A stretch of DNA of 64,000 nt from Candidatus Latescibacterota bacterium (GTDB taxonomy: Bacteria; Latescibacterota; UBA2968). The notes beneath the pieces were generated by a model. It was not told the origin of the DNA. It searched no databases and saw nothing but the letters and a program-made list of their open reading frames with translations. The stretch covers positions 3,072,001 through 3,136,000 of the forward strand of contig OZ242311.1 of NCBI GenBank assembly GCA_965207885.1, read 5' to 3'. Within the stretch, counting starts at the first letter, position 1. Every line of letters starts with the position of its first letter. Positions 1-64,000 of this stretch are shown in pieces. The translations under genes were made by a program, and so were the position numbers.

Positions 1-2288
1 GTAAGGGCGCGAGCCGCATCGTAAAGTGCTGCGCCTTCTCCGGGCAATTTGGCCGCCCACATCCAGTTGCCAGAACACTTGATGTCTTCGATGGCACTCA
101 GCCGCGCCCAGGCGATATTGGTGAGCATTTCGCCCACGCACAGGCGTCCCATCGCCGCAGGATCAATGAGACCTTTGATGGGTTGTTCGCCAATGGCGGT
201 GGCGGCGCCAGTTGTGCCAAAATGACTTTGTGCAATGACAGCGACGTCTGCTGCGGTTAGCTGGAGGGGCCCCACGCATTGCTGTTGCGCAACAAGCCCG
301 GTTACACAGCGGTCAACTTTGTTGGTGAGAAATCGTTTGGAACCTACGGAGACGAGGCGAAGCACGCGGTCGAGTGCTTTTTCAACGGTCAGATTTTCGG
401 GCAGGGTGAGCGGTTTAGTTCGGATGGGAAAGCGGTCGAGTTTGAAGGGCTTTTGCGGCATATCGCCAAGGACTTTTTCCAGGTCGAGGTCAACGGGCGT
501 GGTGTTGTCTTTGCTGTCGAAGACTACCACCCTCCCATCGCCGGTTACTTCGCCGACAAAAGCGTAAATGACCTTTTCGCGTTTGCAGAGGGCGTCGAAG
601 AGATGGGCGTGTTCGGGACGGATGAGCAGGGCATTGTTTTCCTGATATTCGGCACCCCAGATCTCGAGTACAGATAGTGTTTCATCTCCAACAGGCACGG
701 CGCGAATATCGATGCGGGCACCCGCAGGCTCAACGATTTCTTTGAGTACATTGCAGTTGCCACCTGCGCCCTGGTCGTGGATGCTGACAATGGGGTTTTG
801 ATCGCCGAGTTCGACACAGGCGCGGATCACGCGATTGAGTTTTTGTTCCATTTCTGCGTCGCCGCGTTGCACGGCATTGAAATCGAGTTCGGCTTCGTTT
901 TCGCCCTGCACCATGCTCGAGGCGGCACCGCCTCCCATGCCAATGCGATAGGCCGGCCCACCGATTTTGGTGACAAGCATTTGGGGTTCAGGCTTTTCTT
1001 TATTTGTATGGCGTGCGTCCATCTGACCGATTCCGCCGCTGAACATAATGGGTTTGATCCATTCTCTGCGTTCACCATTGGGCAGGCGCATACCATAGGA
1101 TCGCGTGTACCCCTGTATAAGAGGTTCGCCGAATTTGTTGCCGTAATCCGAGGCCCCATTACTGGCTTCAATTGCGATTTGCAAGGGGGTGGCGAGGTTA
1201 TCGGGATATTGAAATTTGGGATTTTCCCAGGGTAGATCGTATCCGGGAATATACAAATTGCCCACGCAATACGCCGCTGTACCCGCTATCACGAGCGCGC
1301 CGCGGCCCGTGGCCTGCACATCTCGGATGCGTCCGCCGGTACCTGTTTCTGCACCGGGAAAAGGGGCAACACCCGATGGAAAGTTGTGTGTTTCCGCGGT
1401 GAAGATGATGTCACAGGTGCGGTCTGAAAATGCAAATGGAGAGGGACTACCGATAGTGGTAGGCACAATAGTGCGTATCGGATACCCTCGGATGGCGCTG
1501 GAATTGTCTTTGAAGGCGATGGTGCTGTTGTTGGGGTTGGCTTTGAGTGTCGATTGGATCATGGCGATGAGGTGATCGGGCATCTCTTCGCCGTCGATGA
1601 TAAGACGACCTTTAAAAAACCAGTGCCTGCAATGTTCGCTGTTGGATTGGGCAATGTCAAAGCATTCGACATTGGTGGGGTTACGGCCGATCTGGTCGAG
1701 AAATAAATCAGTGTAATAATTGAGGTCCCATTCATCGAATGCCAGGCCCATGGTGCGATTGATTTTTTCGAGGGTGCGGCGGCCTTCTTCTATGAGGGGA
1801 ATCTCGGATACGGGTTCTGGTTTTGCGTCAGAGTCAAAGGAGGTGAGGGGGTGGGGATACAGGCATTCGGTCATGCGGTCGTGAACGAGAGACAAAAAGA
1901 TATTTTGCTGATCCAGGCTCAAGGCTGGCTCAATGAGGTAACGCCGCGACCGTTCGATGCGAGAAATTTGCGTGAGACCGCAGGCGTGGCATATTGCCGT
2001 GGCATTTGTGGACCAGGCCGTAGAAAAATTCATGCGTGGCCCCACTTCGATGATCGTGCCAGGTCCCGTAAGAAAGGATTGCTCTGCGAATTGATCTGCT
2101 TCAAAGGTTTCAGATAGCAGATAGATGAGCCGGTTTTGCTGGTCGGCAGAAAGCGGACTGTCCGCTTGTACGTTAAAACAGTATTCAGTTTCGATATTTT
2201 GAATGTGTGCAGAGACGTGTTGCTGTGACAATTGGAGCAGGGTGTGTTGCTGCGGGGGGGATGTGCGAAAGAAATGCTTCAGGCTCAT
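1..2288 (-). CDS. purL: Phosphoribosylformylglycinamidine synthase, large single-chain type (5' part; runs off the window start)
   Basis: Not in the ORF track because its stop lies outside the window. Manual translation from ATG 2288 (preceded by GAGGA) gives MSLKHFFRT...IETEYCFNV...EVGPRMNFSTAWSTNA...RIERSRRY, and later SEHCRHWFF, which are FGAM synthase motifs. Confidence 0.93.
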   Translation of the reverse strand, partial: MSLKHFFRTSPPQQHTLLQLSQQHVSAHIQNIETEYCFNVQADSPLSADQQNRLIYLLSETFEADQFAEQSFLTGPGTIIEVGPRMNFSTAWSTNATAICHACGLTQISRIERSRRYLIEPALSLDQQNIFLSLVHDRMTECLYPHPLTSFDSDAKPEPVSEIPLIEEGRRTLEKINRTMGLAFDEWDLNYYTDLFLDQIGRNPTNVECFDIAQSNSEHCRHWFFKGRLIIDGEEMPDHLIAMIQSTLKANPNNSTIAFKDNSSAIRGYPIRTIVPTTIGSPSPFAFSDRTCDIIFTAETHNFPSGVAPFPGAETGTGGRIRDVQATGRGALVIAGTAAYCVGNLYIPGYDLPWENPKFQYPDNLATPLQIAIEASNGASDYGNKFGEPLIQGYTRSYGMRLPNGERREWIKPIMFSGGIGQMDARHTNKEKPEPQMLVTKIGGPAYRIGMGGGAASSMVQGENEAELDFNAVQRGDAEMEQKLNRVIRACVELGDQNPIVSIHDQGAGGNCNVLKEIVEPAGARIDIRAVPVGDETLSVLEIWGAEYQENNALLIRPEHAHLFDALCKREKVIYAFVGEVTGDGRVVVFDSKDNTTPVDLDLEKVLGDMPQKPFKLDRFPIRTKPLTLPENLTVEKALDRVLRLVSVGSKRFLTNKVDRCVTGLVAQQQCVGPLQLTAADVAVIAQSHFGTTGAATAIGEQPIKGLIDPAAMGRLCVGEMLTNIAWARLSAIEDIKCSGNWMWAAKLPGEGAALYDAARAL

Positions 2289-2295
2289 GGAGTCC

Positions 2296-2850
2296 TCAGT
2301 AAATAAAATTGTTGTCCGCCTCTTTGAGTGGGGGGAGGCTTTGATCGCGCCTGGAAAGAATTGGATTTTTTATGGGCCAGGAAATATCTAAGTCGGGATC
2401 ATCCCAAGAAATACCGCGATAGGTCTCTGGCGCGTAAATATCTGTACATTTATATGTGAAGTCCGCCACCTCGCTGAGAACGCAAAATCCGTGTGCAAAG
2501 CCGGGGGGGATATAAAGGAGTTCGGATCGCGCTTCGGAAAGATGAATGCCGATCGACTGGCCATAAGTGGGGGATCCCCGACGAATATCGACGGCAACAT
2601 CGTATATTTCGCCTTTGAACACCTGGATGAGTTTGCCCTGTGCGCGGGGGGCTTTTTGGTAGTGCAATCCGCGCAGCACGCCGCGGGTAGAGCGAGAGTG
2701 GTTATCCTGAGCGAAAGTTTCTAAGATGCCATTAGCCGCGAAATCGTCTCGTTTGTACGTTTCAACAAAAAAACCGCGATCATCGGAAAATCGTTTTGCG
2801 CGAACGAGGATGACGTCGGGGATGTCGAGGTGCTCAAATTCAAAGGGCAT
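2296..2850 (-). CDS. rfbC: dTDP-4-dehydrorhamnose 3,5-epimerase
   Basis: DDRGFF, QDNHSRS..GVLRGLHYQ and GFAHGF motifs; likely start MPFEF at 2850. Confidence 0.93.
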   Translation of the reverse strand: MPFEFEHLDIPDVILVRAKRFSDDRGFFVETYKRDDFAANGILETFAQDNHSRSTRGVLRGLHYQKAPRAQGKLIQVFKGEIYDVAVDIRRGSPTYGQSIGIHLSEARSELLYIPPGFAHGFCVLSEVADFTYKCTDIYAPETYRGISWDDPDLDISWPIKNPILSRRDQSLPPLKEADNNFIY

Positions 2851-2965
2851 GATGAAGTGTGAAGGATGAAGTGTGCAACGGTGGTACAACTGGTCGCAGT
2901 ATAGGCCAGTTCACGATAGACAGACGGAGCTTATCTCCACCAGTCTCCAGCCCAGCCCCTCGTCT

Positions 2966-4324
2966 TTACAAGATATCATCCACAAGCTGCGGGGCAAGCC
3001 CTATATAGGATTGAGGCGTTAGATTTTTCAGATTTTTGAGGTCTGCTTGTGGAAGGTCGAGAGTATTGAGAAAGTTGTCGAGATCGTCCTTTGTAATCTC
3101 TGTGCCCCGGGTGAGGTCTTTCATAAGCTCATAGGCGTTTTCATATCCGGCTTTTCGCATGACAGTTTGCACGGCTTCGCCGAGGATTTCCCAGGCGTTT
3201 TCGAGATCGCTGGCAATGGCCTGTTTGTCGATGGCGACCTTGCCCAGACCATTCAGGATGGATTTCAGGGCGAGACACGCATGACCGATGGCCGGGCCAA
3301 TATTGCGACTGGCTGAGGAATCGGACAGGTCGCGCTGAAGGCGCGAGACGGGTAATTTGGTCGATAGATGTTCGAGCAGGGCCGTGCTGATGCCCAGATT
3401 GGCTTCGGCATTTTCAAAGTCGATGGGATTGACTTTGTGGGGCATGGTCGAGGATCCGACTTCTGATGCGACTGTTTTCTGGCGGAAATAGGATAGGGAT
3501 ATATAGGTCCACATGTCGCGGGCAAAGTCGAGTGCGATAGTGTTGAATCGGATGATCAGGTGAAAGACTTCGGCCATATAATCGTGCGATTCAATCTGAG
3601 TGGTGAGGGGATTGAATGTGAGACCGAGACGCTGGACGAAATCGCGGGCGAGGTCGTGCCAGCACACTTCGGGATAAGCCGCGACATGCGCGTTGTAATT
3701 GCCGGTGGCGCCATTGAATTTGCCGAGGTATTCGAGCTGTGTGGCCTGTTTGATTTGCCGCTGCCAGCGATAGGCAAATACGGCGAGTTCTTTGCCCATT
3801 GTGGTCGGGGTGGCGGGTTGACCGTGTGTGCGCGCGAGTATAGGAAGGTTTTTAGTGTCTTGTGCGAGTTGTGAAGTAATATTTGTAACTTCTTGTGCCA
3901 GTGGAAGAAAGACGTCTTTGATAGCGGTTTTGATCATGAGCGCGTGGGCGAGATTGCTGATGTCTTCAGAGGTGCAGCAAAAATGCACGGCTTCACATAC
4001 GTCGGCGAGCGATGTTTCTTCAAGGCGTTCTCTGACATAGTATTCGACAGATTTAACATCGTGATTGGTGACCCTTTCAATTGCAACAACGCGCTGGGCC
4101 TGCTGTTCATCGAAAGTGTCTATCCATGACTTCAATATCTGGTGTTCAGCATCGGTGAATGTGCGGACGTGTGTGAGTGCGGGATGCTCTGATTGGAAGC
4201 GCAACCATTCGATTTCGATCTGTACGCGGTAGGCTATTAGCGCAAAATGCGAGAGACAGGGAACGAGGTCTGTCAAGCGGCTCGTGTAGCGATTGTCGAG
4301 GGGAGAGAGTGCGGTGAGAGTCAT
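2966..4324 (-). CDS. purB: Adenylosuccinate lyase
   Basis: LTALSPLD.RY N-terminus, TNHDVK, RTHGQPATPTT and GSSTMPHKVNPIDFEN signature; start MTLT at 4324. Confidence 0.96.
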   Translation of the reverse strand: MTLTALSPLDNRYTSRLTDLVPCLSHFALIAYRVQIEIEWLRFQSEHPALTHVRTFTDAEHQILKSWIDTFDEQQAQRVVAIERVTNHDVKSVEYYVRERLEETSLADVCEAVHFCCTSEDISNLAHALMIKTAIKDVFLPLAQEVTNITSQLAQDTKNLPILARTHGQPATPTTMGKELAVFAYRWQRQIKQATQLEYLGKFNGATGNYNAHVAAYPEVCWHDLARDFVQRLGLTFNPLTTQIESHDYMAEVFHLIIRFNTIALDFARDMWTYISLSYFRQKTVASEVGSSTMPHKVNPIDFENAEANLGISTALLEHLSTKLPVSRLQRDLSDSSASRNIGPAIGHACLALKSILNGLGKVAIDKQAIASDLENAWEILGEAVQTVMRKAGYENAYELMKDLTRGTEITKDDLDNFLNTLDLPQADLKNLKNLTPQSYIGLAPQLVDDIL

Positions 4325-4334
4325 GGGAATTCCT

Positions 4335-4529
4335 TTACTGATCTTCCGGGTCGCCGTATTCGAAGGGATCGTCATCATCGGGAAATTCAAAAACATATCC
4401 GCACGGGCATATCGGATGATCGGACTCGCGCGGTGTATTGCATTCGGGACAGCGTTCAACGGGTTTGTAGAGGTATTTCGCCAATATGACAATGATGAGG
4501 ACGGTGGCAAAAATGATGGAGTAGAACAT
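4335..4529 (-). CDS. Small membrane-anchored zinc-ribbon protein (64 aa)
   Basis: N-terminal hydrophobic helix, CPEC...CPCGY motif and acidic tail; ends 10 nt before the purB start. Confidence 0.7.
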   Translation of the reverse strand: MFYSIIFATVLIIVILAKYLYKPVERCPECNTPRESDHPICPCGYVFEFPDDDDPFEYGDPEDQ

Positions 4530-4530
4530 T

Positions 4531-4568
4531 GAAAAAAAATAACAGGCGGGAAGAATACCCGCCTGTTT
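4531..4568 (-). terminator. Rho-independent terminator
   Basis: Stem AACAGGCGGG/CCCGCCTGTT followed by a T-run on the minus strand. Confidence 0.8.
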
Positions 4569-4578
4569 GATTGTGTGT

Positions 4579-4755
4579 TCAGGTTGTGCCCATATCGCCT
4601 TCGCTCGTAACGGCTTTGACTGGTTTTTGTCGCGCGTTGGTGATGAGTTGGTCTATGCGTTCCTGAAGGGTTTTAATATCTTGTTCGAAATCGTCGAGTT
4701 CTTTGACGAGGTCATCGAAATCGAGCCTGATTGCGTTCGCCTTCCTCAAACCCAT
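4579..4755 (-). CDS. Small coiled-coil hypothetical protein (58 aa)
   Basis: AAAGGA RBS before ATG 4755; heptad pattern LDFDDLVKELDDFEQDIKTLQERIDQL; followed by a terminator. Confidence 0.6.
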   Translation of the reverse strand: MGLRKANAIRLDFDDLVKELDDFEQDIKTLQERIDQLITNARQKPVKAVTSEGDMGTT

Positions 4756-4847
4756 TAGATTTCCTTTCTGATACGGGATGGCATCAGGGAGAGGGGGAGG
4801 GGAGTCTGGGAAAGGGAATAGGAATATAGGACAAGCCGGGGCTGTCG

Positions 4848-5762
4848 TCAAGGGGGATTCGCCGACAGCGCGTCGATTTGATCTCTGGTGGGAATCGAAG
4901 GTTGAGCACCGGCTTTGCCAACGGTTAGAGCGCCTGCGGCGCACGCAAAGCGAATGGCGGTTTCGAGGGATTGGTTTTCGCTTAAAGCGCAGGATAGCGC
5001 GCCATTGAAGGCATCGCCGGCACCAGTGGTATCTATTGGTGTAGCTTTAAAAGCCGGTATGTGTAAAGTTTGATCTGGTGTCGCGAAAAACGCGCCCTGT
5101 GCTCCCAGGGTGATGATGGCGTTTTGAGCGCCTTTTTGGAGGAGTTTGTCGGCTGCCTTTGCGATATTTTGGGGGCTATTGGGAGAGATGCCTGTGAGGT
5201 ATTCGGTCTCGGTTTGATTGGGCGTAATGAGAAAAAGGTGAGGCCAGATTTCTTCTGGCAAGTCTGCCGCTGGCGCTGGATTGAGTACGACGCGGGTCTT
5301 GTTTTTTGTCGATAAAGATGCGGCATGGACGACGGTTTCAATCGGGATTTCGAGTTGAAGCAAGCATATTTCTGCGTCTTCATAGACCTGATCCTGGATT
5401 TGATCGGGTGACAGAGCTGCATTCGCGCCTGAAGCGACCACAATGCTATTTTCACCACGATCATCCACGAGGATAAATGCAACACCTGACGGTAAATGGG
5501 GATCAGATACAACCCATCGTGTGTCGATCCCTTCGCGTTGAAAGGCCGATAGAGCTTGCGCGCCAAAATCGTCACAGCCCATGCGCGCTATAAATGTGAC
5601 CTGTGCCCCTGCGCGGGCTGCGGCAACGGCCTGGTTGGCGCCTTTACCACCCGCAGCAGTAAAAAACGCGCCGCCGAGCACTGTTTCACCTGGCGATGGC
5701 AATTTATCGGCGCGAATAACCAGATCGGTATTGGAACTCCCGATGACGATGACGCGGGACAT
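4848..5762 (-). CDS. rbsK: Ribokinase (PfkB family)
   Basis: GSSNTDL, GGKGANQAVAAARAG and DTTGAGDAFNG motifs. Confidence 0.93.
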   Translation of the reverse strand: MSRVIVIGSSNTDLVIRADKLPSPGETVLGGAFFTAAGGKGANQAVAAARAGAQVTFIARMGCDDFGAQALSAFQREGIDTRWVVSDPHLPSGVAFILVDDRGENSIVVASGANAALSPDQIQDQVYEDAEICLLQLEIPIETVVHAASLSTKNKTRVVLNPAPAADLPEEIWPHLFLITPNQTETEYLTGISPNSPQNIAKAADKLLQKGAQNAIITLGAQGAFFATPDQTLHIPAFKATPIDTTGAGDAFNGALSCALSENQSLETAIRFACAAGALTVGKAGAQPSIPTRDQIDALSANPP

Positions 5763-6040
5763 GGAGGACCTCTCAGGTTTTTGTTTACGTACTTAAATAT
5801 TCATGCGATAATCTCTTGTGCAAGTCAAGAGGTCATGATTCCCAAGCTGGTATTCTTGACTTGACAGGTGGGTTTGCTTATTTTCTGAAAGTCTTATACT
5901 TTTTGGGAGTTTGAAATCAAGCGCGGAAAAAACGCGCCCTTTTTTGTTTTACAACTGGGGAACATTACAGAATCTGCATCGTTTATCAGACAGGACGACA
6001 TGTTACATAGTTCTTTTAAGATCATGCAGATTGGCGGATC

Positions 6041-6796
6041 ATGAAACGATTTTTACATATTTGTTGTGCGTGTCTGATCGCGTTGAGTGTGGGGTGTGCA
6101 CAAAAAAAATACAAGCGCTTGAGTCCAGAGGTTTATTACAAAGACGCGCAAGATGCACTGAAAAACAAGAAGTGCTACGACGCTGAGTTATTGTTTAGAA
6201 ATATGCTATCGGATTTTCCCGGATCTCATTTGTCAGATGAGGCGCAATTTGGGTTGGGCAAAGCTTTTCAGTGTCAAAAAGATTATGTGACGTCTATTTT
6301 TGAATACGAACGCCTGCTCAACGAATATCCCGTGAGTCCTTATGCCGCCGAAGCCCGGTTCCAGATTGGCGAGTGTTATTATCAGGATGCGCGCGATATT
6401 CACCACGATCAGGATGAAACGCACAAGGCAATTCGAGAATTTGCGCGGTTTATCGAAGACTATCCACAAAGCGATCTCGTCTCTCAGGCAGAGAATAGAA
6501 TTAACGCGTTGCGCAATCAACTGGCCCGTAAGGAAGTCATGATTGCATACGATTATATCCTGTGGAAATATTATTCCTCGGCCAAAGTCTATGCTGAAGG
6601 CGTGTTGAAGGAATATCCCGACACAGAGTCTGCTTTGGATGCGCGTTTTATCATTGCACAGGTCAATTTTAAGACTGGGGCACTCGACGAGGCACTCAAC
6701 GAGCTTACATTGTTGATAGGGCGGGATTTGCCCGAGAAGTTGAAGGAAAAAGTCATTGAAGAGATGGAAAAAGTAAAAAAAGCGCAGTCTAACTGA
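6041..6796 (+). CDS. bamD: Outer membrane protein assembly lipoprotein BamD
   Basis: Lipobox LSVGC; TPR-like YP.S repeats; RD..HDQ.ET.KA...F..FIE.YP.S pattern. Confidence 0.85.
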   Translation: MKRFLHICCACLIALSVGCAQKKYKRLSPEVYYKDAQDALKNKKCYDAELLFRNMLSDFPGSHLSDEAQFGLGKAFQCQKDYVTSIFEYERLLNEYPVSPYAAEARFQIGECYYQDARDIHHDQDETHKAIREFARFIEDYPQSDLVSQAENRINALRNQLARKEVMIAYDYILWKYYSSAKVYAEGVLKEYPDTESALDARFIIAQVNFKTGALDEALNELTLLIGRDLPEKLKEKVIEEMEKVKKAQSN

Positions 6797-6807
6797 AAAA
6801 CCTTAGG

Positions 6808-7395
6808 ATGACAAAGCGTGTTGGCATTTTCGGAGGGACATTTGATCCCATTCACATTGGGCATTTAATTATCGGGCAGGAAATTATGCTCCAATGCGCG
6901 CTCGATCGGGTTGTGTTTATGCCGTCGGGCGATCCACCGCTCAAATACACTATGACTTCGGCTGAAGATCGCGCGATGATGGTCAGCCTGGCCGTGCGCG
7001 ATTATCCGGGATTTGTACTGAGTCGGTTCGAGTTGTCGCGCTCAGGGAAATCCTATACGATTGATACCTTGCGTTATTTGCGCAGAAATATGGACGAAGA
7101 CACAGAGATATTCTTGATTATTGGTGCCGATAATGCCGTTGAAATGGGCGACTGGTTTGACCCCGAAGGCGTGTTGGATATGGCTCATGTACTCGTGGCT
7201 GAACGCCCGGGTTTTGAGCGAGAGCACGTTGATCCCGCTTTCAAATCCAGGATGCAGTTTGTTGAAACACCCCAGCTGGATATTTCGTCAACGGCGATTA
7301 GAGAACGCGTACGCACCGGAAGACCGATTTCTTTTTATGTTCCTGATGCTGTTGCAGATTATATTAGAACCCACGGGTTATATCTTCAGGAGTAG
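6808..7395 (+). CDS. nadD: Nicotinate-nucleotide adenylyltransferase
   Basis: GGTFDPIHIGH, SYTIDT, IIGAD and ISSTAIR motifs. Confidence 0.95.
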   Translation: MTKRVGIFGGTFDPIHIGHLIIGQEIMLQCALDRVVFMPSGDPPLKYTMTSAEDRAMMVSLAVRDYPGFVLSRFELSRSGKSYTIDTLRYLRRNMDEDTEIFLIIGADNAVEMGDWFDPEGVLDMAHVLVAERPGFEREHVDPAFKSRMQFVETPQLDISSTAIRERVRTGRPISFYVPDAVADYIRTHGLYLQE

Positions 7396-7405
7396 AGGGT
7401 TTGTT

Positions 7406-7657
7406 ATGAGCAACGAAAAACAAGAAGCCGAATGTCCCAGACTTGGGGGAATGCCCGAAGCTAGGATTCAGCGTTATTTCTGTGTGGATGATGACAAGTG
7501 TCACGCGCTGGCACTCGTATCAGAAGATGCCAAAATCCTATCAAAAGAAGCCAAAGAAATTGTTGTAAGAGGTGAGGTCGTCAAAGGGTGGATCGTGGAA
7601 TTGGAGGTGCCCGCTACAGATGGCGTGGTTCGCATGGACCTTGTGGCAAAGCCGTGA
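7406..7657 (+). CDS. Hypothetical protein (83 aa)
   Basis: GAGGG RBS before ATG 7406; fills the nadD-zapA gap in the same orientation. Confidence 0.6.
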   Translation: MSNEKQEAECPRLGGMPEARIQRYFCVDDDKCHALALVSEDAKILSKEAKEIVVRGEVVKGWIVELEVPATDGVVRMDLVAKP

Positions 7658-7724
7658 TTATAGTCGGGTAGGGAGTTGGGGGCTGATTGCTGGACGCACG
7701 GCATAACTTTAGTAAAGCTATATT

Positions 7725-8021
7725 ATGTCCCATTCTGATGATTTACATAAGACCAAGGTGACGATCTTTGGATCTGAATATGTACTCAGCAGTGAGGAGT
7801 CGGAGGAATATACCTCTAAAATTTCAAATTTTGTCGATCAAAAAATGAACCTGATTGCCGCCGTCGAAAATACAGGTGATACCGCTCGGATTGCACTGAT
7901 GGCGGCATTTGATATTGCCAATCAAATTGTGCGTCATCGCACTCGGCGTCGAGAAGACCGCATTCGCATAGATGAAGCTCTCAGGCGTTTGGAGCAGCAT
8001 ATAGATAGCGCAAAGAAGTGA
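7725..8021 (+). CDS. zapA: Cell division protein ZapA
   Basis: VTIFGSEY.L...V..KM..I...RIALMAAF.IA pattern followed by a coiled coil. Confidence 0.85.
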   Translation: MSHSDDLHKTKVTIFGSEYVLSSEESEEYTSKISNFVDQKMNLIAAVENTGDTARIALMAAFDIANQIVRHRTRRREDRIRIDEALRRLEQHIDSAKK

Positions 8022-8040
8022 GAGGGACCCCTCTCGTATC

Positions 8041-8733
8041 TCACCTCGTAAACCAATACTTAAAAATTGTAAATAAAATTTTCCACCCCGCCTTGAGGGT
8101 GCCTTTTAGAGTGCCAGTAATTTTGGAAATGCCGATGCGTTTTCTATAACTTACTGGCATTTCTTGTATTTTTAACGCCTGTTTTGCTGCTTTGACCTGC
8201 ATCTCTACTGTCCATCCAAAAGTTTTATCCCGCATATTTAAGTCTCTGAGTGCCCGATAGCGAATCGCCCGAAATGGTCCCAGGTCTGTATAGGATACAC
8301 CAAAGAGGATTTTGATGAGGCTGGTGGCCAAACGGTTGCCAAAACGCGCCTGAATCATCAGCGCACCGGGTTCACTATTGCCTAAAACGCGTGAGCCAAT
8401 CACGAGATCAGCACGGTTTTCCAGGATAGGCGCAATCAGGTCTGGCATTTCGTTGGGATGATCGCTGTAGTCGCCATCGAGAAAGACGACGATGTCCGGA
8501 TTATTGGTTGCTGCTATGCCAGCGAGGCAGGCAGAACCGTATCCACGGCGATTTTCTCGAACAATGCGTGCGCCCATTGCTGCGGCTAATTTTGCAGTTT
8601 GGTCGGTTGACCCATTATCGACGACGATGATTTCGGTGGGTAAATGACTGGGAATATCGCCAATTACTTTTTCTATAGCATCTTGCTCGTTAAAAACCGG
8701 AATAATAACTGAGATGCGTGGGGGGGCGGGCAT
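8041..8733 (-). CDS. Glycosyltransferase family 2 (DPM-synthase-like)
   Basis: SVIIPVFNE, VVDNGSTD, GYGSAC and FLDGD motifs. Confidence 0.9.
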   Translation of the reverse strand: MPAPPRISVIIPVFNEQDAIEKVIGDIPSHLPTEIIVVDNGSTDQTAKLAAAMGARIVRENRRGYGSACLAGIAATNNPDIVVFLDGDYSDHPNEMPDLIAPILENRADLVIGSRVLGNSEPGALMIQARFGNRLATSLIKILFGVSYTDLGPFRAIRYRALRDLNMRDKTFGWTVEMQVKAAKQALKIQEMPVSYRKRIGISKITGTLKGTLKAGWKILFTIFKYWFTR

Positions 8734-8995
8734 AGGCTATGTTCTCTTCAAAAGTGATTTATCCATTCACGTCTTTATGAAAGGGATAACTACCCATGTT
8801 GGCTGGAGAATATTTTTTCGTATTTTGACAGCATCCAAGATAAAGAGATATTCTGAACTTGTCAGATATTAATATCTCGGGAAGTCGGCTTTTCCCTTGA
8901 CCTTATTTTGGCTTTATCGTAATTTTTGAAAATTCATAGATACTTATAAGTTATTGGAATATTGCATTGTCTGGCAATCAATTACTGGAATTGAA

Positions 8996-10420
8996 ATGGA
9001 TGTTATAAGAGGAGCACAGGTCGAGGGACGGCGCAGTGTTGAACGCGTTGATACCGGTTTGCAAATCCGTTTGGTACATCCCGATGGGATTGGAGAAGCA
9101 ATTGGGTTGCAGCGCGGCGATGTCGTAGAAACGATCAATGGACATCCCGTGCGCGATCCCATTGATTACCGTTTTCACATGGGTGAAGAAGATGTATCGG
9201 CCTTAGTGCGTCGAGGTGAGGATAGATTTTTATTTGAAATTGAAAAAGATATTGAAGACGATTTGGGTGTGGATTTTGAAGATATGCCCATTCTCAAATG
9301 TGATAACAAGTGTGTTTTTTGCTTTTTGCATCAGATGCCCAAAGGTCTGCGTAAGACCCTGTATTACCAGGATGACGACTATCGATTGTCTTTTCTGCAC
9401 GGGGCTTATGTCACGCTGACAAACCTGTCTGAAGATGAATTTCAGCGCATTATTGACCAGAAATTGAGTCCAATGTACATCTCGGTCCACGCCACGGATC
9501 CCAAATTGCGAGCGGAATTGCTCGGTCGCAGGCGGGCAACACCTGTTTTGGATCGGATTGATATCTTAGCCAAGCATGGGATTCAGATGCACGCGCAAGT
9601 GGTCTTATGCCCGGGTATCAACGATGGTCGGGCACTTAAACAGACGGTTTTTGATCTTGCTGCACGTCATCCGCGCGTTGAATCCCTGGGCGTTGTACCC
9701 CTGGGCTTGACAAAATTTCGCAAAAATCTTCCCAGCTTGAACCGCGTGACGCAAGCCGATGCAGCCACGGCAATTCGCCAGGTAACAGCGTGGCAGGGTA
9801 TGCTAAAAAAACGCCTGGGTACGCGCTTTGTGTATTTGGGCGATGAAATGTATTTGCTGACGGATCAATCTGTGCCTCCGCAATCTGAATACGATGGGTT
9901 TCCACTCGTCGAAAATGGAATTGGCATGGTTCGCCGCTTTGTCGATGGATTTGAAAATCGGATTGAGGATCTCGAAAATTTAGCGTTGCCGCGGCAGCGT
10001 TTTGTACTCGTAACGGGTATGTTGGGTACGCATTTTTTGGATGCAATAGTCAAACGTTTGAACCAAATTTCCTGGATTAATGCCCGCGTTGTACCTGTGG
10101 TCAATCGCTTTCTTGGCGAAGGTATAACGGTTTCTGGATTGCTGTCGGGCAACGATATTGGTCGCGCACTCATAGATGCTCGTATCAGAAGCGATGAGAC
10201 CGTTCTTTTACCTCCCAACTGCTTGAATCATAATGGTCTATTTTTAGATGATCTTTTGCTTGACGACCTGGAGCAACAGGTGGGCTGTCGGATCATTGTG
10301 GGTACTTACGACCTGGTGGAGACCATTCAAAATGCCGTTGACGATGTGTCGGCTTCTGTAGGTGCTGGCAGTGAAATTGTGTCGCATCCGTATATTTCCT
10401 CACATCAGATGGAGAATTAG
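8996..10420 (+). CDS. DUF512 family PDZ + radical-SAM-like Fe-S protein
   Basis: N-terminal PDZ-like segment, CDNKCVFC (CxxxCxxC) and DDDYRLSFLHG; familiar position upstream of der. Confidence 0.85.
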   Translation: MDVIRGAQVEGRRSVERVDTGLQIRLVHPDGIGEAIGLQRGDVVETINGHPVRDPIDYRFHMGEEDVSALVRRGEDRFLFEIEKDIEDDLGVDFEDMPILKCDNKCVFCFLHQMPKGLRKTLYYQDDDYRLSFLHGAYVTLTNLSEDEFQRIIDQKLSPMYISVHATDPKLRAELLGRRRATPVLDRIDILAKHGIQMHAQVVLCPGINDGRALKQTVFDLAARHPRVESLGVVPLGLTKFRKNLPSLNRVTQADAATAIRQVTAWQGMLKKRLGTRFVYLGDEMYLLTDQSVPPQSEYDGFPLVENGIGMVRRFVDGFENRIEDLENLALPRQRFVLVTGMLGTHFLDAIVKRLNQISWINARVVPVVNRFLGEGITVSGLLSGNDIGRALIDARIRSDETVLLPPNCLNHNGLFLDDLLLDDLEQQVGCRIIVGTYDLVETIQNAVDDVSASVGAGSEIVSHPYISSHQMEN

Positions 10421-10423
10421 GCA

Positions 10424-11728
10424 ATGGGCGTCGTGGCGATTGTGGGGCGGCCAAATGTCGGTAAGTCAACGCTCTTTAACCGGCTGATTGGCGAGCGCAA
10501 AGCTGTAGTGGATGACTTTCCCGGTGTCACGCGCGATCGCAACTATGCACAGTGTACCTGGAATGGCAGAACCTTCACGCTGGTCGATACGGGTGGCTAT
10601 GTGCCCAATTCTGACGAAATAATCGCCGGTCTGGTTTCTCGACAGGTCGAGCTTGCTTTGGGGGAAGCGGACCTGTTGCTCTTTGTGGTTGATGCACAGA
10701 CTGGACCTACAGATTACGACGCAATTATGGCGCGCAAGATCCGCGATTCGGGTGCATCCTATCGGCTGATTGTCAACAAAGTCGATAGAGATGAGAACGA
10801 GGCCGATGGCACGGCCTTTTACGGTCTCGCACTTGGCGATCCACTATGCGTTTCTGCTATCAATGGTCGGCAATCGGGCGACTTGCTGGATGAAATCCTT
10901 ACAGGTCTTCCAGAAGAAGATGGCGGTTCAGAAGATGAATTGCCCCCTCGAATTGCGGTATTGGGCCGCCCGAATATGGGCAAATCTACCTTTGTGAACC
11001 GCCTGCTGGGACGGGAACGGGTGGTGGTAAGCGAGATTCCAGGTACGACGCGCGACGCGATTGATCTCTCGATGGAGCGCAATGGACAGCCATTTATACT
11101 GGTTGACACGGCAGGTTTGAGACGGCGGACGCGCATTAAAGAGCAAGTCGATTTTTACAGTTCGCTGCGTACCGTGGAAAGCCTTGAGCGATGCGATGTG
11201 GCGATTGTGCTGGTCGATGCTGTAGAAGGGTGTACAGTACAGGATGTCAAAATCTCAGAACGCGCTGTCGAACTGGGCAAAGGGCTGATCGTGGGCATCA
11301 ACAAATGGGACCTGATTGAAAAAGACGGCCATACAGCCGACAAAATAGCCCAGCAAATCCGCTCGCGCTTTGTACATCTCGAAAACTATCCCATTGTTTT
11401 TTTATCGGCACTTACGGGGCAACGCGCGTGGCGCATTATTGATCTGGCTCTGGATGTAGCACTAAAACGTCGCCTTCGCATTCCAACGGGTGAATTGAAC
11501 GACTTTTTGACGCATCTCAATGCAACAACGGCTCCGCCAACAAAAAATGGACGGGTCTTTCGCATGTCTTTCTGTGTTATGCCGCGCAGTGCACCGCCAA
11601 CCATTCTCTTTTTTACCAGGCGGCCCAAGGATGTTCCCACGCACTATCGTCGGTTTTTAGAGCGCAGGCTCAGGCAGGCGTTTGATTTTTACGGCACCCC
11701 CATCCGCATCTTATTTAAAAAGAAGTGA
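10424..11728 (+). CDS. der: Ribosome biogenesis GTPase Der
   Basis: Two G domains (GRPNVGKS, GRPNMGKS, DTGG/DTAG, NKVD/NKWD) and a C-terminal KH-like domain ending GTPIRI. Confidence 0.96.
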   Translation: MGVVAIVGRPNVGKSTLFNRLIGERKAVVDDFPGVTRDRNYAQCTWNGRTFTLVDTGGYVPNSDEIIAGLVSRQVELALGEADLLLFVVDAQTGPTDYDAIMARKIRDSGASYRLIVNKVDRDENEADGTAFYGLALGDPLCVSAINGRQSGDLLDEILTGLPEEDGGSEDELPPRIAVLGRPNMGKSTFVNRLLGRERVVVSEIPGTTRDAIDLSMERNGQPFILVDTAGLRRRTRIKEQVDFYSSLRTVESLERCDVAIVLVDAVEGCTVQDVKISERAVELGKGLIVGINKWDLIEKDGHTADKIAQQIRSRFVHLENYPIVFLSALTGQRAWRIIDLALDVALKRRLRIPTGELNDFLTHLNATTAPPTKNGRVFRMSFCVMPRSAPPTILFFTRRPKDVPTHYRRFLERRLRQAFDFYGTPIRILFKKK

Positions 11729-11733
11729 TATCT

Positions 11734-12111
11734 ATGCGTCCAGGTGGCATAAAAAAGCTCTATTATTCGATCCGCGAGGTATCGGAACTCACCGGCATAG
11801 AATCCCATGTTCTAAGATTTTGGGAGAAAGAATTTTCTCAACTAAATCCCAGACGTGGCCGATCGGGCAATCGCGCGTACACAGAGCGAAATATCAAGGT
11901 CATTTTGGCAATTAAGGACTTGCTCTACGCCCAGAAATACACGATTCAAGGGGCGGTTGAAAGGCTGAAGATAGACCGCAGTTTATGGGAAAATCAGAGT
12001 ATTGAAGACGCGACGTCTAATGTTGAAAATCCACTGGTTGAATTACGGCGCATGTTGTTCGAACTCAAGCAACTTATAGAGGGGGGAGAGGCATCGGATG
12101 CCGGGAAATAA
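11734..12111 (+). CDS. MerR-family HTH protein, ZapT/MlrA-like
   Basis: YSIREVSEL...HVLRFWEKEF..L.P.R...R.Y...LLY..KYTIQGA motif, then a C-terminal amphipathic helix. Confidence 0.8.
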   Translation: MRPGGIKKLYYSIREVSELTGIESHVLRFWEKEFSQLNPRRGRSGNRAYTERNIKVILAIKDLLYAQKYTIQGAVERLKIDRSLWENQSIEDATSNVENPLVELRRMLFELKQLIEGGEASDAGK

Positions 12112-12114
12112 AAC

Positions 12115-12143
12115 TTGCGTTATGCTATATAGTTTCTTATATT
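12115..12143 (+). promoter_or_regulatory. Sigma70-like promoter of the rimP operon
   Basis: TTGCGT-N17-TATATT just upstream of the rimP leader hairpin. Confidence 0.55.
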
Positions 12144-12157
12144 TAAGTTCTGATTAT

Positions 12158-12182
12158 AGAGTGGGCTTCTGCCCACTCTTTT
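12158..12182 (+). promoter_or_regulatory. rimP leader hairpin/attenuator
   Basis: AGAGTGGGC-TTCT-GCCCACTCT followed by Ts, matching the conserved GGGC...GCCC leader found upstream of rimP-nusA. Confidence 0.7.
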
Positions 12183-12295
12183 GGGTATATGGGGTATAGT
12201 TAGAACTATCAGCCCGATTAAGGCAACAGCTGCACGTGCAGCATATCTAGCGATACTCCACAACGCGCGGTAAAGTGGCAGTTTTGAGTTATTCA

Positions 12296-12736
12296 ATGCT
12301 TATCGAAGACACCCTGGCCCATCTGATTCTTCCGTTCCTCAATCGTCGGGATGTCGAGTTGGTTGAGTTGGCTGTCTCTGGCGATCATAGACGAAAAATC
12401 GTACGCATCTTCGTCGATCGTCCCGATGGGATTACAGTTGGGGAATGTGCTGCACTCAGTCGGGATATTGCAGATATATTGGATACGCGAGATCCGATTG
12501 ATGGCACATACCTGCTCGAAGTTTCATCTCCGGGCTTGACGCGCCCCTTAAAGACGGACCGCGATTTTGAACGGGTGGTTGGCAGAGCGCTGCGGCTTGT
12601 TGTAGATGGCCTCGGTGTTTCGGTAGGAACGCTCTTGCAGGTCAAAGCCGATCACCTCGATGTCGAGTTACAGGGCAAACGAACCACTATTGAACGCGCA
12701 AAAATTCAGAAAGCCACTGTGCATTTTGAGTTGTAA
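12296..12736 (+). CDS. rimP: Ribosome maturation factor RimP
   Basis: RIFVD...GITVGEC...S and YLLEVSSPGL.RPL motifs. Confidence 0.93.
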   Translation: MLIEDTLAHLILPFLNRRDVELVELAVSGDHRRKIVRIFVDRPDGITVGECAALSRDIADILDTRDPIDGTYLLEVSSPGLTRPLKTDRDFERVVGRALRLVVDGLGVSVGTLLQVKADHLDVELQGKRTTIERAKIQKATVHFEL

Positions 12737-12757
12737 TTGGTCGAGGAGGAGCCTCAC

Positions 12758-14098
12758 TTGAATTACGAAGTTCTCGAAGCGTTAAGGCAAATTGCCCAGG
12801 AAAAAAATGTCAACCGCGATCTGGTTATCGAAACCCTTGAAATGGGGCTAATCTCTGCGGCAAAAAAGCGGTTTGGAACCGGGGATAATGTCGAAGTCAA
12901 CTTCGATAACAGCTCTGGAGAGATTATCGTTGAGGCGGTCAAAGAAATCGTCGCCGATGATTCGGTCGAAGATCCGGGAATCCAAATTGGCGTGACACAA
13001 GCGCGCAAAGCAGACACCGATGCAAAGGTCGGTGGGGAATTGAGACTTCGCCTCAACTTTGCCGATTTTGGGCGCAATGCGATTCAAACGACAAGGCAGG
13101 TACTCGTCCAGAGAGTCAGGGAAGCCGAGCGCGAGAAAATCTACGAAGATTATCAGGGGCGTATTGGAGAAATTATTTCGGGAACCGTGCAGCAAATTAG
13201 TCGGGGGGATATTCTCGTCAACCTGGGGAGAACAGAAGCTGTTATTCCGCTTAAAGAGCAAATCAGAAAAGAACGCTATCGGCAGGGAGATCCCATTCGC
13301 GCCTACTTGCACGATGTTTTGCGTACAGCCAAAGGCCCCCAGGTGGTATTGAGCCGTACACATCCCGCATTTCTCGAAAAGCTCTTCCAGCTTGAGGTCC
13401 CCGAAATTTATGAAGGTGTTATTGAAATAAAAGCCGTTTCTCGCGAACCGGGTGTGCGGGCCAAAATAGCTGTTTACTCCAATGATGCGCGTATTGATCC
13501 CGTGGGGGCTTGCGTGGGTATGAAAGGCTCGCGCGTACAGGCTGTGGTGCGTGAATTGAGCAGCGAACGCATAGATATTGTGCCATGGAGTGACGATGAA
13601 GCGATCTTTTTGTCGCGTGCTTTGAACCCTGCCACAGTTCGCCGCGTGGTGATTGACCGGCGAGAAAAACGCATGTCGGCTATAGTCGATGATGATCAAC
13701 TTTCTCTGGCTATTGGTAAAGAGGGTCAGAATGCGCGTTTGGCATCGCAGTTGACTGGCTGGCACGTCGATATTATGACTGAAACCCGTTATGACGAAAT
13801 ACAAGCTGAACGCCTGGCTACAACAGTGCCATTGGCCGAAGTAGCCGGCACTGGTCAAGTGACGCGAGACCGCCTTGAGGCCTCGGGTATCATGTCTGCC
13901 AATGACCTCGTCCGTGTATCCTTAAATACGTTGCTCAATGTGCCTGGTATCGGCGAAACGACGGCTGAAAAATTGCGAGAGACCGCACAGGAAATTGTCA
14001 ATGCAAAAGTATCTGCTTACCGCGAAGAAAAAGCGCTTTTACAAGCAGAGGCAGAGGAAGCAAAATCCACTGAAAATACATCTAAAAATGACGAATGA
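12758..14098 (+). CDS. nusA: Transcription termination factor NusA
   Basis: TTG start after GAGGAGG; FGRNAIQ, S1 and KH domains, DPVGACVG.KGSRVQ, C-terminal HhH. Confidence 0.96.
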   Translation: MNYEVLEALRQIAQEKNVNRDLVIETLEMGLISAAKKRFGTGDNVEVNFDNSSGEIIVEAVKEIVADDSVEDPGIQIGVTQARKADTDAKVGGELRLRLNFADFGRNAIQTTRQVLVQRVREAEREKIYEDYQGRIGEIISGTVQQISRGDILVNLGRTEAVIPLKEQIRKERYRQGDPIRAYLHDVLRTAKGPQVVLSRTHPAFLEKLFQLEVPEIYEGVIEIKAVSREPGVRAKIAVYSNDARIDPVGACVGMKGSRVQAVVRELSSERIDIVPWSDDEAIFLSRALNPATVRRVVIDRREKRMSAIVDDDQLSLAIGKEGQNARLASQLTGWHVDIMTETRYDEIQAERLATTVPLAEVAGTGQVTRDRLEASGIMSANDLVRVSLNTLLNVPGIGETTAEKLRETAQEIVNAKVSAYREEKALLQAEAEEAKSTENTSKNDE

Positions 14099-14114
14099 TT
14101 CGGAGGTGAGCCTA

Positions 14115-16547
14115 TTGACAAAGAGAAATGTCAAAACACCAGAAAAGAAAAAACGAGTTTACGAGATTGCGCGCGAGTTCAATTTGTCGAGCGTTGCCAT
14201 GGTTGAGCAGATTAGAAGCCTTGGTTTTGAAGTCAAAAATCACATGGCGATCTGTACGACTGAAATGGTCGAGGCGGTACAAAAGAAGTTTGATTCAGAA
14301 CGCCAGGCGACGCGACGAAAACTCAGACGCAAAGACGATGAAAAAAAGGAACGCGAGATTCGCGAGCAAAAACCTCGCGTGAGCCGGTTCCGTTCGGTTC
14401 AGTCGGATAAAAAAACCGAGACCGGTAGCGAAAGCAGGCAGCGTCCTCGTCGCAGAAGACGCCGAACTGATTATCCGACTGTTATCGTAGAAGATGTCAG
14501 TCAGACGCCAGTGCAACAGGAACCCAAAACAAAAGCGCCAAAAACCAAAGAAGAAAAACCTGTAGTAAAAGAAGAGACCAAGCCCAAAGCAAAACCTGTA
14601 CAGGAAAAAAGAAGTCGCACGCGACCTCCTCGAAAACGCCGTCGCAGACGCAAACGTCCTGTCGTTGATGAGCGTGAAGTATCAGAAAATGTGCGTCGAA
14701 CACTGGCGCAAATGTCGAGTGGTGCGGCACCGTCACGGGTGCGCCGTCGCCGTCGTCAGGATAGTGAAAAGCCTGAAGACGAGACGACAGACGGGCAAGT
14801 TCTCAAAGTCAATGAGTTTACAACCATTGGCGAACTCGCTTCTCAGATGGATGTGCGTCCCACAGAAGTCATCACACAATGTCTCAAATTGGGCATGGTG
14901 GTGACCATCAACCAGCGCCTTGATATGGATACCATCACGCTTGTTGCCGATGAATTTGGTTTCGGCGTTGAAGAACTCGAAGAATACGGCGAAGAGGTAT
15001 TGGCAGTAGAGGTAGAAGTGCCTGGAGATAGTCAAAAACCAAGGCCTCCGGTGGTTACAATTATGGGGCATGTAGATCACGGGAAAACATCTCTTTTGGA
15101 TTATATCCGAGAGACCAATGTGATGGAAGGTGAAGCTGGCGGCATTACGCAGCATATTGGTGCGTATCACGTTGAACTCGGTGATGGTCGTGAAATCTGT
15201 TTTCTCGATACGCCTGGGCACGAAGCTTTTACGGCAATGCGTGCCAGAGGTGCCAGCGTAACCGATGTCGTCGTTCTGGTCGTAGCGGCAGATGATAGTG
15301 TGATGCCACAAACAGTAGAAGCCATTGATCATGCCAAAGCGGCCAACGTGCCCCTCGTCGTGGCAATTAACAAAATCGACTTGCCAACTTCCGATCCCGA
15401 CAAAATCAAACGGGAGTTGACCGAGCACAATGTCATCGTAGAGGATTATGGCGGCAGCGTTCAAGTTTGCGAAATTTCCGCCAAAACTGGACAAAATATC
15501 GATGCTTTGCTCGAGTTACTGGCTCTTGAAACAGAAATGCTCGAACTTGTTGCCCATCCCGATAAGCGCGCCAAAGGCACTATCGTAGAATCAAAACTCG
15601 ACCGAGGACGAGGAAATGTGGCAACAGTGCTCGTGCAAGAAGGCAGGCTACAAGTCGGTGATCCGTTTATTACAGGCATGTTTAGTGGGCGCGTCCGCGC
15701 AATGCTCGATGAGCGTGGTATATCCGTGACAACAGCAGGACCTTCTCGTCCGGTTCAGGTTCTCGGTCTGGCTGGGTTGCCCCAGGCAGGGGATACTTTT
15801 CACGTGGTTGAAAATGAGCGCGAAGCCCGCGATATCAGCCAGAAACGGCAGCAACTCAGGCGCGAACAAGAATTTCATCGGGTACGTCGGGTATCGTTGT
15901 CCGACATTCACAACCAGATTGAGACGGGCAATATAGAGGAGTTGCGTCTGATTATTAAAGGCGATGTCGATGGGTCTGTCGAGGCCTTGCAAGACGCACT
16001 ATTGCAAATTGAACACGAAGAAGTACATTTATCGGTGATTCACCGCGCTGTAGGTGCTATCTCCGAATCTGACATTTTGCTCGCATCAGCCTCTGATGCC
16101 ATTATCATCGGTTTTAATGTGCGTCCCGATGCAAATGCAAGAGAGGTTGCGGCACAAGAACGCGTTGATATTCGTTTGTATCGCGTAATTTACGAAGTCG
16201 TCGAAGACATTCGCGCTGCCCTTTCTGGGTTGTTGGCACCCAAAATTGAAGAAAATGTACAGGGCGAAGCGCAGGTCCGCGAGCTTTTCCAGGTGGCAAG
16301 TGTTGGCACAATTGCCGGATGTCTTGTTTCTCAAGGACTCATCCACCGCACGACCAATGCGCGCGTTTTGCGCGATGGCGTTATTGTTTACGAAGGTCGT
16401 ATTGGGTCTTTGCGGCGTTTTAAGGATGATGTTCGCGAAGTGCAAAACGGTTTTGAATGCGGCATTGGTATCGAAAATTTTAACGATGTCAAAGTCGGCG
16501 ATGTTATTGAAACTTACGAACTCGTTGAAACTACCCGCTCGATCTAA
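14115..16547 (+). CDS. infB: Translation initiation factor IF-2
   Basis: TTG after GGAGGTG; [28 protein letters not shown] and KGDVDGS motifs. Confidence 0.96.
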
Positions 16548-16828
16548 TGACCATTGGTTTTTGTCATCTCGATCTGTATTTGCCCGAATGCGCCTCGCTG
16601 AAACAGAAACGCAGCGTGCTCAAGAGCATCACGACGCGCACGCGCAACAAATTCAATGTATCTGTTTCTGAACTGGGCGATAATGACCGCTGGCAAAGAG
16701 CACAATTAGGTGTTGCAACAGTTGCCAACGACTCGCGGTATGCCAATCAGATATTGTCAAAGGTAGTCAATTTCATCGAGCGAGAAGATCGCCTTATTGT
16801 GGTAGATTATTCGTTGGAGTTGCTCTGA
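16547..16828 (+). CDS. DUF503 (YlxP) family protein
   Basis: SLKQKRSVL...KFNVSVSE...D.WQRA motif, at its usual place between infB and rbfA. Confidence 0.9.
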   Translation: MTIGFCHLDLYLPECASLKQKRSVLKSITTRTRNKFNVSVSELGDNDRWQRAQLGVATVANDSRYANQILSKVVNFIEREDRLIVVDYSLELL

Positions 16829-16829
16829 T

Positions 16830-17171
16830 ATGCCATCTTATCGGCCGGAAAGTGTGGGAAAAGCCATTCAGGTTGCCCTGAGTGAAATTTTGCACACGGA
16901 AACCCGTGACCCCGGTCTGTCCGAAGTCACGATTACGGCTGTCACGATGTCTCGTGACCTGCGCACAGCCAGGGTTTACATCAGTGTGATGAGTGGCTCC
17001 GTAGCGCAAACAGAGGCGCTCGAGCGCCTGATGGGAGCAATATCTTTCTTGCGCCGTGCGCTCGCTCAGCGCGTTCAATTGCGACACGTGCCTGAGTTGG
17101 TTTTCGCCTGGGATGATTCCATCACACAGGGAGCGATTATTGAGCAATTGCTCAATAATCTCAACACATAG
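16830..17171 (+). CDS. rbfA: Ribosome-binding factor A
   Basis: RDP...VTIT.V.MS.DL..A.VY and LRHVPEL.F..D.S motifs. Confidence 0.93.
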   Translation: MPSYRPESVGKAIQVALSEILHTETRDPGLSEVTITAVTMSRDLRTARVYISVMSGSVAQTEALERLMGAISFLRRALAQRVQLRHVPELVFAWDDSITQGAIIEQLLNNLNT

Positions 17172-18047
17172 GTGGTGCCCATAAACGGCTTTCTTTCCAT
17201 AGACAAACCCGCTGGCTGGACTTCTCAAGATGTTGTCAGTTGGGTGCGTAAGCACTTTGGGATCAAAAAAGTAGGGCACACAGGTACTCTTGATCCCATG
17301 GCAACGGGCGTTTTGCCACTTTGTCTGGGAGCCTATACGCGCCTGAGTTCCTATATTACGGGCGGCAATAAACAATATCGCGCGGTTGCACGGTTGGGAA
17401 TGACGACCGATTCTCTCGATGCCGATGGTGTGGTTACCAGTAGATCGGGGGATATTCCTGCCGATTATGCACAAGTCGAGGCCGCTGTTGCCGAATTCAG
17501 GGGGGCGATTGCACAGGTTCCGCCTATGTATTCGGCTATCCGAATAGGGGGGCGCAGGCTTTATGACCTCGCCCGAAGAGGGGTTGAGGTTGAACGCCCT
17601 GCGCGTAATGTGTGCGTACATAAGCTCGATATTGTGGTTTATGCACCACCGCTTTTGCACCTGAATATACATTGTTCTAAAGGTACTTATATTCGGTCGC
17701 TTGCAGACGACATTGGCAAACGGCTTGGATGTGGTGCTCATCTATCAACGCTTCGCAGAACCGCGGTGGGGAGTGTTGAATTGGGACAATGTGTTGCGGT
17801 TTATGAACTCGAGCGTGCAGAAAGTATTTCTGAAGTGCTGCTCAATCCCCACGCTGTTTTATCCGATCTGTCATCGGTTTGTCTGACAGAGGCGCAGCAG
17901 GGGCGTTTTTCAAATGGCAATCCCGTGACCGATATTTTATCAGATGTCCAGGATATTGTTACAGTGCAAAATTCCCGGGGGATTTTGCTCGGTCTCGGAC
18001 ATATCGTCGAGGGCGTCTTGAAGCCTATTCGCGTGATCCAGAATTGA
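17172..18047 (+). CDS. truB: tRNA pseudouridine(55) synthase
   Basis: KKVGHTGTLDPMATGVL, QVPPMYSA and CSKGTYIRSL motifs. Confidence 0.96.
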   Translation: MVPINGFLSIDKPAGWTSQDVVSWVRKHFGIKKVGHTGTLDPMATGVLPLCLGAYTRLSSYITGGNKQYRAVARLGMTTDSLDADGVVTSRSGDIPADYAQVEAAVAEFRGAIAQVPPMYSAIRIGGRRLYDLARRGVEVERPARNVCVHKLDIVVYAPPLLHLNIHCSKGTYIRSLADDIGKRLGCGAHLSTLRRTAVGSVELGQCVAVYELERAESISEVLLNPHAVLSDLSSVCLTEAQQGRFSNGNPVTDILSDVQDIVTVQNSRGILLGLGHIVEGVLKPIRVIQN

Positions 18048-19000
18048 TGATGCGCACCATAACGCTTGAAGAACCGGTTGCGCTTGCTCACCCGGTGGTC
18101 ACTATTGGAACATTTGACGGCATTCACATCGGACATGTTTCTGTCATTGAAGCTATGACAGATATGGCACGGGCGTGTAGAGGTACATCTGTCGTTGTTA
18201 CTTTTGATCCACATCCCCGCCAGTTTATCGACGGTGCCGATGCTCCCGGGGTGTTGACTTCGCTCGAGGAGAAACAGCATTGTCTCGCCTCTTTAGGGGT
18301 GGATATTCTGGCTGTTGTTGGATTTGATGACGCACTCCGGCAGTTGTCTCCCGAGGTATTTGTCAAATGCTTTCTGGTTGATAAACTCAGCGCCAGATCT
18401 GTGATTGTAGGTTATGACCACGGTTTTGGAAGGGGGCGCCAGGGCGGGTTTGAGACGATGAAAAGTTTGGGAAAACAGTTTGGTTTCTCTGTTTTTTCTC
18501 CGCCTGCTGTGTGCATCGCCGAAAAACCTGTGAGCAGTACCCGCATTCGCAATGCACTCCTGAAAGGAGACATGGATGCGGTTGTTCAGCTTATGGGACA
18601 CCCTTACCCCTTGTGGGGGCGTGTGGTAGAGGGAGAAAAGCGGGGTAGATCACTTGGTTTTCCCACTGCCAATCTCCTGTTTGAAACGCCGGGAAAACTC
18701 TTGCCGTCGCCGGGGGTTTATGCTGGTGTTGCCAGACTGGAACAGCCCTACATCGCCGTTGTCAATTACGGCAAACGCCCTACATTTGGGGGGGATTCAG
18801 CGCGTTGTGAAGTACATTTGCTCAATTTTTCACAAAATCTCTATGGAAAAATTTTACCCGTTGAGATTTTGTATCGCATTCGCGGAGAGCGTGAATTTGG
18901 TAGCAAAGAAGCTCTAATTGAGCAGATCCAAGTAGATATACAGACCGCGGAAGATATGCTTTCGCGGCATCATACCGATGGAGGTAAATTTTGGCGTTAA
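18047..19000 (+). CDS. ribF: Bifunctional riboflavin kinase/FAD synthetase
   Basis: [27 protein letters not shown] and EVHLL motifs. Confidence 0.95.
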
Positions 19001-19260
19001 CAAAAGAAAAGAAGGCTGAGTTGATCGCACAATACGGGCGCAAAGAAGGCGATACCGGATCGCCACAAGTCCAGATTGCGCAACTTACAGAGCGCATTGT
19101 ACAACTCATCGAACACTTTCAGACCCACAAGAAAGATCATCACTCGCGTCGGGGACTGCTCAAACTGGTTGGGCGTCGTCGCCGTCTGTTGCGGTATTTG
19201 CGGCGCGAAGACTTAGAAGGTTATCGTAGCTTGATTGCGGCACTGGATATTCGCGGTTGA
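18991..19260 (+). CDS. rpsO: 30S ribosomal protein S15
   Basis: [13 protein letters not shown]...[21 protein letters not shown] motif. Confidence 0.97.
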
Positions 19261-19353
19261 GTTTTTTCTGTATTCCAGCAGTTGGTTGTATCTCTGGCCT
19301 TTTTGTCAGAGCGCTGGAATAGATGTATTTTTAAGGTAAATAGAGGAGATAGA

Positions 19354-21471
19354 ATGATAGCAAAAGTAGAGCTTGAATATGCTGGTCGTCCGCTGACCAT
19401 TGAAACGGGTCGGGTGGCCAAACAGTCACATGGGGCGGTGTGGATGCAGTACGGAGAAACCATTGTGTTGGTAGCTGCCGTTTCCGATAACAAACCTTCG
19501 GATTTTGATTTTTTTCCGCTTCAAGTCGATTATCGCGAAAAAATGTATGCTGGAGGGCGCATTCCCGGCAACTTTTTTAAGCGAGAAGGCGCACCTTCAA
19601 CAACGGAAAAATTGCATGCGCGTTTAATCGATCATCAAATCAGACCCCTATTCCCGGGGGCTTATGATTTTGAAACTCAGGTTTATGTCACTGTATTGTC
19701 TTTTGATGGTGAAAATGATCCTGCAGTGCTCTCAATGACAGGTGCTTCGGCTGCACTATGCATTTCTGATATTCCGTTTGACGGCCCCATTGGCGCTGTG
19801 TGCGTTGGACGAGTCGATGGAGAATTTGTGGTCAACCCCACACTTTCCCAACTCGAAGAAAGCGATGTCCACCTGATGGTATCGGGCAATCGCGAGTCCA
19901 TTATTTCAGTTGAAGGCGATTTTCACGAAGTAGCTGACGGTGATGTCGTAGAAGCACTGCGCGTCGCCCATCAAGGCATTGTACAACTGATTGAATTACA
20001 GGATGATCTGATTTCCCGTGTCGGGAAAGCCAAGCGGTCTTACGACGAGCCCGAAGAAAACGAGGCTCTTGTCACTGCTGTTGCCGAACGCGCTTCAGAG
20101 CAGATTCACGCAGCCAATCGCATGCCGGACAAGGGGGCGCGTGCAGAGACATTGTCCGCAATCCGCGCCGAGGTGCGAGAAGCACTTGCAGAAGACTTTG
20201 AAGATAGTGAAATTGGCGGTGAAATCGATCGGTTGATCAAAAAGGATATGCGCGCGATGATCCTTGCGGAAAATCAGCGCATTGATGGGCGCGATCTCAA
20301 CCAGGTTCGGCCCATTGACATTGATCTAAGTGTATTGCCTCGCGCACACGGGTCCGGTATTTTTACGCGCGGGCAGACGCAGGCTTTGTGCATTGCGACA
20401 CTTGGGAGCAAGATGGACACCCGAATGGTAGATGATCTCGAAGGCAAATCGTTCAAGAGCTTTATGCTCGATTACAACTTCCCCAACTACAGTGTTGGCG
20501 AAACGGGGCGGATCGCAGCGCCTGGCCGTCGTGAAATCGGTCACGGTGTATTGGCTGAAAAGGCACTTGAGCCTGTTGTGCCCAGTGAAGACCATTTCCC
20601 ATATACAATCCGGCTGGTTTCTGAGATTTTAGAATCCAACAGTTCATCTTCAATGGCCACGGTGTGTGGGGGTTCTCTCGCTTTGATGGATGCAGGCGTA
20701 CCCATTAAAAGCCATGTTGCAGGGGCTGGTGTAGGGCTGGTCATGGAAGGGGATCAGTGGGCGGTTCTCACAGATATTTTAGGCGAAGAAGATCATTTGG
20801 GCGATATGGACCTCAAAATAGCGGGAACGCGATCGGGTCTGACGGCGATTCAGATGGATATCAAGATCGGTGGGATAAGTTTTGAAATCCTCAATACGGC
20901 ATTTGCTCGTGCCCGAGACGCATTAAACCACATTCTCGGTCTTATGGAAGAAGCTATTTCCGCGCCGAGAACGAGCTTGTCGGAATACGCTCCGCGCATT
21001 TTGTCCATCCGGATTGATCCAGCAAAAATCGGTGCGGTTATTGGCCCGGGTGGGAAGACCATTCGCAGCATTGAAGAGACAGGCGCAACGGTTTCAGTCG
21101 AGGATGATGGGCTGGTTACTGTCACTTCTTTAGACGCGCAAGCCGGTGAAACCGCAATGGGCATGGTTGAAGCTCTCGTCGAAGAGCCAGAGGTTGGGCG
21201 AATCTATGATGGTACAGTACGCCGCATCACGGACTTTGGCGCATTTGTCGAAATATTGCCCGGCAAGGATGGGCTTTGCCATATTTCCGAGCTTGAACAT
21301 CACCGGGTGCGCAAGGTAAACGACGTACTCAGTGAAGGCGAAAAAGTTCAGGTCAAAGTGATCGCTATCGACGATCAGGGCAAAATTCGACTGAGCCGCA
21401 AAGTACTTATCGACAAACCCAATGGTGATTCAAATCAGCAGGGCAGGCAGCGCGCGCCCCGAAGATCGTGA
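19354..21471 (+). CDS. pnp: Polyribonucleotide nucleotidyltransferase
   Basis: AGAGGAG RBS; FFPL.VDY.E, FTRGQTQ, RREIGHG, TDILG.ED..GDMD motifs; KH and S1 domains. Confidence 0.96.
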
Positions 21472-21564
21472 GATTTGCATACACGCGGAAAAAACACAAG
21501 GCGATCGGTGGGCAAGCAGTGATACCCGGTCGTCTTTCGTTTTTTTACTCTCAGGGAACAATAT

Positions 21565-22860
21565 ATGCCAGATATCATCAGGATAAACGACGTAAGTGCA
21601 TGGGAAGATAAAGAAGTTGTGATCGCGGGATGGCTGTACAACAAACGGTCAAGTGGAAAATTGCACTTTCTTCAGATCAGAGATGGCGCTGGTACGATTC
21701 AGTGCGTGGTGTTTCAGGGCGATGTATCGCCAGACGTTTTTGAAAAGGCATCAGACCTGGGGCAAGAGTCGGCCCTTCGCGTGACGGGGGTGGTTCGGGC
21801 CGATGCGCGTTCGCCCATTGGCTTTGAAATTGGCGTCAGCGATATCGAAATTGTGCATCGCGCAGAGGATTATCCGATTACGCCCAAAGAACACGGCACG
21901 GCATTTCTGATGGATCATCGCCATTTGTGGCTGCGCTCATCGCGTCAACATGCCATTTTAAGCGTGCGTGCTGAAATTGTCAAAGCCTGTCGCGATTATT
22001 ACGACAATAATGGCTTCACACTTGTTGACGCGCCTATTTTTACACCGTCGTCCTGCGAAGGTACCAGCACGCTTTTTGAAACCGATTATTTCGATGAGAA
22101 AGCATATCTGACACAGAGTGGTCAGCTATATATGGAAGCTGCAGCTATGGCGTTTGGAAAGGTGTACTGTTTTGGACCGACCTTTCGAGCTGAGAAATCC
22201 AAGACGCGGCGTCATTTGACCGAATTCTGGATGGTCGAGCCAGAGGTGGCCTATATGGACCTATCGGGTAATATGGATCTGGCGGAAGACTTTATTTGTT
22301 GTGTTGTTCAGCGCGTGGTAGAAACCTGTCGGTCTGAACTTGTGACTTTGCAACGCGATCTTGCGCCCCTACAGCGGGTGAAAAAACCATTTCCCAGGAT
22401 ATCTTATTCGGATGCACATGAGTTGCTAAAAGATGCGGGTCGCAATCACACCTGGGGGGAGGATTTTGGTGCTGAGGATGAAACCGTGTTGGCCAATGCA
22501 CACGATCGCCCCGTGATTGTGCATCGATATCCGGCAGCTTGCAAAGCTTTTTATATGAAGGGGGATCCGAAAGATTCCCAACTGGCATTGTGTATGGATG
22601 TGTTGGCTCCCGAAGGATATGGAGAAATCGTCGGTGGGGGGCAGCGCGAGGACGATCTGGAGGTCTTGCGGCGGAAGCTCGCCGAACACGGTCTTGACGA
22701 GGCGCCGTTCCAGTGGTACCTGGACCTCAGGCACTATGGATCGGTGCCACATTCCGGTTTTGGATTGGGTATTGAGCGTACAGTCGCGTGGATATGCGGA
22801 TTATCCCATGTCCGCGAGACGATTCCATTTCCTCGGCTTTTGCAAAGATTATATCCTTAG
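21565..22860 (+). CDS. asnS: Asparagine--tRNA ligase
   Basis: OB anticodon domain; [28 protein letters not shown] and [10 protein letters not shown] motifs. Confidence 0.93.
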
Positions 22861-22873
22861 GAGTTGTATTTCA

Positions 22874-25312
22874 ATGGCTTACGAGTTTGCTGAAATTGAA
22901 AAAAAATGGCGTCAACGCTGGGAAGATACTGGTCTGTACCGCAGTGAAATCGATTCCTGCCGCCCCAAGCACTATGCTTTGACCATGTTGCCTTATACTT
23001 CGGGCGACCTCCACATTGGTCACTGGTATGCGATTGCTCCCTCTGATGTTCGGGCGCGATATATGCGAATGAAGGGACACAATGTACTGTTTCCCATTGG
23101 TTTTGATGCTTTTGGATTGCCCGCTGAAAACGCCGCAATCCAACGGGGTATTCACCCGGCCAAATGGACTCTGGACAATGTGGAACGCATGCGCGAACAA
23201 CTGAAAACAATGGGTGCGATGTTTGACTGGACGCGCGAAGCGATCACCTGTTTGCCCGAATATTACAGATGGACGCAGTGGTTATTCCTCAAATTTTACG
23301 CCAATGGTCTGGCTTATCGAGAGAAAGCCCCCGTTGATTGGTGCCCACAGTGCAATACGACCCTGGCTCGAGAGCAAGTTTGGGGGGAGGATCGGCACTG
23401 CGAACGGTGTGACACACCCGTAATTAAAAAGGACCTGGACCAATGGCTATTTCGGATTACCCGATATGCTGAGGAGTTACTCGATTTTTCAGAAATTGTA
23501 TGGCCTGACCGCGTGCAGACCATGCAGGAGAATTGGATTGGAAGGAGTGAGGGCGTTGAATTTGAAATGCGCGTCAAAAATTCAGAGTCATCGTTTCGCG
23601 CGTTCACAACGCGCCCAGATACCATTTTTGGCATGTCTTTTGCGGTTTTAGCCCCCGAACATCCACTGGTCGATGAGATAACCGCACCCGAGCAACGGGA
23701 AGTTGTTAAAGCATATTGTACAAAAGCCAGCCGTCAGTCGGAGATCGAGCGTCTTTCTGCGGATAAAGAACAGGATGGGGTTTTCACTGGTGCTTATGCA
23801 ATTAATCCCATGAACAATGCCGATGTACCCATTTACATCGCCGACTATGTGTTGCTCCAATATGGTACAGGAGCCATTATGGCTGTGCCCGCACACGATG
23901 AACGCGATTTCGATTTTGCCAAAAAGTATGGGTTGTCCATTCCCGTTGTGATTGCCCCGGATGATTGGGACGGTGGAGCACTCACCGAGCCATATACCGA
24001 TGCGGGACGTATGGTAAATTCGGGACAATTCGATGGTTTGTCCTCGCAAGATGGAAAAGATGCCGTGGCCGATGACCTCGAATCCCGAGGCATTGGCGAG
24101 CAAAAAGTCAATTATCGCCTTCACGATTGGCTGATTTCTCGTCAGCGTTATTGGGGGTGTCCGATACCGATTATTTACTGTGATACATGTGGCATTATTC
24201 CCGTGCCAGAACATGATTTACCTGTAATGCTACCCGATGATGCAGAATTTCTGCCCACGGGTGAATCTCCTCTAAAATATCACGAAGGTTTTCTACACAC
24301 GACCTGTCCAAAATGTGGTGCTTCAGCGCAGCGCGAGACGGATACTATGGACACGTTTATGTGTTCTTCGTGGTATCAATATCGATATTTAAGCCCACAT
24401 TATGATGCGGGGCCTTTTGAACCTCATGAAGGTGAATACTGGTTGCCTGTTGATCAATATACAGGGGGTATAGAACACGCGACCATGCATCTGCTCTACA
24501 CGCGTTTTTTCACCAAAGCCATGCGCGATATGGACCTCGTCAGTGATGATGAACCGATGACGCGCTTGTTTAATCAGGGCATTATTCTGGGTGAAGATCG
24601 AGAAAGAATGAGCAAGTCGAGGGGTAATGTTGTCAATCCCGATGATTTGATTGTGCAGTATGGAACAGATTGCATTCGGGCTTATGTGATGTTTCTGGGG
24701 CGGTGGGAACAGGGAGGTCCCTGGAATTCATCGAGCCTGGAAGGCATTCCGAGATTCTTAAACCGGGTGTGGCGTCTCGTTGTTGAAAATGGCACTCCGG
24801 CAAAGGGCGACCCCACGCAAGAATCCCAGGATAATTTGCGGCGTTTAACACATCAGACCATCCGCAAGGTGTCTGAAGATTTTGAAACCTTTGGGTTTAA
24901 TACAGCACTTGCTGCGCTCATGACGTTTAGCAATGGTTTGTCGGCGGCTCAAAATACGCCTGTTGTGCATACGGAAGCGTGGAAAGAAGCCATTGAAACG
25001 CTTGTCTTGATCCTGGCGCCTATAACGCCGCATCTCTCCGAAGAGCTTTGGTCGCACATTGGGGGAGAGTACAGCGTTCATCAACAGAATTGGCCCGAAT
25101 GGGACGAAAATCTCGCTCGACCAGCAACGATTGAGATGCCGGTTCAGGTCAATGGCAAAGTCCGTGCGCGCATGGAAGTTGAGGTTGATGCAGGGCCGGA
25201 AGAGATTGAAAGTATAGCTCTGGAACAGCCGAATGTACAAGTGCATGTCCAGGATCAAACGCCCAAAAAGATAATCGTCATTCCCAATCGGCTGGTCAAT
25301 ATTGTGGTGTAA
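22874..25312 (+). CDS. leuS: Leucine--tRNA ligase
   Basis: LHIGH, editing domain (FTTRPDT, GTGAIMAVPAHDERD), DW.ISRQRYWG, RMSKS and VQVNGK.R motifs. Confidence 0.96.
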   Translation: MAYEFAEIEKKWRQRWEDTGLYRSEIDSCRPKHYALTMLPYTSGDLHIGHWYAIAPSDVRARYMRMKGHNVLFPIGFDAFGLPAENAAIQRGIHPAKWTLDNVERMREQLKTMGAMFDWTREAITCLPEYYRWTQWLFLKFYANGLAYREKAPVDWCPQCNTTLAREQVWGEDRHCERCDTPVIKKDLDQWLFRITRYAEELLDFSEIVWPDRVQTMQENWIGRSEGVEFEMRVKNSESSFRAFTTRPDTIFGMSFAVLAPEHPLVDEITAPEQREVVKAYCTKASRQSEIERLSADKEQDGVFTGAYAINPMNNADVPIYIADYVLLQYGTGAIMAVPAHDERDFDFAKKYGLSIPVVIAPDDWDGGALTEPYTDAGRMVNSGQFDGLSSQDGKDAVADDLESRGIGEQKVNYRLHDWLISRQRYWGCPIPIIYCDTCGIIPVPEHDLPVMLPDDAEFLPTGESPLKYHEGFLHTTCPKCGASAQRETDTMDTFMCSSWYQYRYLSPHYDAGPFEPHEGEYWLPVDQYTGGIEHATMHLLYTRFFTKAMRDMDLVSDDEPMTRLFNQGIILGEDRERMSKSRGNVVNPDDLIVQYGTDCIRAYVMFLGRWEQGGPWNSSSLEGIPRFLNRVWRLVVENGTPAKGDPTQESQDNLRRLTHQTIRKVSEDFETFGFNTALAALMTFSNGLSAAQNTPVVHTEAWKEAIETLVLILAPITPHLSEELWSHIGGEYSVHQQNWPEWDENLARPATIEMPVQVNGKVRARMEVEVDAGPEEIESIALEQPNVQVHVQDQTPKKIIVIPNRLVNIVV

Positions 25313-25335
25313 CTGACGTTACATAACGAATGTGC

Positions 25336-25370
25336 AAAAAAGAGACAGGTTTTCACCTGTCTCTTTTTTT
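25336..25370. terminator. Bidirectional terminator between convergent leuS and gcvT
   Basis: A-run, GAGACAGGT/ACCTGTCTC stem, T-run. Confidence 0.85.
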
Positions 25371-25390
25371 ATCTATTATTTTATAGATAG

Positions 25391-26482
25391 TTATCGCTTG
25401 AAAAATGGTCGGGGAACAATCCGCGCTTTGAGGGTGTGGTTTCGGATTGCAATGGCGAGTTCTGTTCCAATTTCTGAATGGTTGGGCGGGACATAACCCA
25501 TTGCGATATTTTTTTTCAGATAAGGCGCGGCTGTACCACTGGTGACTTTGCCAATTGCATTTCCCGAATGATCCAGGATTTCGTAACCGTGGCGGGGGAT
25601 GCCGCGGTCGATCATTTCAAGCATGACAAGTGTTTTTGTGAGGCCATCAGCGCGCTGTTGCTCAAGGGCGTCAGAACCAGAGAATCCGCCCGCCTGTGAG
25701 ACGAACCGATCCAGCCCGGCTTCTAATGGTGTTGTTGCTTCGTCGAGTTCCTGTCCGTAGAGGGGGAGAGAGGCTTCGACGCGGAGTGTATCCCGCGCGC
25801 CCAATCCTGCAGGTGATACATCGGGTGATGCGATGAGGGCATTCCAGATTGCCGCTGCATCTTCTGTTCGCGTAAATATCTCAAAACCATTCATTCCTTC
25901 GCCAGTATATCCCGTGCGGGCAATGTGAACGGGTATTCCCACAAGTTCTACTTTGCGAATGCGAAAAAAACCGATTTCAGAGAGGTTCCGATTTGCGATA
26001 GGGGAGAGTACAGCCTCCGCTTTTGGTCCTTGAAGCGCGAGAAGGGCAAATTTTTCACTGCGATTGGCTACTTGAACATTATCAAAGGATTTTGCGACTG
26101 CCTGGACATGTTTCCAGTCTTTATCGATATTTGCGGCATTTACGACGATCAGATATGTCGTTTTGCCGAGGCGGTAAACGATAATGTCGTCAATTGCGCC
26201 GCCATTTTTGTTGAGAAATAGAGAATACTGTCCGCGCCCAATGCCGATGCGGTCTATGTCATTGGCAGTTAGAAATTGGACCAGTTTTTTGGCTCCTTTA
26301 CCTTTAAATTCAAATTCTCCCATGTGCGAGACATCAAAAAGTCCGGCTTTTGATCGCACCGCTTGATGTTCCGCGACGATCCCCTCGTATTGTACCGGCA
26401 TTTCCCATCCGCCAAATGGAACCATTCGGGCGTTAATTTTGTGATGTATTTCGTTTAGTGGGGTTTTTTTAAAGTTTTCCAA
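25391..26482 (-). CDS. gcvT: Glycine cleavage system aminomethyltransferase T
   Basis: FGGWEMPVQY, FDVSHMGE, RTGYTGE and GLGARDTLR.EA motifs; TTG start after GAGGAG. Confidence 0.94.
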   Translation of the reverse strand: MENFKKTPLNEIHHKINARMVPFGGWEMPVQYEGIVAEHQAVRSKAGLFDVSHMGEFEFKGKGAKKLVQFLTANDIDRIGIGRGQYSLFLNKNGGAIDDIIVYRLGKTTYLIVVNAANIDKDWKHVQAVAKSFDNVQVANRSEKFALLALQGPKAEAVLSPIANRNLSEIGFFRIRKVELVGIPVHIARTGYTGEGMNGFEIFTRTEDAAAIWNALIASPDVSPAGLGARDTLRVEASLPLYGQELDEATTPLEAGLDRFVSQAGGFSGSDALEQQRADGLTKTLVMLEMIDRGIPRHGYEILDHSGNAIGKVTSGTAAPYLKKNIAMGYVPPNHSEIGTELAIAIRNHTLKARIVPRPFFKR

Positions 26483-26742
26483 CTATTTTCTCCTCTTTTT
26501 GTTTTAAATTTCAGTTTTCTCTCTCCCGGTCCTTTCAGGTCCTTGTTTTTTAAATTTGTTCCACTCCTGTTTTTATCGTCAGTTTTGATCCTATTTTTTC
26601 GTTTTTCCCCGTGTTTTTTGAAATATCCAGTTTTTTTTAGTTTCAGAACATTTATTTTTTAAAAATCCGTGTTAAAATGCGTCTTTCTTAAAAAAATAAC
26701 AAAAATTCGCTATTTGTGCGCTATTTTTCGTTATTTCACCCC

Positions 26743-26771
26743 TTGACAATATGGAAAAATAATACTAATTT
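26743..26771 (+). promoter_or_regulatory. Sigma70-like promoter of the HTH/coiled-coil gene
   Basis: Exact TTGACA at 26743, TAATTT 17 nt downstream, and a GGGAGG RBS before ATG 26821. Confidence 0.6.
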
Positions 26772-26820
26772 AATGGAAAATTATTGTAAATAAATTGGAA
26801 TTTAAAAAGGGAGGAAAGAG

Positions 26821-27423
26821 ATGGAAAATTATGGAATTACTGAGGCTGCAAAAATTCTTAAAGTTACTGATAAAACAATAAGAAATTACATAAATAGAGG
26901 TTTTTTAAAGCCCGAAAAATGGAATGGAACCTGGCGTATATCCAGAGGTGAAATTGAGGAATTATTTAAGAAAAAATTTGGAAAAAAAATGATAGAAAAC
27001 CAGATTAACTTGAGCCATAATCTGGATCAAATTCTCGTCGAAAAATCCGAATTTGAAGCTCAACAACAGCAATTGGGAAAATTGGCAGCGATCGAAACAG
27101 TTGAAAGGGAACTGAGAGCGGAAATTCGCAATATAAATGAACGCAATGCACAATTAGAGGCTTCATCAGCCTCTGGATGGACGGAAGCACGGGCGTTGAA
27201 AGAAGAACTGGAAAAAACACGAGAAGAGCTGAATATGGCGGAAGAAAGGGGAAAAAAAGCAGAACAAGACGCAAATTGGCTGCGCAGACAACAAAAAGAA
27301 GTGGAAATAACCGCTCAGAAAAGCGCTGAAACGATTCAAAAACTCCGCGAAGAGAATCAACGGCTGTCAGATCTGTTATATCAACGGGCTCTTGGACTTG
27401 GGCGCGCGGATGTGAGAGATTAG
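26821..27423 (+). CDS. Excisionase/MerR-like winged-HTH protein with long C-terminal coiled coil
   Basis: YGITEAAKILKVTDKTIRNYI.RG.L......WRI (HTH_17/Xis-like), followed by about 120 aa of E/K/Q/R-rich heptads. Confidence 0.8.
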   Translation: MENYGITEAAKILKVTDKTIRNYINRGFLKPEKWNGTWRISRGEIEELFKKKFGKKMIENQINLSHNLDQILVEKSEFEAQQQQLGKLAAIETVERELRAEIRNINERNAQLEASSASGWTEARALKEELEKTREELNMAEERGKKAEQDANWLRRQQKEVEITAQKSAETIQKLREENQRLSDLLYQRALGLGRADVRD

Positions 27424-27520
27424 CACCACAAACACCAGTAAAATGAAATAATAGGTATTACATCAAGCCTTGATATAAGGATGGGTATTATACAGCAGTT
27501 TTAGGCTGATTTTGGTAGTA

Positions 27521-27548
27521 AGTTTACATAATGTATCTTATGCCGTAA
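27521..27548 (-). other. dif-like XerC/XerD recombination site (probable chromosome terminus)
   Basis: Minus strand TTACGGCATAA-GATACA-TTATGTAAACT has the 11-6-11 layout of E. coli dif (GGTGCGCATAA-TGTATA-TTATGTTAAAT). It is intergenic and sits where gene orientation converges. Confidence 0.8.
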
Positions 27549-27632
27549 TTTTTACTGTGATTTTCTATCGCGTCATAACATCCGTAAATCAGGCCGTTGG
27601 GTCTATTTGGGAACCTCATGGTTTTTTCCTTA

Positions 27633-27680
27633 AAAACAAAATCCCTGAGAAGCGTTTTTCTGCTCCCCAGGGATTTGTTT
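27633..27680. terminator. Probable terminator between convergent genes
   Basis: Imperfect stem AAACAAAATCCCTG...CAGGGATTTGTTT. Confidence 0.5.
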
Positions 27681-27716
27681 GAAAAAATAGTATTGTGCCA
27701 AATTCAAAGATTTGCG

Positions 27717-28379
27717 CTAATCTATCTCAATACCCATCATGTTCAATTGCCCGCGTGCAAATCTCGTGACAGACGACTCATTGTATTCTTTGACGATCTT
27801 TTGATACGCCTCACTCGCTTGCTGGGGCATTTTGCCGAGTTCGTAACATCTGCCGGCTTCCTTCAGGGCTATCGGTGCAAAAGGCGATCCGGGTTGCGCT
27901 TCGGCAAAAGCTGTGAACTGTTGACCTGCTTCGGCGAATTCTCCTTCGCTTTCAAGACAGGACGCCAAACCCGACCAGGCACCATACCCCAATGGTCCAT
28001 CTACTGGGTATTCATCCAGATATTGCTGAAAATATGTGCGGGCCTCTGGAATGCGACCTTCTTCATAATGCAAATTGGCCAGAGCCATCAGTGCTTCGCC
28101 CGCTTCGGCTTCGCCTGCGTAGGTTTCCATTACTTCTTGAGATGAGGCAATCGCATCTTCTACGCGCCCTTCATAAAGTGCGATATAAACGTCTCCGAGA
28201 GCTATGCGAGCCGCGTCTGCGCGTTGTGTTTGTCCGCGATAAAAAAACAGGACAATCAACGCGGCGACAATGGCAATGCCAAATCCCGTGAGGATTCTGA
28301 TATAATTTGCTTCAATCTGGCCCCAGACCCTGAGAAACCAGACCAGTATGTCTTCTTGTTGCGGCTGTGGTTGCTGCAT
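27717..28379 (-). CDS. Membrane-anchored TPR protein (YfgM-like)
   Basis: Single N-terminal TM helix followed by TPR repeats (A...F....YP pattern). Confidence 0.75.
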   Translation of the reverse strand: MQQPQPQQEDILVWFLRVWGQIEANYIRILTGFGIAIVAALIVLFFYRGQTQRADAARIALGDVYIALYEGRVEDAIASSQEVMETYAGEAEAGEALMALANLHYEEGRIPEARTYFQQYLDEYPVDGPLGYGAWSGLASCLESEGEFAEAGQQFTAFAEAQPGSPFAPIALKEAGRCYELGKMPQQASEAYQKIVKEYNESSVTRFARGQLNMMGIEID

Positions 28380-28467
28380 AGAGGTTCTCCTCCCCTACCC
28401 TGTTATGAGATATTAAAGTGATAAGGTGAACAAGGTATATAAATCGCGCAATTTGGGCAAGAGAAAG

Positions 28468-28497
28468 AAAAAAACCGTTCTATAAGAGCGGTTTTTT
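28468..28497 (-). terminator. Terminator ending the transporter operon
   Basis: AAAAACCG.TCT/AGA.CGGTTTTT hairpin with a T-run on the minus strand, just after the stop at 28505. Confidence 0.7.
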
Positions 28498-28504
28498 GGA
28501 GTAA

Positions 28505-29239
28505 TCACAGTAGTTTTTCGCGCTCTATCATTCGTCTCAGAGCCAGAAAAATAAACAATATGCCCAGAATCGCAATGCCCGCACGGTTTAAGACCACGCG
28601 ATTTATCCACAGGCTGGTATCTAAATCTGAAGGCGGATCAAATGGCTTGAGAAAAAGGTAATACGATGTCTCTTCAAATATCTCCGTAGAAAGCAAAATC
28701 GCAATCAAAAGTCCCACGGCGAGCATGCCAGCCGCATTGCCACTGCGGAACAAAACAGAAAACAAAAATGTGGCTCCCACCATAAAGAAGGCGGGGATAC
28801 ATGCATTCAATCCGCCTAGAAGGTAGGGGAATTCCGCAAAAAAATAGTAGGAAATCGTGCTCATTGCCATCAGCGTGATAAATAGTGCAGCACTGATCGA
28901 CACAATTCTCACGGCCCACGTCGCGTAGTGGCTGACCGCCGTGCTGAAAAGAATTTCAAGCGTATCATTATCCCGCTCCCCCGACACCAGATCCATCGTC
29001 AGGTAAATCGCAAGCACCGTGCCCGGTACTTCAACCAATACATGGAGGGCTTGTTCGACTGAAAGCCCTTCACCCGGACGCCAGATTGCAATCGCGTACA
29101 AAATTGCGTAATACGCGACAATCCCGCCAAACATAAAAATCATTTTGCGGTGAAACACGATTCTCATGCTCAGGCTGTGCAATTTGCCTACGAAAAAGAG
29201 CAACTCACGCCATGTTAGACTGTTTGTATTCATCGCCAT
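28505..29239 (-). CDS. ABC-2 type transporter permease
   Basis: About 6 TM helices and a DLVSGERDNDTLEILFS coupling motif; start overlaps the end of the upstream fusion gene. Confidence 0.8.
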   Translation of the reverse strand: MAMNTNSLTWRELLFFVGKLHSLSMRIVFHRKMIFMFGGIVAYYAILYAIAIWRPGEGLSVEQALHVLVEVPGTVLAIYLTMDLVSGERDNDTLEILFSTAVSHYATWAVRIVSISAALFITLMAMSTISYYFFAEFPYLLGGLNACIPAFFMVGATFLFSVLFRSGNAAGMLAVGLLIAILLSTEIFEETSYYLFLKPFDPPSDLDTSLWINRVVLNRAGIAILGILFIFLALRRMIEREKLL

Positions 29240-32200
29240 GTCGCAAAAGATAAAGGTACGCATCTTCGAGGGTGGGCGCAACAGCACGCGCTTCTGGGAT
29301 GGGATCAGTAGCGAGGAATCGCACCCGAATCCCGTCGGGCACGCGCACATGTGTAATCATATCCAGGTCGCGTTCCAGCGCTTCAAAACGCGGATCTGGC
29401 AGCAGAGCCTCCCACACCTTATCGCGCGCCAAATCGCGCATCTCAATCGGGGTTCCCGTATAAAGCAACTTGCCGTGATTCAGCACGGCCAATCGGTTGC
29501 AACTACCCGAAATATCTTCGACAATATGCGTAGAAAAAATAATGATTTTTTCCTGGCTAAATCGCGCCAGCAGATTTCTGAACCGGATACGCTCGAGTGG
29601 GTCCAATCCCGCTGTCGGCTCATCCACCACAATAATCTGCGGCAAGTGCAACAGGGTTTGTGCAATGCCCACGCGCTGTTTCATACCGCCGGAGAACGAC
29701 CCAATCAGATCGTCTCGCCTATCCCACAGATTGACCTGCTCCAGACATTCCTGAACGCGCTTGCGTCGTGCTACCCCATCCTTAAATCCCTCTAAAAGCG
29801 CGCGATACTCCAGATAATTATACGCAGACATGTGCAGGTACAGGCCAAAGTGCTGCGGCAAATATCCAATGACCCCCTGCATATTCCGATGTGTAAGTGG
29901 TATTTTACCATTTGCGAGTACCGACCCGTAATTTGACGACAAAACCCGACACACAATCCGCATCAGCGTGGTCTTGCCCGCGCCATTGGGCCCCAAAAGC
30001 CCAAACATCCCGCGCGGAATATCGAGACTCACACCGCCGAGAGCCTGGAATTGCGGGCGCGGAACACCAATCAGGGGTATGGCTGCAGCGCCGCGGTACA
30101 CGATGCCCTTAACAGGACCTAATTTGCCCGGTATATGCTCGGGATCAACGCGACCATTTGCTACGCGATTTGCCAAAAATCCGATGATGCGATAGAGCAA
30201 GTAGATTGCAGAAGTGGCGATGGTCAAAGATATAAGTTCCAAACGCCAATGGATAAAGGCGATAAAGACCAGCGGCAAAATCAATCGGACGATTTGTGAT
30301 ATCCATCTGTTCTCAATCTGAAAATCGCGCAAAGCCGCCGCGCATAGCACGAGGTGATGTATGAGGCCCCATATAGCAAGCCCCGCCAAAAATATCCAGG
30401 CTCCCTGTTCAAAATAGGTTTCCAAGTAAATCAAAAGTGCCAGAAGTGGTAACTTCCACCACAAACTGTCCCTGATCGCCTTTTTATCTACCAATACCTG
30501 CCCGCGCTCTAAAAGGCGCTGATGACGCCGCTTAAAGCGATCCCATTCATGCTTAAATCGCCCCGGCGCACCGTAAATTTTTGTCAGATTGCGAATTTCG
30601 AGATGCTCAATATTGCCGATCTCAGCAAGAGAAGCCATACGCGCGCGATAAATGCGTTGCACTATCCAGATCACACCCATACACAACATCCACGCTGGCA
30701 ATGCCAAAAGATAGGTCCAGAACAAACTCTGGTAATAATCGTCAACCCAATACGTCAATCCCGCGGCTGCTGTTGTTCCCAATACGATCCCGAACCAGCC
30801 AATATCCGTAAGCCAGGCTTTGGTCTGGTCAATTCCCATGTACACCACGGGAATAAATACGAGGGTGGAAACTGTTGAAACCGCCAGCCCTCCGATTACC
30901 ACAATCGCAAAGGGTGGCCAAATTTCGTAATCGCCGCCAAATATGAGTGCCAGAGGCAACATGCCCAAAATGGTGGTTGCCGAAGTCATTAATACAGGAC
31001 GCACGCGCGACCGGCTCGCCGTGAGCACCGCGCGTTCTCGCCTGAACCCACGGCGGCGAAGGGTTTCAATCGCATCAATCAGCACGATCCCATTGTTGAC
31101 GGCAATACCGCTCAAAACAATAAGCCCCAACAGTGCCATTGGCGCTTCTTGTGAGGTCAATCCCGTCCCCGATAAGATCAGTGCCCAGCACGATCCAATA
31201 ATTGCTGCGGGCAACGTGCACAAAATAATCACAGGCGCAGAAAGCGATTCAAACAAAGAGGCCAAAATCATAAAAATCAATAGAGCGGCAATGCCCATCA
31301 TCCAGTAATAAATTGTCTCTTCCTCTGCCTCAATCATTTCGATACTATACCCTTCGGGCAGCACCATTTCAGAGACCACAGCTTGCACATAAGCGCGGGA
31401 GGCTTCCAGCAGAGGTTGAGACTGCAAAATTTCTTCGGCAAAGCGGTACGAGACAATCACGCGCCGCGATTGATCGGTGCGCAAAATCATGCTCCTGCCC
31501 TGATCCCGGCGCACATGCGAAACTTCTACAAGGGGGATATAAGTCCCCCCCGTACCCAGAATCGGCGTCTGTCTCAATCCCGCAATACCCTCCCCCTCTT
31601 CTTCCGGGTCTTCGACATTGCGAACATCAATCGGGATTTCAGTGCCTTCGGGTGTGAGAAATGAAATATTGGATCGCGCACCGCGCGGATTGGCGTCGGA
31701 TACGGCATTGAGCACCTGGCGCACCTGCAATCGCCGATCAAACATTATTTCTTCATCGGGCAAAACATGCACTTCAGATGCGCCGCGTTCTGCATCGGCT
31801 CTTACGCTATTCGGATCGATTTCCTCCAATTCTTCGAGGCGATAGACCAGATCGTCGGCAAGCATTTGAAGCACCGTAAAATCATAGCCGCGAATGACAG
31901 CCATTTCCGAAGGCGCGCCACCTTCCAGATTGAATCCGCCCGAGGCCTGACGGGTGCCCCGAATACCGCCTCCCCCGCCTCCCCCTCGGCCCCCACCACC
32001 ACCTCCCCTGCCCGTGCGCGCGATGGCCTCATAACTCACAATCGCATTTTGGACTTCACCGAATGACTCTTCGAGATTTTCCTTGATGAGATCGACAGAA
32101 ATCTGGTCGGGGCGTTCGGATAAGGGCAAAAGCGCTACATTGATACTCGCCTGGGTTTCGCTGATACTGGTCGTAAAGCGATCTATACCTTTGAGATCTC

Positions 32201-33932
32201 GCACAGCACTTTCAATTTCGCCAACAACAGCATCAAGGGCTTCAATAGTCGTGCCTTCGGGCATGCTGATATAGACGGTAAAACGGCTTTCCTCGCGGCG
32301 AATATCTTGTTGCAGCATATAGAAAAAAGAAATGATCAGCGTAATGACAAGCGCGCCGACAATACCCAGTGACACGCTAATTCTGTGGCGCAAGCCCGCT
32401 TTGAGGCACACCGTGTACATCTCGATCAATGCGCCTGTTCCCGTCGGTGGTCGAGATGCGAGAGAAAGGGTTTTCGATGCGAGGGCAGGCACAAGTGTGA
32501 GGGCTACGAGCAGAGAGGCAAGCAGAGGAAAGGCGATGGACAGCGCGAATTCTCGCAGGATATCCTGAAAGTCGCTTTGAATAAAAACAACAGGTAAAAA
32601 GACTGTAATGGTTGTCGCGGTTGCCGCAACAACGGCGCGTGCGACCTCATCGGTTCCTGCTTTTGCGGCTTCTTTGGGGGATTTGCCCTGTTCAAAATGC
32701 TTGAAGATATTTTCCATGACCACAATGCCATTGTCCATCAACATGCCAACTGCAAGCGCGAGGCCGCACATCGAGAGCACGTTCAAACTGAGATCCCACA
32801 TATACATCAAATTAAATGTGAGCAACAAAGAACACGGAATGGCGAGGAGCAAAACAGCGACAAAACGCAAATTTCTCAAAAATAAGAACAAAACAAAAAG
32901 CCCGAGCAATCCCCCGACAACAGCGGCCCGTTTGAGAAAATTGAGGGCTTCGTTCATAATCTCTGCCTGATTCTGGCTGATCACGAGCTGGATATTTTCA
33001 TAGGCGAGATCGCCGTTGACGCGTTCTATGGTGTCTTCGAGTTCTCCTGCAAGTTCGATGAGATTGGCTTCATCGTCTTTTTGAATGCGGATGCCAACGG
33101 CGGCTTTGCCATTGATTCGTTGCAGGTCTGTACGCTCCTGAAGGCCGTAGCGAATTTTGGCAATGTCGCCAAGGTGCAGGGGCAATTCCGGTTTGATAAC
33201 GACTCTGCGGATTTGCACGAGGTCTGTAAATTGGCCCTGAATGCTGACCGCATAAGCCTGGTCGCCGTCGTACACTCGCCCGAGATATTGTCGTCGCGTA
33301 TTAAACGCATTGATGCGATTGCGAACATCGGACATCGAAAGCTGGTGCGCCTGCAGCATCAATGGATCGACAATAATTTCAATAGCCGTCCTTTGCCCAC
33401 CCAGGACCTGCGCGTTGACAACGCCATCGACCGCTTCCAATTCCGGTCTGATTTTCTCCTCGGCAAATTCGCGCAACCAGTTTATATCGCCTTCGCCCAA
33501 CACGTGGATTTGCATCACCGATGCACTCAGATCAGAGGAATCAAAGCGCTGTATGTTGACCCGCGTTCTTGCGGGCAAAAGCGGTTGCAGGCGCGTGATG
33601 CGGCTTTCGAGCTGTAGCAGGGCGAATTTCATATCCGTATTGGGCGCGTAGGAAATGCGTACCCCGCCGTTATTCTGGCGCGAAAAGGACTCATACGCCT
33701 CAATGCCTTCGAGTTTGCCCACCTCTCTCTCGACGGGCATCACCAATTCCCGCTCGACCTGTTCGGGCGAATAGCCCTGCTGAGTGACTGTGACAAAGAC
33801 CTCCGGGCGGACGAGTTCGGGAAATATCTGAACGGGCAACCGATCCAATGAAATCGCGCCTAAAATAGCCAGACCTATAAAAAACATGGCCGTAGTCACG
33901 GGCCGCAGAACGGCAATACCAGCAAGTGTCAC
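29205..33932 (-). CDS. RND (AcrB-like) permease fused to extra TM helices and an ABC ATPase (1575 aa)
   Basis: RND motifs RPVTT, [26 protein letters not shown] and [11 protein letters not shown]. C-terminal NBD with [23 protein letters not shown] and STH, all in one frame. Confidence 0.9.
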   Translation of the reverse strand: [1575 protein letters not shown]

Positions 33933-36900
33933 GCGGATTTCCTCCGGAGGCGATCAATTAGTTCATACATGGTGGGTATCACGAGTAAGGTCATCAATGT
34001 CGATGTCACCAGGCCGGCAATGACGGCAATAGCCATAGGCGCGCGCAATTTTGCCCCCTCGCCAAAGCCGATTGCCATGGGCAGCAGGGCGAGAATAGTC
34101 GTCGCACTCGTCATCATAATGGGGCGCAAGCGGTCTTGACCGCCCTGTAGAATCGCTTCTCGCAACGTCAGGCCAGCTTGCCTGAGCTGGTTGATGCGAT
34201 CCACGAGAATGATCGCATCGTTGACCGCAATACCGCCTAGCATAATGATGCCGATATAGGCCATCACACTGAGCGGTTCGCCCAAAAAATAGAATCCAAA
34301 TATCACGCCGACGCCGGCTAAGGGAACGGAAAACATGACGGTAAACGGATGGAGCGTGGATTCAAATAGCGATGCCATCACCATATAGACCAGCACAATC
34401 GAAAGCAGGAGCGCAAATTTGAGACTTTCAAATGATGCCGCTCGCTCGCGCTCTTCTCCGCCAATTTCAATGCGATACCCCGACGGCACAACCACTTCCT
34501 GCATGGTGGCGCGTACGTCGGCAACGGCTTCACTTAAAATGCGTCCTTCTGTGAGATATCCCGTAATGCGCCCTACGCGACGCTGATCTTCTCTCAAAAT
34601 TTCGCGGGGACCTTCAATAATATTGAGCTCGGCAATATCCCCCAACGTCAGGATCGCGCCATCTGTTCCTTCGATTTGCATGGTGTGGAGTTCGCGCAGA
34701 TCAATATCTCGATATTTTACCCGAATATCCCGCGTGCGCTGGTCTTTAGACAGTTCGCCAGCAACTTCACCCGATAATTGTCTTTCCAATGTGCGGCTGA
34801 TGGTCTGGGTGGTCAATCCGAATGCCGCCGCTACCTCATCGCGAATCGCCAGATCGACTTCTGGCTGCCCGCCCTGAAAGCTCGTGCGCACATTGTACAC
34901 CGAAGGCAGATCCTCAATCCTCGTCTGAAGCTCTTTTGTGATGCGTGCCAAAATATCGAGATTTTCTCCAGACACTTCGACCTGAATGGGCGCTTCTTGT
35001 CCCCCCATTACGCCTTCAAGCGCGGTTTCGTGCAACTTGTATTTCACTTCGATATCGGGCATGGCACTTAAAATGGGATCCAGGTCGCGCACCAATTCGC
35101 TGACGCTGCGCGACCGCTGTGTGTGCAACGCCACCGATAGAGTCGCGCGATTGGGACCCGTCGGTTCGCCTCCGGTCGATATCCGAGCGGGGTTGAGGCC
35201 GGTCAGCGCGTACACATGCGCCACATCACTCCCGCCAACGCTTTCGACAATCTCTTTGACGTGCAGGGCGACCTGATCGCTCAGTTCCACACGCGAGCCT
35301 TCGGACAATGTGAGGTCAATTTGGAATAGCCCTTGATCTTCGCGCGGAATAAATTCTGTCTGCAACTCGCGGGCGATATACCCGGTTCCGCCCAGAATGA
35401 GCAATACGACGCCGAGCATGATGAGTTTGCGGTTCAAAATACCATTGAGAAACCGATAGTATTTGTCCGACCGAACAGTCGTTTTGTGCGTCGTATTCAA
35501 CCGTCTAAAGATGCGCGACGTCAGCATCGGAATCGTCGTCATTGCCACAACCAGAGAAGACAACAGAGAAAATGCAACTGTCCATGCCTGATCCACAAAG
35601 AGTTTGCCCGCCAGCCCCTGCAAATAGACAATGGGCAAGAAGACAGCCACGGTCGTCAGCGTTGAAGCCAAAATTGCCACGCCGACTTCAGAGGCGCCGC
35701 GGCTCGATGCTGTGCGCGCGTCCTCGCCGCTTTCCAGGTGACGATAAATATTCTCAATAACCACAATGGCATTGTCAACGAGCATGCCCGCACCCAGAGC
35801 CAACCCGCCCAGCGTCATAATATTCAGGGACAGCCCTTCAAAGTACATAAGTGTGAATGTCGCCAATACTGAAATGGGAATTGCCAACCCTATCACCAGC
35901 GTCACTGTCCAACTCCGCAACGCGATCAAAAGCACGAGAATCGCCAAAAATGCCCCGTGAATGGCTGATGTTTCGACTTCTCCTATGGCATCTTCGACAA
36001 ATCGCGCCTGGTTTTCGACGGTTGTGAAGTGCATGCCGCTCAGGTCTGCTTCGATATCGTCTATCGCATCCAATACCGTATTGACCACGGCGACTGTATT
36101 GCTACCGGCTTCTTTGTAAATAGCGAGGCCAACGCATTCCCGTCCGTCGAGGCGCACAATGGTTTCTCGCTCTTGATATTCCAGGTCAACCGTGCCCACG
36201 TTGCGCACGCGTACCGGCACGCGATCGCCAGAAACTGTGCCCCCTCCCCCGCGCCTTTCTCCCACGATGACTTCCCGCACATCGTTTATGTCATCTAAGC
36301 GACCGAGGGCTTTGACCAGATACGACTGCTGATTTTCTCTGAGCGTACCTCCGGATACATCGGCATTTGCCTGTGCGATGCGGTTGATGACCGCATCGGA
36401 TGAAAGTCCAAACGCTTCGAGCAAATAAGGATCGAGTGTAACGCGCACTTCCTTTTCCGCTCCCCCTTCCACCTCGGCAGACGCCACGCCGTCGAGGGCT
36501 TCCAATTTGGGTTTGATCAACAATTCTACCGTACCCATCAATGCGTCGAGTTCCGTGTTTTCGTCTGCTGTAATCGCAATGCGCATCACCGCAAGCGAGA
36601 GCGGATCTTCGCGCGTCACATCCAACTGTGATACATCTTCATTGACCGCATAGCGCCCCACTCTTTTTTGCACGTCGAGCAACCCGTAATCCATGTCCGC
36701 ATCCCAGGCAAATTCTGCAATGACCACAGCCTGCCCAGAGCGGGTAATCGAATAGACGCGCTTGACGCCGTTAATCGTGCTCACATCGCGTTCGAGGCGG
36801 CGCGTATAGCTTTCTTCAATCTCGACAGGCGATTTGCCCGGTGCTGTCAGGTCTATGGTGACGACTGGCGTCTGCAAATCGGGCAAGAGATCGGTACCCA

Positions 36901-36994
36901 ACCCGTCTAACGATATCCATCCAAGCAACACTACCGCGAGAGTCGCCATGGCAATCGTCACGGGATATCGCGTTGAAAATTCCGGCAAATTCAT
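33929..36994 (-). CDS. RND efflux permease (AcrB/SwrC-like)
   Basis: RYPVT, [26 protein letters not shown] and [9 protein letters not shown].TT motifs. Confidence 0.93.
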   Translation of the reverse strand: [1021 protein letters not shown]

Positions 36995-38064
36995 CGTCTA
37001 TCTCCCGTGACCCGCACTCGAGTTCGCGGCCTCAGCGTTTCGTAATTGCTCGTGATCAACTGTTCACCTGGTTCAAGTCCTACCACAATTTCCACGCGGT
37101 CTCGGTCTTCCAGACCTGTTTCGACTTCGCGTTGTTGTGCGCGGCCTTCTTCTTCGACGAAAACGACCTTCTGATTTCGCCGCCGCAAAACGAGATTGCG
37201 CGTAATAAGTACGACGTTTTGCCGCGATTCCGTGACTATTTCTGTTTTGACAAACATCCCCGCCCGCAACAGCAAGTCGGGATTATCGACCATTCCGACG
37301 ACCTGAACCGTGCGCGTGACCGGATCAATAGCCGGATCCATTTCAACAATCTCGCCCTCAAAAACTTCTTCGGGCAAAGCGTAATTGCTCACGCGGATGC
37401 TCTGGCCCAATTTCACGTTAATAATCTGGGCATTGGGAATTTTCAGATCGACAAATACCTGTGAATAATCCATAATTTTTGCGATTGCGGTATTCGGCGT
37501 CACCAGCGTTCCCTGCGTAATATCCGCGAGTTCCGACAACACACCCTGTATGGGAGCTAAAAGCCTGGTTTTGTCGATCTTGATGAGGGCATCCTGATAA
37601 TTGGCTTCTGCATCGGCCCAGGCTCTACGCGCACTTTCGACGTCCATTTCCGTTGCCAGTTGTCGGCTAAACAGGGTTTCCTGTTCTTTTAGCGTTCGCT
37701 TGGCTGTTTCAACCGCCAGTTTACGCGCTTCCACCCGTGCGCCGACAACCCATTCGTCGCTGTCGAGTCGCGCTATGGTTTGCCCCCTTCTAACCTCTGC
37801 CCCTTTGGCGAGTAGGCGGTTATTACTCCCCTTGCTCCAGTACAGATTTCCCCGAATCTCCGTTGTGATCTGGGCTTCGCGCACAGGTCTAAGTGTCCCG
37901 GTCGCTGTCACAATGGATTCGATTGTTCCCGTCTCTACGGATTGAACAGTAACGGGAACCGTCAGGTCAACGGTGCGCTGTTCCGCCTGTTGATCACAGG
38001 CGACCAGCCCACAAAGGACAATTGTCAACAGAAATTTTGAGCAAAAATCAAACTTCACGTTCAT
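36991..38064 (-). CDS. Efflux RND periplasmic adaptor (MFP) lipoprotein
   Basis: Lipobox GLVAC; lipoyl motifs G..V.RGQ.IARLD and APIQG; DP.TRT and L.AGMF. Confidence 0.9.
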   Translation of the reverse strand: MNVKFDFCSKFLLTIVLCGLVACDQQAEQRTVDLTVPVTVQSVETGTIESIVTATGTLRPVREAQITTEIRGNLYWSKGSNNRLLAKGAEVRRGQTIARLDSDEWVVGARVEARKLAVETAKRTLKEQETLFSRQLATEMDVESARRAWADAEANYQDALIKIDKTRLLAPIQGVLSELADITQGTLVTPNTAIAKIMDYSQVFVDLKIPNAQIINVKLGQSIRVSNYALPEEVFEGEIVEMDPAIDPVTRTVQVVGMVDNPDLLLRAGMFVKTEIVTESRQNVVLITRNLVLRRRNQKVVFVEEEGRAQQREVETGLEDRDRVEIVVGLEPGEQLITSNYETLRPRTRVRVTGDRR

Positions 38065-38076
38065 TCCTCCGTTAAA

Positions 38077-41000
38077 TTAAAATCCCAAAAATCCGCCGCC
38101 CCCCCTGTTACCACCGGGACCTCGCCTACCATCCCCGACGCGATCACCACCGCCACGTCCGCCACCTGGTCCACCTCTGCCGCGCCCGGTAAAGGTGGGC
38201 ATTTCATCTTCGTAGGCATCGGGGTTTTCCGGATCAAAAAAGCGCCATCGCACGGCATCGGCATAGAGACCCCCTCGCCCTTCTGCGCGGTCAGACAATT
38301 CGACTGCGGCTTCTTCGCCCTCGGTAAATTTGTATCGACCCAGATAATTCCATCCCGCTTTCATCTGGTCGCGTTCTATTTCGATTGTATCGGCTTTGCC
38401 CCCGTGAAAAACCGTGAGTGTAAAGGTCGATGCAATTCGAATGCGCCTGGCCATTGAGGGATCGGGAAAAAAGAAGCTCACATCGTACTCGCCGTCTCTG
38501 GGCATTTGCGCTGCCCAAACCGCAGGCTGTGCACCATCCCCTTGAGACTTTCTTCGGTAATTTGTCTCAAATCGTCCAAAGGCCATTGGCAGTCCCTGTT
38601 CGCGCCAGTTGCCGCCTTTGAGTCCGGGCCGGAAGTAGCGCGTTGCGCGCCGCACGGGCATTGAAAATCCGTCGTCGTCATTATCTACAATAATCTCAAC
38701 AGGACCAGACTCTTCGCCTGTCACGTCTTTGACATAAGCAACTGGAAATCCCTCTGTGACATCTTCGGGAACGCGCACGGGGGACATCAGAGAGCGCCGA
38801 TTGCGCGCAAAAAAGGGTTCGACCATCACCCTGAATGGTTGCTCCCACAGAACCATCGAAACTTCAACCTCCTGTCCCCCTTCAATCTCTACGCCCTTCA
38901 GGGCCTCATCGCCCCGCCCCGTAGCAGTAATTTGCACATATCCCCTGCCCGGTTCGCTATTCTTAATCCGCAGAATCAATTGATAGACCACCATTCCAAA
39001 GCCGTCGTCCATCTTCAGAGCTTTTACCCTTGTGAGGGTATAGCCCGGGATTTCTGTACTAAAAATCCAGTCGTTGACGAGGCGTTGCAATTTTTGGCTC
39101 TCTTCACTTTCTGTGGTATCGCCCACAGCGGCGCGTTCAAAGGTCGAAAAATCGATGTCCTCGTATTTGTGATTGTGGTCTATGTCGTCTAAGACCGTGC
39201 GAAATGTTTCCTCACCTAAAAAAGATTCCATCATTTGAAAAAGTGCGGGTCCCTTGGCGTCGAGAACCTGGCGATAGAGGCCAGCTTGCTTTTCGGGATT
39301 CAAATCGGCAAATGATTTTCGTTGCATTTTCGCAATTAACGTATCCCAGGCAGCACCCGATCCCCCGCCCGAGCCGAAGCGCCCACCGGGACCACCGCGC
39401 CCTCCGGGACCACCGCGCCCTCCGGGACCATCGCGCCCGCCTGGTCCACCACGCCCGCCACCGCGTCGTTGGCTCGAATAAAACGCAGAGGTCATATCGG
39501 TGCTCAAATCATTCTGGAGATACAGGGGCATGCCCTTTTTGAGAAGGGAATGATGTTCGCCCACAAACTGCTTGTCATAAGCCCAGAGTTGAACAACAGG
39601 GCTGCGAAACAACCCACCGGGTTGTCCCTGTCTGCCCGAATTTCCTTCTCGGGAAAAAAAGGTCGAAAAAACCGCGCGTACCAAAAGGTCCTTTTTAATA
39701 TCTTTGGGTTCACGGTTGCCGCGCGAGCGCTCTTGAGAACGCCTAAAATCGCGGGTAAATTGCTGCCTCATGAACACATCTTCTTCAATCATCAACACGC
39801 CGGGCTGTGTCAACCCACCCTTTTCTTCCCAGCCTTCGTAATACCACTGAACGTGGAAGGGAATTTCCACTAGAGAAAGACTGGGATAGGGATATTTCAT
39901 GCCCGATTCCTGCTCCATTGCGTCCATAATTTGCTCAAGTGCGCGCAAAATCTCTTCCTCGGCATCTTCAAAAAATCGGACCGGACGCAGATGCGATGGG
40001 TGGGCGTAAAGGGCGCATTCGACATCGTGAATGGTCGCGCGATAAACGCGGTATTCGCCCGCATTTAGCGATAGGACGGGCACGGGCTTATCAATAACCC
40101 ATTGGCGCGTTACCTGTGTGCCGAGTGTATCGGATTCGCCTACCTGTCCTTGAGTAATGACTTCGATGCCTTGCGGATATGTTATTTGCAAATTTGCCGT
40201 TGAAAAAGAGACCTTACGCGTGTCCTCATAGCCGTAATCAACGCCTGTCACGGGATACCATCGGCTGCGCGGAGGCAAAAAGACGGAATTGTCGCGAATC
40301 CACGCCGTCAAAGAGCCTTTATTAAATATACCAAATGGCCCTTCGCGTTTGCGCAGCTTCGGTCTCGCTTTTTCTCGTTGGAGATCAAAACCATCCGTGT
40401 TAATATCACCCGCATAAGCCAATGTCAGATCGAATTCTCGCTCCGATTGCAGGGGGTTAGCGGGTATGACGCGGATCACGCTTCCCATACGCTCCCACGC
40501 TATTGCGCCGCCATCGCCGCGTGTTAGATTCTGGATTTTGAATCCGGGGTTGAGTGAAAGAATCAGCGTATCGAGCGGAGATTCGTGGGGGTTTTTCAAT
40601 CTAATCGTACCTGAGGCGGCAAGCGGCTCCTCCCCCAAAAGTGTCAATGCCAGATCGTAATGGGTTATTTCCGCAACGGGAATATTCGCTACCGCTTCTT
40701 GTTGCTCTAACAGCGAATGGCGATACGCTTGCCCGTCTTGCGCCGCTGCATCCATATAAAAGTAAAGGCCCACAGCCAGACCAAAACCGGTCACTGCACA
40801 GCCGCGGCCAAACCACCGCGCAATCAAAGAATGTGCAAGACGGGGATACCAATCAATTGAAAAGCCAAAAAATCCAATGCCGAGCAGGATGTAAAACAGG
40901 CGCTTTAGCCCCACTTGCGTCATATCTGCCAGACCAATCAGGTCGGAATAATACAGAGGCGTAAAAAAAGCACCAAAGTCATAGATGCCGTCATATCGCC

Positions 41001-41586
41001 TGCCCAGGAATAACAGGACAGCCAACAAATACCCGATCACAATCAGGGCAACTGCCGCTTGCCGCCGCAACACTGCACCCAGAAAAAATGTCACAGAAGA
41101 CATAAAAATCAGAGCGGGCAGGTTCATGAGCACGAGATAGCTAATATAGGGTTTTATTGTAAATGGATTACCCGTCATACTGATTTTTGCAGCCTGGATA
41201 CTCAGGGTTAAGAGCAGAACGCCCAGACTCAAAAAGACAAGCGCACTAACAATGCCCAGGTACTTACCCGCAACCAGTTCCGCAGTCGAAATGGGACGCC
41301 CGGCCACGACTTCGTAAATATGCGCCTGTTCATCCGCCGCTCTAAAATCCCCCACGATAAATGCTATGACAATGGTCTGCAAGAAACTGTACACTAAAAA
41401 CGGGACATAAGAATCGATTCCCACGGGCAGTTCAGCACCATTGGCTTCTGCTATGGCAAAGCCTATGCCGAGTAAAACGGGAATGCTCATGCCCAGACCG
41501 CCTAAAATACGGAATTTTGTGGTTCTCAAGAGCATTTTGCGCTCATAACGCGCAACACCCCATACATTGTAGAAAATAGATAGCAT
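38077..41586 (-). CDS. ABC-2 permease fused to a degenerate M1 aminopeptidase-like domain and a C-terminal golvesin/xanthan-lyase CBD-like domain
   Basis: N-terminal TMs with RPISTAELVAGKYLG; M1-like HYDL.L, WYP, YPYP.L.LVE and KG..LF.M....LGEE.F; C-terminal IIVDNDD.GF...GWNYLG.Y.F...YADAVRW. Confidence 0.75.
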   Translation of the reverse strand: MLSIFYNVWGVARYERKMLLRTTKFRILGGLGMSIPVLLGIGFAIAEANGAELPVGIDSYVPFLVYSFLQTIVIAFIVGDFRAADEQAHIYEVVAGRPISTAELVAGKYLGIVSALVFLSLGVLLLTLSIQAAKISMTGNPFTIKPYISYLVLMNLPALIFMSSVTFFLGAVLRRQAAVALIVIGYLLAVLLFLGRRYDGIYDFGAFFTPLYYSDLIGLADMTQVGLKRLFYILLGIGFFGFSIDWYPRLAHSLIARWFGRGCAVTGFGLAVGLYFYMDAAAQDGQAYRHSLLEQQEAVANIPVAEITHYDLALTLLGEEPLAASGTIRLKNPHESPLDTLILSLNPGFKIQNLTRGDGGAIAWERMGSVIRVIPANPLQSEREFDLTLAYAGDINTDGFDLQREKARPKLRKREGPFGIFNKGSLTAWIRDNSVFLPPRSRWYPVTGVDYGYEDTRKVSFSTANLQITYPQGIEVITQGQVGESDTLGTQVTRQWVIDKPVPVLSLNAGEYRVYRATIHDVECALYAHPSHLRPVRFFEDAEEEILRALEQIMDAMEQESGMKYPYPSLSLVEIPFHVQWYYEGWEEKGGLTQPGVLMIEEDVFMRQQFTRDFRRSQERSRGNREPKDIKKDLLVRAVFSTFFSREGNSGRQGQPGGLFRSPVVQLWAYDKQFVGEHHSLLKKGMPLYLQNDLSTDMTSAFYSSQRRGGGRGGPGGRDGPGGRGGPGGRGGPGGRFGSGGGSGAAWDTLIAKMQRKSFADLNPEKQAGLYRQVLDAKGPALFQMMESFLGEETFRTVLDDIDHNHKYEDIDFSTFERAAVGDTTESEESQKLQRLVNDWIFSTEIPGYTLTRVKALKMDDGFGMVVYQLILRIKNSEPGRGYVQITATGRGDEALKGVEIEGGQEVEVSMVLWEQPFRVMVEPFFARNRRSLMSPVRVPEDVTEGFPVAYVKDVTGEESGPVEIIVDNDDDGFSMPVRRATRYFRPGLKGGNWREQGLPMAFGRFETNYRRKSQGDGAQPAVWAAQMPRDGEYDVSFFFPDPSMARRIRIASTFTLTVFHGGKADTIEIERDQMKAGWNYLGRYKFTEGEEAAVELSDRAEGRGGLYADAVRWRFFDPENPDAYEDEMPTFTGRGRGGPGGGRGGGDRVGDGRRGPGGNRGGGGFLGF
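39386..39457. repeat. Four 18-bp tandem repeats encoding GRGGPG-like units
   Basis: CCGGGACCACCGCGCCCT twice, then two degenerate copies. Confidence 0.8.
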
Positions 41587-41598
41587 AGTATTAATCCT

Positions 41599-42492
41599 TT
41601 ACGCGGCGATTTCGCCAGTGGTATCGCCCCCGACAAAATAGACATAGGCATCTTCGAGATTGGGCGCGACTGCTTCGGCATCAGCGGGAGGCTCGCCATC
41701 GCCCACCATACGCAAACGCATCAAATCGCCCTCGACATTTACTGTGACTACGCGAAACACCCGCGACAGCATTTCAAAGCCAGCGTCATCGACCTGTACT
41801 TCCCACGTTTTGCCATCGGCTTTTGAAATGAGTTCTCCGGGAGAACCGCGAAAGATCAGACGTCCGGTATCCAGGACCGCGAGATCTTCGCAGGTACTTG
41901 AAATGTCGCCCACAATATGCGTGGAAATCAAAATTGCGCGATCGCTGCTCAAGCGTCCCAAAATACCCCGAAACCGTATGCGCTCTTCCGGGTCAAGTCC
42001 CACGGTGGGTTCATCGACAATGAGAAACTCTGGATCGGTCAAAATGGTCTGTGCAATGCCAAGGCGACGCATCATGCCACCTGAAAACGTGCCCGAACGC
42101 CGATTGCGCGCTTCGTACAATCCGACTTCGTTTAGAGCTTGCTCCACGCGATTCAAACGCGAACTTCTATTATGCATGCCGCCTAAAACAGCCATATAAT
42201 CGAGAAATTCCCAGGCAGTCAGTTGTGGATAGGTCCCAAAATGCTGGGGCAAATATCCCAGGCGCCGGCGAATTTCAGTGCGGTCTTTTACGAGGTCGAA
42301 CTCATCCATGGTCACGTTGCCACTCGATGCGTCCATCTGAGTCGATAAAATTTTAATCAGCGTTGTCTTGCCTGCACCATTGGGTCCCAATAGGCCAAAT
42401 GTTCCGTGCGGAATGGTCAATGTGACATCGTCTAAGGCGGGAACCGCGCCACGTCGATATACTTTTGTCAAGTTTGAAATGCGAATAACCAT
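41599..42492 (-). CDS. ABC transporter ATP-binding protein
   Basis: GPNGAGKT, FSGGMMRR, LIVDEPT and STH motifs; GAGGGG RBS before ATG 42492. Confidence 0.93.
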   Translation of the reverse strand: MVIRISNLTKVYRRGAVPALDDVTLTIPHGTFGLLGPNGAGKTTLIKILSTQMDASSGNVTMDEFDLVKDRTEIRRRLGYLPQHFGTYPQLTAWEFLDYMAVLGGMHNRSSRLNRVEQALNEVGLYEARNRRSGTFSGGMMRRLGIAQTILTDPEFLIVDEPTVGLDPEERIRFRGILGRLSSDRAILISTHIVGDISSTCEDLAVLDTGRLIFRGSPGELISKADGKTWEVQVDDAGFEMLSRVFRVVTVNVEGDLMRLRMVGDGEPPADAEAVAPNLEDAYVYFVGGDTTGEIAA

Positions 42493-42537
42493 CAATATGC
42501 CCCTCATTGTGCTTTGCCAACGATTAGACCTGAAATT

Positions 42538-42553
42538 TGCAAATAGTGTTCCC
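42538..42553 (-). promoter_or_regulatory. Possible sigma54 (-24/-12) promoter of the transporter operon
   Basis: GGGAACACTATTTGCA has correct GG-N10-GC spacing but departs from TGGCAC at two positions. Confidence 0.4.
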
Positions 42554-42570
42554 ATATACGGCAAAATTTA

Positions 42571-42596
42571 GCGGTTGGGCCAACCAGCCCAACCGC
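42571..42596 (-). terminator. Hairpin after fdhD
   Basis: GCGGTTGGGC/GCCCAACCGC perfect 10-bp stem. Confidence 0.65.
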
Positions 42597-42627
42597 CTAT
42601 AGGGGATGCGAGACCTCTTTCCCCACC

Positions 42628-43455
42628 CTATTGCACAGCCCCTGTATAAATGACCATCCTTTTGTCGCGTACAAAACCAATGAGAGTTATTCCCATCGCC
42701 TGTGCAAGATCTACTGCCAATGAACTCGCTGCAGATACGGCAACCACGACAGGTATGCGCGCAACAACGGCCTTTTGCACGATTTCAAAACTCGCTCTGC
42801 TACTTACCGCGAGTATCTGAACTCCCTCTCCTTCTACTATGTTATGCGTTTCGATCAAATGTCCTACAACCTTATCTACTGCATTGTGTCGGCCAATATC
42901 TTCAAAACAGCAATACATATCTCCCGTTTCTGAAAATGCGGCAGCAGCATGAACACCCCCTGTTTGTGCAAACACGTACTGGGATTGACGCATTTGTTCT
43001 TGTGCATAAAAAATCATCGCTGTCCGAACGGCGCGATTGTCGTCCATCGGCTGGCACCGTTGCATCATATCTTCTATCTGCTCCCGCCCACATACCCCAC
43101 ACGCCGATGAAGTCAATGTGCCTCTTCGTCCCGCTCGAATCCTTTCGGGATCGAGTATCTCGCCCGGACGAGGGAGAACATCAATAACATTTCCATACTC
43201 AGGAGTCCCCGGGCGACCGCAGTGTTCCGCACGTCCGACATCGCCAATTTCACGAATGATCCCCTCGCCATACAAAAATCCCAGCGCAAGGGCGCGGTCA
43301 TCCCCCGGCGTTCGCATGGTCACGGCAACGGATTCCCCGGCAACGCGAATTTCAAGTGGCTCCTCTACGACCAGCACATCATCTGCGGATTTGCCAATAG
43401 AGCCATCATACCGCGTGACGCGGTGTATTACACTGGTTTCTGATTTTGCTCTCAT
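42628..43455 (-). CDS. fdhD: Formate dehydrogenase accessory sulfurtransferase FdhD
   Basis: EEPLEI, TMRTPGDD, SSACGVCG, TGGVHAA and EDIGRHNAVDK motifs. Confidence 0.94.
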   Translation of the reverse strand: MRAKSETSVIHRVTRYDGSIGKSADDVLVVEEPLEIRVAGESVAVTMRTPGDDRALALGFLYGEGIIREIGDVGRAEHCGRPGTPEYGNVIDVLPRPGEILDPERIRAGRRGTLTSSACGVCGREQIEDMMQRCQPMDDNRAVRTAMIFYAQEQMRQSQYVFAQTGGVHAAAAFSETGDMYCCFEDIGRHNAVDKVVGHLIETHNIVEGEGVQILAVSSRASFEIVQKAVVARIPVVVAVSAASSLAVDLAQAMGITLIGFVRDKRMVIYTGAVQ

Positions 43456-43612
43456 GTATTATCCTCATTAACAATCATAAAATAAGCGACATATAGAACA
43501 AATGCAATTTTTCAATTTTGTGACACTATGAAACATTTTTGTCTTGCATCTTAGATGTTTAGGGCTATATTAGCCAATGGCTTGAGAATATATTGTGAAA
43601 TGGGAGGACCGT

Positions 43613-43909
43613 ATGACGATGACAAAAAAAGACATCGCGTTAAAAATTTCCGATCGTCTGGGAATCAAAAAACAACTCGCTTATGAGATTGTAAATACAC
43701 TTTTTAATACGATGCGCGAAAACCTGATCGCCGGTGATCGAATCGAAATCAGAGGATTTGGTGTGCTGGGTATCAAGCCGACCAAGCCCAAACCCGCTGC
43801 ACGCAACCCCCGCACAGGCGAGATTGTCTATGTTCCTGCGCGGCGAAAGAGCTATTTCAAAGCTGGTGTTCTGATCAAGAAAGCATTGCACGAGCCTTTG
43901 GATTCATAG
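43613..43909 (+). CDS. Integration host factor / HU family DNA-binding protein
   Basis: MTKKDI, RIEIRGFG and ARNPRTGE.V.VP.R...FK.G motifs; GGGAGG RBS. Confidence 0.93.
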   Translation: MTMTKKDIALKISDRLGIKKQLAYEIVNTLFNTMRENLIAGDRIEIRGFGVLGIKPTKPKPAARNPRTGEIVYVPARRKSYFKAGVLIKKALHEPLDS

Positions 43910-44020
43910 GCATTGTCTAACTATCTATATTTTTGAAACAGGCAGGTAGTAGCATAATGAAGTAAGTCATAAACACAAACGTTTACGCCACAAGCGGTTT
44001 ACAAATGAATCGGTACACAT

Positions 44021-44050
44021 AAAAGGTCCAGTAATTAGCTGGACCTTTTT
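44021..44050. terminator. Bidirectional terminator
   Basis: AAAAGGTCCAG/CTGGACCTTTT stem between convergent genes. Confidence 0.8.
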
Positions 44051-44122
44051 CATTTGAATTATCGAACTGATAACCGAAAGGGTATGAGGTATAATATGCC
44101 GTTGTGCGCCAATTCCTCAAAC

Positions 44123-44208
44123 CTATTCATCTGCTATTGTAGCCGCATCATCTGCTTCTGCTTCAACCTGACTGTTTGATGTCAAAAACTCATACGCTTT
44201 ATTCAACA
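44123..44208 (-). CDS. Exon 2 of the intron-split small gene (encodes ..VLNKAYEFLTSNSQVEAEADDAATIADE*)
   Basis: Continues exon 1 in frame once 44209-46605 is removed; TAG at 44123-44125. Confidence 0.8.
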
Positions 44209-46605
44209 GTAGGGTAGGCTGCTGGCGAGTTACCCAAAGGCACTTTTCCATCAGCCCCCCTCCGAACCGGACGTGATAGTTTCCCATCATCCGGCTCTCC
44301 AGTAACTTTCACCGTTTTGAGGTCGGCCCGCCTCGATGGATGTTGATATGACAGCTTTTACAGACGACAAGTGTTTTTCTGCGTCTTGCTGCCATTTTAT
44401 GTTTCCATCTTGGCTTTTTCTTCCTTCCCGGCTTGTCCACATCCGTTAGTTTGCGTATGTGGTGAACTTCTACTTCTTGCCGAGAACCACATAATTCACA
44501 TTCTGATGCCGTTAAGCGTTGTATTAGCTCGCTACGACTCCAGTATGGTTTTATGTCTTTCAGGCCGTCCTTGATTACCGCGTTCTCTGTGTTGCGTATT
44601 AAGGGAACCCCTCCAAAGTATGCGATTAGGGGCTTTTTACCTTCTCTTTCTACGGTTACTTGTATGCATTTTCGTGGGCCTCTTGGGGTAATTACTTTAC
44701 CCTTATATTTCCTTGCCGTTTTTCTCACTTGCGATTTGTGTTTATTCGCAAGTGTCTTTAGCAGGGACGTTTGTATGACCCATTCCAATTTGCTCAGTCT
44801 CCGTATGTTGTTTGCGAGTTGGTAGTATTGCACAAAGCCTCTATATTCCCTTTGATAGCGGGATATGATGTCAAAGTCGCTGTCCTGTAACAATTGTGGT
44901 CGCGCCTCTGGCTTCCCGTTTCTCATATAGGTATTGCATCTCGCATCACTTACATCTTTGGGGATGTATAAGCCGAGTCTTCCATTAATGGCCCTTTTCT
45001 TAATGTAGCTGTCCATTTGTGTGTTACTGAAATATCCCTTGATTTCGTATCCTAAAAATCTGGCTCTTTCGGTGGTTACGTGGGTTATTAGGGTCTTTTC
45101 TTCTGAAAGTTCGAGCTTCATATCTTGCAGGAATTTCTTTAGAATTGACTTAATTCCCCTTGCTTCCATTTTGGAGCCTACTAATCCTATTAGGAAGTCG
45201 TCAGCGTATCTTATGTAGTATATTCTTTTGAAATCGGGGTCGTCTTGGAGTGAGCAGGGTATTTTCTGCATCTTCTGTCTATACTCCTTTGCTTCTTCAA
45301 ATCGACCTTTCTTTTTCAGGTGATATACTTTGTTAATCAGATACCTGTATTCAGGGTTTTTCTTTCGGCTTTTTCCTTTTGTGAATAGAGATTTGAGGGT
45401 GTTTTCAACAAATTTATCCAGTCTATCGAGGTAGATATTTGAGAGTATCGGGCTTACGATTCCCCCTTGTGGCGTTCCGCTCAAGGTGGGTGTGTAATTC
45501 CAATTCTCCATATATCCTGCTTTGAGTAGATTGGATATTAACCGCAGAAATCGGTTGTCTCGGATTTTCTCTCGGAGTATTGATAGTAAGATTTGGTGGT
45601 CTATATTATCGAAGCACCCCTTAATATCTCCTTCGACAAACCATTTCGTTCCGTTCCACTTTTTGACTGCTTGTAATGCCGTGTGACAGCCTTTATTTGG
45701 TCGGAACCCGTGAGACAAGCTGCTAAATTGCGGTTCATAATACGCTTCTAATATGGAGCGTATTACTTCCTGCACAAGTTTGTCTGTCCACGTAGGAATG
45801 CCTAACGGTCGCATTTTACCGTTTTTCTTTGGTATATGTGTCCGTCTCACTGGAGTCCATCTGAAGCGTTCATAGCGTATTTGTTCTATGATTGCTTTAA
45901 TTTTCTTCAGTGACATTCCATCAACGGTTTCTTCCGTTATACCTTTGGTCATTGCGCCTTTGTTGCGTTGAATGCGACTGTAGGCCCGCAGGTATAGATC
46001 GGGGTTGAACATTTGTCGATAAACGTCTTCAATGGGTAATCCTCTTAAACCTCGATTTCGGATGATACCTAATACTGTTTCGGCGTCTCGCATCTCGCGT
46101 GCCTCCTGTATTATTGTATCCAGTTACCTGTTTTCCTTCGCCTTGTGGACGGCTTTCCCGTCCTCTGACTACTATGAAAACTCCGTTACCATAGGACTCG
46201 CGTCCCGTAGGCAATCCCGTGTTTTTCTGTTGTGGTCTGTATTAGTGTGGGTTAGGTAGTCCACTCATTCCTTAAATGAGCTACATTGCTCATCGTTGGC
46301 AGTTCCAAAGGTTATGGGAAAGCATTGGTTAATTTCCCATAAAACTGATACCGGTATCGGACGACTTTCCGGTAGGGCGAAGCGACCGTCCTTCTGGAAT
46401 TGGACTTCGGGCAGTTTAGCTCTTACCATACCACACAGGTCTTGCGGAGCAAATGTTTTTGTCGCCTTCTCTACATTCTCCGCTTTACGAATATGCTATT
46501 TTCCCTTTCGCCTTTCGGTTCCGGTTGATTCGTTGACCTATGGACGTTCCTTTGAGTCCATCCTGATTTAGTCAGGAATACCACATCAGACGCTACACGG
46601 CGCAC
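44209..46605 (-). mobile_element. Group II intron, IIA/ML (Ll.LtrB-like) class, 2397 nt
   Basis: 5' GTGCG at 46605; domain V GAGCCGGATGATGGGAAACTATCACGTCCGGTTC (44264-44297); domain VI ending CCTACCCTAC at 44209; EBS1 loop complementary to the 5' exon. Confidence 0.93.
44309..46093 (-). CDS. ltrA: Group II intron reverse transcriptase/maturase with HNH endonuclease
   Basis: RPLGIP, SHGFRP, EGDIKGCFD, GTPQGG, RYADD, domain X, and CELCG...EVHH...C..CH. Confidence 0.95.
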   Translation of the reverse strand: MRDAETVLGIIRNRGLRGLPIEDVYRQMFNPDLYLRAYSRIQRNKGAMTKGITEETVDGMSLKKIKAIIEQIRYERFRWTPVRRTHIPKKNGKMRPLGIPTWTDKLVQEVIRSILEAYYEPQFSSLSHGFRPNKGCHTALQAVKKWNGTKWFVEGDIKGCFDNIDHQILLSILREKIRDNRFLRLISNLLKAGYMENWNYTPTLSGTPQGGIVSPILSNIYLDRLDKFVENTLKSLFTKGKSRKKNPEYRYLINKVYHLKKKGRFEEAKEYRQKMQKIPCSLQDDPDFKRIYYIRYADDFLIGLVGSKMEARGIKSILKKFLQDMKLELSEEKTLITHVTTERARFLGYEIKGYFSNTQMDSYIKKRAINGRLGLYIPKDVSDARCNTYMRNGKPEARPQLLQDSDFDIISRYQREYRGFVQYYQLANNIRRLSKLEWVIQTSLLKTLANKHKSQVRKTARKYKGKVITPRGPRKCIQVTVEREGKKPLIAYFGGVPLIRNTENAVIKDGLKDIKPYWSRSELIQRLTASECELCGSRQEVEVHHIRKLTDVDKPGRKKKPRWKHKMAARRRKTLVVCKSCHINIHRGGPTSKR

Positions 46606-46795
46606 CCAATACGGCTTTGGGAATGTCGTTCACCTTCAAGCTATTGGTTGTTTGCCAATTCCCCTCTTTGTCCAAATAACTTCGCTGAAATGAAACCGTG
46701 CGTACAGTGAAAGATTCTTCACCGCGCTTGTATTCATTTTCAAAAATCGAAGCACTACACAGACCATGACGAAATGTAATTTCGGGTTGTGCCAT
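46606..46795 (-). CDS. Exon 1 of a small conserved protein (91 aa after splicing), putative ssDNA/nucleic-acid-binding protein
   Basis: Strong GGGAGGTG RBS; MAQPEITFRHG...VSFQRSYLDKEGNWQTTNSLKVNDIPKAVL ends at the intron 5' GTGCG. Confidence 0.8.
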
Positions 46796-46851
46796 CCTGT
46801 TTCACCTCCCTTCTATTTGGTAAAAGGTAAAAAATAAAATAATATCGCTTC

Positions 46852-49800
46852 TCACTTCAAGAGCGCGACGCGCTGGGTAAATGTCGCTTCGTTGTTTTTT
46901 AAAAGGATGATATAAATTCCGGAACTCACAGATACTCCAAAGTCATTTTTGCCATCCCATATACGCCGATAATATCCGGCTGGCAAATGCTGTTGAACCA
47001 ATCGTCTGATAGGTTGTCCCAGAATATTGTATATAGTCACATAAACAGGGCCTCCTGTAGTGTAAAAACCCAATACAGTTGTAGAATTGAAGGGATTGGG
47101 TGATGGGTAAATACCCTCTTTGTAATTCTCTTCCTCCTCACCTGGTTTGGAATTATCAGAAATAGGACTATTAACTGTCTGGTCTTCACCATCAAAAACA
47201 ATCGGTTTTCCCGATACAGCACCCACACCAGTCAGGGTGTCTGATTTCACCTCCGAAATAGATGATGTGCCGGGCGACATTGCGTGCTTGCCGGGGATTT
47301 TGGGATGTAACTCTGGAGGGGCATCAGGCAATAATAGCCATGAAACGTCTGGGGTAGCTTTTGGTACGCGCACAGACCGCGCCACGGTCTTGCTATCGGG
47401 CATGATCAGATGGACGACATCACCACCGCTACTGAGTCCATTGCCAATCTGACCTTCAGCAGACAAGACAGTACCGGGGATACCTGCGGGCGTTCCCCCA
47501 CCAAAAATGGTGACATAACCGCTGGGCACGAGTACGACATCATCGGGAAAGGAAAAGAATCGAGAGACCACGATATCGTCATCGCCGAGTAGCCACCCGC
47601 TCAGGTCGAGCGTATCTGCACCGATATTGGTCAATTCGACAAAAGCATCTGCATGCCGATCGACAATTCCATCGTTATTGACATCCACCTGTTCGGGTAA
47701 CATCAAGATTTCGGAAAATACCAGGCCATCTGGAACAGTCAATCCCTCGGGCTCAATCGGATCATCGCCGGGCATTAAGCGTCCGATAGAGATAGATTTC
47801 CCTTCGTATATCTCATTGTGTAATAGATAATTTCCGTCATCGTCTCTCGCAAAGGATATGCCCTGGCGCGCGTTCTCATACGTCATTTTAGAGACCACTG
47901 TACTTCCATCTGGTGCCAGTAACTGCACGGTATCACCTCCATTGGCCAGCCCATCGCCAATGCGACCGTCATCAGCAAAAATCCACTCGCTAACTGGCAT
48001 ATCTCCCCCACCAAAGAGCACGACGACTGCTTGCGTATCGAGCACTGTGCTATCGGGAAATTGAAAAAGTTTTTCCACAGGTACATCGTCATCACCAAGG
48101 TAATAGCCGCCAATATCAATGGGGTGCCTACCCAAATTCGCTATCTCTACAAACTCATCCTGATAGGTGTGTCGCCCCCCATCGCCATTGGTATCGCCTG
48201 CATCGCCTGCGGCGGGATTGGGATAGACTTCAGAGATTACCAGGCCTTCGGGAGGTTGGAATATGTCGAGTGTCGCTGTATTTATGGAATCCGCCGCTTG
48301 TCCATCTGGTGATGTACCGGGCGACATTGCGTGCCTGCCGGGGATTTTGGGATGTAACTCTGGAGGATCACCGGGCGAAAATAGCCATGAAATGTCTGGG
48401 GTAGCTTTTGGTACGCGCACAGACCGCGCCACAGTCTTACTATCGGACATGATTAGATGGACGACATCGCCGCCACCAGCGAGGCCATTGCCGATTCGAT
48501 CTCCCACAGACAAAACGCGACCGGGAATACCTGAAGGCGTTCCCCCACCAAAAATGGTGATATAACCACCGGGCACGAGCACGACATTATCGGGAAAAGA
48601 GAAAAACTTAGAGACAATAATATCGTCATCGCCGAGTAGCCACCCGCTCAGGTCGAGCGTATCCGCACCGATATTAGTCAATTCAACAAAAGTATCCTCA
48701 TCTCGATCAACAATCCCATCGTTATTGGCATCCACCTGTTCGGGCAGCATCAAGATTTCGGAAAATACCAGGCCATCGGGGACAGTCACCTCCTCAGTCA
48801 ACCCTTCGGGTTCAATCGGATCATCACCAGGCCTTAAGCGTCCGACTGAAGTAGGCTCTTCTTCGTATATCTGATTGTGTAATAGATAATTGCCGCCTTC
48901 ATTTCTGGCATAGGATACGCCTCTGGCTGAGTGTTCATATCCCATTGAGGCGACCACTGTGCTGCTATCAGGTGCCAATAACTGCACGGTATCGCTCCAG
49001 TTGGATAAGCCATCTCCAATGCGACCGTCATCGGCAAAAACCCGACCGCTAACTGGCATATCCCCACCGCCAAAGAGCACGACAACTGCTTGTGTATCGA
49101 GCACTGTGTTATCGGGAAATCGAAAAAGCTTTTTTACAGGCACATCGTCATCACCGAGAAAATAGCCGCCAATGTCAATGGGATTCTCGCTCAGATTCGC
49201 CACTTCGATAAACTCGTCCTGATAGGTGTGCCGCACCCCATCGCCATTGGTATCACCCGCGTTCCCCCAGGCGGGATTGGGATGCACCTCCGAGATCACC
49301 AATGGCGGTTTTTCCTTTTCCAACACCCGGATATATGTGTGAAGGCTCTCGCGACCATTCCATAAAAACCCGACCTTCGTCTCACCAGCACGCACAGCAA
49401 CCACCTTGTTGCTCTGTTCAATTCGCACGATAGTGGTATCCCACGATACCCATAAAACCTCATCCTCAATCCGCCTTGTTTCCCCAGTTTCGTGGCTATA
49501 AATCGCTGGGATCAGATAAACGTATTCTCCTGCTATCAGGTCCACATATTCGGGAAGGGACTCGAGTTTATCAAAAAGCGACCGTGGTTTACCCGGCGAA
49601 AACAACCCTCTTCCAGGGGAAGCACTGTGCAACACCCACCTGCCAGTTCCTTCCGGATACCGCACCAGAGATTGATCCTTGCCCCCCTCACTTCCCCATT
49701 CCGCGCTTGCAATCGTATCGCCTGAAATTGGATTGATCAGAAACACCGCATCTCCCGAATTGCTCAATCCCCCACCGATCCTGCCATCATCAACAAAAAC

Positions 49801-50139
49801 TTTGCCTTCAAACCCGGTCGGCGTTCCGCCGCCAAAAAGTACGATATATTCGCCCGGATCAATCCGGGTGTTTTCAGGGAAAGTGAACGGTCCTTTTGAA
49901 CCGGGTTTCAAGTCTGACAATTGCCATCCACCGATATCAATAGACTCCGGTCCAGTATTCAGTATTTCTATAAACTCGTCCTTATTTCCGTCTCGGGTTC
50001 CATCCCTATTGGCATCGCCTCTATCTCCCGATGGCGGATCTGCAAGGATCTCATTGATTACGACAGCCGATTCAGTGTGCAAAACTTGTGCAAAAAAAAG
50101 CATTCCTGATATTACAATACCAATCCCGTATCTCACCAT
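46852..50139 (-). CDS. Secreted protein with five lamin-tail-like domains, an Ig-like domain and a C-terminal FlgD-type domain
   Basis: Signal peptide; five (V/F)(I/S).E.....D.N.DG....D.F(I/V)E..N...D(I/L).G(W/Y).L.D units; C-terminal PNPFN...IYNILGQ..R.L...WDG....SGIY. Confidence 0.85.
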   Translation of the reverse strand: MVRYGIGIVISGMLFFAQVLHTESAVVINEILADPPSGDRGDANRDGTRDGNKDEFIEILNTGPESIDIGGWQLSDLKPGSKGPFTFPENTRIDPGEYIVLFGGGTPTGFEGKVFVDDGRIGGGLSNSGDAVFLINPISGDTIASAEWGSEGGKDQSLVRYPEGTGRWVLHSASPGRGLFSPGKPRSLFDKLESLPEYVDLIAGEYVYLIPAIYSHETGETRRIEDEVLWVSWDTTIVRIEQSNKVVAVRAGETKVGFLWNGRESLHTYIRVLEKEKPPLVISEVHPNPAWGNAGDTNGDGVRHTYQDEFIEVANLSENPIDIGGYFLGDDDVPVKKLFRFPDNTVLDTQAVVVLFGGGDMPVSGRVFADDGRIGDGLSNWSDTVQLLAPDSSTVVASMGYEHSARGVSYARNEGGNYLLHNQIYEEEPTSVGRLRPGDDPIEPEGLTEEVTVPDGLVFSEILMLPEQVDANNDGIVDRDEDTFVELTNIGADTLDLSGWLLGDDDIIVSKFFSFPDNVVLVPGGYITIFGGGTPSGIPGRVLSVGDRIGNGLAGGGDVVHLIMSDSKTVARSVRVPKATPDISWLFSPGDPPELHPKIPGRHAMSPGTSPDGQAADSINTATLDIFQPPEGLVISEVYPNPAAGDAGDTNGDGGRHTYQDEFVEIANLGRHPIDIGGYYLGDDDVPVEKLFQFPDSTVLDTQAVVVLFGGGDMPVSEWIFADDGRIGDGLANGGDTVQLLAPDGSTVVSKMTYENARQGISFARDDDGNYLLHNEIYEGKSISIGRLMPGDDPIEPEGLTVPDGLVFSEILMLPEQVDVNNDGIVDRHADAFVELTNIGADTLDLSGWLLGDDDIVVSRFFSFPDDVVLVPSGYVTIFGGGTPAGIPGTVLSAEGQIGNGLSSGGDVVHLIMPDSKTVARSVRVPKATPDVSWLLLPDAPPELHPKIPGKHAMSPGTSSISEVKSDTLTGVGAVSGKPIVFDGEDQTVNSPISDNSKPGEEEENYKEGIYPSPNPFNSTTVLGFYTTGGPVYVTIYNILGQPIRRLVQQHLPAGYYRRIWDGKNDFGVSVSSGIYIILLKNNEATFTQRVALLK
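47263..49300. repeat. About 1-kb intragenic tandem duplication (two LTD domains per unit)
   Basis: About 47263-48240 and 48310-49300 share long identical stretches, e.g. ATATCGTCATCGCCGAGTAGCCACCCGCTCAGGTCGAGCGTATC; one 12-nt indel. Confidence 0.85.
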
Positions 50140-50175
50140 ATTGACCTCGCGCAATGTTTTTTTGATCGTGACATC

Positions 50176-50191
50176 TGCAAAACGCGTGCCA
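50176..50191 (-). promoter_or_regulatory. Sigma54 -24/-12 promoter of the LTD gene
   Basis: TGGCACGCGTTTTGCA is an exact match to TGGCACG-N4-TTGCW, 36 nt upstream of the ATG. Confidence 0.75.
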
Positions 50192-50220
50192 AAATCTAAA
50201 AAATGCCGCAAGAGACATTA

Positions 50221-50233
50221 AATCAGTGAGTTA
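50221..50233 (+). promoter_or_regulatory. IHF-like binding site upstream of the sigma54 promoter
   Basis: AATCAGTGAGTTA matches WATCARNNNNTTR. Confidence 0.45.
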
Positions 50234-50417
50234 TGTTCCTGAAAGGTTATATAACCAAACTCCTTGGGAGTACGAATCGTTCAATTTTCGGCAATGAATG
50301 GATCAAATTTTTCAAAAAAAAACCGACCACCAAAGTGACCGGGATTCATTTATGCTTGACGTATATGGAAAAAACGTGTTATTGATTACGTCGTCTAACC
50401 AACAGGAGGATAAGACT

Positions 50418-51194
50418 ATGGACTGTAAATTACCCGAAGACTTTCACGCAGTTCTCCAAATAGAGAATGCGTCTGAACGCTTTGAGGAAGCCTTGCAAGT
50501 CGCCGAAAAAATTTCTGCTGCTGGCGTCAAATTGTATCCCAACATGGACCACGCAGCGATCTTTACAGATCCTCCGTACCTCGTCGCGGGACCTCTAAAA
50601 ACGATGGGTTATATTGCGGGCTGGGACACCAGGTGTTATCCCTCACCTGTCGATGAACAGGATTATATCAACGTGCCATCGGGTTTGCCGTTCGGGCATC
50701 CTGCCCTCGCACGTGGCTGGTTTCACTATGTCGCAGTGGTTCATCCCGTTGACCAACCCGCGCTTGATCAGATGCTTGGGCAGGGATACGGCAATCCCTT
50801 TATCCACCACCTGACCTGGGGGATAGTGCCGCCAGATCGAAATGGCGGCGATGAATTCGACTATGCCTGCAGGATTATTTCCCACATGGTTAGCACTCGA
50901 CAACGCATCGGAGGTTATCTCAATACAGAACCGGGAACCCTGATTATGGCATTGCCTCCCGATATTACACAACATCCACGATTTGAAACCACCCTTCCCC
51001 AATTGCTCGACGGATTAGACACCGACGCTTACCAGGTTGAAACCATGCAAGGTGGCGGGTTTCTGATTCAGTTTTTTGTGCTAACTGGCGGGCGGATTGA
51101 AGTTGCACTCCGCATCAATACCCAGCAGACCTTCAATCCCAAAAGTGTACACAAAATCTCAGAAGACGAAATCAGCACTCAGCAGACAGACTAA
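50418..51194 (+). CDS. Hypothetical protein, possible VOC/glyoxalase-fold metalloenzyme
   Basis: AGGAGG RBS; MDHAAI, FIHHLTW and FLIQFF...RIEVALR segments. Confidence 0.7.
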   Translation: MDCKLPEDFHAVLQIENASERFEEALQVAEKISAAGVKLYPNMDHAAIFTDPPYLVAGPLKTMGYIAGWDTRCYPSPVDEQDYINVPSGLPFGHPALARGWFHYVAVVHPVDQPALDQMLGQGYGNPFIHHLTWGIVPPDRNGGDEFDYACRIISHMVSTRQRIGGYLNTEPGTLIMALPPDITQHPRFETTLPQLLDGLDTDAYQVETMQGGGFLIQFFVLTGGRIEVALRINTQQTFNPKSVHKISEDEISTQQTD

Positions 51195-52678
51195 AGCGCC
51201 TTCCGAAGTCGCGCAGAGCTAATATTGAGTTGATCTCGATATTTGGCTACTGTGCGCCGCGCGATATTAATGCCTTCTTCTCTTAGCATATCTGATATGT
51301 GTTGATCGCTCAACGGATTCTGTACGTCTTCATCATGAATGAGCATTGCAATTTTTTCTTTTACACTTCTGGCAGATATATCGTCATCATCGTATCGACT
51401 CAATCCTCCATCAAAAAAATATTTCAACTCATAAACGCCATGCGATGTTTGCACGTATTTGCCATTGCTCACACGGCTGATGGTCGAAATGTGCATCTGC
51501 ACCAGATCAGCTACTTCTTGAAGTACCATCGGTTTGAGAAAACCAGGACCTCGGTCAAAAAAATCAATCTGATTTTCGACAATACATCGCATGACCTTTA
51601 ACATGGTTGCGCGTCTTTGGTGAATCGCATTGATAAACCAGCGCGCAGAATTGAGTTTTTCAACGACAAATTTTTTGGTCTCTCGCAATTTTGGATCACC
51701 TCGCCCAGATTTGTCAGATTGTCTGAGCAAAGTGCGATAAACTGGACTGACACGCAATTCGGGCAGCGTGCGATCAGTCAGGGAAACGACGTATTCGTCA
51801 CCGATCTTTTGAACTTCGAGGTCGGGAATGACGTGATTGAGATTCAATGCGGGTTCCGATTCAATATTGGGTTTGGGATTGAGCGATGCGAGGACTTCTT
51901 CGACAACGCGCATATCATCCACGCTTGTATCGAGTGCCTGGCTGATCTGGCCAAACCGGCGTTTGATCCAATCGTCGAGGTGATTGCGTACCACCTTTGC
52001 AACCAAACCGTTTGTGATATTTTTTTCTTTTAACTGAATCAACAAACACTCTTGTAGATTTCGTGCACCAACACCTACTGGGTCAAGTGTCTGGATAATG
52101 CCCAAAATGCATTCTACGTTATCTTGGTTGACCCCAAGCTCATCAGCCACTTCTCCTGTCGAACATCCCAGAAATCCGTCTTCGTCAATATTGCAAATTA
52201 AATATTCGGCGATGATGCGATCACTCGGTGAAAGATCCGTAACTGCCACCTGTTCTAAAAGTGAATCTCGAAGTGTTTTTTGGGTGGTGCTGTCGTTGTG
52301 CCAGTCTTCATTGGATTCAAATTCTTCACGCGGGCTGGCATACCCGGATTCATTTAGGTAGTGGTCCCAGTCATGCTCATCGAATATGTCTGTATCGATT
52401 GTGTTTAAATCCGCTTCTTCAAACTCCAATTCCTCAACGGGTTCCTCATCCCGATCTTCATCCTCGGTTTCGTCGTCCTGTTCGAATTCAGGTTCTTCTT
52501 GTTCCAAATCCAGAGTAGCGTCTTCATCAATTTCCAGAAGCGGATTAATCTCCAATTCTTGTCGAATTAACTCCGCTAATTCCAGAGTTGGCATTTGGAG
52601 CAAGTGCAAAGATTGGATAAGTTGCGGCGCCAGTTTTTGCTGGAGCATCTGAGATTGTGTATGATCAAGACCAATCAT
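51191..52678 (-). CDS. rpoN: RNA polymerase sigma-54 factor
   Basis: PQL.QS..LLQ.P..EL, DP.GVGARNL.ECL, H.STISR and the RpoN box ARRTVAKYR. Confidence 0.97.
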   Translation of the reverse strand: MIGLDHTQSQMLQQKLAPQLIQSLHLLQMPTLELAELIRQELEINPLLEIDEDATLDLEQEEPEFEQDDETEDEDRDEEPVEELEFEEADLNTIDTDIFDEHDWDHYLNESGYASPREEFESNEDWHNDSTTQKTLRDSLLEQVAVTDLSPSDRIIAEYLICNIDEDGFLGCSTGEVADELGVNQDNVECILGIIQTLDPVGVGARNLQECLLIQLKEKNITNGLVAKVVRNHLDDWIKRRFGQISQALDTSVDDMRVVEEVLASLNPKPNIESEPALNLNHVIPDLEVQKIGDEYVVSLTDRTLPELRVSPVYRTLLRQSDKSGRGDPKLRETKKFVVEKLNSARWFINAIHQRRATMLKVMRCIVENQIDFFDRGPGFLKPMVLQEVADLVQMHISTISRVSNGKYVQTSHGVYELKYFFDGGLSRYDDDDISARSVKEKIAMLIHDEDVQNPLSDQHISDMLREEGINIARRTVAKYRDQLNISSARLRKAL

Positions 52679-53229
52679 AGTTTAACTTTCTTCACAGTGT
52701 CACCTATCCGTATTGCGCCAGAGCGAATGACCTTTGCATTTATTCCGCGCAACTGAAGCTGTTTTCCCACGGGAGAACTGATAAATTTCAGCGCGTCCAG
52801 CCCAAAACGCGCAGCAAATTTTTTACAGCCCGTGTGAGGTTGATCTGTCACCTCGATCACCGCTTCTCCCAGACTCAGTCTGGTACCCGGTGGCACATTC
52901 TCTGCACTTAAATCGAAATCCATATACAACTGATCCCCCGCCAGTGCCCAACGCTCCTTTTGCTGCGCCAACAGGGCAATCACGCGGGCGTTCATGATGT
53001 TAAGTTGCATGTCTGGATGGGCTGACCCGTCTGCCGTTTGAGAACTGCCGCGTGTTTTCCAGTTGTCGCCCACGAGTCCTTCAAACAGATCGAGTTCGCC
53101 CACTTCCAGGACCTCCCGCGCCTCAACCTGCGGTCGTCGCACAATCAATGCTAACACACCCGCATCTGTGGGCGACTGACGGATATTTTTTAATCCAGCT
53201 TCCAACTCTGCCATCGTTACATGTTTCAT
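52675..53229 (-). CDS. MOSC domain protein
   Basis: GL.GDNW, LAGDQLY.D.DLS and PHTGCKKF...RGINA motifs. Confidence 0.85.
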   Translation of the reverse strand: MKHVTMAELEAGLKNIRQSPTDAGVLALIVRRPQVEAREVLEVGELDLFEGLVGDNWKTRGSSQTADGSAHPDMQLNIMNARVIALLAQQKERWALAGDQLYMDFDLSAENVPPGTRLSLGEAVIEVTDQPHTGCKKFAARFGLDALKFISSPVGKQLQLRGINAKVIRSGAIRIGDTVKKVKL

Positions 53230-53321
53230 TCTTGTCCTCATTGGTGTTCGATAAAGAGAAAAGGCAACTTTAAATAAAATAACAAATAACAAAGAGGATT
53301 GTAAACCCTTTTCCCAATTTG

Positions 53322-54047
53322 TCACGAATCGAGGCGAAACCGGTCACCCAGATAAATGCGACGCGCTTCGTCGCTTGCTGCCAATGCCTGGGATGTACCT
53401 GATAGGAGAATTTTCCCTTCGGAGAGCAAATAGGAGCGATCTGTAATCGCCAGAGTTTCTCGCACATTGTGATCAGTAATCAAAACGCCTATATTCAGAC
53501 GTTTCAGTTCGGCAATAATATTCTGAATATCTTCAACTGCACGCGGGTCCACGCCGGCAAAAGGCTCGTCAAGCAGCATAAAAAGCGGTTCTCGAGAGAG
53601 TGCCCGCGCGATTTCCAGTCGGCGTGTTTCGCCGCCCGACAAACTATCTGCGCGTTGGTGCGATAAATGTCCTACTCCCAGATCTTCCAATACCTTGTGG
53701 GCGCGATCTAACCGTTCTGCCTTACCTATTTTCTCGTATTCGAGCACGGACAGTACATTTTCCAACACGGACATCTTCCTAAAAACTGTAGATTCCTGTG
53801 CCAAATAACCAATGCCCAGGCGTGCGCGGCGATACATGGGCAATGCAGTGATGTCTCGGTCACCTAAAAAAATGTGTCCAGCATTTGACGAAATTGCGCC
53901 GACAATGAGGTAAAAACAGGTGGTTTTTCCCGCGCCATTAGGCCCTAATAGGCCGACAATTTCACCGGGATTGACAATTAAGTTGACCTGATTGACAACC
54001 AGGCGCCGTGCGTATTTTTTGACCAATCCCTCGGCTCTCAGGTTCAC
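53322..54047 (-). CDS. lptB: LPS export ABC transporter ATPase
   Basis: GEIVGLLGPNGAGKTT, PMY.RAR.GIGYL.QE, LDEPFAGVDP and ITDHNVRETL motifs. Confidence 0.95.
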   Translation of the reverse strand: MNLRAEGLVKKYARRLVVNQVNLIVNPGEIVGLLGPNGAGKTTCFYLIVGAISSNAGHIFLGDRDITALPMYRRARLGIGYLAQESTVFRKMSVLENVLSVLEYEKIGKAERLDRAHKVLEDLGVGHLSHQRADSLSGGETRRLEIARALSREPLFMLLDEPFAGVDPRAVEDIQNIIAELKRLNIGVLITDHNVRETLAITDRSYLLSEGKILLSGTSQALAASDEARRIYLGDRFRLDS

Positions 54048-55357
54048 GGCGCATCCTCCAACTCAGCGGTATAGTGCCCTCGCACAGCCCCTTCAGCTCG
54101 GATAGATGACAACTGACCGGGAGTAAATTTCAAAAGGAGATAATCCCCAGAAACCGTCACATCATCGTTATCTTTCGTAATCCGCGTGCAATATGCTTCA
54201 TCGGAAATCGCCATCTGGGCTAACTCGCCGTTGGAAAACCACAATACAAATTTTTTGCCCCTCAGGCGGCTTTCCGATAGGCTGTCCTGGGCAATATAAG
54301 AACCGATACAGTCACCAGACAGCGTCAAACTATCCAATTTCCCATCTCTATAGGCCACTTTGAGGTCGTCGCCAGACAGCACTGCCCGCGACGTATCCCG
54401 CTCGCTCAGATTGAGTATCACATTTCCCCAGGCGTGCATGCGCTGTGGAGTCTCGTCACGAAAGACAATCCGAGCAGAATCTGAGCGTATTTTTTGTGCA
54501 TGACCATTGGCAAGAGCCATAGCATGGATGCGTGTGCTATCTGAAAGCACCATCGCATTGATGATCTGATCAGACACATCCATAAGAATTTTTGTGCCCT
54601 GTGCCGAAACGGAATCGCGCCTGCCGGGATTGGTCCAGGTCATCAATGGCCTCCCAGAAAGGACGATTGCAGAATCCGCATACGCGCCAGACCTGGCTTT
54701 GCCGCGCGTGTGTCCCTGACGCAAGATGAGGTTGCCATTGAGCAAGAGTTCTCGCCCGCGATTGACTAATGCAATGGAATCGGACTGCGCCTCGATGGTA
54801 TCGCCGTTTTCCCCTGCTATCTGTAACTGTGTCTGGCCCTGCAGATTTCCGCGCTCGCGGATCAAATCGTAGCGCAATTGGGAAGCGCGAAGTCTTCGGC
54901 CTTCGGGCAACAAAAGGATGACATCACCCTCGGCAATAAGCGAGTCCTCTTTGCTTAAAAACTGCACGATATGCGCTTCAAGCGTGCGCTGATCATCGCT
55001 TAGAAATACGTGTCCCCGAAATGTCGCGCGGTCTTCGCGGTCTTGAAATACTAGTGTATCAGCGCGAATTTCCCTCACAGTGTCTTTATAACTCACTTGA
55101 TGTACAAAAAGATAAATCGCATCTCCAACGCGTACATGTGCAGAATCGGCTTTTACAGTGAGTTGGCGCAAGCTGTCTTCATACACCACGCTCCCGCGGT
55201 AATTGCGCTGCGTCTGGTCGTTCAAGAGCAGCGTTTTCACCCAATCTGCACTGAGCTTCTGCTCGGCATTTACTCCCGAGCAGGTACATATAAGCAAAAC
55301 TCCGAGAAAGCCCCGGAGTTCTGATCGCAAAATAAAATAATGTCTGATATTTTTCAC
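54044..55357 (-). CDS. LptA/OstA-like multi-jellyroll LPS transport protein
   Basis: Repeated AD/G.V beta-jellyroll-like segments; lies between lptC and lptB with overlapping GTGA junctions. Confidence 0.7.
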   Translation of the reverse strand: MKNIRHYFILRSELRGFLGVLLICTCSGVNAEQKLSADWVKTLLLNDQTQRNYRGSVVYEDSLRQLTVKADSAHVRVGDAIYLFVHQVSYKDTVREIRADTLVFQDREDRATFRGHVFLSDDQRTLEAHIVQFLSKEDSLIAEGDVILLLPEGRRLRASQLRYDLIRERGNLQGQTQLQIAGENGDTIEAQSDSIALVNRGRELLLNGNLILRQGHTRGKARSGAYADSAIVLSGRPLMTWTNPGRRDSVSAQGTKILMDVSDQIINAMVLSDSTRIHAMALANGHAQKIRSDSARIVFRDETPQRMHAWGNVILNLSERDTSRAVLSGDDLKVAYRDGKLDSLTLSGDCIGSYIAQDSLSESRLRGKKFVLWFSNGELAQMAISDEAYCTRITKDNDDVTVSGDYLLLKFTPGQLSSIRAEGAVRGHYTAELEDAP

Positions 55358-55890
55358 GGCTTTTTGCGTCTCATCTGCGTATTTACAAACAAAAGCGTCC
55401 ACTGTTTCAGGTCTGACGAGGCATTAAAACCCACTCCGGTCTCCGTGCCATCGGGCCGAGAAATCATCACATAGCCCTCGCCCATAATGCGATCCTCATC
55501 GCGCTGCCAGCGCAGCGAATCCGTTTGCAACTGCGTGCGGTCTCGTGCCACGACAACGACATCCCCAAATACTTTCATATCGTCGCCCGATGCGTTAATT
55601 TCGCCCCTTTCAGCACTCAGCGTGGAAACTGTATCGCCCTGGGAATTAAAAAATACAACCCGAACCCCATCGGAAAAGCGGGCGGGTTCATTTTCCGACA
55701 CCTGTTGAAAAGAGCCAGCCTGAACCTGTGCTCGGGATTTGCCACGATCTGTAATCCGCGTGGACCAATGCCACATTTCTCGGTTAACCAGTGTTTCTTC
55801 CACTGCTTGCTCTACCCGATCAGCAGGAGCGCAGGCGCACAGGGTAAACAACAGAACCTCAGACGCTTTTTTTAGAAACCGATGTATCAC
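55354..55890 (-). CDS. lptC: LPS export protein LptC
   Basis: Lipobox-like LCAC; V.FF..G...STLSA..G, GDVVV and L.TDSL.W motifs; start uncertain. Confidence 0.75.
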   Translation of the reverse strand: MIHRFLKKASEVLLFTLCACAPADRVEQAVEETLVNREMWHWSTRITDRGKSRAQVQAGSFQQVSENEPARFSDGVRVVFFNSQGDTVSTLSAERGEINASGDDMKVFGDVVVVARDRTQLQTDSLRWQRDEDRIMGEGYVMISRPDGTETGVGFNASSDLKQWTLLFVNTQMRRKKP

Positions 55891-57640
55891 CAACTCGTTC
55901 CTTTGTATGAGCGACAACAGATTCTACAAAACCGTAAAACAAAGGGGCGGGCTGTTCGAGGCGCGACTTAAATTCGGGATGGGCTTGCGTAGCCACAAAA
56001 AATGGATGATCGGGTAACTCTATAAATTCCATGAGTTTGGTGCCGTCCTCTCGCCGGTGATACCCGGAAAAAATCAGGCCAAATTCATCGAGCAAATCGA
56101 CGAACTTGGGCGATACTTCATAGCGATGGCGATGGCGTTCAATCGCGCAGCACTCGCTTTCGAGAAGAACACCCAGGCGAAAAGCCTCAGCCGGATTCTT
56201 TCTCAGTTGATCGATGCGCCAGGCGTCTTCTTCCAGGCGCCCCGTGCGCTCATACAGATCGAGTACGACACTATCTCGGCGGAGTACAGCTACATATCCC
56301 CCCAGACGCATCGTGCCGCCAAAACGACTTTCTTCAATAATTTCCCGCTGGCTCATCTGAATGTCGATCACGGCATGGGGCGTGTCGGGATCATTTTCAG
56401 CCGAATTGGCATCTTCCAAGCCTACGACGTTTCGCGCATATTCAACAATGGCCATCTGAAGTCCATAACACAGCCCGAGAAATGGCAGGCCATTTTCACG
56501 CGCATAGCGAATGGCCTCAATCACGCCTTCGGCCCCCCCTTCACCAAAGGCTCCCGGGACAATAATGCCATCAAATTCTCCAAGCACATCTACGACCCCT
56601 CCCATTTCGAGGCTGGCCGAATCAATCCAGGAAATATCGATGCGCGTGTCTAAATTGGCACCGGCGTGTTCGAGAGATTGGTTCACTGAAATGTACGAAT
56701 CTGTAAATTCGTAATCGCCAATCTCGACGTATTTTCCAACCATCGCCACTTTAACTGTCTGTGAAGGCTGACGAATCTTCTGCACCAAATGCGTCCACCG
56801 CGTCCAATCGGGTTCTTTTTTGGGTTCCAGCCCCAGGTGAGCGAGCATTTTAACACCTACCTGCTCACTTTCATAGTGGATCGGAACCTGATACACAATA
56901 TCCAAATCTGGCGCGGAAATAATGCGATCTTTTGGGATATTGGCAGAAACCTCAATTTTGCGTTTTCGCACCTCATCAACCGGTCGCGTGGCGCGGCAAA
57001 TAATAAAGTCGGGTACCATGCCATGCCCGCTGAGTAGTTTGACTGCGTGTTGCGTGGGTTTGGTCTTCATCTCGTTGATATGATCGGGCACGGGCAAATA
57101 GCTAACCAGCACATACATAATATTGGCCTCGCCAATTTCCCGCTCCAGGCCCTTCATTGCAAAGAAAAATGGGATATTTTCATCGTCTCCAATGGTGCCG
57201 CCAATTTCGACCAGCGCGATATCAGACCCCTGTGCGGCCTGCTGAACTCGATCTTTGATCTCGTCAGTAATATGTGGGATCGGCTGAACGGTCTGTCCGA
57301 GATATTCGCCCCGCCGTTCACGCTCGATAACCGCGTGGTAAATTTGTCCGGTTGTAAGATTGTTTGTGCGGGGTAAATCCAGGCCGAGAAACCGCTCGTA
57401 GTTTCCCAAATCGAGATCGATCTCGCCCCCGTCATCCGTGACCCACACCTCGCCGTGTTCCGTGGGCCTGAGTGTTCCGGCATCGTAATTCAAATAGGGA
57501 TCAATTTTTATAGCCGTGGTTTTATAGCCGTAATACTGCAAAATTTTACCGATAGAAGCCGTGGCGAGTCCTTTCCCTACGCCACTGATCACCCCCCCGG
57601 CAACCACGATGTATTTTGGCTCGCGATCATGTTTTTTCAC
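55859..57640 (-). CDS. pyrG: CTP synthase
   Basis: GGVISGVGKG, KIDPYLN.DAGT, KTKPTQ, GLCYG, ERHRHRYE and HPE motifs; GTG start after GGAGG. Confidence 0.95.
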   Translation of the reverse strand: MKKHDREPKYIVVAGGVISGVGKGLATASIGKILQYYGYKTTAIKIDPYLNYDAGTLRPTEHGEVWVTDDGGEIDLDLGNYERFLGLDLPRTNNLTTGQIYHAVIERERRGEYLGQTVQPIPHITDEIKDRVQQAAQGSDIALVEIGGTIGDDENIPFFFAMKGLEREIGEANIMYVLVSYLPVPDHINEMKTKPTQHAVKLLSGHGMVPDFIICRATRPVDEVRKRKIEVSANIPKDRIISAPDLDIVYQVPIHYESEQVGVKMLAHLGLEPKKEPDWTRWTHLVQKIRQPSQTVKVAMVGKYVEIGDYEFTDSYISVNQSLEHAGANLDTRIDISWIDSASLEMGGVVDVLGEFDGIIVPGAFGEGGAEGVIEAIRYARENGLPFLGLCYGLQMAIVEYARNVVGLEDANSAENDPDTPHAVIDIQMSQREIIEESRFGGTMRLGGYVAVLRRDSVVLDLYERTGRLEEDAWRIDQLRKNPAEAFRLGVLLESECCAIERHRHRYEVSPKFVDLLDEFGLIFSGYHRREDGTKLMEFIELPDHPFFVATQAHPEFKSRLEQPAPLFYGFVESVVAHTKERVGDTSVSKKSV

Positions 57641-57703
57641 AATGTGCCTCCATCTGTGTTCGACAAAAGAAAATCGGCGGGAGTTTACCGCCGACACCTG
57701 TGC

Positions 57704-57988
57704 TTATTCAATTACTCTGGGGACGCGGAAGTGACCATGCCCAGAAAGCGGGGCATTCGCCAGCGCATCTGACCGATCCAATGAACGTCCCATTACATCG
57801 TCCCGAAACGCATTTTCCAGGGGGAGTACATGCGCTGTTGGGGGGACCTCTGTTGTATTGAGTTGATCAAGTGCCGCAACATATTCGAGCATGCGGTTCA
57901 GATCTTCGATTAGTTGCGCCTCTTCTTCCGGCGCGAAATCCAGGCGCGCAAGTTGCGCCACTTTTCGTACATCATCTTTTGAAACCAT
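57704..57988 (-). CDS. gatC: Asp/Glu-tRNA amidotransferase subunit C
   Basis: V.KVA.LARL, V.PT.H, R.D and NAP....F.VPRVIE motifs. Confidence 0.93.
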   Translation of the reverse strand: MVSKDDVRKVAQLARLDFAPEEEAQLIEDLNRMLEYVAALDQLNTTEVPPTAHVLPLENAFRDDVMGRSLDRSDALANAPLSGHGHFRVPRVIE

Positions 57989-58227
57989 AATTTCTAGCTT
58001 TCAGCGATTAACGGTCAGCGGTTTAGGGATTAGTGTTTAGCAGTTGCCCCCCACAGGGGATTATGTAAAAAACTCAATGCGTCATTCTAACCGCGTAACC
58101 ATAACGTAGTAATACAGTTACATATTGCGATACAGTGATTTCCTTAGAGATAGCGGTCTGTCTCAAGCCTTTGACCCATTACAATTCTCTATATAAAATT
58201 GTAATTTGTCAACAATAAGGTCGAAGT

Positions 58228-60207
58228 TCAGGCGGCTTCCGCATCTACTCCCAGTATCTCGGCGTTGACGTAAGCGCGGAAAGTATCCTTTGTCGGAAAG
58301 CAACGATACCCCGCCGCGCTAGCGATGGACAGGACTTCATTTGGTTCGTTCAACAGAACCGCCACTGGAATAGTCAAGCCAGGCTGAAGACCATCGGGCC
58401 AGGCGAGATCAAGCACGGCACGTTGCTCGCCTGTGGTCTCATCAGACAGCTCGAAGTTGATCTGACCGCGCGGTAGTCCTTGTGCTTCTAACCAATTGTT
58501 GATGGCTTCAACCTCAAGTTCTTCCTCCTCAGTGGCAATACCGCCAGTAGGCACCGGAATAATAGTAGCAGTGTCAGCTGTAACCGAAGGGGTTGTAATT
58601 GCGGCTGGTGAAGCGTCCAGAAAGTTGGTCTCGCCGTGTAGAAGTTCTGCAAACCGATAGTTTGCCTCTTTTGCCAAAAGCTTCTTTCGCGTCTCGAGGA
58701 AGTCAAAGTAGTTCTCGATCTCCCAGAGGTTGTGATCGTCAGGAATCCATTGTGATGTCAATGCGCCTGGATACCGATCCTCAACCTCGGCGAAGTAATC
58801 TTCAGGTAGGCGGTCAAGGATGGAGAAATTTGTGTCCTTCGTCAAGAAGCAGTAGTTGGCTAGTGCGTTGACGTCTTGTCGGCGGTGTCCGAGCTTGTAC
58901 AGCCGAGCCTTAGGGAAGATGTGATGCACTTCAAGCTGGTTCATTTTGCCGAGAAGGTTTTCGCGCAGCGGCAGCCCATCGCCCCAGTCCTTGGCCTCGG
59001 CCATGCGGGTCAACATGTAGAGCACGGGATAAAATCGTGCACCAAGACTCCAGCCAGTGAAGTGTCCTGGTTCGATGCGAAGTCCACCATTCCACAAACG
59101 CAGTTCCTCAAGCAACTTGTCAAGGTTACCTTCTGCAAGTGTCGCCAGATCTTGATCAATAGCACTTTCCGTCGACCCGGAGAAACGGCCCCACATTCCG
59201 GCTTGGGCATACCAGAACAGCAACTTATCGCGCTCTTCCGCGCTGATCTTCCCTTGTTTCTGATCCAAATAACGTACCATGACTGGTATGGCGAAGCGTC
59301 CAAAAAAGACTCGATCATGGTCAAGACCAAGTCGCCCTGCAATCATGTTCAGACAGGTATTGATATGTTTTGTGGCCCGTTTCAGACCGTCTTGGATATC
59401 CAGTACGCCCCTATCATACAGGTGGTTAAACCTCGCTTCGCCGGTTAGGACCGTGTTGACTGAACGGAGTAGCCAGTCGAGCGTAAAATCGTATCCGGCA
59501 TTCTTCCATTCCTGTAGGGTGGCTTTCATAGTGTCGCGTGCCTCAGGCCATTCCGCGCAAATTTTAGCGAGGGCCAGATCGCCCTTAGACAGCTTCGTCC
59601 CACCGCTATTCACGCGATTGAATATATCCACGACGACATCGGGGGTTTTGTCTGTTCCAGTGACCTCGTCGATATGCAACTCAATCTCAGCAATACCAAG
59701 AAGCATTCCCAATCGACCGATGTAGTCTCCGACCTTTTCCGCATATTCATTGTTCGTGCTGAGCGTCGTTATGAATCCTCCAAGGCCGTCATTGCCTGCC
59801 TGCATGAGCTTGGTTACATCCACCCATAGCGGGTCGCCCTTCATTTTTACCGGTTGATAGAACTCAAAGGTCTCATCCTCCAGATGAAATTGAAGTCCCG
59901 TAAAACTCTGCTCATTGCCATCGAAGAAAGCCGGTGGATGGCCACGCATCACGCCATAAAGCGAAGTCATACGTTGCTGCCCATCGAGAAGCAACTTCAC
60001 GATGCCCGGTGCTAGTGAGCTGTCGCCCCGATGCGCGGCATCCTTTCCTTCGGTCGCCCAAACCAACAGCCCGCCCACCGGATGTCGCCTGTAAAGGGAG
60101 TAAAAGAGCCCACGCACCTGTTCGCGGTTCCAGACGTATCCTCGCTGAAATTCGGGCAAGGCCATGTGACCGGAGTCAATGTGATCAAGGATGGTAGAGA
60201 TTTTCAT
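58228..60207 (-). CDS. GmrSD-like (DUF262 + HNH/DUF1524-like) restriction protein with extra C-terminal domain
   Basis: LPEFQRGYVW, LLDGQQR and FNRVN (DUF262); LEVHHIFPK...ALANYCFL (HNH-like); C-terminal LDLAWP segment. Confidence 0.8.
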   Translation of the reverse strand: MKISTILDHIDSGHMALPEFQRGYVWNREQVRGLFYSLYRRHPVGGLLVWATEGKDAAHRGDSSLAPGIVKLLLDGQQRMTSLYGVMRGHPPAFFDGNEQSFTGLQFHLEDETFEFYQPVKMKGDPLWVDVTKLMQAGNDGLGGFITTLSTNNEYAEKVGDYIGRLGMLLGIAEIELHIDEVTGTDKTPDVVVDIFNRVNSGGTKLSKGDLALAKICAEWPEARDTMKATLQEWKNAGYDFTLDWLLRSVNTVLTGEARFNHLYDRGVLDIQDGLKRATKHINTCLNMIAGRLGLDHDRVFFGRFAIPVMVRYLDQKQGKISAEERDKLLFWYAQAGMWGRFSGSTESAIDQDLATLAEGNLDKLLEELRLWNGGLRIEPGHFTGWSLGARFYPVLYMLTRMAEAKDWGDGLPLRENLLGKMNQLEVHHIFPKARLYKLGHRRQDVNALANYCFLTKDTNFSILDRLPEDYFAEVEDRYPGALTSQWIPDDHNLWEIENYFDFLETRKKLLAKEANYRFAELLHGETNFLDASPAAITTPSVTADTATIIPVPTGGIATEEEELEVEAINNWLEAQGLPRGQINFELSDETTGEQRAVLDLAWPDGLQPGLTIPVAVLLNEPNEVLSIASAAGYRCFPTKDTFRAYVNAEILGVDAEAA

Positions 60208-60264
60208 GTCATACTTCCTCAAGAGCAGGTTAAAAATAGAAAGATATACGGAAATTAAGTAGTT

Positions 60265-60732
60265 TTAACCAGATTTTTGATCGATATAGGCAAACTTAAG
60301 CCACACATTATTGAGGTGTTCAAAGTCTTTATCTGTTGACAGCAGCACAGCATCGCTGACATGTGCTGTGGCCGCAATCCATATATCGTTCTGCTTCATT
60401 GGGATAGCTGGTTTAGGTGGCGGAGTGCTATCGGGAGACGTGACGGAAGTCCCATGTGTCCATGCGTCAATCTGCGCGTAGGCTTCCAAAATAGATTCAT
60501 TATTAATGTCGATTACTGGCATTGTCGCCATAACTTCCTGGAGTTGGGTTCGTCTATCTCTGCCCCAGCCGAACTTTTCAGCGAGTGATAGCAACTCGCC
60601 GTGACATACAATGGACGTAAAGACCATCGTTTTCGGATCTTCAAGACTGTGTACCGTTCGCGCTCGGAGTGCCCAGGGAGCTGATCGACAAAATCCCAAT
60701 AACAAACCGGTATCCAGTAAGAAGTTGCTCAT
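60265..60732 (-). CDS. PIN-domain (VapC-like) ribonuclease
   Basis: FLLDT, GEL, NDIWIAATA and LLSTDKDF give the acidic PIN active-site residues. Confidence 0.9.
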   Translation of the reverse strand: MSNFLLDTGLLLGFCRSAPWALRARTVHSLEDPKTMVFTSIVCHGELLSLAEKFGWGRDRRTQLQEVMATMPVIDINNESILEAYAQIDAWTHGTSVTSPDSTPPPKPAIPMKQNDIWIAATAHVSDAVLLSTDKDFEHLNNVWLKFAYIDQKSG

Positions 60733-60744
60733 GATATTCAGGGC

Positions 60745-61686
60745 TTAATCCAGTTGCGCCAGAAGTTCTTCCACAGGTTCATTGCCGGGCCATGCGCCGC
60801 ATAAACTCAGGACATTGAAGGATCGGGCCTGCTTCTCTTGTCTCCGTGTTAAGCCTCGGGATTTGGGCATCTCGGTAGAAGGCAGTTCTTCAAAAATGGC
60901 ATCTCTGTCTTGATAGGGTCTAAGCCGATAGGCTTCGATTAGTCGGGGGTGGCCGTTAGCTTTAAAGTGGACCATGCCCTGAACAGTTGTACGCTTGCCC
61001 CACAACGGGCGCAACACTTCAACATCGAGTTGGTCAGATTGCAGGCGACCAAACATTTTCCTGCCATCACCTAATTCGAGGAAAAACCGACCGCTATCAT
61101 GTTTGATTTCTTCGAGCCAGCCGCTGATGATAAATGCTCTTGAGGGAGGAAGGCTCTTCAGTCTATTTTCAATCCGATTACAAACGGACGCATCAAGGGT
61201 GAATTCCCCGTAATCAGATTCTTGAGGGATCAAGTGGTAGCAGATGTTAGCGTTTACTGCAGGCTGTCGGAATCTGAGAATCGCGCTGAGAACGGCTCTA
61301 TCAAAGTAGTCGCCAGAAGAGGTCGCTTCCTGAGCTTCTTGAATCGACAGCGCGGCGAGATCAACAGCGGTAGTTTGCATAGTCGAACGTTCACGCCAGA
61401 AATTTTGTTGGGCGAACTGTGTGTAGGCTGTCTCGCCAAGCTGAGGTGCCTCAATCTCCAAAGTGGTTGAGCCGAGTTTTTGTTCATTGAGGGTGAAGTC
61501 GAGGGCTGCATTCAGCCATCCTGGTCTTGGTCCCCTACCACTACCTTCGCCAGTGATCATCAGACGAGTGGCGCATTCCGCTGTCTTGACAAGGGCATCC
61601 AGAGAGCACTGAAGCGTTGCCACTTTGATCCGACCTTTGTTCTCTCGAAGGCCGCTGAAGCGAAGTTGGTAGCGTCGCGTGTTCAT
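60745..61686 (-). CDS. Hypothetical protein (313 aa) paired with the PIN gene; possible OB fold plus antitoxin-like tail
   Basis: ATG 61686 lies 34 nt after the pcrA stop. The C-terminal half is beta-rich (ISG.LEEI...FFLEL...GKRTTVQG), and the protein ends GAWPGNEPVEELLAQLD. Confidence 0.7.
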   Translation of the reverse strand: MNTRRYQLRFSGLRENKGRIKVATLQCSLDALVKTAECATRLMITGEGSGRGPRPGWLNAALDFTLNEQKLGSTTLEIEAPQLGETAYTQFAQQNFWRERSTMQTTAVDLAALSIQEAQEATSSGDYFDRAVLSAILRFRQPAVNANICYHLIPQESDYGEFTLDASVCNRIENRLKSLPPSRAFIISGWLEEIKHDSGRFFLELGDGRKMFGRLQSDQLDVEVLRPLWGKRTTVQGMVHFKANGHPRLIEAYRLRPYQDRDAIFEELPSTEMPKSRGLTRRQEKQARSFNVLSLCGAWPGNEPVEELLAQLD

Positions 61687-61720
61687 GGGAACTTCCTTGC
61701 TTAGCTTAAAGAAGTAGGTT

Positions 61721-63889
61721 TTATCCTGGCTGAAGATTGGCAAATTTGACCATGAGGGTCTTAACGGCTCCACCGTCGAATCGCACTTTGAGTCTGGCTG
61801 TTTGTCCCGATCCCGCGCGGCTTTGAATCTGTCCACGGCCCCAGGCGGGATGCACGACCCACGATCCGACATCCATTAAAAACGGTTCTCCCGGATTGAC
61901 CCGCCGGGCGGGTTCTCTGCCCGATTTGGGGCGTGGAGCACGGCTAACCTCGCTAATCTTAAAACCGGCATCGAGCAGGTCTTCGGGTATTTCGGACAAA
62001 AACTGCGACGCCGAAGAGGTCACCGCACCGCCGTATCGTTGCCGTCGCATTGCATAGGACAAAAAGAGCCGATCCTGGGCGCGGGTAATGCCTACATAGA
62101 AAAGACGGCGCTCCTCCTCTAACGCATCTTCCATATTGCTATCGTCGCCAGCGGGCCGCAAAATCGGAAACAGCCCATCTTCGAGGCCGGTAACAAACAC
62201 AATGGGAAATTCCAGTCCCTTAGCACTGTGCAGAGTCATCAGTGTGACCGCATCTGCGGCATTTTCCCATTGATCTACATCTGTCACCAGCGAAACTTTT
62301 CGCAAATACGCCTCTAAAGAGACATCATCCGATTGTTCGACAAAAATCTGGATATCCGTCAACAATTCCTCGACATGCGCTCTTCGCGACATCTGTTCTT
62401 CTGGCAGAAGTTTCTCAAAATTGCCCAAATATCCAGTTTCATCGACAATGTTTGCCGCGAGCTCATCGGCAGGTATCGTTTCCATATCTACGCGAAAGCC
62501 CTCGACCATGTCGTAAAACTGCTGCATCGCGCGGGCTGTGCGCTTTGGAATTGTGTCAATAGCATCTAAATGTGCAAGTGCCTCATAGGGCGCAAACCCC
62601 TCGCGCATGGCAAACTCATCGAGCCGTCCTGTAGATGTCGTCCCAATGCCGCGGCGCGGCGTGTTAATCACGCGCCAAAAACTGATGGAATCGCGCGGAT
62701 TGACCACCAATTTGAGATACGCGAGCACATCCTTGACCTCTTTGCGTTCGTAAAATCGCACATCCCCCACGATTTGATACGGGATATTGGCGCGTCTGCA
62801 CCCTTCTTCAAGGGCGCGAGATTGTGCATTGGTGCGATATAGCACCGCCATATCCCGGTAGGTATGCGCGCGCTTAAAATCTCGTGCTACGCCAGCGATC
62901 CAGCGGGCCTCTTCTGCTTCATCGGCACATCTTTTCAAACGGATTTTTTCACCCCGAGCGCGATCCGTCCACAGTTCCTTTCCTTTGCGCCCCGCGTTGT
63001 TGCGAATCAGAGCATTGCCAGCGTCCAGAATAACCTGCGTGGAACGGTAATTTTGCTCCAGACGCACGACAAGCGCGTTGGGATAATCGGCTTCAAAATC
63101 GAGAATATTGCGAATATCTGCACCGCGCCACGCATAGATACTCTGGTCGTCATCGCCAACAACACATATATTTTGATGCACTTCAGCCAGATAACGCGCA
63201 AAGAGGTATTGCGGACGATTGGTATCCTGGTATTCGTCGATTAAAATATATGAAAACTGTGTCTGATAGGTTTGGCGCACATCTTCGTGATCGCGGATCA
63301 ACTCCACGCTCAATGTCAACAAATCGTCAAAGTCAACGGCATTATTCTGCTTCAGGGCATCCTGATAGTGGCGAAAAATTCGCGCAATTATTTGCTCTCG
63401 AAATGTGCTCGCTCGCTGGGCAAATACATCGACGCCCACCATCTGGTTTTTTGCCTGGCTAATCCGCGTGCGAATCAAACGCGCTGGAAAGTCGCGTTCA
63501 GAAAGTTCCTCGTCGGCAATCACCCGCCGCAGAAGTGCGAGTTGATCTGTTGCATCGTAAATCGTAAAATTGGACCTCAGTCCTACGCGTTCGGCCTGTG
63601 ACCGCAAAAAACGCGCACATAAACTGTGGAACGTACCAATCCACATGGTTTTGCAAGAGCGATGAAGCAAGTCTTCGACCCGCTCGCGCATTTCTCCTGC
63701 GGCCTTATTGGTAAAGGTCATCGCCAGAATCTGACGCGGGTCAACGCCGCATTCACTCAACAAATAGGCGATGCGCCGTGTCAAAACGCGCGTTTTACCA
63801 GAACCGGCCCCCGCGAGAACGAGCACGGGACCATCTACGGCCTGTACGGCTTTGCGTTGTGCATCATTTAATCCATCGAGAATTGACAT
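61721..63889 (-). CDS. pcrA: ATP-dependent DNA helicase PcrA/UvrD
   Basis: AGAGSGKT, TFTNKAA, DEYQDTN, VGDDDQSIY, LEQNYRST, TLHSAKGLEF and EEERRLFYV motifs; C-terminal Tudor-like V.H..WG.G. Confidence 0.95.
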   Translation of the reverse strand: MSILDGLNDAQRKAVQAVDGPVLVLAGAGSGKTRVLTRRIAYLLSECGVDPRQILAMTFTNKAAGEMRERVEDLLHRSCKTMWIGTFHSLCARFLRSQAERVGLRSNFTIYDATDQLALLRRVIADEELSERDFPARLIRTRISQAKNQMVGVDVFAQRASTFREQIIARIFRHYQDALKQNNAVDFDDLLTLSVELIRDHEDVRQTYQTQFSYILIDEYQDTNRPQYLFARYLAEVHQNICVVGDDDQSIYAWRGADIRNILDFEADYPNALVVRLEQNYRSTQVILDAGNALIRNNAGRKGKELWTDRARGEKIRLKRCADEAEEARWIAGVARDFKRAHTYRDMAVLYRTNAQSRALEEGCRRANIPYQIVGDVRFYERKEVKDVLAYLKLVVNPRDSISFWRVINTPRRGIGTTSTGRLDEFAMREGFAPYEALAHLDAIDTIPKRTARAMQQFYDMVEGFRVDMETIPADELAANIVDETGYLGNFEKLLPEEQMSRRAHVEELLTDIQIFVEQSDDVSLEAYLRKVSLVTDVDQWENAADAVTLMTLHSAKGLEFPIVFVTGLEDGLFPILRPAGDDSNMEDALEEERRLFYVGITRAQDRLFLSYAMRRQRYGGAVTSSASQFLSEIPEDLLDAGFKISEVSRAPRPKSGREPARRVNPGEPFLMDVGSWVVHPAWGRGQIQSRAGSGQTARLKVRFDGGAVKTLMVKFANLQPG

Positions 63890-63916
63890 AAATTCATTGT
63901 CAAGGTGTTCAGGTCT

Positions 63917-64000
63917 CTAATCCCCTGTTACCAGTTTCTTTTTTTGCCAGGTATTTTTTCGTGCTGCCGCGGTCCTTTTTTTTGCAGCCGCGTGTTCTTG
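63917..64000 (-). CDS. 3' end of an upstream gene with a basic K/A-rich tail (partial)
   Basis: Open frame QEHAAAKKRTAAARKNTWQKKKLVTGD* ending 27 nt before pcrA; identity cannot be determined. Confidence 0.3.
   Translation of the reverse strand, partial: QEHAAAKKRTAAARKNTWQKKKLVTGD

Follow-up and report, generated by a model that had tools for sequence, protein, structure and literature searches.

RND pumps, which are proton-driven, and ABC pumps, which are ATP-driven, are the two major types of efflux pump in bacteria. In the window (the whole stretch of DNA that was analysed, 64,000 nucleotides from Candidatus Latescibacterota bacterium) both were found on one chain: the open reading frame at positions 29205-33932 of the minus strand encodes a protein of 1575 amino acids in which an RND permease is fused at its C terminus to an ABC ATPase. 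This raises the question whether both energy sources serve one transport path. A further question concerns the ATPase itself. ABC ATPase domains are very well studied and are viewed as compact soluble cassettes that touch the membrane only via the coupling helices of a separate domain. A preliminary description of this locus had proposed that the domain is interrupted between its first two beta strands by hydrophobic helices and is anchored to the membrane through that loop. We asked whether the separated strand belongs to the ATPase fold, whether the intervening residues are of membrane character, and what such a protein may do.

Genes of the cassette

All features described here lie on the minus strand. 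The periplasmic adaptor (membrane fusion protein, 36991-38064) was recognised by Pfam HlyD_D23 (E 4e-26) and by NCBIfam RND_mfp, with 189.8 bits, above the cut-off of 94.9. Its stop overlaps the start (ATGA) of the gene for an unfused RND permease of 1021 aa (33929-36994; Pfam ACR_tran E 8e-232), and the stop of the latter overlaps the GTG start of the fused gene (GTGA). In the fused protein the RND permease part covers residues 1-1030 (30843-33932). Pfam PF00873 ACR_tran matched this part over its full length (E 1.6e-178), although a Gly-rich insertion near residue 641 splits the match in two, and NCBIfam RND_permease_2 gave 483 bits, below its cut-off of 1250.

In AcrB-like RND pumps (HAE-1) the proton relay consists of D407 and D408 in TM4, K940 in TM10 and R971 in TM11. 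The fused RND part has D-N in TM4 and N-N in TM10 at the AcrB D407-D408 and K940 sites. Both RND genes of the cassette retain D407 and R971 but have asparagine at D408 and K940, and the AcrB relay is thus incomplete in each. We considered D408N/K940N as a mark of an ATP-driven, fused RND protein and rejected it: K940 is absent from all 16 RND paralogues of the genome, the majority of which have D-N / N-N. The replacements are therefore a trait of the lineage and not a mark of the fusion.

The split ABC domain

Translation bore out the layout given in the preliminary description, which had LEIRNLTKIY near 30573-30602, then about 174 residues, and the rest of the domain from about 30050. LEIRNLTKIY forms residues 1111-1120 (nucleotides 30573-30602), FQALGG starts at residue 1295 (nucleotide 30050), and the gap between LEIRNLTKIY and the Walker A side is exactly 174 residues (1121-1294; 30051-30572). 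The stretch from beta2 to the C terminus comprises residues 1295-1575 (29208-30050), with a Pfam ABC_tran match (PF00005; E 2.9e-25, 89.9 bits against a cut-off of 25) at 1300-1441. The stand-alone paralogue at 41599-42564, in which a loop of 6 residues takes the place of the insert, also agreed with the description in the 42 residues that had been quoted from it.

The assignment of LEIRNLTKIY as beta1 was supported by sequence comparison. A ten-column beta1 profile, made from 39 stand-alone ATPases and scanned over all 1575 residues, scored 24.78 bits at 1111-1120, and the next-best position reached 5.16 bits. None of 5000 shuffles of residues 1031-1294 matched the observed score, the top shuffle reaching 18.78. 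With E-INS-i the fused strand fell in the beta1 columns of 38 of the 40 stand-alone ATPases, and the single long gap corresponded to the insert. Matches to the NCBIfam models GldA, PQQ-ABC and LptB began at profile position 15-17 for the fused domain, but at position 1-3 for the paralogue. The same spacing was seen in the family: for 134 of 138 members of at least 1500 aa, the top beta1-like 10-mer lay 180-280 residues ahead of Walker A. Alignment with homologous fusions showed the insert in all 112 sequences, which have few stretches as well conserved as the strand, with L1116 in 111, K1118 in 112 and Y1120 in 110 (F in the other two). By its position Y1120 is presumed to be the A-loop aromatic residue, which in ABC ATPases normally stacks on the adenine of ATP. 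Mean-field DCA for contacts of beta1 within the sheet (201 family sequences, Neff 147) gave noisy top pairs.

The C-terminal piece was modelled with AF2 (piece or alignment position + 1029 = protein residue), giving a pLDDT of 93.6 and a pTM of 0.85. Residues 1110-1120 (30573-30605; piece 81-91, block pLDDT 97) formed a strand, one residue longer than the LEIRNLTKIY first delimited. In the VIA search, solved NBDs matched the fused ATPase model with Z 25-28, among them 1vpl (Z 26.7, rmsd 2.0 Å, 234/238 residues aligned), LptB 4p33_A (Z 26.8, rmsd 2.3, 230/235) and MJ0796 1l2t_A (Z 25.8, rmsd 2.2, 217/230). The model range began at 76-82 in all 50 rows. The chain range began at residue -1 to 5 in the single-domain rows, apart from one at 20, and at the first residues of the domain in question in the ABCG/ABCA rows. 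Since solved ABC domains superpose from residues 1-4 onto the model from 76-82 onward, the insert reads as an excursion from a strand in its normal place. The strand is thus predicted to occupy the canonical beta1 place in the NBD sheet, by a network that already knows the ABC fold. The preliminary description had suggested a model of residues ~1030-1575, in which LEIRNLTKIY might have fallen outside the sheet; it lay inside. By sequence alone, PDB matches to ABCA4/7/1/3, TM_1403 and NosF all started at piece residue 259 or later.

The catalytic motifs had been described as intact, and this was confirmed. Walker A (GPNGAGKT) is at 1314-1321, the Q-loop glutamine at Q1360, the signature FSGGM at 1413-1417, Walker B and the catalytic glutamate (IIVVDE) at 1433-1438, and the H-switch at H1469. 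K1320, T1321, Q1360, S1414-G1415-G1416, D1437, E1438 and H1469 were invariant in an alignment of 116 sequences, and the model contained the whole NBD fold, including beta1 and an aromatic A-loop residue ahead of Walker A. Sequence and model together show that the C-terminal domain is an ABC-2-type ATPase domain from which neither a part of the fold nor a catalytic motif is missing, and for which ATP hydrolysis is putative.

Membrane character of the insert and of the preceding hairpin

The preliminary description had noted roughly four hydrophobic helices in the insert and two more segments ahead of the strand, after the last RND helix, and all six were seen. RND TM12 is followed by an extra hairpin, of which H13 (residues 1031-1067; 30732-30842; piece 2-38) is the first arm and H14 (1070-1102; 30627-30725; piece 41-73) the second, with a basic stretch at its end. 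The insert was modelled as helices (block pLDDT 77-97): a basic helix at 1125-1142, H15 at 1150-1173, H16 at 1177-1201, H17 at 1209-1231, H18 at 1234-1258 and a linker helix at 1272-1283, which in piece numbering are 96-113, 121-144, 148-172, 180-202, 205-229 and 243-254. In the AF2 model H15 to H18 are 23-25 residues each and form two tight hairpins, with intervening loops of 3, 7 and 2 residues. W1130 was kept in 111 of 112 sequences.

The Kyte-Doolittle 19-mer peaks were 1.93 for H14 (1073-1091), 2.07 for H16, 1.85 for H17 and 1.67 for H18, as compared to 1.97-2.49 for the RND helices. Family means for the extra helices were 0.99-1.58, with H13, H15 and H17 at 0.99-1.28. On an approximate Hessa-type scale (best 19-mer per helix) H14, H16 and H18 were on a par with the RND helices, which ranged from -2.3 to 2.1; H13 (3.2), H15 (6.3) and H17 (4.6) were marginal, and soluble NBD helices scored 12-27. 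Mean numbers of K+R in the predicted cytoplasmic segments were 4.4 (the loop after H14, 112 sequences), 9.5, 4.3 and 9.2, and in the predicted outer loops 0-1.0. Based on hydrophobicity and helix length, the hairpins H15-H16 and H17-H18 and the pre-strand hairpin H13-H14 are predicted to span the membrane. In this predicted topology the turns at 1068-1069, 1174-1176 and 1232-1233 would face the outside, and residues 1105, 1145, 1205 and 1265 the inside.

The proposed anchoring of the NBD through its beta1-beta2 loop thus agrees with helices of transmembrane length that are about as hydrophobic as those of the RND part, or a little less so, and the insert is predicted to be membrane-embedded. 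The loop is not the sole anchor, as the N-terminal side of beta1 is also held, by H13-H14 after RND TM12.

The insert had no match to a Pfam family, and none of 344 candidates among proteins of 95-305 aa was a stand-alone relative of it at E ≤ 0.001. An ESM Atlas search with residues 1089-1299 gave top scores of 0.84-0.85, to tiny unnamed clusters.

The small permease

Downstream, a gene for a 244-aa protein (28505-29239) starts within the end of the fused gene, the two overlapping by 35 nt. This neighbour was found in 31 of 31 related loci with downstream room, and in none of 46 loci holding only the ordinary ATPase relative. No ABC-2 family matched it above threshold, Pfam ABC2_membrane_2 (PF12679) giving 17.7 bits against a cut-off of 27.2. 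It matched no NCBIfam family, and its profile found nothing relevant among PDB sequences (one irrelevant match at E 0.21). The AF2 model (pLDDT 81.7, pTM 0.80) had six helices and an N-terminal interface helix. With VIA, all 50 rows were type V ABC permeases or exporters (Z 15-17), including NosY 7znq_y (Z 16.6, rmsd 3.4, 215/250 aligned) and ABCG25 8wbx_A (Z 16.8, rmsd 4.5, 236 aligned); Foldseek E-values were weak, the best being 8.5e-3. Judged by its model, the protein is a small permease of the type V (ABC-2) fold, like the membrane domains of NosY, ABCG and ABCA. We also considered whether the fused C-terminal module is homologous to the small permease family, and this was rejected at an hhalign probability of 0.3%.

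Prediction of a complex between the ATPase and the small permease gave a score of 0.55, the best of three controls giving 0.00. The runs agreed in at least 82% of contacts, with a partner pLDDT of at least 74. Among solved complexes 116 of 157 attained the pass mark, as against 2 of 215 among mismatched pairs, and passing scores of 0.60 or lower came from 18 of the 157 solved complexes and from both passing mismatched pairs. ATPase-permease complexes of the type V class have already been solved, and the pass may therefore reflect likeness to them. The complex prediction lends weak support to a pairing of the small permease with the fused ATPase.

Conservation and distribution

Fusion homologues of near full length numbered at least 111, from several phyla, and 111 among the 120 listed have Walker A past residue 1200. 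Among loci not cut by a contig end, 29 of 30 have a single open frame of at least 1565 aa. In the phylum of the window a match was found in 77 of 151 sampled genomes, and 70 of the 77 matches lie in frames that stay open for 1500 aa or more. Searches of the other 74 genomes did not find the cassette, which is therefore not essential. Related loci share the order adaptor, RND, RND::ATPase fusion and small permease, and encode an outer-membrane duct (OEP) beside the cassette. These data strongly support an old, selected fusion, as the preliminary description had argued against an accidental read-through.

Two apparent stand-alone C-terminal modules (P0148 and P0124) are contig-end fragments whose clusters have members of 1567 and 1570 aa, and P0225 is a divergent singleton homologue of 539 aa. 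There are also RND::ATPase fusions of about 1440 aa with a beta1-beta2 insert of 25-55 residues and without the extra helices. Two quick unrooted trees of the ATPase core were built from 94 chosen rows (46 of the 138 long-insert sequences, all 8 short-insert and all 40 stand-alone). The long-insert rows fell in one group except for one or two of them (45/46 and 44/46; SH-aLRT 94 and 84), and a single clade for the long-insert set was not rejected in the same sample (p-AU 0.087).

Comparison with known systems

Among the type V (ABC-2) exporters, such as NosFY, PmtCD, CcmAB, ABCG and ABCA, the fused ATPase was closest by sequence to ABCA, TM_1403/TM0544 and NosF. In these exporters, unlike in the fused protein, the ATPase is either a separate chain or directly continuous with its own permease, and to our knowledge none of them has membrane helices within the ATPase or shares a chain with an RND permease. 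The short-insert fusions likewise combine an RND permease with an ATPase of this kind that carries additional residues between beta1 and beta2, but lack the helix hairpins and H13-H14. Their neighbours are an RND gene, a 920-aa ABC-2/M1-peptidase-like protein and an OEP duct, without the small permease.

Extra segments at the same site, between beta1 and beta2 by the A-loop, are present in CFTR NBD1, whose regulatory insertion is residues 403-438 (PMC5873040), and in ABCG2, ABCG5 and ABCG8, whose loops are about 20, 20 and 40 residues (PMC5065228). Those inserts of 20-40 residues are soluble and mobile or invisible in structures, whereas the present one has 174 residues and is confidently helical, hydrophobic and conserved; it is not a loop of the short, mobile, soluble type.

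The gene order resembles that of MdtABC and MuxABC, in which one adaptor gene is followed by two paralogous tandem RND genes; here too the adaptor gene and the two paralogous RND genes (36991-38064, 33929-36994 and 29205-33932) have overlapping stops and starts. MdtBC functions as a B2C1 heterotrimer (PMC7015380). Unlike the cassette described here, the Mdt system has subunits without an ATPase or extra helices and no co-encoded ABC permease, and the NCBIfam MdtB and MdtC models gave the cassette RND proteins 277-403 bits against cut-offs of 1584-1774. With MacAB-TolC the cassette shares the plan of ABC ATPase, periplasmic adaptor and outer-membrane duct. MacB has its ATPase N-terminal to a permease of four helices and a periplasmic domain (PMC8277102), whereas the present ATPase is C-terminal to an RND permease and its presumed partner permease is of type V. 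No RND-ABC fusion was found in listings of the open literature, nor in part of a Chem Rev review (PMC8277102), and the layout of an RND::ATPase with a split NBD has apparently never been described before.

Alternative explanations

The insert helices might not be transmembrane and might instead form a peripheral or soluble bundle on the ATPase or the membrane surface, for example for regulation or docking, with the RND part as the only anchor. The marginal hydrophobicity of H13, H15 and H17 in the family means fits such a bundle, as do the average of 1.8 K+R in H17 and the fact that AF2 models are made without a membrane. We consider it unlikely: H14, H16 and H18 match the RND helices on a scale that sets soluble NBD helices far apart, and every marginal helix has a strong partner only 2-3 residues away, as is usual for hairpins inserted in a membrane. 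The helices have a length of 23-25 residues and the charges obey the positive-inside rule. Alternatively, H13-H18 could themselves be the ABC membrane domain, a half-transporter threaded around beta1, and the 244-aa protein a second subunit or an accessory. Six is the usual number of helices in an ABC membrane domain; moreover, H13-H18 are covalently attached and strongly conserved, and the pTM of 0.85 implies a fixed placement relative to the ATPase. We nevertheless regard this as quite improbable. The profile-profile likeness to the permease family was negligible (0.3% probability), the insert has no Pfam family, and only model residues 76-546 matched solved ABC proteins, even where these were full-length ABCG/ABCA chains. 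A separate permease of the type V fold was present at all 31 loci, and the short-insert relatives do without the extra helices.

The arrangement could also be accidental: two genes may have been joined by read-through or misassembly, or the ATPase may have decayed and left LEIRNLTKIY as a relic. The frame is broken at one related locus (L027), and the 539-aa P0225 might be a stand-alone form. Such an origin is highly improbable in view of the long open frames at 29 of 30 testable loci and for 70 of 77 matches in the phylum, the assignment of P0148 and P0124 to clusters of full-length members, the invariance of all catalytic residues and the conservation of beta1.

Proposed mechanism

We think it probable that the protein contains a split NBD stapled to membrane helices, and that the RND::ATPase fusion and the type V permease form an ABC transporter built on an RND/adaptor pump. 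A membrane domain of six helices would staple the ATPase, from either side of beta1, to the inner membrane face beside the RND transmembrane domain, and the co-transcribed 244-aa permease would be its transport partner. An ABC transporter needs two ATPase domains, and two fused protomers could provide them. By analogy with MdtB2C, the RND part may be a heterotrimer of two fused subunits and one unfused subunit. The ABC part would take substrate from the cytoplasm or the inner leaflet, and the RND part would hand it on via the adaptor and the outer-membrane duct. Because beta1 lies next to the ATP site and each of its ends continues covalently into membrane helices, the insert may also transmit nucleotide-dependent motion into the membrane domain.

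More tentatively, the cassette could represent a new class of envelope-spanning efflux system, in which the two ATPase-bearing subunits of an RND heterotrimer clamp a dimer of the type V permease, and ATP and proton cycling act on one substrate path; this extension appears doubtful to us. If the proposed split domain is correct, the chain of the ABC cassette passes through membrane helices just after the adenine-holding residue, which would be a new mode of attachment, and possibly of coupling, of an ABC motor. A beta1 strand and A-loop wired at both ends to membrane helices would give a covalent route from nucleotide to membrane, and we know of no described ABC transporter that uses such coupling. 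The fused family is also present in the cultured Bacteroidota Prolixibacter bellariivorans, Draconibacterium mangrovi, Maribellus maritimus and Marivirga tractuosa, and since these are tractable, genetics, biochemistry and cryo-EM are feasible.

An ABC domain with a separated first strand

The fused RND::ATPase gene (29205-33932, minus strand) encodes 1575 residues built from known kinds of protein, an RND pump and an ABC ATPase. Pfam recognized ACR_tran at residues 6 to ~1030 (E 1.6e-178) and ABC_tran at 1300-1441 (E 2.9e-25), and found no family between residues ~1035 and 1295. The decapeptide LEIRNLTKIY was located at residues 1111-1120 (nt 30573-30602) and FQALGG starts at residue 1295 (nt 30050), leaving 174 residues between them. 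These coordinates are exactly those of the preliminary description, and the stand-alone paralogue reads as quoted there.

A 10-column beta1 profile made from 39 stand-alone ATPases was scanned along the whole fused protein and scored 24.78 bits at residue 1111, with a runner-up of 5.16. When residues 1031-1294 were shuffled 5000 times, the observed score was never reached (best 18.78). In an E-INS-i alignment of 40 stand-alone proteins, 18 long-insert fusions like the one in the window and 8 short-insert fusions of ~1440 aa, the decapeptide lined up with the beta1 columns in 38 of the stand-alone proteins, the remaining two being without the N terminus, and the insert was accommodated by one single long gap. 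The strand was visible in 13 of the 18 long-insert rows; in the other five it was misaligned or was trimmed, wholly or partly, by the 215-residue window used. With the NCBIfam models GldA, PQQ-ABC and LptB, the match to the paralogue began at profile position 1-3 but that to the fused domain not before position 15-17, and no match to a solved sequence started before residue 259 of the 546-residue piece (residues 1030-1575). In 134 of the 138 family members with 1500 aa or more, the 10-mer most like beta1 lay 180-280 residues before Walker A, the usual distance being ~23. Four independent tests (profile scan, alignment, curated profiles and family scan) and AlphaFold2 all agreed that LEIRNLTKIY is the separated first strand of the NBD, as had been proposed, and the fused protein was shown to have a complete ABC domain with its first strand split off in the sequence.

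The AlphaFold2 model of residues 1030-1575, based on an alignment of 116 sequences, had a mean pLDDT of 93.6 and a pTM of 0.85. It placed two helices (H13, 1031-1067; H14, 1070-1102) before the beta1 strand (1110-1120, block pLDDT 97), which was followed by a basic helix (1125-1142), helices H15 (1150-1173), H16 (1177-1201), H17 (1209-1231) and H18 (1234-1258), a linker helix (1272-1283) and beta2 (1295-1306), beyond which comes a normal ABC domain ending in a beta-rich C-terminal extension. VIA-align, run against the 1000 best Foldseek chains and giving only the first and last aligned residues as ranges, matched the module to solved chains with Z 25-28. The model range began at piece residue 76-82 in all 50 rows listed; the solved-domain range began at residue -1 to 5 in the single-domain rows listed, apart from one at 20, and, for the ABCG and ABCA rows listed, where the domain itself begins. 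Residues aligned were 234/238 for 1vpl (rmsd 2.0), 230/235 for LptB 4p33_A (rmsd 2.3), 217/230 for MJ0796 1l2t_A (rmsd 2.2) and 268/285 for TM_1403 4yer_A (rmsd 3.9). As the model has only helix and loop at residues 92-265, the first strand of the targets could be matched only by 1110-1120, and beta1 is therefore predicted to occupy its canonical place in the NBD sheet, as the preliminary description had expected of a structural model, with the insert as an excursion from the beta1-beta2 turn; AlphaFold2 itself knows the ABC fold.

Predicted membrane embedding of the insert

The insert is predicted to be membrane-embedded. In the AlphaFold2 model its four helices are 23-25 residues long and are joined by loops of 3, 7 and 2 residues. 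Kyte-Doolittle 19-mer peaks were 1.93 for H14, 2.07 for H16, 1.85 for H17 and 1.67 for H18, in comparison to 1.97-2.49 for the RND helices of the same chain. The mean number of K+R in 112 homologues was 4.4, 9.5, 4.3 and 9.2 in the four predicted cytoplasmic segments, compared to 0-1.0 for the three turns predicted to lie outside. If the RND C terminus, beta1 and the ATPase all lie in the cytoplasm, an even number of spans is required on each side of beta1, and an even number was predicted on either side. On a Hessa-type scale, the best 19-mers of H13 (3.2), H15 (6.3) and H17 (4.6) counted against insertion, whereas H14, H16 and H18 scored 0.6, 0.9 and 2.0; on the same scale RND helices ranged from -2.3 to 2.1 and soluble ATPase helices from 12 to 27. 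These scores suggest that each hairpin consists of one clearly hydrophobic and one marginal helix. The observation of the preliminary description was thus confirmed and its interpretation supported, membrane embedding being predicted.

Conservation and spread of the fusion

Residues 1035-1575 were used as the query in a homologue search. Listed homologues had identities of 39% to 99%, and their source names included Gemmatimonadetes, Latescibacteria, Acidobacteria, KSB1, Calditrichaeota and Mangrovibacterium marinum. Members carried only the database names 'efflux RND transporter permease subunit' or 'ATP-binding cassette domain-containing protein'. Walker A lay beyond residue 1200 in 111 of the 120 homologues listed, the other 9 being shorter fragments. 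Two candidate stand-alone forms of the C-terminal module (P0148 and P0124) were rejected, both being contig-end fragments, and P0225 is a divergent singleton among the apparent stand-alone forms.

The split strand and the insert were kept across 112 aligned homologues, every column of the insert being occupied in nearly all of them. Length variation was concentrated in the H16-H17 loop, with a mean of 19.7 residues compared to 8 in the protein of the window. The strand and the residues following it ranked among the most conserved parts (L1116 in 111 of 112, K1118 in 112, Y1120 in 110 with F in the other two, G1121 in 103, P1123 in 101, G1124 in 98, R1125 in 96 and W1130 in 111), and the catalytic residues of the ATPase were all invariant.

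In a genome scan the long-insert form was present at 34 loci, the closest in a Candidatus Latescibacterota MAG (93% identity). Cultured strains among them were Prolixibacter bellariivorans, Draconibacterium mangrovi, Maribellus maritimus, Marivirga tractuosa, Marivirga sericea, Parabacteroides massiliensis and Bacteroides sp. 224. A single open frame of at least 1565 aa was found in 29 loci; four were cut by a contig end and one (L027) was broken. Within the phylum of the window 151 genomes were sampled, 52 of them of high quality; a match at E <= 1e-85 was detected in 77 (34 of the high-quality ones), with one match per matching genome, and 70 of the 77 matches lay within open frames of 1500 aa or longer. 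The genome of the window has one copy. The spread of homologues, the intact frames and the conserved strand and catalytic residues show that the fusion and its split strand are old and under selection, as had been argued before.

An exhaustive search also brought up a second RND::ATPase fusion family (P0166, P0168, P0169, P0189, P0197, P0203, P0219 and P0257) of ~1440 aa, in which beta1 and beta2 are 25-55 residues apart and the extra helices are absent. Two ATPase-core trees of 94 hand-chosen rows held 45 and 44 of the 46 long-insert rows in one group; a single clade for the long-insert set was allowed (p-AU 0.087), and these trees placed neither the short- nor the long-insert form first.

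Gene neighbourhood and the small permease

The fused gene is the fifth of seven tightly packed genes on the minus strand: the stand-alone ABC ATPase (41599-42564), a 1169-aa protein with weak ABC-2-permease, M1-peptidase-like and Golvesin_C matches (38077-41586), a periplasmic adaptor (36991-38064), an unfused RND permease (33929-36994), the fusion, a 244-aa membrane protein (28505-29239) and a 220-aa TPR protein (27717-28379). The adaptor and RND genes overlap by ATGA and the RND and fused genes by GTGA, and the last 35 nt of the fused gene overlap the start of the small membrane gene. Related loci repeat the arrangement adaptor, RND, RND::ATPase, small permease, and Prolixibacter has an OEP outer-membrane duct gene ahead of the adaptor. 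The small permease was present in all 31 related loci with at least 900 nt downstream and in none of 46 loci where there is just an ordinary ATPase relative or a fusion with the short insert.

Sequence and structure gave mixed evidence on the permease. It reached 17.7 bits in Pfam (cut-off 27.2), matched no NCBIfam model, and its profile found no solved sequence. Its AlphaFold2 model (pLDDT 81.7) fitted type V ABC permeases only, in all 50 VIA rows listed, including NosY (Z 16.6, rmsd 3.4, 215/250 aligned), ABCG25 (Z 16.8), ABCG5/8, ABCG2 and ABCA1/3/4/7. By sequence the ATPase is nearest to the ABCA, TM_1403 and NosF domains, the class matching a type V permease. Complex prediction for the C-terminal module and the permease scored 0.55 (best of three controls 0.00), the runs agreeing in at least 82% of contacts with a partner pLDDT of at least 74. 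Of 157 solved complexes, 116 reach the mark that this score passed, as do 2 of 215 mismatched pairs; only 18 of the solved complexes, and both passing mismatches, did so with scores of at most 0.60. The prediction weakly suggests that the two may form a complex, and, as ATPase-permease complexes of such kind have been solved, the pass may only reflect likeness.

The stand-alone ATPase and the 1169-aa protein adjoin the cassette directly upstream. In two short-insert loci (fusions at L031:5521-9834 and L042:5659-9975) an RND gene is followed by a 920-aa ABC-2/M1-peptidase-like protein (L031:2728-5496, L042:2903-5662), the fusion and then an OEP duct gene. The 920-aa protein, lying between the two RND genes, resembles the 1169-aa protein. 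ABC-2/M1 proteins thus recur beside paired RND genes, and the link of paired RND genes with ABC-2 systems is found repeatedly, in more than one form.

The TPR protein has a counterpart in the closest relative (L001:11442-12101, 88% identity), also after the small permease, and had no match of at least 50 bits in 32 other loci with a long C-terminal match. Between the TPR gene and a glycine-cleavage T gene lies a low-GC patch (26000-27500; 0.36 compared to ~0.50 in the surroundings) that contains an ORF for a 200-aa HTH_17/MerR-type protein (26821-27423, plus strand). Just upstream of an FdhD-like gene lies a group II intron-encoded protein, a 594-aa ORF (44309-46093, minus strand) that combines a reverse transcriptase domain (RVT_1, E 1.7e-37) with group II intron maturase and HNH domains.

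Proposed working and known relatives

The six extra helices are predicted to staple the ABC domain to the membrane on both sides of beta1, beside RND TM12. The small type V permease would be the transport partner of the ATPase, and the ATPase dimer would come from two fused subunits, which a 2:1 heterotrimer of the MdtB2C1 type (PMC7015380) would provide neatly. Such an assembly would join an ATP-driven step to an RND/adaptor/duct pump. The presumed A-loop tyrosine lies on beta1, which is joined to helices at either end, so nucleotide-dependent movement could also pass through the insert.

Insertions at the same site are described for CFTR (regulatory insertion, residues 403-438; PMC5873040) and for ABCG2, ABCG5 and ABCG8 (loops of ~20-40 residues; PMC5065228). 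Those are short soluble loops, whereas the insert described here has 174 residues with predicted membrane helices. The literature covered, namely the listings of full-text searches and the first 300,000 characters of a Chem Rev review on tripartite pumps, contained no membrane helices inside an ABC domain and no RND-ABC fusion; since subscription journals, TCDB and InterPro lay outside this search, their absence from print is provisional. The fusion is widespread and occurs in cultured bacteria, which makes it directly testable.

The RND part and its paralogues

The periplasmic part of the fused RND contains a glycine-rich run (GRGGGGGGRGGGGGGGIRG...) at residues ~641-672 (~31915-32010, minus strand), which splits the ACR_tran match; the family consensus is likewise Gly-rich at that place. 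Among the 16 RND paralogues of the window's own genome, most have D-N in TM4 and N-N in TM10, and none has a lysine equivalent to AcrB K940, so the proton pathway of these pumps must differ from that of AcrB.

Follow-up and report, generated by a model that had tools for sequence, protein, structure and literature searches.

YbhGFSR comprises an MFP, two dissimilar ABC-2-type permeases and two NBDs that are fused to each other, and has no RND protein. In the accessible part of its description, the E. coli system is an ABC-2 exporter that works with an MFP (PMC7190983). MdtABC of Enterobacteria is a heteromeric RND pump with two related subunits (PMC7015380, as far as the available text goes). 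MacB, part of an ABC-type tripartite efflux pump, is a single chain with an N-terminal NBD, four TM helices and an FtsX-type fold (described in part in PMC8277102).

The window analysed here is the whole stretch of 64,000 nucleotides. Between positions 28505 and 42492 it holds six minus-strand genes that abut or overlap each other, as defined by the list of open reading frames and by Pfam and NCBIfam scans, and the six-gene unit proposed by the first-pass annotation was recovered at the stated coordinates. The gene order is ATPase1, PermM1, MFP, RND-1, RND-2::NBD and Perm2. The MFP/RND-1 and RND-1/RND-2 pairs each overlap by 4 nt, NBD and Perm2 overlap by 35 nt, and the remaining junctions are 12-nt gaps. 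The features, all on the minus strand, are as follows.

42572-42586, minus strand: terminator-like hairpin in the fdhD/ATPase1 interval (6 pairs, T-rich tail)
41599-42492, minus strand: ATPase1, stand-alone ABC-2-class ATPase of 297 aa (ABC_tran 7.1e-31)
38077-41586, minus strand: PermM1, 1169 aa (weak Peptidase_M1; Golvesin_C 1e-17)
36991-38064, minus strand: MFP, periplasmic adaptor lipoprotein (TIGR01730)
33929-36994, minus strand: RND-1, full-length RND permease of 1021 aa (ACR_tran 8e-232)
30816-33932, minus strand: RND-2 part of the fused protein, residues 1 to ~1039 (ACR_tran 1.6e-178)
30624-30812, minus strand: TM13-14, residues ~1041-1103, following RND TM12 (AF2, hydropathy)
30573-30605, minus strand: first β-strand and A-loop of the NBD (LEIRNLTKIY), residues 1110-1120 (AF2 strand 71-81)
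30159-30485, minus strand: four-TM-helix insertion within the NBD, residues ~1150-1258 (AF2)
29205-30050, minus strand: NBD core and C-terminal regulatory-type domain, residues ~1295-1575 and stop (ABC_tran 2.9e-25)
28505-29239, minus strand: Perm2, six-TM membrane protein of 244 aa (hydropathy)
28469-28497, minus strand: terminator-like hairpin with a U-run, right after the Perm2 stop (shuffling test)

The locus resembles MdtABC-TolC in having two neighbouring paralogous RND genes behind one MFP gene, and RND-1 and RND-2 are ancient, co-inherited paralogues like MdtB and MdtC in the available text of PMC7015380. It differs from MdtABC-TolC in that RND-2 is extended by six additional TM helices and by an ABC NBD, in the addition of two ABC-2-type modules, and in its TM4/TM10 residues, which are DN/NN(D) and not DD/K. 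With MacAB-TolC the system shares an ATP-driven inner-membrane part, a large periplasmic domain, an MFP and a TolC-like channel, whereas its permeases have 6-7 TM helices and are ABC-2-like, and an RND pump lies in the same cassette. The YbhGFSR operon likewise unites an MFP with two NBDs and two dissimilar ABC-2-type permeases, but in the present cassette an NBD is fused to an RND protein and is split by a four-TM insertion. NosDFY, an ABC-2-class complex that acts on a partner in the periplasm, provides some of the best fold matches through its NBD with C-terminal regulatory domain (7osf_B, 6.1e-16; 7o0y). This similarity is confined to the NBD fold; homology to NosD or NosY is absent, and the Nos system has no RND protein. 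A Bacteroidota locus (L099) carries a stand-alone ABC ATPase and an ABC-2/M1 permease (Peptidase_M1 4.8e-13, ABC2_membrane_5 2.8e-6) with no RND neighbours. This pair has the two-gene layout of ATPase1-PermM1, in which an M1 domain comes after an ABC-2-like TM domain; its permease keeps an HELSH motif and has no Golvesin_C domain, whereas PermM1 lacks HEXXH in 24 of 24 members. Such stand-alone pairs are uncharacterised. Literature searches, which included a review accessible in part, returned no description of an RND-ABC fusion cassette, in line with the initial statement that no characterised system of this architecture was known, and the cassette appears unstudied so far.

RND-2::NBD (29205-33932, minus strand) is a single frame of 1575 aa with no stop, and includes both ACR_tran (1.6e-178) and ABC_tran (2.9e-25) domains. 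The fusion is an unbroken frame in all 20 other genomes of the same genus (20/20) and is present in 82 of the 168 genomes of the phylum Latescibacterota. None of the 84 matches listed in the phylum contains a stop, and for those on complete contigs the frame is at least 1500 aa long. A DNA contig from an independent assembly (run X5), for the most part 90-95% alike, spans positions 28300-31970 with the fusion in frame; the only changes listed over this interval are two indels, one of 3 nt within RND-2 and one of 1 nt in the spacer that follows Perm2. A domain-architecture search for ACR_tran and ABC_tran in one chain, suggested earlier as a check, revealed PF00873 and PF00005 together in 120 of 120 clusters among the matches listed, most of them 1540-1650 aa long. 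The fusion with its six-TM module is retained in different phyla, at 25-45% identity, and the fused NBDs form one clade that also spans phyla (54/54, support 0.998). The claim that RND-2 is fused to a second ATPase was thus upheld, with no stop in relatives and an in-frame junction in an independent assembly; the RND-2/ABC ATPase fusion is genuine and ancient.

The linker module comprises two TM helices after RND TM12 and four more within the NBD, just past the A-loop. An AF2 model of the last 536 aa (pLDDT 81) places these two plus four helices around a complete NBD. TM13-14 correspond to model helices 2-28 and 31-63, in a block with pLDDT 73-92, and the insertion to helices 111-134, 138-162, 170-192 and 195-219. 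Trp and Pro positions of the insertion are conserved in 32 sequences. A Pfam scan assigned no family to TM13-14 or to the insertion, and a search of 1.84 billion representatives with the entire linker module matched only 46 clusters. The insertion cuts the A-loop strand off from the rest of the fused NBD, whereas this strand is uninterrupted in ATPase1; K1118, Y1120 and G1124 are invariant in fused proteins. Walker A, Q1360, SGG, D1437-E1438 and H1469 are likewise invariant (15 fused proteins). The best Foldseek matches of the fused NBD are TM_1403 (4yer, 6.7e-19) and NosF (7osf, 7o0y), and its modelled fold is closest to ABC-2-class ATPases, NosF among them.

The start of ATPase1 was placed at ATG 42492, from which its homologues align, although the frame is open to TTG 42564. 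Walker A, Q-loop, signature, Walker B with its Glu, and H-loop were all read in this protein. Both NBDs lie above the PF00005 cut-off (108 and 90 bits against 25) and retain every catalytic motif. ATPase1 is the closest paralogue of the fused NBD in the genome (45% identity; the next has 39%). The ATPase1 proteins of different phyla nearly form a clade of their own, in which 35 of 40 tips carry this label (support 0.94). Assignment of either NBD to GldA (gliding-motility ATPase, TIGR03522) was rejected at 177 and 168 bits against 402.6.

PermM1 has about seven N-terminal TM helices, located by hydropathy only, that are ABC-2-like. Next come an M1-aminopeptidase-like ectodomain and, after it, a domain similar to Golvesin_C and to the xanthan lyase C-terminus. 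Golvesin_C was found in 24 of 24 members and Peptidase_M1, weakly, in 13 of 24. The PDB profile matches are 6f2p (5e-10) and the M1 factor F3 (6e-7). PermM1 was rejected as an M1 aminopeptidase with an HEXXH-X18-E zinc site, HEXXH being present in 0/24; what is left is sequence similarity at the level of the fold. ABC2_membrane_5 scores 16.1 bits against 25 and GldF 21 bits against 288, and ABC2_membrane_2 is matched by 4 of 24 members (best E 2e-9). PermM1 also has Gly/Arg-rich tracts.

Perm2 has six hydrophobic segments, and no family was above threshold in Pfam and NCBIfam scans. ABC2_membrane_2 comes at E 0.0022 (17.7 bits against a cut-off of 27.2), each ABC-2 family matches only 4 of 26 members, the PDB holds no sequence match at E up to 10, and hhalign pairs Perm2 with the PermM1 TM domain at a probability of 2-9%. 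Perm2 is probably a divergent ABC-2-type permease. Its earlier description as a second ABC permease is on this evidence tentative. No MacB/FtsX-type family was present among the Pfam and NCBIfam matches of the six proteins, and a MacB-type ABC transporter (FtsX/MacB permease, N-terminal NBD) was rejected on this ground.

RND-1 matches the 12-TM, two-ectodomain profile ACR_tran (PF00873) at 772 bits over profile positions 3-1020 of 1021, and RND-2 at 596 bits over two stretches (cut-off 28); the RND_permease_2 alignment of RND-2 spans 6-1035. The two proteins share ~30% identity. The best PDB relative of RND-1 is MdtB (9lyq_B, 1.5e-93). RND-1 and RND-2 each form a clade across phyla (46/46, support 0.999, and 50/50, support 1.0). 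On adjacency, the 4-nt overlap and co-inheritance, they probably form a heteromeric trimer. Scores for NCBIfam RND_permease_2 (NF033617) are below its cut-off (622.5 and 483.2 bits against 1250), as are those for the MdtB (368 against 1584) and MdtC (403 against 1774) equivalogs. In AcrB/MdtBC-type (HAE-1) pumps, the proton relay comprises an Asp-Asp pair in TM4 and a Lys in TM10 (D407, D408 and K940 in AcrB). This pattern was rejected for RND-1 and RND-2, which have D-N in TM4 and N-N or N-D in TM10. The TM4 Asp is conserved in both (Asp407 in 46/46 RND-1, D400 in 50/50 RND-2) and the TM11 Arg of RND-2 is invariant (R978, 15/15). The same TM4 DN and TM10 NN/ND pattern was observed in 8 of 12 RND paralogues of the genome and is thus a subfamily mark rather than a defect; nothing in these residues suggests that proton coupling has been lost.

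TIGR01730 (RND_mfp) identifies MFP as an adaptor at 189.8 bits against a cut-off of 94.9, with HlyD_D23 at 4e-26. The protein has a lipobox, LVAC, at residues 20-23 as read from the translation, and retains the coiled-coil hairpin region. A dedicated OMF (OEP, PF02321) is present neither in the window nor in locus L001. The genome harbors 7 OEP genes, all outside the window; identity to the cassette OMF does not exceed 25% for any of them, and they are not its orthologues. Elsewhere, an OEP gene lies between PermM1 and MFP in 47 of 48 covered cassettes, and the system is thus a tripartite-type exporter. The lack of a TolC-like gene reported by the first-pass annotation holds for the window but is not a feature of the system; it is a secondary loss in this lineage.

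Gene neighbourhoods were compared at 55 fusion loci of 80 fetched, from several phyla, and each gene was scored only where the DNA covered it. Besides the OMF, covered loci contain ATPase1 (43/43), PermM1 (46/46), MFP (48/48), RND-1 (50/50) and Perm2 (52/52, of which 51 by BLAST and the 52nd by ORF reading). The six genes thus co-occur across phyla, as the first-pass reading required, and the set is one fixed, strictly co-inherited cassette. In most lineages it has a seven-gene form: ATPase1, PermM1, OMF, MFP, RND-1, RND-2::TM6::NBD and Perm2. No other flanking family is common to more than 4 of 49 loci, and no conserved neighbour points to a substrate. The cassette is patchy, occurring in about half of Latescibacterota and ~1% of sampled Bacteroidota, and is an accessory system rather than a core one. 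Of the 401 genomes in the Bacteroidota sample, 4 encode the linker module, and full-length PermM1 is confined to these 4.

We lean towards reading the six genes as one self-contained envelope exporter in which ABC-2 modules are tethered to a heteromeric RND pump; its physical assembly, stoichiometry, direction, substrate and hand-off are what we infer. RND-1 and RND-2 would form a proton-driven heteromeric trimer of the MdtBC type with the lipoprotein adaptor, and the outer-membrane channel would be supplied from elsewhere, the OMF gene having been lost here. The six-helix module would hold the ATP-driven ABC-2 module (NBD2/Perm2 with ATPase1/PermM1) against the RND pump. In a first stage, an amphiphilic substrate would be extracted or flipped by the ABC module or modules at the expense of ATP, starting from the inner membrane or from the cytoplasmic side; the M1-like and carbohydrate-binding-like ectodomain of PermM1, which is inactive, may bind this substrate or guide it. 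In a second stage, the RND/MFP/OMF duct would expel the substrate across the outer membrane, driven by the proton gradient. With ATPase1-PermM1 at one end and NBD2-Perm2 at the other, the gene order is equally compatible with two separate homodimeric ABC-2 transporters and with one heterodimer. A single machine that unites a primary (ATP) and a secondary (proton) transporter, in which the fused NBDs are anchored by the six helices beneath an RND heterotrimer and mechanically link ATP hydrolysis either to the RND cycle or to direct hand-off of the substrate, is a tentative proposal that we consider rather doubtful; if true, it would be the first natural pump with both energy sources, ATP and protons, in one assembly.

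An unlikely alternative is that the operon encodes two independent transporters, a PermM1/ATPase1 ABC-2 system and a separate heteromeric RND efflux pump, the fusion securing only co-localisation or equal dosage of NBD2/Perm2, a second small ABC-2 module, without coupling of mechanics or of substrate. The gene order is indeed that of two classical ATPase-permease pairs, and the L099 pair indicates that such an ATPase/permease module can work without RND proteins. A 526-aa protein (P0165), whose initial Met lies at TM13, may represent an uncommon split of RND-2 and TM6-NBD, in which case the covalent linkage is perhaps dispensable. However, no stand-alone TM6-NBD was found in the range of 294-938 aa, where 7 of 8 matches carry PF00873 and the eighth covers 18% of the query. 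The zinc-site-less, Golvesin_C-bearing PermM1 moreover occurs only alongside the fusion (the same 4 Bacteroidota genomes; 46/46 covered loci), and retention of the fusion with its six-TM module across phyla at that level of identity also argues against independence.

Less probable still is a dual-energised or ATP-gated pump, in which two RND-2 protomers per heterotrimer would pair two fused NBDs, and NBD closure would power or gate the RND proteins through the six TM helices and Perm2, besides or instead of the proton gradient. The conserved placement of four TM helices after the A-loop and of two more continuous with RND TM12, the invariance of all NBD catalytic motifs and the existence of heteromeric RND pumps such as MdtABC (PMC7015380, available text) are consistent with it; yet both RND proteins keep the TM4 Asp, RND-2 keeps the TM11 Arg, the TM4/TM10 pattern is that of ordinary paralogues of the genome, and ATPase1/PermM1 are left without a role.

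RND pumps in general draw substrate from the periplasm or the outer leaflet. This habit, the large M1-fold ectodomain of PermM1 without HEXXH and with its xanthan lyase C-terminal-like domain, and an NBD fold nearest NosF would suit a mechanotransmitter like MacB, LolCDE or NosDFY, in which ATP hydrolysis moves the pseudo-M1/CBM-like ectodomain to capture a periplasmic or outer-leaflet ligand (peptide, glycoconjugate) and feed it to the RND porter domains, but we regard this as highly improbable, since the PermM1 topology is a hydropathy prediction, the scans revealed no FtsX/MacB-type domain and ligand binding by the ectodomain is conjectural.

The operon had been described as bounded by a promoter and a terminator. 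The hairpin at 28469-28497 has a folding energy of -9.9 kcal/mol (z -4.81) that 0 of 200 shuffles equal, which confirms the terminator after Perm2; a consensus terminator scan overlooked this hairpin. The promoter fared differently: a sigma-70 scan upstream of ATPase1 returned 0 matches, which leaves the candidate unconfirmed. Operon sequence is present in RNA libraries: three libraries, from two studies, yielded contigs that touch 29, 24 and 28 of 30 operon bins, which is not proof of transcription, and they bridge four gene junctions of the operon, which is not proof of a single transcript. The hairpin at 42572-42586 marks the upstream edge of the operon. fdhD, on the other side of this hairpin, adjoins the cassette only in close relatives (loci L001 and L086).

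The region 28505-42492 contains six minus-strand ORFs whose junctions are overlaps of 4 or 35 nt or gaps of 12 nt, and the ORFs together with their Pfam and NCBIfam assignments bear out the six-gene unit described in the first-pass annotation. In order, the genes are:

ATPase1, minus strand, ABC ATPase (Pfam, NCBIfam)
PermM1, minus strand, membrane protein of 1169 aa that has a Golvesin_C domain and matches Peptidase_M1 weakly
MFP, minus strand, adaptor of the RND type scoring 189.8 bits (cut-off 94.9); its translation has an LVAC lipobox
RND-1, minus strand, full-length RND permease
RND-2::NBD, minus strand, one 1575-aa frame with ACR_tran then ABC_tran
Perm2, minus strand, 244 aa, six hydrophobic segments, no family match

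A strong hairpin with a U-run lies directly after the last stop codon of the operon, as expected from the terminator proposed earlier. The candidate promoter proposed at the other end was not recovered, since a scan upstream of ATPase1, limited to promoters of the sigma-70 type, found none. A small hairpin is located upstream of the operon, between fdhD and ATPase1. The fdhD gene is next to ATPase1 only in close relatives (loci L001 and L086). One RNA-library contig, from sequencing run X17, tracks the operon as far as the ATG of ATPase1, at exactly 42492, beyond which it ends in an unrelated 49-letter loose end; the upstream neighbour thus differs in related strains.

The RND part of RND-2::NBD ends at residue ~1039 and is followed by two hydrophobic helices. 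Next come the first strand of the ABC domain (NBD2), with its A-loop tyrosine (LEIRNLTKIY), and a stretch of ~170 residues that holds four further TM helices; only after this stretch does the remainder of a complete NBD follow. The four helices form an insertion, because the equivalent first strand of ATPase1 leads directly into its NBD with no intervening helices. The last 536 residues of the fusion, modelled with AlphaFold2 (32 sequences; pLDDT 81, pTM 0.60), show the same order: two helices (2-28 and 31-63), a strand (71-81), four long helices (111-219) and, from 256 on, the NBD (model numbering). Foldseek groups the NBD2 model with ABC-2-class ATPases that have a C-terminal regulatory domain, namely TM_1403, NosF and the ABCA NBDs. 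In NBD2, Walker A, Q-loop, signature, Walker B plus Glu, and H-loop are invariant across 15 fused proteins, and the same catalytic motifs are present in ATPase1. The 255-residue linker module, which carries the six extra helices, matched no Pfam family and just 46 clusters among 1.84 billion representative proteins, and it lies at residues ~1030-1290 in every full-length protein.

We performed a cluster search using the C-terminal part of the fusion as the query, restricted to long proteins. PF00873 and PF00005 were both present in 120/120 clusters among the matches listed, most of them 1540-1650 aa in length, and the source names of the fusion clusters include Latescibacterota, Gemmatimonadota, Acidobacteriota, KSB1, Calditrichota and Bacteroidota. 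Carriers in culture include Marivirga (such as M. sericea), Draconibacterium (D. mangrovi), Maribellus (M. maritimus), Parabacteroides massiliensis and Mangrovibacterium marinum. Within the phylum of the window, 82 of 168 genomes carry the linker module, as do 32 of the 52 genomes of high quality and 20/20 other genomes of the genus. Among the phylum matches listed, 84 of 84 are without an internal stop, and where the contig is complete the match sits in a frame of at least 1500 aa. An independent DNA contig from run X5, mostly 90-95% alike, spans 28300-31970, and its listed changes over this interval comprise only one indel of 3 nt in RND-2 and one of 1 nt in the spacer that follows Perm2. 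The gene fusion is therefore genuine, as first annotated, with database clusters, phylum genomes and the independent contig in agreement; these in-frame matches, together with the placement of the linker, rule out an artefact of assembly or annotation.

Among short proteins (294-938 aa), the linker search had eight hits, and no clear case of a stand-alone linker-NBD protein was seen among them. Seven look like fragments of the fused gene because PF00873 is also present; the eighth has 18% query coverage. One database protein, P0165 (526 aa), has its initial Met at the first of the extra TM helices, runs on through the insertion and the NBD, and may, from its sequence, be a rare natural split form of the fusion.

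A total of 80 loci were fetched from species-representative genomes, and 55 contain the fusion. The 25 uncounted loci are 23 plain ABC ATPases matched through the NBD only, L036, which is a cassette with many frameshifts, and L062, which is truncated by a contig end. Wherever the DNA of a fusion locus was covered, the partner genes were present, with ATPase1 in 43/43, PermM1 in 46/46, MFP in 48/48, RND-1 in 50/50 and Perm2 in 52/52 loci (one of the last seen only by ORF reading), invariably in the same gene order. The six genes thus co-occur elsewhere. No family of flanking genes that could point to a substrate or regulator was common to more than 4/49 loci. Among 401 Bacteroidota genomes sampled evenly, 4 have the linker module, and full-length PermM1 is confined to these same 4. 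Across phyla, RND-1, RND-2 and NBD2 fall into one well-supported clade each; ATPase1 comes close, with 35 tips of a 40-tip clade. There is one copy of the cassette in the genome of the window, where the closest paralogue of NBD2 is ATPase1. Split ORFs were seen in L012 (Marivirga tractuosa; 2392-5776 and 8479-11677) and L017 (1449-2421 and 8508-11643), where PermM1 and/or RND-1 or ATPase1 each appear as two ORFs and the fused gene is whole; the sister-species locus L014 is unbroken. These splits could be frameshift errors or could mark decaying cassettes.

The window has no TolC-like gene, in line with the earlier reading, and the seven OEP genes of the genome all lie outside it; none of the seven is an orthologue of the TolC-like gene of the cassette (OMF). 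Elsewhere, an open frame of ~500 aa lies between PermM1 and MFP in 47 of 48 covered loci, and its OEP identity was found in 6/6 examples scanned. The single exception, L001, is the closest relative of the window (93% identity). The six-gene form without the OMF is found in six further genomes of the phylum (L081-L083, L086-L088), 52-92% identical to the window proteins, and the seven-gene form in two more distant ones, L084 (genome G105) and L085 (genome G011), 26-51% identical. With both forms within the phylum and the OMF in nearly all covered loci, the gene was therefore lost in the lineage of the window. The sequence comparison suggests that the two cassette types in one phylum reflect either an old split or the transfer of one type. 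The window MFP has retained its coiled-coil stretch.

PermM1 gave profile matches to the M1 fold, with F3 factor at 6e-7 and an M1-like protease at 3e-6, and its C-terminal domain is similar to that of a Paenibacillus xanthan lyase (5e-10). The HEXXH motif is absent from PermM1 in 24/24 members, and HELSH is retained in a stand-alone pair of an ATPase and an ABC-2/M1 permease from another Bacteroidota genome. Judged from these motifs, the cassette form of PermM1 is a derived pseudo-enzyme. The assignment of Perm2 as an ABC-2 permease is weak: hhalign of Perm2 against the PermM1 TM domain gave non-significant probabilities of 9% and 1.9%, its profile had 0 matches to PDB sequences at E up to 10, and NCBIfam returned nothing meaningful. 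Gly/Arg-rich low-complexity tracts, such as GGRGGPGGRDGPGGRGG, occur in predicted periplasmic parts of PermM1 and RND-2:

~39360-39480, minus strand, Gly/Arg-rich tract in PermM1
~38080-38180, minus strand, Gly/Arg-rich tract in PermM1
~31890-31950, minus strand, Gly/Arg-rich tract in RND-2

In the DNA contig of a related strain, several small indels fall within 39418-39454 and one of 3 nt lies at 31993; the Bacteroidales locus L016 has a similar G-rich stretch at the equivalent PermM1 position.

Both RNDs have Asp-Asn in TM4 and Asn-Asn or Asn-Asp in TM10, whereas MdtB has Asp-Asp and Lys at the respective positions. The same pattern is found in 8 of the 12 RND paralogues of the genome, and is therefore uninformative on energy coupling; a reading of these residues as a loss of proton coupling is rejected because ordinary paralogues are alike. 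The TM4 Asp is retained in both RNDs and the TM11 Arg in RND-2. One rival explanation of the cassette is an RND gated by ATP.

The cassette has a fixed gene set with two intact ATPases, an adaptor and, in its ancestral form, an OMF. Its RND and NBD are stably and covalently linked through a conserved membrane module, both parts being intact by sequence. RND-1 and RND-2 probably form a heterotrimer on the model of MdtB/MdtC, and the fused NBD or NBDs would keep an ABC-2 module at the RND pump. The most likely scheme has two stages: ATP would first extract a substrate from the cytoplasm or the inner membrane, after which the proton gradient would drive it outward through the MFP/OMF duct. Two stoichiometries are both self-consistent. 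One RND-2 per trimer would pair NBD2 with ATPase1, which is the heterodimer first proposed; two RND-2 per trimer would make NBD2 homodimeric and leave ATPase1/PermM1 as a dimer of its own, and the gene order slightly favours this arrangement. A second rival to such a two-stage pump is that two systems are merely co-expressed without any joint machine. Three metatranscriptome runs from two studies gave contigs touching 29, 24 and 28 of 30 operon bins, bins without cover carrying no meaning. RNA-library contigs bridge the ATPase1/PermM1, MFP/RND-1, RND-1/RND-2 and NBD/Perm2 junctions, which marks presence in RNA libraries and is not proof of a single transcript. The stretch was found in runs labelled sponge or marine metagenome. 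The third rival is a mechanotransmitter like MacB or NosDFY; NosDFY is near to the cassette in NBD fold only.

RND and ABC efflux are separate energy classes. The nearest known systems are MdtABC-TolC, MacAB-TolC, YbhGFSR and stand-alone ABC-2/M1 permease pairs, and neither these nor NosDFY have RND and ABC in one chain. A search of the openly accessible full-text literature found no paper describing an RND-ABC fusion; the first reading, which knew of no characterised system of this architecture, thus stands for that literature. The fusion is absent from the three matching passages of a 2021 Chem Rev review of tripartite pumps, and the fusion proteins have automatic names only in public databases. 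According to one review, the concept of a two-step feeding of RND pumps by inner-membrane transporters is based on genetic cooperation between separate proteins (PMC4338810). We rate the cassette as a variant of the tripartite efflux system, and there is a real chance that it is a new kind of dual-energy machine. Two energy classes are joined here in one polypeptide, and the join, with its dedicated module of six helices and its five or six fixed partners, is kept across several phyla. Three questions thereby become directly testable: whether ABC and RND pumps are able to act as one assembly, what stoichiometry holds between a dimeric and a trimeric machine, and what role an inactive M1-peptidase ectodomain has on an ABC permease.

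Elsewhere in the window, a complete-looking group II intron is located at 44209-46093 on the minus strand, ~750 nt upstream of fdhD:

44309-46093, minus strand, intron ORF with reverse transcriptase, maturase and HNH (RVT_1 1.7e-37, Intron_maturas2, AI2M HNH)
44209-44299, minus strand, Intron_gpII domain (Rfam, 68.3 bits)

The GC content is 0.40-0.43 at 26001-28000 and 44001-46000, against ~0.50 elsewhere. The second dip is the position of the intron, and the first falls between gcvT and a TPR gene, over the spacer and the small ORFs there.
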